A stretch of 52,008 bases of DNA from Reclinomonas americana ATCC 50394 (lineage: Eukaryota), in contig PS015352.1 of assembly GCA_048213135.1 (NCBI GenBank), forward strand, positions 1-52,008, in the 5' to 3' direction. Position 1 is the stretch's first letter, and each line of letters starts with the position of its first letter. Below the pieces are notes generated by a model that was not told the origin of the DNA, did no database searches, and worked only from the letters and a program-made list of their open reading frames with translations. Below, piece after piece: positions 1-52,008 of this stretch. The translations under genes were made by a program, and so were the position numbers.

Positions 1-459
1 TCGCGCGGTCCATCGCCGGTGGCAAGGTCTTGTTGTTTCGTTGCATTCGCTGCTATTTCTTGCCCACTCACTCTCTTCTCTGGCCTCACACAGACCACCA
101 CCGCCGTTGGCACACTGGACTACATGGACCCACTGCACATGCACTCGCGAAGCCCGCAGCCCGAAAGCGACGTATTCTCCATGGGCATTGTGCTCCTGCA
201 ACTGGTCACCGGCAAGGCGGTGAGCAGTGTGCGCGAGTGGTCAAGTGCGTGGGATCGGCAGCCTGCCTCTATCCACACAATGGAGCTGGTAGACGCCGGC
301 GAGGGCGTGGAATGGACGGCGCGCATCGCCGAGCCCATGTTCGAGCTCGGCATGCGATGCATGAGTTTGCGCCGGGACCGGCCGGTGGCGCAGGAGGTGC
401 TGGAGGTGATGCGGGCGGTGCGCGAGGCGTGTGGGCAGTTTACGTTGATTGTGGGATGA
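1..459 (+). CDS. Protein kinase, IRAK/Pelle/RLK-like, C-terminal part (5' truncated); exons <1-26, 94-459
   Basis: Splicing intron 27-93 (gtcttg...cacag) gives (L)ARSIAGGK|TTTAVGTLDYMDP...SDVFSMGIVLLQLVTGK...LGMRCMSLRRDRP, i.e. kinase subdomains VIII-XI with the GTxxYMDP and RC...RP signatures of RLK/Pelle kinases. Stop is TGA at 457-459. Confidence 0.85.
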   Translation, partial: SRGPSPVARSCCFVAFAAISCPLTLFSGLTQTTTAVGTLDYMDPLHMHSRSPQPESDVFSMGIVLLQLVTGKAVSSVREWSSAWDRQPASIHTMELVDAGEGVEWTARIAEPMFELGMRCMSLRRDRPVAQEVLEVMRAVREACGQFTLIVG

Positions 460-1074
460 GTTTATGCCGGCAAAGAGTGAGGTAGTGCTCTAGCCTGTTT
501 GTCTGTTTGTATTCAGAGGAACACTAAACTTGTTTCGTACATGTTGGGTCGATGGTGACCCTTTCCTTGAAGTTGGGCTGCTTTTGGAAGCAGGCTCTCT
601 TGTGATGCCAAACTTCTGGCGCTCACATTCTCGAGCTTTTTCGAGTTGTCTGTGCTCTTCTGGCTCGGTGCACGGGGTTTTCCATGTTGAAGGAGAGCGA
701 CAGCATGCTTGTACGGCGGACGCAAACTCCGCTGATACCCAGCGGCTTGTCTTCAGCCTCGTGAGCACTTCGATGGTGCGGTCAGTGTTGACGGGCAGCA
801 CGACTCTTTGTGCGGTGTCTCAGCGCCGCTTGTGCTGGTTCACCCAGTGCTTCAGATGTTCATGTCCGCCAGTATTATTCTCAACCCGTTTGTTTCTGCA
901 CAGTGTACATTTGCATGTTTTCTCCTCGCAAAACCATCAGCAACCTTGTGCCATCAACCGTGGACATCGCCTGCACTCTGCCGCAAGAGGCCTGACTGGA
1001 TATTGTCACATTGTTGCGAGAAGTGTCCCACAGCATTCACTCCTCGGCTCTCAGGCGCGCGCGCGCAGCGACAA

Positions 1075-2071
1075 ATGGGTTCATCATCATCGAAAGTGCG
1101 CTCTTGCACCTCCTTCCACACTGCTGTTGCTGCTGCTCATTCGCCTCACCGTGTTCGTGCAGGGGGTGTCGTCCTCAAAGGCACACGCGGTCGCAGTCGA
1201 ATCCGTCACCATCACTCCCGACAGCCGGCTCGTTGTGAGCGGCTGTGAGAACGGCACTCTGCGTGTGTGGTCGTTGGCGACTGGGGAGGATGTGCGACAA
1301 CTCGGGGAGCACGCCGAGGGAGTGACCTGTGCAGCTGTCACTCCCGATGGCCAGCACGTCGTCAGCGGGAGCTACGACGCAACGATACGAGTGTGGTCTC
1401 TGGCGAGTGGAGAGGAAGTGCGTCGGCTGGAGGGGCACACCAAGCCTGTGCTGTCTGTCGCGATCACTCCAGACGGCCATCACCTTGTCAGTGGCAGCGG
1501 AGACAACACCGTGCGTATCTGGTCTCTGGCGAGTGGAGAAGAAGTGCGACGACTGGAGGGACACGCCGACGGCGTGTACGCTGTTGCCGTAACCCCCGAT
1601 AGTCAGCACATTGTGAGTGGTAGCAACGGCATTCTGCGAGTGTGGTCCCTGGCGAGTGGCAAGGAGATACGACAGTTGGAGAGACACCGGGAATGGGTGT
1701 CGTCAGTCGCCATCACTCCCGACGGTCAGCACATCATTAGTGGGAGTAGTGAGAGCGTAGCACGAGTTTGGTCTCTGGAGAGTGGTGAGGAAGTGCGACG
1801 ACTGGAGGGGCACACCAAGAGTGTGAACTCTGTCGCCGTCACCCCCGACGGTCGGTACGTTGTGACTGGTAGCACCGACAATACAGTGCGTGTGTGGTTG
1901 CTGGCAAGTGGCCAGCAAGTGCGTCGCCTGAAGGGACACACAAAATGGGTGAGCTGTGTCGCCATCACTTCCGACGGACAGTACGTCGTGGGTGGTGGCA
2001 GGGACAAAACCGTGCGAGCGTGGTCTCTGGCGACGGGCAAGGCTGTGCACTGGGCCCAGGAGGCACATTAG
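1075..2071 (+). CDS. Seven-repeat WD40 protein with N-myristoylation motif; exons 1075-1095, 1163-2071
   Basis: MGSSSSK, then intron 1096-1162 (gtgcgc...gtgcag), then GVSSSKAH followed by 7 repeats of the GHxxxVxSVAVTPDGQHIVSGSxDxTVRVWSLASGEEVRRL type. Stop is TAG at 2069-2071. Confidence 0.88.
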
Positions 2072-2518
2072 GCGACGCAGCCAGCGTTTTTGAGAAAGCG
2101 GCAGGTCCGTGGTCGTCGGGAAGATCGCGCTTCAGTTTTTTGTTGTATTCTCACGTCTCCCATTTTCTGCAGCGCCGGCTGTGCTCGATGTGAGGTGTGC
2201 AGGCTGGCCGTGCTGTTGTACGATGACTTCGAGGGACAAGGTGGGGAGCGGTCAGGTTCTGTTGAAATTAAACGCGCGCTGTCTCTGTATGGTATAAAAA
2301 ATGTGCTCGGATAATATTCACTTGCCACCAAGCAGACCAATCATGTCACACCGTGCGCGTGCCCAGAACTCTTCTCCACGTTGAACGTCGCCTTGCCCTG
2401 AATGCATTGAGGGGACACAACACGAACGCAACAACGAAATACGACCGCAACGCATGCACAAGTCGACCCCACCTCGACACGTTCTTGACACGACACCCAT
2501 CGCAACGGCAGAGAGAGA

Positions 2519-4480
2519 ATGTCAGACACCGTGTACCAGCGCATGGGCGACCGCGACTCTGCTCCTCCCCCTCCCACAACCGGTTCGATCTGCGCATTCT
2601 TCTGTCTCTCTCACTCTCTCTTTCCCACCTCACTCCCCTTGCTGCCACAGCACACTGGATGTCCGCAGTGGCCGCCCGCACCGCCCCACCCTCCCGCTCC
2701 ACAGAACCCGCAGACGAGGAGATGCGTGCCGTGATGCGTGGCACACACCGCACGACCTGCATCCCGCACACGCGCGAGATCCAATCGTGGCACAACCTGA
2801 CCAGTTTCATTCTCAACATGCTGGTGCCTCCACGCACTCCGACCGCCGTCGAAGCCATGCAGCCGGAGGAGTACCGTGTGGACGGCCTGGAGCAGCGTCC
2901 GTCGGGCACGAGCGAGGTGGAATGGCTCACGCAGCGACTCATGCGCACGGGTGTGAAATTGACGGCGCGCGCCTATCGCAAGCCGCCTGCTGTTGCGTGC
3001 CCTTGTATCACGCATTGTCGTCATTGAGGAGGCACTGATTTGCTTTGGCGTAGGGAGTGATGACCGCACTGGCGAGACTGGACGAGGCCACGATGGTCGG
3101 TTTCTCGGCGACCGCCGCGCAGGGTCAGCAGCAAGCAACCGACACGATTCGCACTGGCATGGTGTGGCTCGCACGTTTCTATGTAGGGATGCAAATGGCA
3201 GTGCTGAACTCTTGACTGCAGATGTTCTGGTACGCCGACGGTGTGACGGTGCAGCTGCCGGAACATGGTTCGTGTGGATATCTTCTTCTGCCTTCTTTCC
3301 TTCAGCTTCCTCTTGTTGCAGTGGTTGTTGTTGTTGTTCGTCTTCTTGTTCTTCTCCTCCATCATCGTCTTCTTCTCCTCCTCCTCCTCCTCCTCTTTGT
3401 CTTCTTCGTTTTCTTCTTGCTGCTGCTGCTGCTGAGTCTTTTGCTGTTCATGTTGTTGATATTGCTCTTCTTCTTCGTTTCACTTTCTCACTCTCGCTTC
3501 CTTCTCCTCATTCTTCTTTTTCTCCTCCTCCTTATTCTCCTTCACTTCATCAAGTTCTTCCCTGCATCAACTTCTTCTTCCCTTCCTCCTCTTTCTCTTT
3601 CTTCTTCGGTTCCTTCTTGCTGCTGTTGCTGCCGTTGTTGTTATTGTCGTCGTCGTTGTCGTCGTCGTCGTCGTTGTTGTTGTTGTTGTTGTTGTTGTTC
3701 TTTTTCTTCTTCTTCTTCCTCTTCTCCTTTTCTACCATTCTCCTCTTCTCCTTTTCTCCCATTCTCCTCTTCCTCCACCTCCTCTCGTGCTCTGCTATCA
3801 CTTTCTCACTCTCTCCTCTCCTCCTCCTCCTCCTCCTCCTCCTCCTCCTCCTCTTTGTCTTTCTCTTGCTGCTGCCTCCTCCTCTTCTTCTCCTCCTCCT
3901 TCTTCTCCTCCTCCTTCTTCCTCCTTCCTTCCCCTTACCCTTCCCCTTACTCCTCCCTCCCTTCCCCCGTCCTGCCCCTCCCCGCAGTTCTCCGCCGGAT
4001 CGCCGAACACGCAATCGCCCAACGCGACGTCCACCGTCGCGACCGCTCCACACCCTCGTTCGTGATCTACGACCTGTCCAACTCGGCGCTGTGCCTCGAC
4101 ACGGGCGNNNNNNNNNNNNNNNNNNNNNNNNNNNNNNNNNNNNNNNNNNNNNNNNNNNNNNNNNNNNNNNNNNNNNNNNNNNNNNNNNNNNNNNNNNNNN
4201 NNNNNNNNNNNNNNNNNNNNNNNNNNNNNNNNNNNNNNNNNNNNNNNNNNNNNNNNNNNNNNNNNNNNNNNNNNNNNNNNNNNNNNNNNNNNNNNNNNNN
4301 NNNNNNNNNNNNNNNNNNNNNNNNNNNNNNNNNNNNNNNNNNNNNNNNNNNNNNNNNNNNNNNNNNNNNNNNNNNNNNNNNNNNNNNNNNNNNNNNNNNN
4401 NNNNNNNNNNNNNNNNNNNNNNNNNNNNNNNNNNTTTGCGCCTGGACGAGCTCACCGCCGACAGCATTGTGCGATACTGA
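2519..4480 (+). CDS. Hypothetical protein; exons 2519-2582, 2651-2991, 3054-3161, 3222-3267, 3988->gap, gap->4480
   Basis: Four GT-AG introns join in phase: MSDTVYQRMG...KPPA|GVMTALARLDE...TGM|MFWYADGVTVQLPEH|VLRRIAEHAIAQRD...LRLDELTADSIVRY*. No family recognised. Interrupted by the gap at 4108-4434. Confidence 0.65.
3268..3987 (+). repeat. Intronic trinucleotide microsatellite mosaic (CTT/CCT/GTT/GTC)
   Basis: Long runs of ctt, cct, gtt and gtc fill the predicted intron and generate spurious homopolymer ORFs. Confidence 0.9.
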
Positions 4481-4628
4481 TGTAAAGAGAGAAACAGGGT
4501 GGCCACTGTTCTTTTTCAATCTCCATCGCACTCATCAACATACAACACACCAAGAAGAGGGCCACCACCACCACGCATGTGCGTGCGCTAGAAAAAATAT
4601 CTGAAGAGAAAAAAAGAACGGAGCCCGC

Positions 4629-5655
4629 TCAGTACGTGTGGTCTCCCACAGGGCTCGCTCCTCGCGTCGAGCCCAGCGTATGATGCGACACCGACATGCT
4701 GCGCAGCAACGCACGACGCTGCACGGGAGGAGAAAGAGTGAGCACACAGCTCAATCACAGAGGCAATGACTCCACACTCACACACCTGTGCCTCGCGTTC
4801 CCACTCATCGCGCCATCGCAGCCTCTCGTCCTCCAATGAGCGCTCCAACGTCTCCAGGCGGTTCAACAGTCGCTGCGTCTTCTCTGCGCAGAGTGTGAGA
4901 AAGGGAGAGTGAAGAGGGAGAGAGAGAAGGAGAAGAAGAGAAAGGAGACAGAGAGAGAGAGAGAGAGAACGAGAAGGAGAAAGAGAATAGGAGGAGAGAG
5001 GGAGGAGGAGAGAGGGAGGAGAGAGGGAGGAGAGAGAGGAGAGAGAGAAGGGGAAACAGACAGACAGACAGACACACAGAGACACACAGACGCACACAGA
5101 GACACATAGACAAAGAGAGAGACTCAAAGAGACGCACACACACAGAAGGGCCCACTCTGAGAGAGTGAGAGAAGAGGGCCCGCAACACAGCAAAGAGGGT
5201 CCGGAGTGCGGAACAATCACACACACACACAGACACTCACCGCGTCCACTCTCCAGCTCAGCCTCAGCCGACTCCAGGTACTTGTGCAGGCGGTGGAAGG
5301 TCGTCTCGCGTTGCTTGTCAGTCTACACACACACAGCAAGTGAGCAAGAGAAAGAAGAGCGGAGACAAAAGAGTGAGAGTTGGGCCCGCGCACACCTGAC
5401 GAATGTACAAATCAGTGCGCGAGAACGCGTCCTTGGCCGAGGGCGACTGCGGGTTGTTCAGTGGCGATCCATACTGACGTTGCAAGCTGCACAGAGAGAG
5501 AGAGAGGACATAAAGAGAGAGTTAGTGAGACATGGCACGCGTTTTTCTTTGTGTCATGTGTGCGTGCGCAACTGCACTGGCGAGGCTGGTCGCGCCGACG
5601 AGCTCATGTCGATCGGCGGCGGCCGCGACGGCGTCTTGAAGTAATCAGAGTCCAT
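4629..5655 (-). CDS. Small hypothetical coiled-coil protein, 5 exons
   Basis: In-phase splicing gives MDSDYFKTPSRPPPIDMSSSARPASPVH|LQRQYGSP...YIRQ|TDKQRETTFHRLHKYLESAEAELESGR|EKTQRLLNRLETLERSLEDERLRWRDEWEREAQ|RRALLRS...DHTY*. Confidence 0.7.
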
Positions 5656-6306
5656 TGTGTGCGCGCTCCACAACACAACACAAAACAAAACAAAAACAAG
5701 CGGCTCGCGACAGGACAATCGATCATTTCATCGGCTTCTTGGCCATCCGCGCGATCTCGTTATCCCCTGCTTGCCCTTCCCCCAACCCTTCCCTCTTTCG
5801 TTATCCCCCCTCCTTTGTGAATCATGGCTGCGGCTGGAGAAAAGGTCACGGTGCTCGGTGAGTCATTGCCGCAAAAGATCTTCCTCACGCACACACACGC
5901 ACGCACTTGCTCTCTTGTTTGTTTTCCACACGATGCACGTGTGCGCGGTGGTGTCTGATGCAATGCCACGATCGCGCGGCATCGCTGCATCGTGCGTGGG
6001 CCAGGCGCGCGCGTGCCATGCTCGCATGGTGGTCATGTGATCGTCGCTTAACTCCTCTCTCTCCGCCCCCGCGCACACTCAACTCCTCGCACATCTCCCC
6101 CACCCTTGCCCTTTGTTTCCATCTCTGTGTGCCTCGCAGTCTCCTCTCGNNNNNNNNNNNNNNNNNNNNGCTTGCCCAATTTCATTCTACGTAAAAAGGT
6201 TGAAGAGAGAGACCCGTCCCAAAACCCTCTCACATCGACACAATTCCCGCGCCCGACCACACAAAAAGAGTAAAAAAGAAGAGAGATAAGAGAGAAGAGA
6301 AGAGGA

Positions 6307-6769
6307 TTATGCGTCGGTGTACTCGTACGTGAAGACGTTGCCGAACTCCTTGCGTGCCGCGTCCACAATCATCTTGCGATCGCGCACGATAACGTGCTTG
6401 CCCTTGGCGGCAATGCGTGACGCGACCGCCAGCGGCTGCGACTCCTCCACAATCGGCACAGGGCACAGTGGCTTGTAGGCCACATCCTCAAACACGTACT
6501 CGTCCTTGCCCTCGGCCAGCAGCTGCTCCGTCATAATGTCGGCGTGGTACTCGTTGTACTCGTCGGTCGCCACCATCAGCTTCGGGTCAATGCCCACCGA
6601 CTTGGCGTAGATGCCCAGAGCGCGGTTGTCGCGCGGGAAGCACGGGCCGCCAAAGCCGTAGCCCGGCAGGATGCACTTGCGGCCGACACGCGAGTCGGCG
6701 CCCACCGCCTTCAGCACGTCGAACTTGTTGGCGCCGGGTGTGCGATCGCAAATGTCACCAATCTGGTTG
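6307..6769 (-). CDS. UDP-glucose/GDP-mannose dehydrogenase family protein, last exon (5' part lost in gap)
   Basis: NQIGDICD...AVGADSRVG..ILPGYGFGGPCFPRDNRAL carries the catalytic Cys motif (GFGGxCFPxD), and VAYKP...EES matches the C-terminal UDP-binding domain. Acceptor ttccacag at 6770; stop TAA. Confidence 0.9.
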
Positions 6770-7385
6770 CTGTGGAAGGAGGGGAGGAATGGTGAGCCAC
6801 NNNNNNNNNNNNNNNNNNNNNNNNNNNNNNNNNNNNNNNNNNNNNNNNNNNNNNNNNNNNNNNNNNNNNNNNNNNNNNNNNNNNNNNNNNNNNNNNNNNN
6901 NNNNNNNNNNNNNNNNNNNNNNNNNNNNNNNNNNNNNNNNNNNNNNNNNNNNNNNNNNNNNNNNNNNNNNNNNNNNNNNNNNNNNNNNNNNNNNNNNNNN
7001 NNNNNNNNNNNNNNNNNNNNNNNNNNNNNNNNNNNNNNNNNNNNNNNNNNNNNNNNNNNNNNNNNNNNNNNNNNNNNNNNNNNNNNNNNNNNNNNNNNNN
7101 NNNNNNNNNNNNNNNNNNNNNNNNNNNNNNNNNNNNNNNNNNNNNNNNNNNNNNNNNNNNNNNNNNNNNNNNNNNNNNNNNNNNNNNNNNNNNNNNNNNN
7201 NNNNNNNNNNNNNNNNNNNNNNNNNNNNNNNNNNNNNNNNNNNNNNNNNNNNNNNNNNNNNNNNNNNNNNNNNNNNNNNNNNNNNNNNNNNNNNNNNNNN
7301 NNNNNNNNNNNNNNNNNNNNNNNNNNNNNNNNNNNNNNNNNNNNNNNNNNNNNNNNNNNNNNNNNNNNNNNNNNNNNNNNNNNNN

Positions 7386-7918
7386 ACGATGGCGGTGTGT
7401 ACAAGTTTGATCATTTGCTCAGCACCATGCCTGCGGATCACATGGCCACGATGTGAGTGGGGGTGGGGTGGAAGGGGGAAGGGGAAAGGGGGGAGAAGGG
7501 AGGGAGAAGGGGAAGGAGAGAGGGAGAAGGGGAAGGAGAGAGGAAAATAGAGAAGGAATAGGGAGAGCGAGAGAGAGAATGTGCCAGAAAATGAGAGAAT
7601 CGGGGACAGAGATGGAGAGAGAGCGAGAGAGAGAGAGAGGGAGCGAGAGAGAGAAAGCAGAGCGAGCGAGAGAGAGAGAGAAGAGCAGAGTAAGAGAGAC
7701 AAGGTGCCAGAAAATAAGAGTGCGATGCGGTGAGGCTGCGTGATTGAAAGAGAAAGAGAAAGAGATGTAAGCATGCTGACAGACAGAATACGTAAGAGTG
7801 CGACGCGGTGAAGCTGAGTGACTGAAAGAGAAAGAGTAGAGATGCAAACAGACCGGCAGACGGAGAATGGTCTGAGTGAGAGGGTGTGAGCCAGTGAGGC
7901 TTAAGAGAAAAGTATGAG

Positions 7919-7961
<43 letters not shown>

Positions 7962-9268
7962 GGAATGCAAAAGTTGAGAGCAGGAGCGGACAGAGAAAGG
8001 AAGATGTGAACCGGAAAGAAGGCATAGAGTGGTACGGAGAGTGAGTGTGAGAGAAAGAGAGAATGTGCGAGAGTGCCAGGTGCAGAGAGTGAGAATTGAC
8101 GGAGAGAAGAAAGACAGAATTGATATGGAGTGAGGGAGAGAACCAGATGGAAAGACGGAGAGACAGAGAAAAATTGATGGAGAAGCGCAGTGAATGGAAT
8201 GCTATGAAAGCGAGAGAGATGGGGGAAGAGTGGCCACATTATCTCACTCTTTTCCCTCCATGACAGGACCGACGTTGCCGGACTGGAGGCAGTGGCACCC
8301 GGCTTTGTGCGCCAGTCGGTGAATCTGGTGGGTCTGGGCATCGAGGGGCAGCTGAAGGAGGAGTTTGCCGATGTGTCATGGATGTACTTCCCGGAGGACG
8401 AGTACGTGTTCTACCGCGTGACGGTGATGAGCAACTTTGCGGCGTCTGTGGTGCCGAACTCGGATCTCTCCAAGTTGCGCCGCTGGGCGCAGACGGACAA
8501 TCAACACACTGTGGCTCACTCTCTCTCTCTGCCAACGCAGGTACTACTCGCTGATTGTGGAGGTGTCGGAGAGCACCACTCGACCGGCGCTCCCGGGTGG
8601 CGAGCTTGGCGTGCCGCCACGACCGGAGGATGTGACCGAGGCGGTGATTGCCGGCCTGCGACTGTGCGGTCTGCTGGAGGAACCGAGCAAGATTGTGTCG
8701 AGGTGGTACACGCGACTGAACTATGGCTACCCCGTGCCGTTCCTCAAGCGGTGAGCGCAAAGGGGAGAGAGGGGGAATGGAGGTGAAGAGAGAGGAGAGG
8801 AGAGGAGAGGAGGGAGTGGGAAAGGACAGCGTGTGGTGAGGGAAGAGATGGGGAGAGATGACAGGAGAGATGACAGAGGATGTCGTAACTGTGTGTGCGT
8901 GCATATATGAGTATTGAGGATAGATGGGAGTGAGCGGGTGTGAGAAACAGATTGCGCTGTGCGTGTGCATGTGAATGATGCGAGATGACAAAGATGGAGA
9001 GATAGAGAAAGACGGGAAACAGCGTGCATAGGATTTGCTGTGCTTGTGCAGTGCTGGGCTTCATGTCTTTACAGGACAGCTTGCGTGTTCTTTTGTCGAG
9101 AGAGAAAGAGAGAAGAAAAAGATAGCGCGACGGGCGAGACAGGGGAGACATGTGCTTTGCAGCGCGGGAAGAGTGGAAAGAGATGAGTAGAATGTGTACC
9201 CTGTTGTTCCGTGCCCTGCTGCTCTCTGTTCCTTGTGCGTCTCTCTGTCCTTCGTTCTCGCGCTCTTC

Positions 9269-9305
<37 letters not shown>

Positions 9306-9668
9306 GTCTTCCTTTCTCTCATTATCTCTCTGCCTCTTTTTCTTTCTTTCTTTACTTTTCAATCTTATTTCTCCCTCTCTTTCTCCCTCTTTCCCTCCCT
9401 TCCCTCTCTCCACTGCTTACTCACTTTCCTTGTCTGTGCTCACAGCGACGAACTGGTGAAGAAGGTCGACGACGCACTGCTGCCCTTTGGCATCCACTCC
9501 CGCGGCCGCTTCGGTGCGTGGAAGTACGAGGTGGCCAACCAGGACCACTCGTGCATGCAGGGCGTGGAGGCCATTGATGCGATGCTCTTTGGCACGGAGG
9601 AGACCACCTTCCGCTACCCCAATGTCGTCAATGCTGGCACTGGTGTCGGCCGTCGACCGTTTGTGTAA
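7386..9668 (+). CDS. Eukaryote-type UDP-galactopyranose mutase (GLF/UGM-like flavoprotein), C-terminal half; exons <7386-7452, 8267-8473, 8541-8750, 9446-9668
   Basis: Motifs LLSTMP, WMYFPED..VFYRVTVMSNFA, YSLIVEVSES, YGYPVP and SRGRFGAWKYEVANQDHSCMQGVEA match fungal/trypanosomatid UGMs. All introns are in phase. Confidence 0.88.
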
Positions 9669-10124
9669 GTCGGCTGTGCGCAGTGCGGTGTTTCTTTTCT
9701 TTTATTGTTTTGATTTTTTGGCGAGGTAGAGAGATGAGAGATTGTGAATGTGCGAATAAATGGAGCTTGTCAGCACTACGTTTCGCTCACGAGAGACGCA
9801 CGAAGACAGCAACCACAGATCGTGAGCGATGAGTCCTCGCGCTCCAGTAACCGACGATTGACACAGTTCTCGCGAGAGCTAACACTGCTGCTGCCCTCAA
9901 GACTGGCGTTCGTGTTGATGTTTTGGATATTGTTGGAAGTGGTCATCGTATCATTGGTGGTACCTGCCTGTCAACCCTGCCGATTATGCGAATCGTCACC
10001 ATGTCGCGCAGCTTTAACGCCTGCTTGCCGAGTTCATACGTAGCCAGACACCCTGCACCTGCATAGCCGAGCAAGTACTACAATTGCCCATTCACTGGCC
10101 GGTCATCATCACAGACTGCAGCTG

Positions 10125-12142
10125 CTACACGGCCACCTTGTTGGTGAACGGAATCTTCTCCTTGCCCAGCACCGCCTGGTCCATGTACTTGGAGAATTCG
10201 CCGACAGGGCCGGCAAAGCGACCCTTGCTGTTGGCCTTGGCCTGTCGACTGCTCACCTGCAACGACAGGTGCTCACCGTTGGAGGCCAGCTGCGGCGACG
10301 GTCGATACAATCTGCGGAACGAGAGAGAGAGATGAGCGCTTCTCACAGCGAGAGAGAGACAGAGAGTGCCACGACAACTCACGTTCCCGATCGCGACTTG
10401 CGCGTGTACTCGCCGGCGGCCTCGGCCAAACAATGCTTGCCCTGCGCCTCCATGGCATCTTTGGTGCCGTGCCACGACAGCTCCGTCGGCGGCGTCCTAA
10501 AGTACGTAATCTCCGCCTCGCGCAAATGCACTGGATTCCTCACCACCGCCTTGTACGCCACACTCGCGCGCTCACTCGCATCGGCCGAGCTGTCGGCACT
10601 CGGAGGAGGCTGCGGCATGCGATTGCGCGGCAAAAACGTCGTCGGCACCGGCATCTTATATCTCGGTTCGACCCACGCCTCCGCCGGCACCTCCTGCACT
10701 CCAGTGGCCGCCCACGAAAATGATCCGCGCACAGTTGCCTGTCTCTCGGTGCCCTTGGCGTTGACTGTGGGAGGGAATAGGGGAAGGGAGGATAAGTGAG
10801 GAAAGGAGTGAGTGGGGAAGGAGAAGGAGAGACCGAGTCACTAACTACTGAAAGAGCTGCAGAGCGCAGGAGAAGACGACTGACTGAGTGATGGAGGCAA
10901 AGAGCGCAACGAACAGTGGGTCAGCGAGGGAGAGAGGACGGGAGACAGCGTATGCAGGAGGCAGTGAGAGAGTGAGCAACTGAGTGACCAGCGGAGAGTC
11001 CGAGTCACGAACAACTGAAAGGGTTGCAGAGAGCAGGAGAAAACGACCGACAATGAGAGATGGAGCGAGTGCATGAGGCAGTGAGTGAGTAGGCGACTGA
11101 GTGAACGGCAAACGGTCCGAGTCAAGGACTCAGAGCTCAGGAGTCGACGACTGACCGGTGAGGGAGGAAAGGAGGCAGTGAATGCAGGAGGCAGTGAGCG
11201 GAGAGTCTGAGCCACGAATTACTGAAAGGGTTGCAGAGCGCATAAGAAGACGACTGACTGAGTGATGGAGGCAAAGAGTGCAAGGAACAGTGGGTCAGTG
11301 AGGGAGGGAGGCAGTGAATGCAGTGAATGCAGGAGGCAGTGATTGAGTGAGCAACTGAGTGACCGGCGGAGAGTCTGAGCCACGAACTGAAAGGGTTGCA
11401 GAGCGCAGGAGAAAATGACTGACTATGAGAGATGGAGTGAGTGCCGGAGGAAGTGAATGAGTGAACGACAGAGTGACTGGCAAAGGGTCCACGAACTGCT
11501 GAAAGGACTGCAGAGCGCAGGAGAAAACAACTGACAGAATGCGCAAGTGAATGAGTGAGTGCAAGGGACAGCGGGTCAGTGAGGGAGCGACGAGAGACCG
11601 ATCAGAGTCACCAACAACTGAAAGGTCCGCGGAGCGCATGAGAAGACGATTGACAAAGTGAGGTAGATAGGGAGTGAGTGTGTCTGCATTCCCTCCCTTC
11701 CCCCACCTCTCCCCTCTTTACCCCCTCCCTTCCCCCCTCTCCCTCCCTCTCTCTCTCGCGCGCAACTCTGCCGTTGTATTTCCGGCCGCAGATATCGAGT
11801 GCCTGTGCCACTGAACGCCGTCCTTTGTGTGGCAGAGGGCGACCCAGCGCGCGCCACCGGCGATGGCGCCACTCGCGAGGCCGCCAGAGTGCGCACACCT
11901 TTTCTCATTGAGAGAGGCGTTGTGATTAGAAAAAAACAAGCAGAGGCAATCAAGAGCGCCTTTTTTGTGTGTGTTGTTGTTTGCTGCTCACCTGCTCCTG
12001 TGCTTCCTGTGAGAACTCCTGTTGCTCCTCCTCCTCCTCCTCGGGTTGTTGTGCCTAGTCCACCAAGGCCGTTGCTGGTGGAGCTCTCCAATCGTGAGAG
12101 ATACTCAGCGCGAGAGACTGGTCGCGACTTCTTGACGCTCAT
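10125..12142 (-). CDS. Hypothetical protein; exons 12142-11992, 11898-11767, 10764-10383, 10311-10125
   Basis: All three introns are phase-consistent: MSVKKSRPVSRAEYLSRLE...|VRTLAASR...RQ|INAKGTERQATVRGSFSW...SGT|LYRPSP...KIPFTNKVAV*. No family recognised. Confidence 0.65.
10835..11660. repeat. Degenerate intronic minisatellite
   Basis: The core aactgaaagggttgcagagcgcaggagaa recurs about six times, near 10845, 11012, 11220, 11384, 11497 and 11616. Confidence 0.8.
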
Positions 12143-12790
12143 AAGTGCACAGAGAGACACACACACACAGAGAGGAGGGAGAGAGAGGCGCGGGCTTAAG
12201 GTGATTGCTCCCTTCCGAACCAATCACAACGCGTGATGATGAGTCATCGATTTCCGGCCAAATCTTGTCAGAAATCGGACGGGTTTTCACCGCTCTCCTC
12301 TTCTCCTCCTCGACCGGCAACGCATCGCACACGCCGCCTGCACTCTGCCATCTTGTGCGGCGCGCGACCATGCCACGATTGCAATTGCAAAGTACATTTC
12401 ATTTCCCGATGTATTCGACGATTGCTCAATGCCAGTGGCCACAAAGAACACGCCTGCTGGCCTCTCTCTATCACTTCTCTATACCACCGTTGCGCAAACC
12501 GCATGTGCCAACCTGCATTCTCGCTTGCGTGCATTTTGAGGTCGCGTAAAATTTCCCGCAGTCGTTCGTCGCGCACAGAGAGTGAGAGAGAGAGAGTGTG
12601 TGTGTGTTGTGTGTGCCTCGGTCGCCGCCTCCCTTCTTGTGCGGAGGAACCACGAGAGAGTGAGAGTGGGGTGGGGGCCAAGCACACGCACATAGAGAGA
12701 CTGGAGAGAAGAACAAGACAGCATGCGCAGAGAATAAGCAACAACAAAACACACTATAGACACTCGTAGAACCAAACAACAACAACAAGC

Positions 12791-14995
12791 ATGTTCGCTG
12801 CAGCCACCAGCGCCTTCTCGCCTGTGAGGTCTGTGTGCACACACACACAGAGAGAGTCGAGTATCGGTGAATCTCTCATAATCATCATTGCGTTCTTTAT
12901 GTGTCTGTGTCAAACAAGCAGCAGTGGCAGTGGAGGCAGCGGCAGTCCTGCTGCCGGCACCACCATGCCCTCTCCCGCCTCCTCCACGATGGTGCACGAA
13001 AGCCCACTGGCCTATCAACAACAACAGCAACACTTTCAACATCAACAACAACAACGACAGCGCTTGTTTCCCACAGACGAGCACGACACATACGATGCCA
13101 AGCAGCAGCAGCAACAGCAACAGCAGCAACAGCAGTATGGCATGCAGCCGCTGCCTTCATCACTAATGGAACAGCAACAGGCGGCAGCGGCAGCAGCACA
13201 TGGTGAGTCATTGTATGTGCAGTTGTCTCCCCTCCAGTGTTCTCACACAACAGAGCGCAGGCGGCATGGACACAGTGGCAAGCTCTTGGTTAGTCGTCGT
13301 CGGCCATTTCCGACAAACTCTTGCTCGTTCTTTTCTTTTGCGTGTCTTCTTTGTGTGCGTTGTGCCGCGCTGTGTGGTATGCCTCTGCCTCTTGCGCGCG
13401 CGTTGCCTTTGACGCCGACGCGCGCGCGCGTGTGTTCGGTCTTGCGCGTGGTGTGATTTTCCCGCTTTATGCTGTGTGGCCATCTCGCGCTTGTTTGTTT
13501 GTGCACGCTTGCATTCTCTCATTCTTCTGTGTGTGTGTGCAGGGATGGCGTGCTGGTTGGTCCGGCAGCATGGGGCACGCGGTCGCCAAAGCAATGCGCG
13601 GCGCTCTCGCAGATTCGGTGCGTGTGATCACTCGTCGCGCTGTTCACCGCACACTCACTCACTCTCTCTCTCTTCCCTCTCTAGCGCTGCCTGGGGCGTG
13701 TCTGCAGGCGACAGCGACCCGACTGCATCCCCGCCACTACAAGCGCACTCACCCGCATCCTCCTCGTCCATGTCGTCGCCGTACCAGCCACTGACACACC
13801 ACCGCTCATTTGCCGCCAACAAGTCACCGCGGCACTTGTCACTAGGCGCGGGGCTGTTTGAGGCCAGCACGCCCACCAGCAACATGCACATGATGATGAT
13901 GGGCGGCGGAGGAGGAGGCGACGTTGACAGTGACGCGGGCGGACAAGATGGTGCCGCCATGGCCGTGCCTCTCTTGCCGCTGCCTCCGCCACACGTCATG
14001 CACAGTCACCATCATCATCATCATCACATGCTTGCCGGGTCGCCGCTCATGACCGCATCGCCATCGTCGTCGCCTACGCCTTCCCGCGCAATGCTTTATG
14101 CAAGTCCTTTACAGCAACAACAGCAGCAGCAGCAGCAACAGCCAGCGCCCTTTGCGCTTCCCGCCTCGGTGGTGAGTGTTCGGGACAGAGTTTCTCCTTT
14201 GGTCGCTCGGGCTTACTCTTGGTCTCGGGACGTTGTCTCGTATTCGTGTTTTTCTGCATTCGTGTGAGAGAGAAGAGAAAGTGCTCCCATCCCCTCCCCC
14301 GGCTACTTTCCTATAACCTACTACTCCCTCCCCTACCTACTACCTACTTACTACACGCGCGTGTGTGTGTCTATCTGCCGCCACACACTCTCTTTTCCTT
14401 GATTTCCCTACATATCATCTACCTCTGTTTCGCATTTCGTCCCATGTCATTTGAATCGTCGTCTTCGACTGGTGGCTCTGGTGCCCCTGTTGGTGTCACC
14501 TCTTCCTCTTCCTCGTCCTCGTCGTCGTCGTCTCTCTTTGAGGGTGCCGCCAAGGGCGGTCTCTCGGTGAAGATCTCGACGGTGGGCGACAATCGTTCCT
14601 TCTTCTCCTCGTCGTCCTCGGTCGGACCCTCTTCGTCTTCTCTGTCGTCGTCGTCGTCGTCGCCTTCGTCGTCGTCTTCTGCTCCATCGTCGCCCTCATC
14701 ATCGGGTTTGTCCGTCAAGATTGGCACGGTGGAATCGGCCTCGCAGAGCCTCTGGGGAACTTCCGGTGAGTGCAAAATCATGCATGACTGTCGTGTGTCT
14801 CTCCCTCCCTTCATTGCCCGTTGTGCTCACGTTCTGTCTTCTCCTCCGATAGGCTTGCACGCTGCATTCTCGCCGTCGTCGCATGCGGCGCACGATGATG
14901 ACGGAGAGGATCTGGATGGCGGTGTGTCGGACGCACTTGCCACGCTGGACATGGAGGACAACAAGCAGCACCAGCAGCAGCAACAGCAACAGCAG
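12791..14995 (+). CDS. Low-complexity polyQ/His/Ser-rich protein, multi-exon; internal structure and 3' end uncertain
   Basis: Coding-like blocks (MFAAATSAFSPV|SSGSGGSGSP...polyQ; SPHSPASSS...polyH/polyQ; SFESSSS...GLSVKI twice; LATLDMEDNKQHQQQ) are flanked by GT/AG sites and run into the gap at 14996. Confidence 0.5.
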
Positions 14996-15624
14996 NNNNN
15001 NNNNNNNNNNNNNNNNNNNNNNNNNNNNNNNNNNNNNNNNNNNNNNNNNNNNNNNNNNNNNNNNNNNNNNNNNNNGCTTTTTTTCTTTTGCAGATTTTCC
15101 GCACTCGCATCTGGCTGCAGCATGTGAAGACCAACGAGTAACTGTTTAAACGTGCTGGTCTTGGCCCGCTGTGTATGCTATTATGTGTGTGTTTTTCCTG
15201 TTGTATTGCCGCGCATGTCAAACTCTACTCTCTTTTTTAATTTGACTGCTGCCGTCTTTGCTCGCGTGAGTGGACGATTGCTCCATTCACGCTGTTTTTC
15301 CACCCCTTCCCTTGCGTTAGACTTGTTTTGTTGCACTCTTCTTGTCCATAGGCCATTGTGTGTGTGTGTGTGTGTGTTTTGTCGTTGCATTAGAACGCTG
15401 AGAAAGAAAGAAGAAAAGCGGCGAGCTGACCGATTGATGCGGTCGCTCTGCCTCCCCCCTCCTTGAATGAACTTGTGTGTACACATTTGAAAAGAAAGAA
15501 CGACTTAAACATCTCACAGACATATACATTTCAGCTGGAGTTGGCATTTTTCCTCTCTCCCTCTCCCTCCTATCGCTCCATATTCCCTTCTCGAAACAAA
15601 ACAAACACACACACACATACTACC

Positions 15625-18600
15625 TCACACGGGACGACCTCCGCTGTCGCTGCGCGAGTGTCTGCGACCAGCCGCAACAGTAGCGACAGCCGCCGCGGCC
15701 GCCGCGGCAGCTGGACTCGGTGGCTTCACTGGCGGCTGCAGCCGGATGGGCGACGCTTGGATTCGCACAGGTGACGGCGCAGCACCATTGGTGCCATTGC
15801 TGCTGCCATTGCCGTTGCCGTTGGCGGCGGCGGCGGCGGCGGCGCGATTCGGCGACGTGTACCGCAGCGGAGTGCTCCCACTCGACGCCGGCGACTGCAT
15901 ATTGTCGGAGCTGGCGCGCGAGGCAGGAGTGCCCGCCACGATCGGCGAGGTGGCTGGATCGGAGGCGGAGGCGGTGGAGGTGGCCGACGATCGTCGAACC
16001 ACCTTGCGCACGACCTTCTTTCGCACCACACCCGACTTGGCGGTCGGCGACACAAAGTCGCCGCCGGGTGTTGGTGTCAGCGCCGGTAGTGCAGCCTCGG
16101 CCTTGCGCCGCGCCGCGTCCTCCTCCACCTTGCGTCTCTGCTCCTCCTTTAGCGCGGCAATGGCGGTCGATGCTGCCGCCGCTGCGTTCGAGTCGGTCGA
16201 CTTTTTCCGTCTCTGCATGGCCGACGCCGGCGACAGCTGCTCTAGCGGCAGACGTGGGATTGGCGGGTGCGCCGGTGACGAGGCCATGGCGCCAATGACG
16301 CCGTCCTCCTCGTCCACATCGTCGACCCACGACGTGCCACTGGCACGTCCATTCACATCAATCGCCAACTCCAGCGGGCGCAACAGCGGCCGATCGTTGG
16401 GTGCCGGCGGCAGCTGCGGTGGTTCGGGGCTGTTCGATTCACGCTCCACTGCGCCAGAGTGGTGCTTGACAACGGCCGCCACCGGTGGCTCAGCCATTGG
16501 CGGAGCACTCTCGTCAACCAAGAAATTCACCGTGGCATGATCGTCGAGTGGCGGCAGCGGCGATGACACACGACGCCGACCAGTGCCATCCAGAGCCAGG
16601 GAGGCAGACGGTGGCGACAAGTGCGTCTCGCGCGAAGGTGGCGCTGGCGGCACGTCGGGAATGTCAATCTCACTCGATGGTTCTCGCGACAGCCGACGCG
16701 GAGCACCACCACCACCATCGGAGGCGACACTTGACGTCTGCGGGAGGCTCGAGCGCTTCTCCCCAGTCGCCAGTTCGCGCGATGGCACCTCCGCCGTCTC
16801 CAATTCGTACTCCTCCTGCCCCTGCACCTCCACCACCATGTCGTCGAGCTGGATCGCGTCGCCGGTAAACTCACGCGAGTGCCGCTTCTCCTGCTCGTGT
16901 TCCTCGCGCGCCAAAGCCGTCGCCGCCGCCGCCGCCATTTCGGCAGCCGCCATCGCACGTGCCTCGGCGGTGGCTTCGGCCTTTACCGCCGCAGCCGCAT
17001 GCACCTCCACCTGCGCCTCCAGCAACACCAGTGCCGCTTGCGCGTCGGCCAGTTTCTGACGAAGGCGCACGTTTTCGTCTCGCAGTTCGGATTCAGTGCT
17101 GCGGCAATGAAGACGATGAGCGGTCGAATGGTCACACCGAGGGGAAGAAACGGGCAACGCAACAGCTCATCAATGCCACTGGTGCCGGGTGGTGGCAGTA
17201 CGCGCACGGGGAGTGGATGTACAAAGCGTCGTCGCGTCTGGTAGCCCAGCGCAGAGACGGTTCCGTATTGCGGTGGCACTTCGGCGAGAATGTGCATCGG
17301 AACAGCGACCTGTTTGCACAAAGTAGGAATGAGAGGGGGAAATGGGGAGAAGGGTTGGTGAGGGGGAAGGAGGGGGAAGGAGGGGGAAGGAGGGAAGACC
17401 AAGGAAAGGGAGAGGGGAGAGAACAATACATACCTCACGCTCCGTTTCGTTGTTGCATTCGCGCACGACACTCGAGTAGGATACAAAGTGGAAATTGTCA
17501 AACTTGCGTTCTGGCAGGCGGTCGATAAAGAGCTGTGAAGTGAAGGGAGTGAGCGCTGAGGCAGTGACGCAAGTGGGGAAGAGGGAAGAAAAGGCACCTC
17601 CAGGTCCTCCCACGGCCCTTCGCCGACGCCGACACAGACAATGGACAGACTGTGCACGGAGGAGGAGTGTAATGTGAGTGCAGGCAGGCATGCCAAAGAA
17701 CAGCATCGGAAAAATACACACGCAACGGATAGTACGATGCCTCCACAATGGCATCGAGAGTCGCCTGCTCATTCTCCACGTGACCTGACGAAAAACAAGA
17801 GGCATCGTCACGCATTGTCACGCAAAGAGACGAGGAAAAATAGAAGCACAGATTATGCGAACCGGTGGTGATGATCACCAGCACGTGGTAGTGTTCGCGC
17901 ATCTTGACCAACTCCATCGCCTTGTAAATCGGCAACGTAAACGACCGATGCCCGCCTGGTCGCACACGCGTGATCGCCTGATCCAGCAGCGCCAGCACGT
18001 CACCAACTCCCTCACACGGTGCATCCTTGTCGTTCAACGAAAACAGCGCCGTGTCCTGCATCGACAGCAAGCGGTGAGAGAAGACAGGGGCACAGAGAGA
18101 GAGAGAGAGAGAGATGGAGAGCGACGAGGAGAGCATGACGGTGAATGCGGACGAGAGAGACGGATCGGTGAGCGCAGATGGGTGAGAGAGTGAGAGAGAC
18201 AGCGAAGGAGGAGAAGGACGAGCAGGAGAGGAAAGACGAGAGAAAGAGAGAAAGTAGAAGAGAGATCGGCGATTGTGGTCGAGAGAGAGAGAGAGAGAGA
18301 CACAGATCGATGAGTGCTGACGAGAGAGATTGGGAGGGAGAGAGAGGAGGAGGAGAAAGCGGAGCAGGCGAGGAAGGACGAGAGACAGCGAAAAAGAGAG
18401 AGGGAGAGAAAACAGAGATCGGTGAGTGTAACCGGGAGAGAGACAACACAATGAGTGCAGACGAGACAAATTGAGAGGGAGAGAGAGAGGAGGGAGGAGG
18501 AGCAGGAGAGGGTGGATGAGAGAGAGAGAGGCCACACGAGAGTGAGACAGAGACAATATCGGTGGACAACGAGAGGCAAGCACGACATGAGACGACATTT

Positions 18601-19252
18601 GTGTGGACTGCGCCTCTCAACTCTTGTACGCGAATCGCCAAAGCCATACGCCGGCACGAGATTATCCGGATCAAACCTACATGACAGACACAAATGCCGA
18701 AAAAATGCAATGAGGATCAAATCACCGAACACGCCGCCATTGCAAGAGAGGCAAAAATCTACTTAACGACTGCAACACATTCCCAATCATGCGCACCACC
18801 TCCGAGCACTGCTCCTGCTGCAACCGACTCCCCGATAACCGTTTCTCACTGACGTCACTGGCGGCCGCGGGTGCACTTGAGTCATCGGCAGTGAGTGCGC
18901 CCGAGGAGAGTGAGCGCTGGTGGCGATGATGTCGCTGGTCGCGGTATCGGTTGGAGAGCGACAGAGACGAGGAGAAGTCGAAGCAGAAGATCAAGCCTAA
19001 CACATGTGTATGAGCGCGCGCGTGTGTGTGCAGTGCATGATGCGTGTCTGTGTGTGTGAAAAGAAAAAGACCGATGCAATCAGCTCCACTCTCGCGTGCA
19101 ATGAGCGCCGCCACGTCGCCGAGTGATGCACACGCGCTGATCCGCGATCTGCTCAGTCGACGGGGCACAGCGGAGGCAACAGGCGGGGAGGTCACAGGCA
19201 CAGGCGGAAATGTCGCACTCTCCGCGACTGGTGTCGATGAGCGGCACCCCAT
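15625..19252 (-). CDS. Copine/RGLG-like vWA protein with N-terminal acylation motif, coiled coil and long disordered C-terminus (8 exons)
   Basis: MGCRSS start; GLIFCFDFSSS; IGNVLQSFDPDNLVPAYGFGDSRT; YHVLVIITTG; TLDAIVEASYYPLSIVCVGVGEGPWEDLE; DRLPERKFDNFHFV; LAEVPPQY, all copine/RGLG motifs. Donors at 19071, 18767, 18621, 17862, 17726, ~17597, ~17432, 17163. Confidence 0.85.
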
Positions 19253-19392
19253 AGCTTACACACACACGCACGCGCACAGAGACACGCACAAAGAATGCAC
19301 ACGTGAGCAGGCAATCAACGCGCGCGCGTGTGTATACGATGAGCGAGACAATAATGCGCGGCTCCACAGTGTGACTCAGCACACTCTTTTGA

Positions 19393-20477
19393 ATGGCCTC
19401 GTACGAGGAACAGCGTCGATTGCGTATCAAGCGCAACCGTGAGAAGCTTGAGGAGCTCACGTTGCAGTCGAGCACAGGCGATGCCGCCGCGTTGCTGTCA
19501 CCGATCGCCCCCGTCACAAAGAGGTAGCTCGCGCGCGCGCAAACAGAGTCACTTACTGTCTCTCGCGCGCTCAATGCGCGTCCACCAGTCGCAAGGTGAG
19601 CGTGTCGGGAGTGGCAAGTGGACGCGTGAAAAAGGCATCGGCGATGGCGGTCCGTCGAGCGGCTGCGTTGCCGACGCGCACCAGTCGTCGCGTGCGCGGG
19701 CAGGCTGCGGAGGACGTCGGTCCATTACCCGACGATGTCGACGACGAGCAAGAGGCGATTGTGGTGCCGCGGCGAGCAGAGAAGGAATGGGAGCAGCTGC
19801 TGACGCAGGAGGAGTACGCGCGGATTCACGGCTTGCCGGTGGGGTATGTCACCGATGGGCACTATCGCGGGTGGGTGAATGCAGAGGTGTGCGCGGCGCA
19901 TGGAATTGCCGCGACCGAGGAGGCGTGGCGTGCGCAGTTTGAGGGCGCGGGAAGGCGTGCGCCGTCGGTTAAAGGCGGAGGTGCAGGTGGGCGGCGATCG
20001 GGAGGCCTCTCGGCAAAGGAGTACTCGGCGCGACAGCTGCGCGCGAATCCGAATACGGTGTGTGACTGCTGCTGTTGATGCGCTGGTGCTAGTGGAGTGT
20101 GAGGCATTCACGACGCAAGATGCAGTACTTTTACCGGCACAACGCGCCTGGCGATCCTCCGCGCATGGGCGACTGGTCAGCGGAAGAACGCGAGCTGTTC
20201 GATCGTCTCGTGCACCAGTACGGGTGTGGCGATCTGTGGGGTCTTTTCTCGTCGCACATACCTGGACGGTGCACGCTTCTTTCTCTCTCATTCGCCTTGC
20301 TTGCTTGCTTGCTGCTCACGTCTGTCAGCTCGCAGTGTCGGCTATCAGTGCGTCAATTACTATCGGCATACGGTCATTCCGCAGTGTTTGGTCATGGATG
20401 TCGCGTATCGGTTGACCCCCGAGGGCAAGTGTGTGTGGGTCGGACGACCAGGCGAGGCCGGTGCAAAGAACGTCTGA
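19393..20477 (+). CDS. Myb/SANT-like domain protein (4 exons)
   Basis: N-terminal motif MASYEEQRRLRIKRNREKLEEL; C-terminal NPNT|YFYRHNAPG...GDWSAEERELF...WGLFSSHIPGR|VGYQCVNYYR is a Myb-like repeat. Divergent from the copine gene with ~140 bp between starts. Confidence 0.85.
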
Positions 20478-20574
20478 GACAGAGTGAAGCAGGACACATT
20501 ATCATTGCATTTTCTCTTGTGAGCAGAGCTCGTCGTCTTTCCTCTGTCAGTGGTTCACTCGTCCAGCGCGCATA

Positions 20575-21964
<1,390 letters not shown>

Positions 21965-22063
21965 AAGCGCACACTGGGTGCTCTGGTTGTTGCGCTTGCT
22001 GTCGGCGAGAGGAGTGGACCACAGCTGTGCACGCACACACACAATACAGTACATTTCTTGCTG

Positions 22064-24019
22064 TCAGTGTGGAGCACTGTGATTGGCGGCCGCGCGCAGC
22101 GCCTCTTGTACTCTGTCGTGGAGAGTCGACGGCGATTCGAGCAACTCTAGAACGGCATTCGGCTGCAAGTTCACCAGCGTGCTCGTGACGTCGAGCGCAT
22201 TCTGAACATGGCCACCGCATGCCGCCTCCACTAACGGGGAGAGCAGATCGTGCAAAAATGCGCGGCGCTCCTCGATGGGCGACTGAGTGAGAATCGTCCC
22301 CACATCGTTTCTTGTCGGCAACCTAGTGGGCGGCAGGCGTACAGCAGACATGATCTCGTAGCGATGGAAGAAGGCCTCGGCTTCCTCCTCGATGAAACAC
22401 CGCAACACAAACGAAGGTAGCGACTCGTCGTCATCTCCATCCTCCAAGTCACATAACGCAGGTCGGATGCGCCGCACCTCTTCAAGCTCTCTGCGCATTT
22501 GCCACTGCGGCATCCATGGGCCACCTGAGCACGTGGAGCGTGAGCGGGAAAAAAACGCATCGCATGCGCATGACACTTTTGTACTGCCGTCGCACTCGAA
22601 CCTGGCCACAAATGGAGCCCGCTGCTGCTGGAGACGGTAATCACGCTGTCTCCGTGCACAAAGCCACCCCAGATACCGTTTGCAGACTGCACCTGCACAT
22701 CGAGAATGGCCAAGCAGCGGCACGTCACGGTGCAGTACACTCGCACCGAATCCGCTGCGCGGTCACCGACAACATGTCAGCAGGCGTGCCATTGTGTATC
22801 AACCCTCCCGACGCAACTGTAGCCGACAAAGAGCAGCAGTCCGTCGTCAGAGAAGGATGCCACACAATTCGCAGACATCGTGCCTTCGATGGAGAGACGC
22901 AGCTCGCCAGTCTCGGTCGACGGCACTTCGACGTGCCCAGTCGCGTCGATGCAGAGACGCAGCTCGCCAGTCTCCGTCGATCGCACTTCGACGTGCCCAG
23001 TCGCGGTCCCCACTGCCAACCAGTCGCCGTCTCGCGACAACGCTAGTGAAATGACTTGGTGCTCTGTGTGGCACTCGTGCGCTCTCTCCAGCTGTGCATG
23101 CGACANNNNNNNNNNNNNNNNNNNNNNNNNNNNNNNNNNNNNNNNNNNNNNNNNNNNNNNNNNNNNNNNNNNNNNNNNNNNNNNNNNNNNNNNNNNNNNN
23201 NNNNNNNNNNNNNNNNNNNNNNNNNNNNNNTCTCGCGCCACTCCAGTTCCTGGTTTCTGGCGAGCACCATGAATCTAGCGTCCCTGCTCACCGTCATCGC
23301 CGTGAAAGGTGCATGTGTGAACATATTGCCAGCGGCCACCTCTCGCACACACTTGCCACTCTTCCCTTCGAAAACGCGAACCAAGTTGTCGGCGCAACAG
23401 CACACAAACCTCCTGTCGTGCGTCATTTCCAGGCCTACGATGCCGAGCATCCGGCCACCGTCATCATTCCGCCATCGACAGCACGCTTGCCACTCACCCT
23501 CTGCCAACTGCGACGCCTGCAGATCCCACAATGACACCTGAACCATGACAGGCGACGCATTGATGAACACACGACTGTAATCCAGCTGCCTGTCACTCCA
23601 CACCAACACGGTGTCATCGGTGGGAGCAAATGCCAAGCTGCAGCGGCGAGGGCCGAAGAGTCCGCCGGTGGAAGGGAACGAGCACAGTGTACGCACGCTT
23701 GATGAGCTCTCGACATTGTAAATGCGAACACATTCCATGTTGGCGACGGCGATCAACTGCACTCGCGGTCACACTCAGGATATCGTGCTCAAACACGCAA
23801 GCGGAGGTGGGAGAGGGAGCGCCTTTGACTGACCTGTCTGCCGTTGCGCGTGCTGGAAATGGCCACTGCACGGATGAGGTTTTCTGGAGACGGAGACGAG
23901 ATTCGCGTTGCGTGTGTGACCGCGTTGACCAAGGGCACAACAGGGTCGTACATTGGTCCCTGCAAACACCGCTGGCGGTGCTGTTGCCACGCAGAGAGCA
24001 CGCGCTCCCAGGCACTCAT
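22064..24019 (-). CDS. WD40-like propeller + helical LP..VLRCF motif + one degenerate MLLE (PABC) domain (paralogue B)
   Basis: MSAWERVLSAWQQH...RQ|LIAVANMECVRIY...ISLALSRDGDWLAVG...LLFVGY|TDSVRVY...LWP|GGPWM...ESLPSFVLRCFIEEEAE...FLHDLLSPLVEA...VLELLESPSTLHDRVQEAL. Introns 22817-22755 and 22601-22525 remove an in-frame stop and a frame break. Contains a gap at 23106-23230. Confidence 0.75.
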
Positions 24020-24086
24020 GGCTTGCTTCTAGGACATGCAGACAGCCTCTGATCACTCTGCGAAGTTCTTCAAGAGCTGAAACAAT

Positions 24087-26041
24087 CTATTCATTGAGGA
24101 GCTGCAGCAACTCCTGCACCTTGGAATCCAGCGCAGGCGGCGACTGAAGCAGCTCAACGATTCGGTCCGTTCCCAACTCCACCATTATCTCCGTGACCAT
24201 GACTGCACGTGCATAGTATGCATGTCGGGCAGCACAAGCCGCCTCCACCAGCGGGAAGAGGAGATCACGAAGAACATCTTTGCTGCCACAAACGGCTTGC
24301 ACCGCCTCCTGCACCATGGATTGCAGGTAGAGTGGCCTCTCCAGCAAGTCGATTAGCGAAGGCATGTCCAGCTCGAGCAGCATGCCAGTGATTTTACGGG
24401 CCCACGATTGCGAGTCGTCGTGAAACTGGGCACGAAAGGAAGCTTCCACCAGTGGATAAAGCAGCTCGCCCACAACGCGCCAACAATCAGCGCCCATAAT
24501 CACACCCAACTCCTCCACCGTAGGTCTCCGTGGTGGAGGCAGTCGCCGACTCGACGAGTCACCATACACGTGCAGCAGTGATTGTGCCTCCTCCTCCATG
24601 AAACACCGCATCACGAACAGCGGCAGTGACTCGCAGTCGACACCGGCATTGGCTTCCAAGTCTTGCAGTGCCGCCTTGGCGCACTGCACGTCTTCGAGTT
24701 CCTTGCGCATGTGCAACAGTGGCATCCACGTCGGACCTGGTGCTTGTGGTGAGCGACAGAGAAAGACAGAGGACAGACTCACATATTCTTGCGAACCGTG
24801 CCACACGTAGATGCCACTGTCATCCGCGGTGATCACGCCGTTGTCGTGCATGAAACCGCCACCAAAAGCATCAATCTTGCCTCTGTGTCCGACCATCTGC
24901 ACAGCGAGGAGAGCCAAACAGCGACCTGTGATGGTGCTGTGCACTGCCGCCATGCCACCTGCAACCGAGGAAACGAGGTCAGAGCAAGCACTTGGAAACA
25001 CGAATATGTCCCACTATGCAACTGTTGCCGGTGAACAGCAGCAGCCCATCGTCGGAGAAGGATGCAATGGGAAGTGTCGGTATCCACCCTGTGCTGGCAT
25101 CGGTTCCGCGTGCCACAACCTTCAACCTCAGCTCGCCAGTCTCTGCTGATCGCACCTCCACATGGCCTGTGGTGACACCCACAGCCAGCCAGCCGCCATC
25201 ACGCGACAATGCCAACGATGAGACGCGACCGAGTTCCACACGGCACCGACGAGTCACCAGGAGCTTCGCATGCGACAAATCGCGCCACTCCAGCACCTCG
25301 TTTCTGGCAAACACCAGGAATCTGTCGTCGCTGGTCACCATCATGGCTCGGAAGGGTACCACCTGTACCACCTGGTCGCCGTCAACAGCCTCACACACGC
25401 ACTCGCCGTTCACACCATGCAGCACGCGGACGGTATTCTCGGTCGCGTAGCACACAGACTTCGCGTCGTGCGTCACTGCCACACACAACCCTCCGTCTGT
25501 TTCAACCGTTTGTCGCCAACGACTGTGCGCTGACCACTCAGACGCCGACTCACGGCCTGGAGAATGCAAATCCCACACCGTGACCTCGCAGGGAAGTTGC
25601 AGCAAGTCCGGCAGCGGGAATGCAATCGTCAGCATGGTCTCATCAGAGGGAGCAAAAGCGAGGCCGATAGCGTGTGGAGCAGCACGCGAATCACTGGTGG
25701 GGAATGTGCACAGCACACTCATACTCACAGCATCGAAGACATGCACGCGGTTCCAGCTCGCCATGGCAATCAACTATGACAACACTGAGCACAACACACA
25801 TGCACACACAAACTCGTGGAGATGCAATGACGCAGACCTGTCTTCCGCTGTGTGTGCCTGAAATGGCCACCACACGAACGATCTCTGCGGCACTGTCGCT
25901 GTCGGAGCTTGACAAGACCTCTGTGCGCGAAGCATCTGTGACCATGTTGAGTAGTGGCACAGTGGGGCCAAACTCGGGCTCATGGAGCGACTGGCGGCGA
26001 TGTTCCTGCCACGCAGAGAACACCAACTCACGAGCACTCAT
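24087..26041 (-). CDS. WD40-like propeller + helical LP..VMRCF motif + two tandem MLLE (PABC) domains (paralogue A); exons 26041-25838, 25773-25023, 24958-24797, 24736-24087
   Basis: Same intron positions as paralogue B. WD-like VSSLALSRDGGWLAVG. The C-terminal VGELLYPLV...ARKITGMLLELD..SLIDLLE.P..L...VQEAV matches the MLLE signature KITGMLLE, followed by a second divergent copy (LLFPLVEA...VELLQSPPALDSKVQELL). Confidence 0.82.
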
Positions 26042-26226
26042 ACAGCAAGAAATGTCGGGAAAACATGCTGCGGGACAACTGACGACTTTGACGGTGCTTG
26101 GTGACACTAGATGAAGTAACCTATGTAGTTTTTCTTCTTCATTTTTGTCGACATCGCGATCGAATCGTAAAACATTTCTCTTTCTCGCTCTCCACGCCTC
26201 ACCCCTCGTGCAAACCAAAACACAAA

Positions 26227-26303
26227 CTAGTAGTGCACCGGGTGCAGGAACTGCTGCTGGTCATGCTGCTGCTGGTGGTGATAGTGATATTGTGGTTGTT
26301 GTT

Positions 26304-26340
<37 letters not shown>

Positions 26341-26750
26341 ATAAAGATACGCTTGGTGCTGCTGCTGATTCTGCTGATCGCCGTGAGTGGCACGAGCGCG
26401 TTCCTGTGCGGCAGCAATCTGCGCTGCGCGTGCAGCGTGGCTGCCAGGATACTGCTGCTGCTGCTGCTGCTGGTGCTGCGGAGGCATGGGCGGCCGCCGC
26501 TGCTGTTGCTGTTGCTGCTGCTGCTGTTGTCCCGGCTGCTGCTGACGCTGCGAGGCCTGACGAGCGGCAGCAATGGCGGCCATGTAATCATCGGCGACGG
26601 CTGCCTGCGGTGGAGGCGGCGATGGCGGTGACGGCGCACGCGGTCTTCTTTGACGCTGCTGCTGCTGCTGCTGCTGCGGTGGTGGAGGTGGTGGCGGTGG
26701 CGGTGGTGCCGACGAAGGAGGGCGATCATTCAGCGAGCAGCAGATGCGCC
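26227..26750 (-). CDS. 3' exon of a polyP/polyQ-rich protein (5' part beyond gap)
   Basis: Open frame from the gap: RICCSLNDRPPSSAPPPP...QQQ...DDYMAAIAAARQ...FLHPVHY*. Confidence 0.5.
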
Positions 26751-26770
26751 NNNNNNNNNNNNNNNNNNNN

Positions 26771-27150
26771 TCTCCCCATCTTTTTCCCCCAATTCTCGCC
26801 CTTGTGCCTTCTACATGGAAGCTACTTCCGTCATTGCATCGATTTCACCATTCCCCTCTTGCATTGCCCAAATTCTCCCTTTCACTTCAAGAATGTGTTT
26901 CCACATTCTATTCTCTCCCCATCTCTCTTTCTCTTGTATTCAAATACCCCGCCCTTGTGCCTTCTACATTGAAGCCATTTCCTTCATTGCATCGATTTCA
27001 CCATTGCCCTCTTGTATTGCCCAAATTCTTTCTTTCACTTCAAGAATATGTTTCCACATTCTATTCTCTCCCCATCTCCTTTCCCCAATTCTCGCCCTTG
27101 TGCCCTTCCATCTCCCTTCCCTAATTCTCGCCCTTTCATCTCCATTCCCC
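26771..27150. repeat. ~153-bp tandem repeat, two copies plus a partial
   Basis: cgcccttgtgccttc(tacat) recurs near 26797, 26950 and 27093. Confidence 0.8.
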
Positions 27151-28069
27151 AATTCTCACCCGTTCCTTTCTTATTTTCCTCGTTCCACTCCAAGAATACA
27201 CTCTCGCACCTCTCCATCCCCACTCCTCCATCAATCACTGATCGATTTGACCTCTCCTTTCACCCTCTCTCTGCGATTCATGTGAATTCGGAATTGACCA
27301 ATCAAATGTCTCTCCTCGTATCTCCCCACCAGTATCTCAATTCTTGATTCCCCACCGTATCGCCCTTCTCCCCTTCTCCTTGTACATGATACTTGCATCA
27401 AATGACCTGCTCCACCTCTCCTCCGCCCTCCACAATTTTCTCAATCTTCCATCGGAATTGCATCAGTCAATCCATTGCAGCTCCTCACCGGCATCTTAAT
27501 TCCACATTCCCTTTGGCAGAATCCTTCTTCCCCTCTCCGCCCATGTGATCTCATCCTTTGTTTCCAAATCTGACCTCATTCCCGCCCTGTTATTCCATCG
27601 ATGGCCATCATTTCAGCTGAATCCGCATCGTTGCTTGCTGCATGCGTCTGCGTGTGAGTGTTTCGCATGCCGTGCATCTTCTCCACTCTCTCCATCGACT
27701 CCATCGTGCAATTCATCTCACTCACACCTTCCACCCATCCCCCTGCCGGATTTCTCGGCTGCATTTCATTCGGTGCCATGTCGGATTGCTTCGATTTCCA
27801 CCGCTCACCGCCCGTTTGTGCTTCCTTGCTTCCCCTTTCTCCAATTCCATTTCTTGCAGAGTTCTTTTTCTCCCCCAATTCCCGCCCCCCTCTTCATGCA
27901 TCAACGGCAGCCGGCTGTCCCACCCGCCACCACGCACCCACACCNNNNNNNNNNNNNNNNNNNNACTCTCTCTCTCTCTTCACCTCCCATCGTCTTTCTT
28001 CCTCTCCCTTCCTCCTTTCCTCTCCCTTCCTTCCTTCCTCTCTCACACTCTTCCTCTCCTCCTCCTCTC

Positions 28070-29188
28070 TTGCTGAGAGAATGAATGTGTGTATCTGTGT
28101 GCATTGACTCGCCGTTGCTCCGCGTGATTGCACAATTCTTCCTCCCTTCCTCCCTTTCTCCCTATTCCTCTCCCTTCCTCTCACTTTCTTCCTCTCTCCC
28201 TTTCTCACTCCCTACCTCCCTTGCTGTCTCATTCTTTCTCTATATATCTCGTCGCCTCTCTCGCCGTGCGTGTTGCGTGTCATCGTGCTTGGATTCGCCA
28301 CTGCCCCCTCGTAATGGTACAATTCTTCCGCCCACACGCAATGCATCTTCACCTACCTTCGCCTCCCTTCCTCTCCTCTTCCTCTCCTCTTCCTCCTCTT
28401 GCCGAGGGAATGACTGTGTGTCTCTGTGTGCATCAACTCGCCATTGTTCCGCTTGATTGCACAATTCTACCTCCCTTCCTCCCTTCCTCTCCCTATTCGC
28501 CTCCCTTCCTCTCCCTATTCGCCTCCCTTCCTCTCCCTTTCTTCTCTTCTGTCTCACTCTCTCCCTCTCCTCCTCCTCCTCTCTCGCCATACGTGTTGTG
28601 TGTTTTCGTGCATTGCTCCGTGTGATTGAGCAATTCTTCCGCCCACACGCATCCCTCTTCGCCTCCCTTCCTTTCCTCGCCCTCCTCTCTTGCTGAGAGC
28701 ATGTGCACGACTGTGTGTGTGTCTGCGTGCGTGGAATCGCCTGATGCATACCATTCCGTCCACTCGCATTGCTATGCATTTCCTGTTTCATTTCCCTCTT
28801 TTGCTTTCACTCATTCTCGCCGCTTCTCTTGCTGAGCGTGCATTGACTCGCCGTTGCTCCGCATGATTGCACAATTCTTCCTCTCTCTCAACTCTCTTCT
28901 CCCTATTCACCTCCCTTCCTCTCTCTCTCAACTCTCTTCTCCCTTCCTATCCCTTCCTCTTCTCCTCCTCCTCTCTTGCCGAGAGAATGACTGTGTGTAT
29001 CTGTGTGCATTAACTCGCCAGTGCTCCGCTTGATTGCACAATTCTACCTCGAGCTCCCTTCCTCTCTCCCTTTCTCTTCGCCTCCCTTTCTTCTCTTCTG
29101 TCTCACTCTCTCCCTCTCCTCCTCTTCTCTCTCGCCATACGTGTTGCGTGTTTTCGTGCATTGCTCCGCGTGATTGAGCAATTCTTCC
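28070..29188. repeat. Degenerate CT-rich minisatellite
   Basis: The core tgctccgc(g/t)tgattgcacaattct recurs near 28115, 28445, 28613, 28855, 29022 and 29161. Confidence 0.8.
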
Positions 29189-29635
29189 NNNNNNNNNNNN
29201 NNNNNNNNNNNNNNNNNNNNNNNNNNNNNNNNNNNNNNNNNNNNNNNNNNNNNNNNNNNNNNNNNNNNNNNNNNNNNNNNNNNNNNNNNNNNNNNNNNNN
29301 NNNNNNNNNNNNNNNNNNNNNNNNNNNNNNNNNNNNNNNNNNNNNNNNNNNNNNNNNNNNNNNNNNNNNNNNNNNNNNNNNNNNNNNNNNNNNNNNNNNN
29401 NNNNNNNNNNNNNNNNNNNNNNNNNNNNNNNNNNNNNNNNNNNNNNNNNNNNNNNNNNNNNNNNNNNNNNNNNNNNNNNNNNNNNNNNNNNNNNNNNNNN
29501 NNNNNNNACGTGAGAGGGGAGGAGGAGAAGGAGAAAAGAAGATGATCTGCTGGGTGTGGCGACATGGGCATCTTTTGGAGGTACGTGCGTATGAGCGCCT
29601 TGGCCATGGGGTGTGGATGGGAAATCAACCGCGTT

Positions 29636-30360
29636 TGCCTCGCTCACTCATTCATTCATTGTGTCTGTTCAGCAGCACGATCCGTGATCCTGTTCAAATG
29701 GAGAGCTGTCTCTCTTCCTGTCTCCACGCGTGCACCATCGCCGGTGCATGCATCGCAAGGCTCGGACGTCTCTGTGAGTTGTCCCTGTTGCATTGTTCCT
29801 TCTCCCTCTCTCGCTCTCCTCGCTCACTCATTCATTCGTTGTGTCTGTTCAGCAGCTCGATTCGTTATCCCGCTCAAATGGAGAGCTCGAGTTGTCTCTC
29901 TCTCTGTCTCCACCGTCGCCGATGCATGCATCGCAAGTCTCGGACGTCTCTGTGAGTTGTCCCTGTTGCATCGTTCCTTCTTCCTCTCCCTCGCTCTCCC
30001 CGCTCACTCAATCATTCATTGTGTCTGTTCAGCAGCACGATCCGTGATCCCGCTCAAATGGAGAGTTTTCTCTCTCCCTGTCTCCACCATCGCCGGTGCA
30101 TGCATCGCAAGGCTCGGACGTCTCTTTGAGTTGTCCCTATTGCATTGTTCTTTCTCCCCCCTCCCTCGCTCTCCTCGCTCACTCATTCATCGATATCCAT
30201 TGTGTCTGTTCAGCAGCTCGATCCGTGATCATGATCCTGCTCAAATGGAGAGTTGTCTCTCTCCCTGTCCACCATCGCCGGTGCATGCATCGCAAGGCTC
30301 GGACGTCTCTGTGTGTTTGTCCCTGTTGCATTGTTCCTTCTCCCTCTCTCGCTCTCCGTT
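29636..30360. repeat. ~180-bp tandem repeat, four copies
   Basis: cgctcactcattcatt...tgtgtctgttcagcagc...aaatggagag...gcatgcatcgcaaggctcggacgtctct starts at 29641, 29821, 30001 and ~30176. Confidence 0.9.
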
Positions 30361-33279
30361 TCTCATGATCACCATTGATCCAGTCATGCCTGGCTCGTCA
30401 AACAGGAGCGTATTGCATGCAGACCGCACGCGGCATTGCGACACGCCGCTTGTCGTTTTCTTCCTTCACAATAACCGCCATCGATTGCAACTGCATGTGT
30501 GTGTGAGAGAGAGAGAGAAAGAGTGTGTTTGCAATTGCATGCTTGTTCCTGCTGGTTTGTTTTCCTCACTCCCCATCCTCCTCCTCCTCCCGCTCTCAAC
30601 CTCTCGACTTTCTCCTTGAGCTCTCTCCCCCTCCCTCTTCCCCACTTTCTCCCCTCCGCTGCAATGAGCGGGATGGCGGACTTTCCACTCCGTCGCCTTT
30701 CTTGCTTTTCTCTCTCCCATCGGCCACAGTCGATGTTCAAGCGGTGCAAGGAGATTGGCACAGCGTCGCTCCATCCATGTCTTCCTCTCTTCCTCCTCCT
30801 CCGTGGCTTTTGCCTCTGTCCTTGGTCTGCAGTGTGGCGTGAATGCCGATTGATTCGGGAACCACGAATCGCGGACTGGGTGGCTGCGGTGGTGGTTGTG
30901 GCGTAATGTATGCATCAGCTCGTTGCATCTCACTCTCCTGCACACACTGCCTCTGCGATGAATACCAGCAAGGAGAGGGAGAAGAGACGCACACACGTGT
31001 CCAACGTCGCATCATTTGTCCCACACACCTCTCCGCTCTTCTTCTGTTGTGTGGTGTGATGCGCCGATGCACGAGCAAAGCATCAGTGGCGTGGCTTGCG
31101 TGCGATCGTGCATGCATGAGCGAGTGAGCGAGTGACCGTGTTTCGTCGTTGGCGCACATTCTCTCGTCGCGCGTGTGTGTTTTGCGAGGAGACTCGGAGA
31201 ATGAGGAGGAGGATGAGTGTGGCACGTTTGTCGACATCGTGCATGAGCAGCTGCTTGCACACGCACACACCAGGTGAGTGAGTGTGTGGGAAAAAGAGAG
31301 AATGTGTGAGAGTGTGTGAAAGTGGCATTCATTGTTTCGCGTCTCTTTCTCTCATTTTCTCTCCCTCTCTCTCATCCACCTCCTCATAGTGAGCATGGCT
31401 ATGTGTTTGTGCATGTGCGTGTGCGCATATGCGCGTCTGCTGCTGAGATGTGTGCGTGTTGGACCTCGATTCAGTTTTCCCGCCACTCGAGTCTCTCTCT
31501 CTCTCTCCCGCGCGCGCTCNNNNNNNNNNNNNNNNNNNNNNNNNNNNNNNNNNNNNNNNNNNNNNNNNNNNNNNNNNNNNNNNNNNNNNNNNNNNNNNNN
31601 NNNNNNNNNNNNNNNNNNNNNNNNNNNNNNNNNNNNNNNNNNNNNNNNNNNNNNNNNNNNNNNNNNNNNNNNNNNNNNNNNNNNNNNNNNNNNNNNNNNN
31701 NNNNNNNNNNNNNNNNNNNNNNNNNNNNNNNNNNNNNNNNNNNNNNNNNNNNNNNNNNNNNNNNNNNNNNNNNNNNNNNNNNNNNNNNNNNNNNNNNNNN
31801 NNNNNNNNNNNNNNNNNNNNNNNNNNNNNNNNNNNNNNNNNNNNNNNNNNNNNNNNNNNNNNNNNNNNNNNNNNNNNNNNNNNNNNNNNNNNNNNNNNNN
31901 NNNNNNNNNNNNNNNNNNNNNNNNNNNNNNNNNNNNNNNNNNNNNNNNNNNNNNNNNNNNNNNNNNNNNNNNNNNNNNNNNNNNNNNNNNNNNNNNNNNN
32001 NNNNNNNNNNNNNNNNNNNNNNNNNNNNNNNNNNNNNNNNNNNNNNNNNNNNNNNNNNNNNNNNNNNNNNNNNNNNNNNNNNNNNNNNNNNNNNNNNNNN
32101 NNNNNNNNNNNNNNNNNNNNNNNNNNNNNNNNNNNNNNNNNNNNNNNNNNCATTCGCATCTTCCCTCTCCCCTTCCGTCGTCACTCTCCTCTTGCCTGTA
32201 CTTTGCCTCTCCCTTCTCTTCTGCTCCTTCGCATCTTCCCTCTCCCCTTTCCGTCTTCATCCTCCTCTTGCCTGTACTCTGCCTGTCTCTGTACCCCTCT
32301 CCCCCCTCTCCCCCTTGTCCGCCATGCCACCGTTGCCTTCTTCTGTCTCCTCCACCCACCTCTCCCTCTCGCTTCAGATTCACCGATTCACTCTCTACGC
32401 CCTCCTTCTTCGCTCAATTCTGCGCCCACACTCACTTTATCGCGCTCTCCGCCTGTAGGCGATGATTCTGTGTGAGAGCGGTGCCATTCGACCGTCGCTT
32501 GTCAGCCGGCGTGATATCAATGGGAGCTCGTGTGAGCCAGTCGTCGGCCACCGCCGGATTCGCAATGTGGCGCATCTTGTTCTTCCTGTTGGTGGCTCTG
32601 CGTTGATCGACCGTCACGCACTCCTCCACAGCAGCAACTGGTGATGCTGGTGGCGTTCGACGATACACACGTGCGGGGTGAGTTGACGGGAGCGGTGAGA
32701 GGAGTGGAGAGAGAGAGAGAAGAGGATCGTTTGCGACTTGAGGTTGGGTGGAGCGACCAGCATGGTCATGCACTGACACGCATGATGCCACCTCTGCGAC
32801 AGATGTGGGACGCATTTCGACTCGTCTGGTCCACACGCTCTACTGCAGCAGGTGCGGCTGGGCGGCATCCTGTCACTTGCCGATGTGTCCCTCGACTGCT
32901 CGAATATGCCCACACACATTTTCTGTCGATCGGTGTGTGCTTGTGGTGGTGCAACACGAATGCCGGCTGCTCTGCTTTCTTTCTTTGCTCACACATGCGC
33001 TCTCATGTCGCAGGGGAATGAGGCCTGCCATCGCACCATCTGTCCATTGTGTTGTGCGAGACGGAGCGCCGTGGCGACGAGATGTGTGCATGTGCCTCGC
33101 AATGGCGCGCTCCAGCATCGCATTCAGATCTCTCCTTGCCCGCCTTGTGCGGCACCCATGACGTGGAGCGACTACACGCTGCGCCGATTGTGTTCTTGTG
33201 TCTCACTCGCTGAGCAGGTGAGCGATTCACGTCACTTCTGTTTCTCGTTCTTCCTCACCTCCATCATCCACTCGCGTTG

Positions 33280-33890
33280 GTCACATTCACTTGCACCCTT
33301 CACGACTCCTCCCACTCTCGTTTTCCTCACCTCGTCTCGTCTCGTCTCGCTCTTTCTTGTGTCTTCTATTGCCTTCCTTTCTTGGCCTTTCTTCTCCCCA
33401 TTGTCCCCTTCCCGTGAGCCGCTCTTGTTGCTTTTCGTTGATCTCTTTTCACTTGCATCCTTCACGCCGCCTCCCACTCTCACTCTCCTTCTCCTCACCT
33501 CTCTGTGCTTCAAGGACTTCCCTTTTCGGTCCCTTTCTCCTTGCTTGATCTCTTTTCACTTGCATCCTTCACGACTCCCCCCACTCTCCTTCTCCCCACC
33601 TCGTCTCGTCTCGTTTCGCTCTTTCTTGTGTCTTTTATTGCCTTCCTTTCTTGGCCTCTCTCCTCTCCATTGTCCCCTTCCCGTGAGCCGCCCTTGTTGC
33701 ATTTCGTTGATCTCTTTTCACTTGCATCCTTCACGCCTCCTCTCGCTCTCTTTCTCCTTCACCTCGTTTCGCTCTTCACTATGCTTCAAGGTCTTCCCTT
33801 TTCGGTCCCTTTCTCCTTCCTTGATCTCTATTCACTGGCATCCTTCACGACTCCTCCAACTCTCTTTCTTCTTCACCTCGTTTCGTTCTC
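33280..33890. repeat. ~270-bp compound CT-rich tandem repeat (~2.2 copies)
   Basis: tcacttgcatccttcacg recurs near 33287, 33449, 33556, 33718 and 33832. Confidence 0.8.
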
Positions 33891-34312
33891 TCCTGTGTCA
33901 GCTGATCGCTCTTCAATAGCTTCCCTTTCAATGCCTCCCTCCTGTCTTCATCGTCCGCTTCTCAATATCCGCCCTTTTTCTCCTTCCTTCATGTAATGCA
34001 CTTGCATTGTTCATGCCTCCGTGCGCCCACTCTCTCTTTCTTCTTGTCTCGCATTGTTCTGCGTCGTGTCGATTGAGGGATGCTTGCTCGTCACTGTGCC
34101 ACGTTCTTCGCTTGCTATCCGGATCCTCTTCCTCCCCACTCCGATTTGTGCCTACCCGCTCTTCTCTTCCTTGTGCACCCACGTAATGGCAGCACGCTAC
34201 TCCTCTCTCATTCTCCTCATTGCATCCCGTTCGCCGATGTCTGTCCTCTTGCTTCACAATCCACTCTCTCTATCTGATTGTTTCTTCTTGCCTTTGTTCC
34301 TGTCGCGCGCAG

Positions 34313-34608
34313 TGTTGGACGGTTGAGGGGGACACACTGGATGGGTATACTCTGTCGTCGTTACTCCCGATGGCCAGCACATCATGAGTGGGAGTGCGGA
34401 TAAATCGATCCGAGTGTGGTCCGCGCCGCGTGGCCCGGCAGGACAAGAGGTTGCGGCCGCACGATCAGCTGTGCTGGCCATCAACGAGCTGCTTGCCGAA
34501 GAAGATGACTGTGACTGGATTCTCGTCGATGTTGTGCTGCGGTGTTTTGTGTTGGAGGATGCAGAGGTGATTGAACGCCGTGCGCCTGGATGGTGCTGGA
34601 CGGAGTGA
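34313..34608 (+). pseudogene. Last exon of a decayed WD40 gene of the array family (one blade plus a divergent C-terminal motif)
   Basis: GHTGWVYSVVVTPDGQHIMSGSADKSIRVWSAPRG...EVAAARSAV...DVVLRCFVLEDAEV. There is an extra base / in-frame TGA just before GH. Only WD-like scraps are visible upstream (32460-33217; donor gtgagc at 33218). Confidence 0.65.
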
Positions 34609-35481
34609 GCTCAATGAATGTACGATGACTGATGGCTGTCACTGCGCGACTCTCTCATGTTGACCGCCACACCGCCTCACACGTGCTTCTCCACTGCCTT
34701 GCCAAGTGCAGGCAGCCGGAAAGCAGATACAGCACATTGCAGTGCAGTGCAGTGGGATTGCAAGAAGAGCATGCCGAGTGCGATGGATGTGTGTGGGTGG
34801 TTGAGATGAGGCCATGGAATGAACAGACACGCGCGTGTTGCTCGGCATTGAGCGAGCCCTCGCTCTCCCACCCACACACACACACCTTGTGCTTGTGCCT
34901 TCATGTCACCTTGTCATTCGAACGCGGCGTTGAAGCAGCGGGCACCATCGCCAGCCTCCCCCTCTCACACTGGCACCGCATGAACACGGAGAGCGCGTCA
35001 AGCATCGATTCAGACGGCCACTCTTCTCGTTACACACGCCACGGGGAGAGGGAGTGCACTTGCGCCGCGAACTCGTTTCCCGCGCGTGCGTGTGTGCCCT
35101 GATAACTGGCGTGGCGCACACAACTCAAACGTTGTGAAGCCTCTTGGCTCTCTTTCTGAATCGCGTGCTGCTGCCCCTCCAACCGACTCACATGCGTGGC
35201 TCGGAGGGAGTTGATGCTCGTGGCGTGTCGAGTTAGAACAGGCTCGGCGTGCTGCATGCATGCACCTTCAATGCCGCAACATCTCACTCACATCGCAGTT
35301 GGAGAATGGAGCACCAAGACGAGGCTGCGGAGAGACAGGGGGCACTGAGACACAGACAGCACCGCGAGGCGCACACGCGCGAGAGAGAAAGAGGATGTTG
35401 ATGTTCTGTCGGATGAATCAGAGTTGGTGCTTTACTTCTTATCTATTCACACACACACACGCACACACATACACACACACA

Positions 35482-35513
<32 letters not shown>

Positions 35514-35599
35514 CTCTCACCCACTCACGCACTCTCACCCACTCACACACTCTCTCTCTCTCTCACACACACGCGCGCACACACAAATTCACACGGAGA

Positions 35600-36515
35600 A
35601 TGACAGCAAAGGTGGGAATGTATGCACTTTGCGTGGTTGGTGTCTGCGCGTGCATTCGTGTGCTTGTGCATCGTGTGCAGTTGTTGTTTGTGTTGTTATG
35701 CTTGTCTTTGATTGCTGCTGCGTGCGTCTCACTGCGAGTGGCACAGATCATTCAGAGTCCCGCTTCGGTGCGGTCCGTCGCCGTCACTCCCGATTGCCAG
35801 CACATTGTTGGTGGGTGCATGGACAGCACTGTTCGAATGTGGTCACTGGCGAGTGGCAAAGAGGTGCGACGGCTGGAGGGACACACTGCGTGGTTGCAGT
35901 CTGTCGCCGTCACCCCTGATGGCCTTCACATCGTGAGTGGANNNNNNNNNNNNNNNNNNNNATAATGCGGGTATGGTTGCTGGCGAGTGGGGAGGAGGTA
36001 CTGCGGTTGGAGGGGCACATTGGCTTGGCGCTCTCTACACTCCCGATGGTCGACACATTGTGAGTGGCGGTGGGGACGAGACAGTGCGAATATTGTCACT
36101 GGTAAGTGGGATGGAAGTGCGACGACTAGAAGGACACACTGGAAGGGTGTGCGCCGTCGCTGTTACTCCCGACGGTCAGCATATTGTGAGTGGGAGCGAG
36201 GACAGCACCGTGCGGATGTGGTCTTTGGCGAGTGGCGAGGAAGTACGACAGTTGGAGCGACACACTGGATGGGTGTCGTCTGTGGCCGTCTCTCCCGATG
36301 GTCTCCACATTGTGAGTGCGGGTGGCATTGACGGGACGATACGAGTGTGGTCCACGCCGCGCGGCCTTGCTCACCTCGAACTCGACGCCGCGCGCTCGGC
36401 CATGCAAGCCGTGCAGGAGATGCAGGAGGATGAAGTAGATTCACGATGCCTTCCCGAGCTGGTTCTGCGCTGTTTCATCGTCGAAGATGCCGAGGTCGTC
36501 CTTTTTCGGTGCTGA
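35600..36515 (+). pseudogene. WD40 array copy 1 (exons 35600-35611, 35747-36515); gap plus frame-breaking deletion near 36030
   Basis: MTAK|IIQSPASVRSVAVTPD...; after the gap the blade EGHIGL...TPDG lacks the VxSVAV strand and changes frame. The tail CLPELVLRCFIVEDAEVVLFRC* is intact. Confidence 0.6.
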
Positions 36516-36965
36516 GGTGGTGAGTCGGAGGGAGGGAAGGTGGCTGCTGGTGACTGGGAGTTGTTTTTTCGTGTCTTGTGCGGGGGTGCGGGTGATCATG
36601 CGGGATGCAGGTGGGGGTACAGAGGAAGACAGAGGAAGAGAGTGAGATTGTAGTTGATGGTGAAGAATCGTTCCCCCGTGTTTGTTGCCCTGTCATGTAC
36701 ACGTGAATGTGATTGTGCGGGCGTGAAGCATGTCTCCCTCTGTTTACGTGTCTCTTTCTCACCTCCATTTGTGTGCAAGTGCGATGAATCACTTGGGAGT
36801 CTCTTGCGTTTTTTTGTCTTGTTGTGAAGTCTGTTGTGCGTGCATCTTTCGTCGCCCATGTACGTGCCTCAGGAGAGCGAGTCACCGACGATTGTCTCCT
36901 CGTTTGCACACTTCCTTGGCGCCACTACTCTGCTTNNNNNNNNNNNNNNNNNNNNATGTCTTGTC

Positions 36966-37014
<49 letters not shown>

Positions 37015-38652
37015 CCTTACAGAGTCTCTATCTTTCTCCACCATCTCTCTCCTTTGTGCGCTCATCTGCCTCCCCAGTCATCCACCCCTCCTTGCCGCAC
37101 ACGCTCAAGGCCGAGCATGCTTCTCTACTCATGTTGCACCGACTGCCATCCTGCCAGTTCATCATGGTGAGCTTCTAGATACCGAAGTGTGTGAGATGGC
37201 CCGACTGCATTCTGACTCTTCTCTCTCTCTATCTCTATCACAGAACCGGCCCTCGGCTGTCCTCTTGCCCAAACGCGTGTTGGTATCAGGTGCTGATTGG
37301 TGTGTTCGCCACGTGTGACAGAGCAGATTTCTCTCCTCTTCCTCCATGCCTTTGCTCACAGCACACCGGCATGCAGAGACCATGGAAAGCATGTCGTGAC
37401 GATGACAGACGTGCTGTGCATTGCCCATTGCCGGCTGTCACCTCGCTCAGTCGGCTCCACACCTGAATCCCAGCAATGCACGATGCAAGTGTTGGCCTTG
37501 TTCGTCTTGATTTCTCTTTCCTCCTTCCACTCACCTCACTCATGCAGGCCGCACATGCTATGGAGAGCGTGGCTGGGTGGATGTACATATGCGCGCGTGC
37601 CGTGCTGTGCGATGGTGGCCTGGTTGGTGGATCGTATTAAATCCCGACTTGCAAGTCTGAGTGGAGTGTGCGCCGTTGCCGCCGTCTCTGTCGAGTGACG
37701 ATGGTGTTGGCCATGGAAGACTGCAGACGCGTGCTCGGCAATCTACTCATGGGTTGTCGTGTTTCCCGATGGGTGACCTGGTCGGTGGATCGTTCTCGAT
37801 CCCGGTTGGCAAGTCGGAGCGGATCGATGGTATGCGCTTCTTGGTTGCTGCTGTCGCCGCCAAGTAATGATGGTGATGGCCATGGGAGACTGCAGACTCG
37901 TGTCAGGCTAGCAACACGTGGTGCGTGCGTGTTCTGTATCTGCGTTGAGGAGCATTGGTGAGACTTGGAGATTGACTGACTCAGTTCTGTGTGACAGGCG
38001 TGCTGGCAAGTGACTGGCATGCGAAGACACGTGGTTCCGTGTCACACAGTGCATGCATGAGACGATTCACCGACCGAATGTGAGTGTGATTGAAGTCACG
38101 AGGCATTGATTGTGATCTGGGTGAAGGGGAGGCGAGTCTCACGTCACAGCTGCCTGTTCCGTCGCTGTGCTGCTGTACTGGTCGTTCCTCTCTTGTTCCT
38201 TGTGCCATCATCGTGCCCTCATCAACCTCGCTGTGGGCCGATCCAAGGAGGCTTGAGGTTTCGAAGACTCGGCGCTCATTGGATTCTCGGGTGCAGGGCC
38301 ACAGCTGCATATCCAAGCAACCCGACATGCCAGTCCTTGGTGACAGAGTATGCAGGTCAGTTGAAAGAGAGTGTCGCTGGACAGCAGCACGGTGCAGTGG
38401 AGCGTCACCTTGAGTCACCACCACCACCTTGCTTGTCCATTCTGTCGATTTCGCATCGACGAGTCCCATGTCGGTCTTCGAGAGCCCACACGCATCAACG
38501 AAGCCACATCGTTCACACACCACCGCATGATATGTGGCTTGCTGGCTGCAGCCTGGCGAGGGATGCGGGACGTCTCAGAGCAAGACGGGAGAAAAAGGCG
38601 GGAAACAGTGACAATCCCGAGCGAGCAACTCACACACACACACACACGGAGA

Positions 38653-39842
38653 ATGGCAACAAAGGTGTGGATGTATGCGCACTTTCGCGCGGTTGATGTC
38701 TGTGCGTACATTCGTGTGCGTGTGCATGTGTGCGGTTGTTGTTGTGCGTGTCTTCGAATGTTGCTGTGCGTGTCTTCGAATGTTGATGTGCGTGTGCGCC
38801 TCACTGCGAGTGCTTGATACAGATCATTCAGAATATCGCTTCAGTGCGATCCGTCGCCGTCACTCCCGATGGCAAGCACATTGTCAGTGGTAGCTATGAC
38901 AAAACAGTTCGAGTGTGGTCGCTGGCGAGTGGCAAGGAGGTGCGGCGGCTTGAGGGGCACGCTGATGTGGTGTTTTCTGTCGCCGTCACCCCTGAAGGCC
39001 AGCACGTTGTGAGTGGGAGCGGAGACTCTACCGTGCGTGTGTGGTCGCTGGCGAGTGGGGAGGAGGTGCGACGGCTGGTGGGACACACTGGATGGGTGTG
39101 TTGTGTCGTCGTAACCCCCGATGGTCAGCACATTGTAAGTGGGGGTGAAGACAACACAGTGCGAGTGTGGTCTCTGGCAAGTGGGGAAGAGCTGCGACGG
39201 CTGGAGGGACACGCCGACAAGGTGTGGTCAGTCGCCGTCACTCCTGATGGTCAACACATTGTCAGTGGCGGTGGAGACAACACCGTGCGAGTGTGGTTGC
39301 TGGCGAGTGGGGTAGAAGTGCGACGGTTGGAAGGACACACTAGATGGGTGATTTCAGTCGCTGTTACTCCAGACGGTCAGCATATCGTGAGTGGGAGCGG
39401 GGACTGCACCGTGCGAGTGTGGTCAGTTACGAGCGGAGAAGAGGTGAGACGGTTGGAGAGACACACTGAATATGTACATTCTGTCGCCGTCTCTCCCGAC
39501 GGTCAGCATATTGTGAGTGGGAGCGAGGACAGCACCGTGCGGGTATGGTCTCTGGCGAGTGGCGAGGAAGTACGACGGTTGGATGGACACACTGGATGGG
39601 TTTCGTCCGTGGCCGTCTCTCGCGATGGTCTCCACATTGTGAGTGCGGGTGGCTATGATGAGACGGTGCGAGTGTGGTCCACGCCGCGTGGCCTCGCTCG
39701 CTTCGAACTCGACGCCGCGCGCTCGGCCATGCGGGCTGTGCAGGAGATGCAGGATGAGGAAGAAGATTCACGATGCCTTCCCGAGCTGGTTCTGCGTTGT
39801 TTCATCGTCGAAGATGCCGAGGTCGTCCTTTTCCGGTGCTGA
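38653..39842 (+). CDS. WD40 array copy 2, intact, 7 blades + C-terminal motif (exons 38653-38664, 38823-39842)
   Basis: MATK, intron gtgtgg...atacag, then IIQNIASVRSVAVTPDG with 7 repeats and the conserved tail. Confidence 0.9.
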
Positions 39843-42014
39843 GAAGGTGAGTCGAAGAGAGGGAGAGCGGTGGCTGCTGGTTATTGTGAGTTGTTTTTCG
39901 TGTCTTGTGCGGGGGTGCGGGTGATCATGCGGGTGCAGATTGAAGAAGAGAGGATGACAGACGAGAGGAGAGAAGTCGACGTGGATGATGCAGAACTGTT
40001 CTCTGTGCTTGTTGCCCTATCATGTGATTGAGAGAGAGGTAGTGAAGCACGTCTCTCTTTCTGCATGCGTGCCTCTTTCTCACCTCCATTTTGTGTGTGC
40101 AAGTGCGATGAATCAATTGGTAGTCTGTTGTGCCTCTGTGATGTCTGTTGTGCGTGCATCTTCCGTCGCTGATATACGTGCCTCATGAGAGCAAGTCGCC
40201 GATGATTATTCCCTCGCGTCTCGTTTTGCGCACCTCCTTGGCATCACTGCTCTGCTTCCCATTGTGCCTGTGCGCCGTGGACATTCTCCTTCCGACTCTG
40301 CAGGATGCATGTCATTCCGCTCTCGAGCCCTCCTTCTCTGTCCCTTGTAGAGTCTCTATCTCTCTCTTTCTTTCTCCACCGTCTTCCTCCTTTGTGCGCT
40401 CATCTGACTCCCCAGCCATGTGCCCCATCCTTTCTGCACACGCTAGAGGCCGAGCATGCTTCCCTACTGCCAGTTCATAATGGTGAGCTTCTCGATACCG
40501 AAAGTATGTGAGGTTACATACCTGCATGCTGACTCTGCTCTCTCTCTCCTTTGAAGGGTGGGGTTGGTGCAGAAGCATCCCTCGGCTTGCCTCTTGACAA
40601 AACCGCGTGTTGGTATCAGGTGCTGATAGGTGTTCGTCATTGAGACAGAGCAGATATCTTTCTCCTTCCTCCATTCTTTTGCTCACATTGCACCGACATG
40701 CAGACACCTTAGGGGCAGGTCCCCCTCGTTGTTCCGTAATGATTGCAGACGTGCTGTGCATCGCCCGCTGCCGGCTGTCACCTCACTCACTCGGCTCCAC
40801 ACCTGAATCCCACCAATGCACGATGCAGGTGTGTGGACTTGTTCGGCGTGATTTTTCTCTCCTCCTTCCCTCCCACTCACCTTATTCATGCAAGTCGTGC
40901 AGGTCATGGAGAGCGTGGCGTGGGTGGGTGAATACATGCGTACCGTGATGTGCGATTGTGGCCTGGTTGGTGGATCGTTTTCAATCCCGGCTGGCAAGTC
41001 GGAGCGGATCGATGATGTGCGCACCTTGGCTGCCGCCGTCTCTGTCGAGTAATGATGCCAGTGGCCGTGGGAGACAGCAGACGCGTGCTCGGCAATCTAC
41101 TCATGGTGGACACATGCGTGTCGTGTTTCCCGATGGGTGGCCTGGTCGGTGGATCGTTTTCGATCCCGGTTGGCAAGTCAGAGCGGATCGATGATGTGCG
41201 CTTCTTGGTTGCTGCTATCGCCGCCAAGTAATGATGGTGATGGCCATGAGAGACTGCAGACGCGCGCGCGGCCTGGTGCGTACGTGTTCTGCATCTGCGT
41301 TGAGGAGTAAGTTGGTGAGACTTGGAGATTTGACTAACTCAATTCTGTGTGACAGGCGTGCTGGCAAGTGACTCGTCACTGGCATGCGAAGACACGTGGT
41401 TCCGTGCCACACAGTGCATGCGTGAGATGATTCACCGACCGACTGTGAGTGTGATTGAAGGGACGAGGCATTGACTGTGACTTGGGTGAGAGGAGGCGAG
41501 CCTCACGACGCAGCTGCCTCGTCCATCGCTGTGCTCTCTTGTTCCTTGTGGCTCTCTTTCTTCGTCATGCCCTCGTCAACCTCGCTGTGGGCCGATCAAA
41601 GGAGGCTTGAGGTTTCGAAAACTCGGTGCTCATTGGATTCTCGGGTGTGCCGTGGCATCAGCACACCAGGGCCACAGCTGCGTATCCAAGCAGCCCGACA
41701 CGCCAGTCCTCGTTGAGAGAGAATGCAGGTCAGTTGAAAGAGAGTGTCGCTGGACAGCAGCAAGGTGCAGTGGAGCGACAACCTCGTGTCATCACCACCA
41801 CCTTGCATGTCCATCCTGCCGATTTCTCATCGACCTGTCCCATGTCGGTCGTCGAAAGTTCACACGCATCAAAGAAGCCATACTGCTGTATGCTGTGTGG
41901 GGTACTGGCTGCAGCCTGGCGAGGGATGGGCGACGCCTAAGAGCAAGGCGGGAGAAGAAAGGCGGGAAACAGTGACAATCCCGCAGCGAGCAATCACACT
42001 CACAGACACGGAGA

Positions 42015-43324
42015 ATGGCAACAAAGGTGTGAATGTGTGCGCACTTTTGCGTGTTTGGTGTCTGTACGTGCATTCGTGTGCTTGTGCATGTGTGCGGTTG
42101 CTGTTTGTGCATGTGCGTGTCTTCGAATGTCGCTGCTGTGTGTGCGTCTCACCGCGAATGGATCGGCACAGATCATTCAAAGTCTCGATGTGGTGAGGTC
42201 CGTCGCCGTCACTCCCGATGGCAACCACATTGTTGGTGGATGTGACGACGGCACCATCCGAGTGTGGTCTCTGGCGAGTGGGGAAGAAGAGCGACGACTG
42301 GGTGGACACTCTAGAACGGTGTGGTCTGTCGCCGTCACCCCTGATAATCAGCACATCGTGAGTGGAAGTGGAGACCGTACCGTACGTGTCTGGTCTTTGG
42401 CAAGTGGAGAAGAAGTGCGACGGTTTGAGGGACACACCAATGCGGTGTTGTCTGTCGCCGTCGCCTTCGATGGCCAGCACATTGTCAGCGGCGGCTATGA
42501 CTGCACAATACGAGTGTGGTCTCTGGCGAGTGGGGAAGAGGTGCGACGGATGGAAGGACACGCTGCAAGGGTGTTGTCTGTCGCTGTCACCCCTGATAGT
42601 GAGCACATTGTTAGCGGGAGCGGAGACAGCACCGTGCGAGTGTGGTTGCTGGCGAGCGGGGAGGAAGTGCGACGGCTGAGGGGCACACTGGCTTGGTGTA
42701 CTCTGTTGCCGTCACTTACGATGGTCAGCACATCGTGAGTGGCAGTCACGATAACACGGTGAGAGTGTGGTCTCTGGCGAGTGGGGAGGAAGTGCGACGG
42801 CTGGAGGGACACACTGGATGGGTGTATTGTGTCGCCGTCACCCCTGATGGTCAGCACATCGTAAGCGGGGGTGGAGACCGCACCCTGCGAGTATGGTCGC
42901 TGATGAGTGGTGACCAAGTGCGACGTTTCGAGGGACACACTTCATGCGTGTCGTCTGTCACCGTCTCTCTCGATGGTCAGCACATTGTTAGTGCGGGTGC
43001 GGAGACAGCACCATTCAGGTGTGGTCTCTGGCGAGTGGCGAGGAGATGCGACGGTTGGAGGGACACACGCACCTGGTGATATCAGTTGCCGTCTCTCCCG
43101 ATGGTCTGCACATTGTGAGTGCCGGTTGTCAAGACCATAGCGTGCGAGTGTGGTCCACGTCGCGTGGCCTTGCTCGCTTCGAACTCGACGCTGCGCGGTC
43201 GGCCATGCTGGCTTTGCTGGAGATGCAGGAGGACGAGGAGGAAGTAGATTCACGATGCCTTCCCGAGCTGGTTCTGCGCTGCTTCATCGCCGAGGATGCC
43301 GAGGTCGTCCTTTTCCGGTGCTGA
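42015..43324 (+). pseudogene. WD40 array copy 3, 8 blades, two single-base deletions (~42678, ~42999)
   Basis: cggctgaggggcac where cggctggaggggcac is expected; gcgggtgcggagac where gcgggtggcggagac is expected. ORF is split into 42037-42738, 42642-43079 and 43019-43324. Could be sequencing error. Confidence 0.7.
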
Positions 43325-45418
43325 GAAGGTGAGTCGGAGGGAGGGAGAGTGGTGGCTGCTGGTGATTGTGAGTTGTTTCCGTGTCGTGCGAGGGAGAGTG
43401 GGTGATCACGCGGGATGCAGGTGGGGAAGAGAGGATGACAGAGGAGAGAGATCGCGATCGAGGTATCGCTGTTGATGGTGGTGAATTCTTCTCCCGTGTT
43501 TGTTGCCCTGTACATGTGAATGAGAGTGAGTGGGCGAGGAGCATGTCTCCCTCTGTTGGCGTGTCTCTTTCTCACCTCTATTTGTGTGTGCCAGCGCGAT
43601 GAATCACGTGGAAATCTGGTGTGTCAATTTGTATCGTTGTGATATTTATTGTGCGTGCTTCTTCCGTCGTTCGTGTATGCGCCTCTGGAGGGCGAGTCGC
43701 CGATGATTATTCCCTCGCGTCTTGTTTTGCACACTTCCTTGGCGCCACCACCCTGCTTCCCATTGTGCGCATACATGCACGCCGCGGGCATTTTCATCCC
43801 AGCTTCGCAGGATGCATGTCATTCCGGTCATCTCTATCGATATCTGTCCCTTGTAGAGTCTCTTTCTCTCTCTCTTTCTCCACCGTCTCCCTCCTTCGTG
43901 TGCTCATTTGCCTCCCCAGTCATCCACCCCATCCTTCCCGCACAAGCTCGATCCGAGTATCTGCTCAAGATGCGCCGGCTGCGATTTAGCCATCGTGTTG
44001 GGCCGTCCATTATGGTGAGCATCCCGACTCCCAAGTGTGTGGGATGGCATGACTGCATGCTGACTCTACTTTCTCTCTCTTTCTCTCCCTTGCAGGATGG
44101 ATGTGTGTGCAGAAGCTTCCCTCGCCTTGCCTCTTGCCCAAATGCGTGTTGGCATCAGGTGCTGATCGGTGGTGGGGAGCCGAGTGAGTGGGTGTAAGCC
44201 GGCCATGGGCAATGCACAGAACACCGTTCATTGTCACGGCCAACGGCAAGCACATATTTCCATGGTGTCTGCATGTCGGTGCAATGTGAGCAAAGCATGG
44301 AGGGAGGAGAGACATCTGCTCTGTCTCACTGACGAACTCTCGCATCCCACCATGCACAAAGCAGGTGTGTGGCCTTGTTCGTCGTGATCTCTCTTTCCTT
44401 CTTCCCTCCACTCACCTCATTCATGCAGGTCGTGCAGGCCATGGAGAGCGTGGCTGGGTGGGTGTACACCTGCGTGCCATGATGTGCGACATGGTGGCCT
44501 GGTCGGTGGATCGTTTCAATCCCGCCTGGCAGGTCGGAACGGATAGATTATGTGCGCGCCTTGGCTGTTGCTGTTTCTGCCGAGTGATGATGCTGGTGGC
44601 CATGGGGGACTTTAGACGCGTGCGAGGCCAGCAACACATGGTGCTTGCGTGTTCTGCGTCTGCGTTTAAAAAAAAGAAGTCGGTGAGACTTGGAGACAGA
44701 CTGACTCAATTCTGTGTGTGATCTGAACACAGGCGTGCTGGCAAGTGACTGGCATGCGAAAACACGTGGTTCCGTGCCACACAGTACATGCGTGAGACGT
44801 TTCGCCGAACGAATGTGAGTGTGATTGAAGGCGAAGCATTGACTGTGACTTGGGTGAGAGGAGGCGAGCCTCACGACGCAGCTGCCTCGTCCATCGCTGT
44901 GCTAGCTGCTGTACTGGTCGCTCCTCTCCTGTCCCTGTGACTCTCCTTCTTCGTCGTGCAGTCATGACTTGCACCTCGTCAGCTTCGCTGTGGGCCGATC
45001 CAAGGAGGCTTGAGGTTTCGAAGACTCGGTGCTCCATGGATTCTCGGGTGTGCCGTGGCATCAGCACAACAGGGGCACAGCTGCATGTCTAAGCAGACCG
45101 ACATGCCAGTCCTCGTTGACAGAGAATGCTGGTCAGTCGAAAGAGAGTGTCGCTGGACAGCAGCGCGATGCAGTGGAGCGCCATCTTGTGTCGCCAGCAT
45201 GTCCATTCTGCCGATTTCTCATCGACGAGTCACATGTTGGTCTTCGAAAGCCCGCACGCATCAAAGAAGCCACATTGCTCTCATACTGCTTTATGTTGTG
45301 TGGCGTACTGGCTGCAGCCTGGCGAGGGATGGACGACGTCTCAGAGCAAGGCGGGAGAAGAAAGGCGGGAAACAGTGACAATCCCGAGCGAGCAAATCAC
45401 ACACACAACGCACGGAGA

Positions 45419-46587
45419 ATGACAACCAAGGTGTGAATGTATGCGCACTTTTGCGTGGTTAGTGTCTGTGCATGCATTCATGTGCTTGTGCATGTGTGCG
45501 GTTGTTGTTTGTGTGTTGTGTTTGTCTTTGATTGCTGCTGCGTGAGTCTCACCACGAGTGATCAACACAGGTCGTTCAGAGTCTCGCTGTGGTGCAGTCG
45601 GTCGCCGTCACTCCCGATGGCAAGCACATTGTTGGTGGGTGCGAGGACAAGACCATCCGAGTGTGGTCTCTGGCGAATGGGGAAGAAGTGCGACGGCTGG
45701 AGGGACACTCTGGAAGGGTGTGGTCTGTCGCCATCACCCCAGATGGCCAACATATCGTGAGTGGAAGTGGAGACTGTACCGTGCGGATGTGGTCGCTGGC
45801 GAGTGGGGAAGTAGAGCGACGGCTGGTTGGACACGCCGACACTTTGACGTCTGTCGTCGTGACCCCCGATGGTCAGCACATTATCAGTGGGAGCTGGGAC
45901 TGCACAATACGAGTGTGGTCTCTGGCGAGTGGGGAGGAGGTGCGACGGTTGGAAGGAGGCGCTGGAGAGGTATACTCTGTTGCCGTCGCTCCCGATGGTA
46001 ACCACACTGCGACTGGGAGCGGGGACTGCACCGTGCGGGTGTGGTCGCTGGCGAATGGGACGGTGCGACAGCTGGCAGGTCACACTGGATGGGTGTATTG
46101 TGTCGCCGTCACCCCTGATGGTCAGCACATCGTGAGTGGGGGTGGAGACATCACCGTGCGGGTGTGGTCGCTGATGAGTGGAGACCAAGTGCGACGATTG
46201 GAGGGACACACTGGTACGGTGTGGTCTGTCGCCGTCACTCCAGATGGTCGGCGCATTGTTAGCGGGAGCGGAGACAGCACAATTCGGGTGTGGTCTCTGG
46301 AGAGTGGGGAGGAAGTACGACGGTTGGAGGGACATGACGGATGGGTGTCGTGTGTTGCTGTCTCTCCCGATGGTCAGCACATTGTCAGTGCGGGTGGCCA
46401 CGACAAGACCGTGAGAGTGTGGTCTACACCGCGTGGCCTCGCTCGTCTCGAACTCGACGCCGCGCGGTCGGCCATGCATGCCGTGCAGGAGATGCAGGAG
46501 GAAGAGGTAGACTCACGATGCCTTCCCGAGCTGGTTCTGCGCTGCTTTATCGTCGAGGATGCCGAGGTCGTCCTTTTCCGGTGCTGA
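45419..46587 (+). CDS. WD40 array copy 4, intact, 7 blades + C-terminal motif (exons 45419-45430, 45571-46587)
   Basis: MTTK|VVQSLAVVQSVAVTPDG..., open to the TGA. Confidence 0.9.
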
Positions 46588-47270
46588 GTCGGTGAGCCGA
46601 AGGGAGGGAGGGTTGCTGCTGGTGATTGTGAGTTTGTTTCCATGTCTTGCGAGGGAGAGCTGGTGATTATGCGGGTGCAGGTGGGGGAAGAGAGGACAAC
46701 AGAGGAGGGGAGAGAAGTCGACGTGGATGATGCAGCATTGTTCTCTGTGCTTGTTGCCCTATCATGTGAGTGAGGGAGAGGTAGTGAAGCATGTCTCTTG
46801 CTGTTTACGTGACTCTTTCTCACCTCAGTGTGTGTGTGTGCGAGCGAGATGAATCAATTGGAGTCTGTGATTTCATTTCCCCTCGTTGTGATGTCTGTTG
46901 TGCGTGCATCTTTCGCCGCTGCTATACGTGCCTCATGAGAGCGAGTCACCGTTGTCTGTTTCCCTCGCGTCTTGTTTGCACACTTTCTTGGCACCGCCAT
47001 ACTCTGCTTCCCATTGTGCACGTGCGACTGCGAAGAATGCCTGTCTTTCAGCTCTCTTTTTTTCTGCCTCCTGCAGAGTCTATCTCTTTCTCCGCCATCT
47101 CCCTGCCTTTGTGCGCTCATCTGATTCCCCAGTAATCCGCCCCTCCTTGTCGCACGCTCGAGGTCGAGCTGCTGGTCCGCTCACCGTGTTCCGATTGCCA
47201 TCCTGCCAGTCCATCATGGTGAGCATGTCGATGCCGAAGTGTGTGAGGTGGCCTGACTGCATGCTGACTC

Positions 47271-47308
<38 letters not shown>

Positions 47309-48757
47309 CAGAACCGGCCCTCGGCTGTCTTCTTGCCCAAACGCGTGTTGGTATCAGATGCTGATCGGTGTGTTTGTCAGTGAGACAGAGCAGATATCTC
47401 TCCCCGTCCTCTATTCCTTTATTCACAGCACACCGACATGCAGAGACCGTGGAAAGCATGTCGTGGCGATGACAGGCGTGATGTGCATTGCCCGTTGTCG
47501 ACCGTCTCCTCACTCACTCGGCTCCCCGCTCGCATCCCACCATGCACTCAGCAGTTGTGTGGCCCTGTTCTTCGTGATCTCTCTCTCCTCCTTCCTTCCC
47601 ACTCAATTCGTTCGTGCAGGTCGTGTGTATCATGGAGAGCGTGGCTGGGTGGATGTACACCTGCGTGCCGTGATGTGCGACATGGTTGCCTGGTCGGTGG
47701 ATCGTTTTCAAAGCCGACTGGCAAGTCTGAGCGGATTGATGGTGTGCGCACCTTGGCTGCCGCCGTCTCTGTCGAGTAATGATGCTAGTGGCCGTGGGAG
47801 ACTGCAGACGCGTGCTCGGCAATCTACTCATGGGTGACACATGCGTGTCGTGTTTCTCGATGGGTGGCCTGGTCGGTGGATCGTTTTTCAATCCCGACTG
47901 GCAAGTCGGAGCGAATCGATGATGTGCGCTTCTTGGTTGTTGCTCTCACTGCCGAGTGACAATGGTGGTGGCCATGGGAGACTGCAGACGCGCGCGTGGC
48001 CTGGTGCGTACGTGTTCTGCATCTGCGTTGAGGAAGAAGTCGGTGAGACTTGGAGATTTGACTGACTCAGTTCTGTGTGACAGGCGTGCTGGCAAGTGAC
48101 TCGTCACTGGCATGCGAAGACACGTGGTTCCGTGCCACACAGTGCATGCATGAGACGATTCACCGACCGACTGTGAGTGTGATTGAAGGCATGATTGTGA
48201 CTTGGGTAAGAGGAGGCGAGTCTCATGACGCAGCTGCCTCGTCCACCGCTGAGCTGCTGTGCTGGTCGCTCCTCTCCTGTACCGTTTGCATCATCGTGCC
48301 CTCATCAACCTCGCTGTGGGCCGATCCAAGGAGGTGAGGTGTCGTTGACTCGGTGCTCATTGGATTCTCGCGATCGGGTGTGCCGTGGCGTCAGCACACC
48401 AGGGCCACAACTGCGTATCCAAGCAGACCGACATGCCAGTCCTCGTTGGCAGAGAATGCAGGGCAGTAGAAAGAGAGTGTCGCTGGACAGCAGCGCGATG
48501 CAGTGGAGCGCCACCTTGTGTCGCCAGCATGTCCATTCTGCCTTTTTCTCATCGCGATCGACGAGTCCCATGTCGGTCTTCGAAAGCCCACAAGCATCAA
48601 CAAAGCCACATTGCTCTCATACTGCTGTATGTTATGTGGCGTACTGGCTGTAGCCTGGCGAGGGATGGGCGACGTCTCAGAGCAAGGCGGGAGAAGAAAG
48701 GCGGGAAACAGTGACAATCCCGAGCGAGCAAATCACACACGCACGCACGCACGAAGA

Positions 48758-49916
48758 ATGGCAACAGAGGTGTGAATGTATGCGCACTTTTGCGTGTTTG
48801 GTGTCTGTGCGTGCATTCGTGTGCTCGTGCATTCGTGTGCGGCAGTTGTTTATGTGTGTTTGTGCATGTGCGTCTCACCGCGAATGGTCGGCACAGATCA
48901 TTCAGAGTCTCGCAACTGTGCGATCCATCGCTGTCACTCCCGATGACAAGCACATTGTTGGTGGGTGCATGGACAGCTCCGTTCGTGTGTGGTCTTTGGC
49001 AAGTGGGAAAGAAGTGCGACGACTGGATGGACACACTTGTTCGGTGTTCTCTGTCGCCGTCACTCTTGATGGCCAGCTTATTGTCAGTGGGTGTGCAGAC
49101 AAGACGGTGCGGGTGTGGTTGCTGGCGAGTGGGGAAGAGGTGCGACGGTTAGAGGGACACGCCAACACTGTGACGTCTGTCGCCGTCACCCCTGATGGTC
49201 AACACATTGTGAGCGGCAGCAGCGACAACACTGTACGGGTGTGGTCACTGGCGAGTGGAGAAGAGGCGCGACGGCTGGAGGGACACACCGACACGGTGCG
49301 GTCTGTCGCTGTCACCCCCGATAGTCAGCATATAGTGAGTGGTAGCCACGATAACACAGTGCGAGTGTGGTTGATGGCGAGTGGGGAGGAGGTGCGACGG
49401 TTGGAGGGGCACACTGGATGGGTGTACTCTGGTGCTGTCACTCCAGATTGTCGGCATATTTTTAGTGGGAGTCGGGACAACACCGTGCGAGTGTGGTCAC
49501 TGACGAGTGGAGAAGAAGTGCGACGACTAGAAGGACACACTGGATGTGTGTCGTCGGTCACCGTCGCTCCCGATGGCCAGCACATCGTTGGCGGGTGCGG
49601 AGACCGCACCGTGCGGGTATGGTCTCTGGCGAGTGGAGAGGAGGTGCGACGCTTGGAGGGACACACCAACACGGTGCGGTCTGTCGCCGTCTCTCCCGAT
49701 GGTCTCCACATTGTAAGCGCGGGTGGCGACGACAAGACTGTGCGATTGTGGTCGACGCCGCGCGGCCTTGCTCGTCTCGAGCTCGACGCCGCGCGCGCGG
49801 CCATGCGAGCTGTGCAGGAGATGCAGGAGGATGAAGTAGATTCACGATGCCTTCCCGAGCTGGTTCTGCGCTGCTTTATCGTCGAGGATGCCGAGGTCGT
49901 CTCATTCTGGTGCTGA
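48758..49916 (+). CDS. WD40 array copy 5, intact, 7 blades + C-terminal motif (exons 48758-48769, 48897-49916)
   Basis: MATE|IIQSLATVRSIAVTPDD..., tail ends DAEVVSFWC*. Confidence 0.9.
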
Positions 49917-51958
49917 GTCGGTGAGTTGGAGAGAGGGAAGGTGGCTGCTGGAGAATGTGAGTTGTTTTTCTTGTTGTGCGAGGGAGAATGGGTGATCACG
50001 CGAGATGCAGGTGGGGAAGAGAGGATAACAGAGGAGAGAGATCGAGAGATCGCTGTTGATGGTGGTGAATTCTTCTCCCGTGTTTGTTGCCCTTTGATGT
50101 GAATGGGAGTGTGCGGTCGTGAAGCATGTCTCCCTCTGTTGGCGTGTCTCTTTCTCACCTCCATTTGTGTGCGAGCAAGACGAATCACCTGGAAATCTGG
50201 TGTCAATTTGTCCCGTTTGATGTCTGTTGTGCGTTCACGTCGTTCGTGTATGTGTGTGCCTCAGGAGAGCGAGTCACCGTTGTCTATTCCCTCGCATCTT
50301 CTTTTGCGCACCACTTTGGCATCACTGCTCTGCTTCCCATTGTGCCTGTGCGTGGCGGACATTTTCATCCCTTCTCTGCAGGATGCATGTCATTCCGGTC
50401 ATCTCTATCGATATCTGTCCCTTGTAGAGTCTCTCTCTCTTTCTCCGCCATCTCGCTGCCTTTGTGCGCTTATCCGCTTCCCCAGTCATCCACCCCTCCT
50501 TGCCGCACAAGCTCGAGGCCGAACATGCTGGTCTGCTCACCGTTTTCCTATTGCCATCGATTGCCAGTCCATCATGGTGAGCTTCCCGATACCGAAGTGT
50601 GTGAGATGGCCTGACTGCATACTGACTCCGCTCTCCCCCTATTGAAGGATGGATGTGTGTAAAGAAGCATCTCTTGGCTTGCTTCTTGACAAACGCGTGT
50701 TGGTATCAGGTGCTGATCGGTGTGTTTGTCAGTGAGACAGAGCAGATATCTCTTTCCTCCCTCCATTCCTTTGCTCACTGCGCACCGACATGCAGATGCG
50801 TTGGAGGCACGTTCTCCTCCTCGTTGTTCTGCGATGATTTGCAGGCGTGCTGTGCATCGCCCATTCCCGGCTGTCACCTCACTCACTCGGCTCCACACTC
50901 GCATCCCATCATGCACGAAGCAGGTGTGTGGACTTGTTCGTCTTGATCTCTCTTTCCTCTTTCGCTCCCACTCACCTCATTCATGCAGGTCATGCAGCCA
51001 TGGAGGCCGTGGCTGGGAGGATGTACACATGCGCGCGTGCCGTGATGTGCGATGGATGGCCTGGTCGGAGGATCGTATTCAATCCCGGCTGGCGAGTCGG
51101 AGCAGATCTATGATGTGGGCGCCTTGGCTGTTGCTGTTTCTGCCGAGTGACAAAGATGATGGCCATGGGAGACTGCAGACACACGCTCGGCCAGCAACAC
51201 ATGCATGGTGCGTGCGTGTTCTGCATCTGCGTTGAGGAAGAAGTTGGTGAGTTTCGGAGATCGACTGACTCAGTTCGGTGTGTGCCATGAACACAGGCGT
51301 GCTGGCAAGTGACTGGCATGCGAAGACACGTGGTTCCGTGCCACACAGTGCATGCATGAGACAATGCACCGACCGACTGTGAGTGTGATTGAAGTCACGA
51401 GGCATTGATTGTGACTTCAGTGAGAGGGAGGCGAGTCTCACGACACAGCTGCCTCTTCCATCGCTGAGCGGCTGTGCTGGTCGCTCCTCTCATATCCCTT
51501 GTGGCTCTTTTTCTTCATTGTCTCACCTCAACCTCGCTGTGGACCGATCCGAGGAGGTGAGGTGTCGCTGACTCGGTGCTCCATGGATTCTCGGGTGTGC
51601 CGTGGCATCAGCACACCAGGGCCACAGCTGCATGTCTAAGCAGACCGACATGCCAGTCCTCGTTGACAGAGAATGCAGGGCAGTAGAAAGAGAGTGTCGC
51701 TGGACAGCAGCGCGATGCAGTGGAGCGCCAACCTCGTGTCACCACCTTGCGCAAGCATGCTTGTCCATTCTGCCGATTTCTCATCGACGAGTCACATGTC
51801 GGTCTTCGAAAGCCCACAAGCATCATCGGAGTCACATTGCTCTCATACTGCTGTATGTTATGTGGCGTACTGGCTGTAGCCTGGCGAGGGATGAACGACT
51901 TCTCGGAGCAAGGCGGGAGAAGAAAGGCGGGAGACGGTGACAATCGCGAGCGAGCAAA

Positions 51959-51999
<41 letters not shown>

Positions 52000-52001
52000 G
52001 A

Positions 52002-52008: not shown

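Follow-up and report, generated by a model that had tools for sequence, protein, structure and literature searches.

Introduction

MLLE domains are peptide-binding modules, and their carriers are usually given as PABP and, beyond it, only as UBR5 and the fungal Rrm4 (PMC11572963). The docking of the PAM2 peptide is described for PABPC1, where the structural report gives 17 contact residues: Q560, G563, E564, F567, G579, K580, T582, M584, L585, L586, E587, I588, K606, E609, A610, V613 and L614 (PMC2854688). Rrm4 of Ustilago maydis holds three MLLEs, two of which are divergent. Its MLLE3 is reported to take PAM2-like peptides rather than PAM2 itself, and to do so via a different interface (PMC11572963).

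Here we describe two neighbouring genes of Reclinomonas americana, paralogues A and B, in which a divergent WD40-type beta-propeller is followed by a short helical motif and by C-terminal MLLEs. They lie in a stretch of 52,008 nucleotides, which we analysed as a whole and refer to as the window. The first-pass annotation had proposed this WD40 - motif - MLLE architecture, and the profile, fold and gene-model evidence given below agrees on it.

The architecture differs from those of the three described systems. PABP has four N-terminal RRMs before its MLLE, whereas A and B have a beta-propeller and a novel motif instead; in their exon-bearing ORFs Pfam gives no RRM at E <= 1. UBR5 (HYD, EDD) is similar in that its MLLE, as here, is part of a protein without RNA-binding activity. 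However, A and B are without the HECT, UBR and UBA domains of UBR5, and the MLLE of A is C-terminal and tandem. A is like Rrm4 in having tandem MLLEs with a noncanonical copy among them, but Rrm4 contains RRMs and no propeller, and its ligand-binding MLLE3 is of a seven-helix type, which is not seen in A or B. The coordinates of the features are collected in Table 1.

Table 1. Features of paralogues A and B and of the related WD40 ORFs in the window.
Feature	Position	Strand	Basis and remarks
Paralogue A, whole gene	24087..26041	-	Splice model; ATG 26041, stop 24087-24089; 594 aa
A exons 1-4	25838-26041, 25023-25773, 24779-24958, 24087-24736	-	Splice model
A divergent WD40-type beta-propeller	24779..25900 (introns included)	-	End of exon 1, exon 2 and exon 3
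A helical motif, ~60 aa, directly after the last WD blade	24555..24734	-	Alignment of 8 copies
A MLLE1, canonical	24285..24527	-	Pfam MLLE 55.5 bits; KITGMLLE at 24372-24395
A MLLE2, degenerate (VTEIMVE replaces ITGMLLE)	24090..24284	-	Pfam MLLE 29.8 bits
Paralogue B, whole gene	22064..24019	-	ATG 24019, stop 22064-22066; assembly gap inside
B exons 1-4	23834-24019, 22818-23756, 22602-22754, 22064-22524	-	Splice model
B, same post-propeller motif	22349..22522	-	hmmsearch, 1.2e-49 against the A/B profile
B single degenerate MLLE (VTSTLVN replaces ITGMLLE)	22067..22285	-	Pfam MLLE 28.9 bits as a segment
Motif copy, C-terminus of a WD40 ORF, weaker	34423-34605	+	hmmsearch
Motif copies, C-termini of WD40 ORFs	36342-36512, 39669-39839, 43151-43321, 46414-46584, 49743-49913	+	hmmsearch

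Results

Three MLLE domains at the C-termini

The copies were scanned as separate segments against the Pfam MLLE profile (PF00658), for which the cut-off is 27 bits. The exact KITGMLLE reported for A in the first-pass annotation is present and stands in a full MLLE, followed by a second, degenerate copy; B, as had also been reported, keeps a degenerate copy only (Table 1). The B domain is borderline, since its score falls to 26.8 bits in a scan of the complete ORF. The A ORF 24087-25013 matches the profile over two stretches at 9.2e-22 and 77.3 bits. The MLLE of B aligns with A MLLE2 (26 of 54 residues identical) and not with MLLE1, which is absent from B, and in the domain tree it is sister to A MLLE2 with an SH-aLRT of 91. 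The two copies of A share 23 of 56 residues, and in proteins with tandem MLLEs it is the second one that MLLE2 aligns with.

The structural comparisons point in the same direction. Searching PDB sequences with A exon 4 gives 16 matches, 15 of which are MLLEs of PABP or UBR5/HYD, the best being that of PABPC1 (7.8e-6). The AF2 model of this exon has pLDDT >90 from about residue 85 on, MLLE2 included, and Foldseek ranks 1-25 for the model are all MLLE with a probability of >=0.99, with no row at E <= 1e-3. In VIA-align the MLLE1 model superposes on the UBR5 MLLE (3ntw) with Z 11.6 and an rmsd of 1.1 A over 61 residues at 39% identity; the Rrm4 MLLE2 structure 7pze follows with Z 10.7, and 6h7a with Z 9.7. 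For MLLE2 (model residues 155-215) the matches listed are generic helical subdomains with Z <= 7.7. Of the points raised in the first-pass annotation, the Pfam scan identifies all three C-terminal domains of A and B as MLLEs, and the structural match bears this out for A MLLE1.

PAM2-contact residues

The contact positions were mapped via the pairwise alignment with PABPC1 together with the MLLE alignment. A MLLE1 resembles the PABPC1/Pab1 MLLE in its helix order and in 10 of the 17 contact positions, which are identical to PABPC1 and include the entire KITGMLLE. The changes F567Y, I588L, K606M, V613A and L614V are conservative, while Q560R and G579R affect sites that touch the PAM2 backbone. 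Compared with the PABPC1 MLLE, A MLLE1 also has an insertion of 8 residues between helices 2 and 3 and a degenerate MLLE directly after it.

The contacts are less well kept in the degenerate copies: 6 of 17 remain in A MLLE2 (changes include G563R, K580M, G583E and A610L) and 4 of 17 in B (F567S, K580D, M584T and E587N). Gly563, Lys580 and Met584 are among the positions lost in these copies, and B has also lost Phe567 and Glu587. Because of these losses, canonical PAM2 binding is judged unlikely for A MLLE2 and for the B MLLE, whereas the residues of A MLLE1, and of this domain only, make PAM2 docking plausible. The earlier proposal that A and B recruit PAM2-containing factors thus stands, as a plausible one, for A MLLE1 and is unlikely for the other two domains. 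A PAM2 scan of all six frames of the window gives 0 strict matches; 7 loose matches lie in ORFs without an identified gene or Pfam family, several of which are serine/leucine/proline-rich. There is no link of the A and B proteins to mRNA control in these data.

It is possible, though we consider it unlikely, that the MLLEs are genuine without being PAM2 readers. Their ligand would then be a lineage-specific PAM2-like motif, or they would pack on the motif or propeller of the same protein, with no tie to PABP partners or to the fate of mRNA. The low number of contacts kept in A MLLE2 and B would fit this reading, as would the insertion of A MLLE1 with its two arginine substitutions, and the precedent of Rrm4 MLLE3 described in PMC11572963. 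The same holds for B, which keeps the degenerate copy only, while the pair overall is under purifying selection (see below). On the other hand, A MLLE1 retains, besides KITGMLLE, G563, E564, an aromatic residue at 567, E609 and A610, that is, the residues of both hydrophobic pockets as given in the PABPC1 report (PMC2854688). Its model also superposes closely on a UBR5 MLLE that is PAM2-bound.

A divergent propeller and a family motif

The blades of A and B are hardly visible to repeat profiles. PF00400 gives 14.8 bits for A and 14.3 bits for B, below the WD40 repeat cut-off of 27, and the Pfam propeller families, with E values from 7e-5 to 1e-3 in the A and B ORFs, likewise fall short of their cut-offs. 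In a PDB profile search with the propeller part, all 30 of 30 matches are WD40 proteins, the best being SMU1 (4.1e-6), and hhalign pairs the A propeller with the canonical WD40 of the window at 87% probability. The AF2 model of A exon 2, which covers 250 of the ~330 propeller residues, is all-beta with 21 strands and pLDDT 72.9. Foldseek gives >=500 matches to it at E <= 1e-3, with WDR61, G-beta and WDR5 at the top (E ~1e-8 to 1e-9). The predicted fold of A is that of a propeller; it is modelled for exon 2 only, and ring closure and blade number lie outside the model.

The motif that follows the last blade has the pattern W.P..., an acidic stretch and LP..V[LM]RCF[IM].E[DE]A[EQ], in this order. 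It is common to 8 ORFs in the window, and 10 columns are invariant in the alignment of its 8 copies. In A, AF2 predicts two helices for it with pLDDT 53-68, and VIA finds generic helical hairpins only (Z <= 6.4). The plus-strand copies are found by hmmsearch at 1.4e-7 to 7.5e-7 in five cases and at 8.7e-4 in one. Most of these six ORFs are in a tandem array of ~3.3-kb units, which share 75-84% nucleotide identity and in which no further domains were found.

The canonical WD40 genes of the window (plus strand, 35.5-52 kb) are like A and B in having the propeller and the same post-propeller motif. However, they have seven textbook WD40 repeats of ~250 bits, whereas the blades of A and B are very divergent, and they end ~10 residues past the motif without the MLLE that A and B carry. 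Since the motif is found in six further WD40 ORFs, A and B are divergent, MLLE-bearing members of a lineage-specific WD40-plus-motif family.

By analogy with UBR5, A and B might be substrate receptors of a ubiquitin ligase: the propeller and motif would plug into a cullin-type adaptor, and PAM2 proteins brought in by the MLLE would be ubiquitinated. The structure closest to A MLLE1 is that of UBR5, a library protein (P0003, see below) joins four MLLEs with an F-box and a beta-propeller, and the LP of the motif with the hydrophobic residues after it may loosely resemble the start of an F-box. Nevertheless, 0 of 8 motif copies match any Pfam family at E <= 10, F-box and SOCS-box included, short motifs of this kind being hard for profiles. 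PDB profiles give nothing better than 0.13, a match to designed helical proteins. A regular expression for the WDxR / [WY]D[IFVLM][RK] (DWD) box of DCAF-type WD40 substrate receptors has no match in A or B, nor in three canonical members of the family, and no ligase component is seen in the window. We regard a role as ligase receptor as improbable.

Gene models and selection

A and B are tandem, co-directional genes on the minus strand with 4 exons each. From the stop of A to the start of B there are 67 nt. The introns of A measure 64, 64 and 42 nt and are all GT-AG, and all three coincide in position and phase with those of B (GT-AG, 42-77 nt over both genes). The reading frame of A runs for 594 codons without a stop across its exons. 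Intron 3 is in frame and forms a single uninterrupted ORF (24087-25013) with exons 3 and 4. One ORF thus encodes the last WD blade together with the motif and the two MLLEs even in unspliced form, which supports the fusion in A.

Exon 2 of B holds an N gap (23106-23230), across which the alignment with A leaves only ~1-2 residues unaccounted for. A 60-nt internal duplication adjoins this gap; it may be an artefact, or damage to a blade. No further domains were found on the opposite strand of the A/B locus, and an Rfam scan of the window gives 0 matches. A Copine ORF is also present in the window.

Over 503 aligned codons, A and B differ with pN 0.342 and pS 0.644, which corresponds to dN 0.46, dS 1.47 and a ratio of ~0.31 that is rough because dS is near saturation. 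Their amino-acid identity is ~47%. The exons are 58.5% identical; the introns have 31-44 identical positions in a global alignment, and because of their small length we place no weight on the exon-intron comparison. Judged from the codon comparison, the pair has been under purifying selection since the duplication. The reading frames of A and B are not due to chance, as is seen from the 594 open codons of A and the shared intron positions and phases.

Relatives of the fusion

From a library of 1.84 billion proteins we examined the 75 that are most like the C-terminus of A. MLLE is present in 74 of them and in >=2 copies in 66, and the partner domains are varied: F-box plus beta-propeller, PHAX, 7TM and MIF4G-RRM. 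The premise of the first-pass annotation, which names PABP, UBR5/HYD and fungal Rrm4 as the characteristic carriers of MLLE, is therefore too narrow. The multi-MLLE proteins of the library are the nearest sequence relatives of the A C-terminus, with 39-47% identity over the MLLE part. Examples are P0002 with 6 MLLEs, P0003 (MLLEx4 - F-box - beta-propeller), where the domain order is reversed relative to A, and P0005 (PHAX - MLLEx4). WD40 is found in 0 of the 75, and therefore the WD40-MLLE combination is unseen in what was searched. The motif aligns with none of the 75 either, bar one low-complexity match (P0019).

Word-index searches for orthologues among longer proteins give only Mytilus PABPC (2.5e-9) for exon 4 and 0 of 2331 candidates for exon 2. 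The family motif, taken as residues 285-351 of ORF 38787-39839, gives 0 of 124 candidates in the same kind of search. The alignment of A and B exon 4 yields 114 pattern matches in metagenome contigs, 0 of them confirmed, and the ESM Atlas holds no usable match to exon 4. In the literature we found no paper on a WD40-MLLE fusion. The combination is unusual; it is also a variation on a known theme, tandem and fused MLLEs being common in the library.

A non-functional locus, with decaying duplicates or with models that join exons separate in vivo, is very improbable: the lack of orthologues in the protein and metagenome-contig searches, the gap and duplication of B and the short spacer between the genes would fit it, but the stop-free frame of A over four exons, the conserved intron positions and phases, the rough dN/dS of ~0.3 at the observed protein identity and the last blade and MLLEs within one ORF of A argue against it.

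Discussion

We suggest, with moderate confidence, that A and B are duplicates in a lineage-specific WD40-motif family with appended MLLEs, and that A acts as an adaptor, in which MLLE1 reads PAM2-type motifs. The members of the family share a WD40 beta-propeller with a conserved two-helix motif C-terminal to it, and A and B have the peptide-binding modules in addition.

In the proposed mechanism, A MLLE1 would bind short linear motifs of the PAM2 type in the groove at its KITGMLLE helix, as the MLLEs of PABPC1 and UBR5 do, and the propeller and motif would engage a second partner. A may then bring PAM2-bearing proteins to the targets of the WD40 family, or may be a competitor of PABP for them. 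A MLLE2 and the B MLLE most likely have a changed specificity or serve as structural support, similar to the divergent MLLE1 and MLLE2 of Rrm4. B would be a diverged variant without canonical PAM2 specificity, because its only MLLE has lost most of the canonical contacts.

A more far-reaching proposal is that a WD40 family with a new two-helix motif captured MLLEs and so gave rise to a class of PAM2 readers that are neither PABPs nor ligases. Such readers would rival PABP for factors of termination and deadenylation, or would pass these on to the partners of the WD40 family, and the degenerate MLLE2-type copy, which stands alone in B, would have acquired a new peptide code. We regard this as rather doubtful.

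A propeller-MLLE protein would give a cell one more means of reading PAM2-type motifs, away from poly(A) tails. In the two paralogues, a canonical and a degenerate MLLE can be compared on one and the same natural scaffold. Apart from the MLLEs, the post-propeller motif common to these genes points to a WD40 family that has expanded in tandem and is uncharacterised.

Domain architecture of A and B

The paralogous neighbors A and B each carry a WD40-type propeller followed by a family-specific motif and by MLLE, the PAM2-peptide-docking domain of PABPC1, UBR5 and Rrm4. Pfam scores MLLE at 77.3 bits in A, over two stretches, and at 26.8 bits in B. Scanned as separate segments, the first copy of A (MLLE1, with the KITGMLLE signature), its degenerate second copy (MLLE2) and the single domain of B reach 55.5, 29.8 and 28.9 bits, respectively, against a cut-off of 27. 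The pair of WD40-motif-MLLE fusions and the tandem MLLE of A, claimed in the first-pass annotation, are confirmed.

Of the 16 PDB sequences matched by A exon 4, 15 are MLLE domains from PABP or UBR5/HYD; the remaining one, 7b9k, has no stretch passing by itself. The AF2 model of this exon, built from 25 aligned rows, among them MLLE proteins of the library, has pLDDT >90 from about residue 85 through the end. Foldseek ranks 1–25 for the model are all MLLE structures (probability 0.99–1.00), none at E ≤ 1e-3. With VIA-align, run without Foldseek, MLLE1 superimposes on the UBR5 MLLE (Z 11.6, 1.1 Å, 61 residues), on Rrm4 MLLE2 (Z 10.7) and on Leishmania PABP1 (Z 9.7). The matches listed for MLLE2 are generic helical subdomains (Z ≤ 7.7), so that its assignment relies on its Pfam score and on how it aligns with tandem-MLLE proteins, where it falls on the second domain.

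The propeller of A is very divergent in sequence, with PF00400 at 14.8 bits and propeller families at E 7e-5 to 1e-3. Nevertheless, all 30 PDB matches of an A + B exon 2 profile are WD40 proteins (best SMU1, 4.1e-6), and hhalign gives this profile a probability of 87% against one of the window's canonical WD40 ORFs. The AF2 model of exon 2 is all-beta (pLDDT 72.9); its structural matches at E 3e-9 to 5e-8 include WDR61/SKI8, G-beta, WDR5 and designed seven-blade propellers. Since the fold model covers exon 2 only, we infer the blade number and ring closure of the A propeller.

By sequence, the MLLE of B is the counterpart of MLLE2, not of MLLE1: its identity is 26/54 to MLLE2 versus 21/53 to MLLE1, and in the exon-4 alignment B lacks the entire MLLE1 segment. 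A quick tree built from 192 MLLE domains places MLLE2 and the B domain as sisters (SH-aLRT 91), and all three domains fall within one seven-row group (SH-aLRT 93; the mark of the tool is 95). This is compatible with an internal MLLE duplication followed by MLLE1 loss in B, though it does not prove it.

Predicted PAM2 docking

PMC2854688 names the PABPC1 residues that touch eRF3 PAM2 peptides. We transferred 17 such positions to the domains of A and B through a PABPC1 alignment and an MLLE domain alignment. MLLE1 is identical at 10 of them (G563, E564, K580, T582, M584, L585, L586, E587, E609 and A610), conservatively changed at five (F567Y, I588L, K606M, V613A, L614V) and altered at Q560R and G579R; it also has an 8-residue insertion between helices 2 and 3. 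MLLE2 keeps 6/17, with G563R, K580M and A610L, and has Glu for the central Gly of the signature (position 583, outside the 17). The B domain keeps 4/17, with F567S, K580D, M584T and E587N.

Owing to its retained contact residues MLLE1 is a credible candidate PAM2-type reader, while MLLE2 and the B domain, judged by the same positions, would not be canonical ones. The earlier proposal that the fusions could recruit PAM2 factors is partly supported: the architecture holds, PAM2 docking would be plausible for MLLE1 alone, and canonical PAM2 binding is unlikely for MLLE2 and B. Alternatively, the MLLE domains may serve an altered specificity or a structural role, which we consider possible, at about half the likelihood of our preferred reading. 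A precedent for altered specificity is Rrm4 MLLE3, which, according to PMC11572963, reads PAM2-like, not PAM2, peptides via another interface.

Rarity of the architecture

Searched exhaustively with phmmer (E ≤ 1e-3), 1.84 billion representative proteins yielded 75 that match A exon 4, led by one at 2.0e-18 with 39% identity. The matches fall on the MLLE part in all but P0019, a low-complexity match to a protein that has FAZ1 repeats and lacks MLLE. Pfam finds MLLE in the other 74, as one copy in 8 and as at least two in 66, a share biased by the two-domain query, which favors multi-domain matches. Partner domains include an F-box with a beta-propeller, a PHAX RNA-binding domain, a 7TM receptor, MIF4G with RRMs, and single RRMs; WD40 was found by Pfam in none of the 75, 14 of which were re-scanned at E ≤ 0.05. 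Three library proteins carry four MLLEs, placed before an F-box and beta-propeller (P0003), after a PHAX domain (P0005) or after a rhodopsin-type 7TM receptor (P0016); no description of these combinations was found in the literature searched.

No paper describing a WD40-MLLE fusion was found in the literature searched on MLLE/PABC with WD40, PAM2, propeller, F-box or tandem architecture. Tandem MLLEs are common, as is MLLE in the role of a portable module; the WD40-MLLE architecture is real and was not met elsewhere in the sequences and literature searched. That A and B act as ubiquitin-ligase receptors appears improbable to us.

Gene models

The exon models were obtained by reading the reverse strand and testing GT-AG combinations for an open frame. 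The window, with about 55% G+C and numerous assembly gaps, is eukaryotic DNA.

Features of the A/B locus and of the rest of the window
Feature	Coordinates	Strand	Remarks
A	exons 26041-25838, 25773-25023, 24958-24779, 24736-24087	minus	ATG 26041; GT-AG open-frame model
A, unbroken ORF	24087-25013	minus	last blade, in-frame 42-nt intron, motif, both MLLEs
B	exons 24019-23834, 23756-22818, 22754-22602, 22524-22064	minus	ATG 24019; GT-AG open-frame model
N run in B exon 2	23106-23230		
60-nt unit, twice, in B	22886-23005	minus	93% identity
A stop to B ATG	24020-24086	minus	67 nt
Poly-Q-rich CAG-repeat ORF	26230-26844	minus	
Spacer to A ATG	26042-26229		186 nt
Simple repeats (GT)n, (CT)n, CAG/CAA	20600-21700, 26200-27300		either side of A/B; more N gaps
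Tandem WD40 array	35500-52008	plus	at least 5 units of ~3.3 kb
Protein-kinase C-lobe fragment	1-456	plus	Pkinase 4.6e-8
WD40 ORF, 525 aa	494-2071	plus	
Copine-domain ORF	17501-18616	minus	4.4e-11
Myb-like DNA-binding ORF	20093-20572	plus	3.2e-6

A has 594 codons without a stop. All introns are GT-AG (64, 64 and 42 nt in A; 77, 63 and 77 nt in B), and the three positions and phases are identical between the genes. The reading frame of B differs on either side of its N run, as expected with a gap of arbitrary length, and alignment to A leaves only 1–2 residues unaccounted for. The 60-nt unit in B repeats a 20-residue part of a propeller blade and, lying ~100 nt from this gap, may be an assembly artefact. 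The proteins are ~47% identical; an alignment of 503 codons gives pN 0.342, pS 0.644, dN 0.46 and dS 1.47, with the ratio of ~0.31 being rough because dS is near saturation. A non-functional locus or a wrong gene model is very improbable in our view, and the propeller-MLLE fusion in A is independent of the splice model, as the last blade and both MLLEs share one uninterrupted ORF.

A and B are co-directional and, given the tight spacing, may share a primary transcript or form a very compact locus. Pfam has no match in opposite-strand ORFs of the locus, and Rfam no family anywhere in the window.

The local WD40 family

A and B share a conserved stretch of ~60 residues behind the last blade. With a profile of this stretch, five WD40 ORFs on the plus strand are recovered at 1.4e-7 to 7.5e-7 and one more at 8.7e-4. 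In each of the five stronger matches, the motif directly follows the last WD repeat and the ORF ends ~10 residues past it. Ten columns are invariant among the eight copies. The canonical motif-bearing genes have seven textbook WD40 repeats (~250 bits), and each unit of the tandem array (75–84% nucleotide identity) holds such a gene ending in the motif, with no Pfam domain besides WD40. The motif has no match in Pfam, the PDB or a word-index protein search; AF2 draws it as two helices at modest confidence.

The WD40 ORF just downstream of the kinase fragment has no match to the motif profile at E ≤ 10; together they may form a single kinase-WD40 gene truncated at the edge of the window. The Copine and Myb-like ORFs are the only other recognizable genes between the WD40 clusters.

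As they have the motif in common with the plus-strand canonical genes, A and B are divergent members of a local WD40-plus-motif family, with MLLE in addition. The best reading, to which we give about an even chance, is that A would act as an adaptor, coupling PAM2-type ligands to the partners of this lineage-specific WD40 family.
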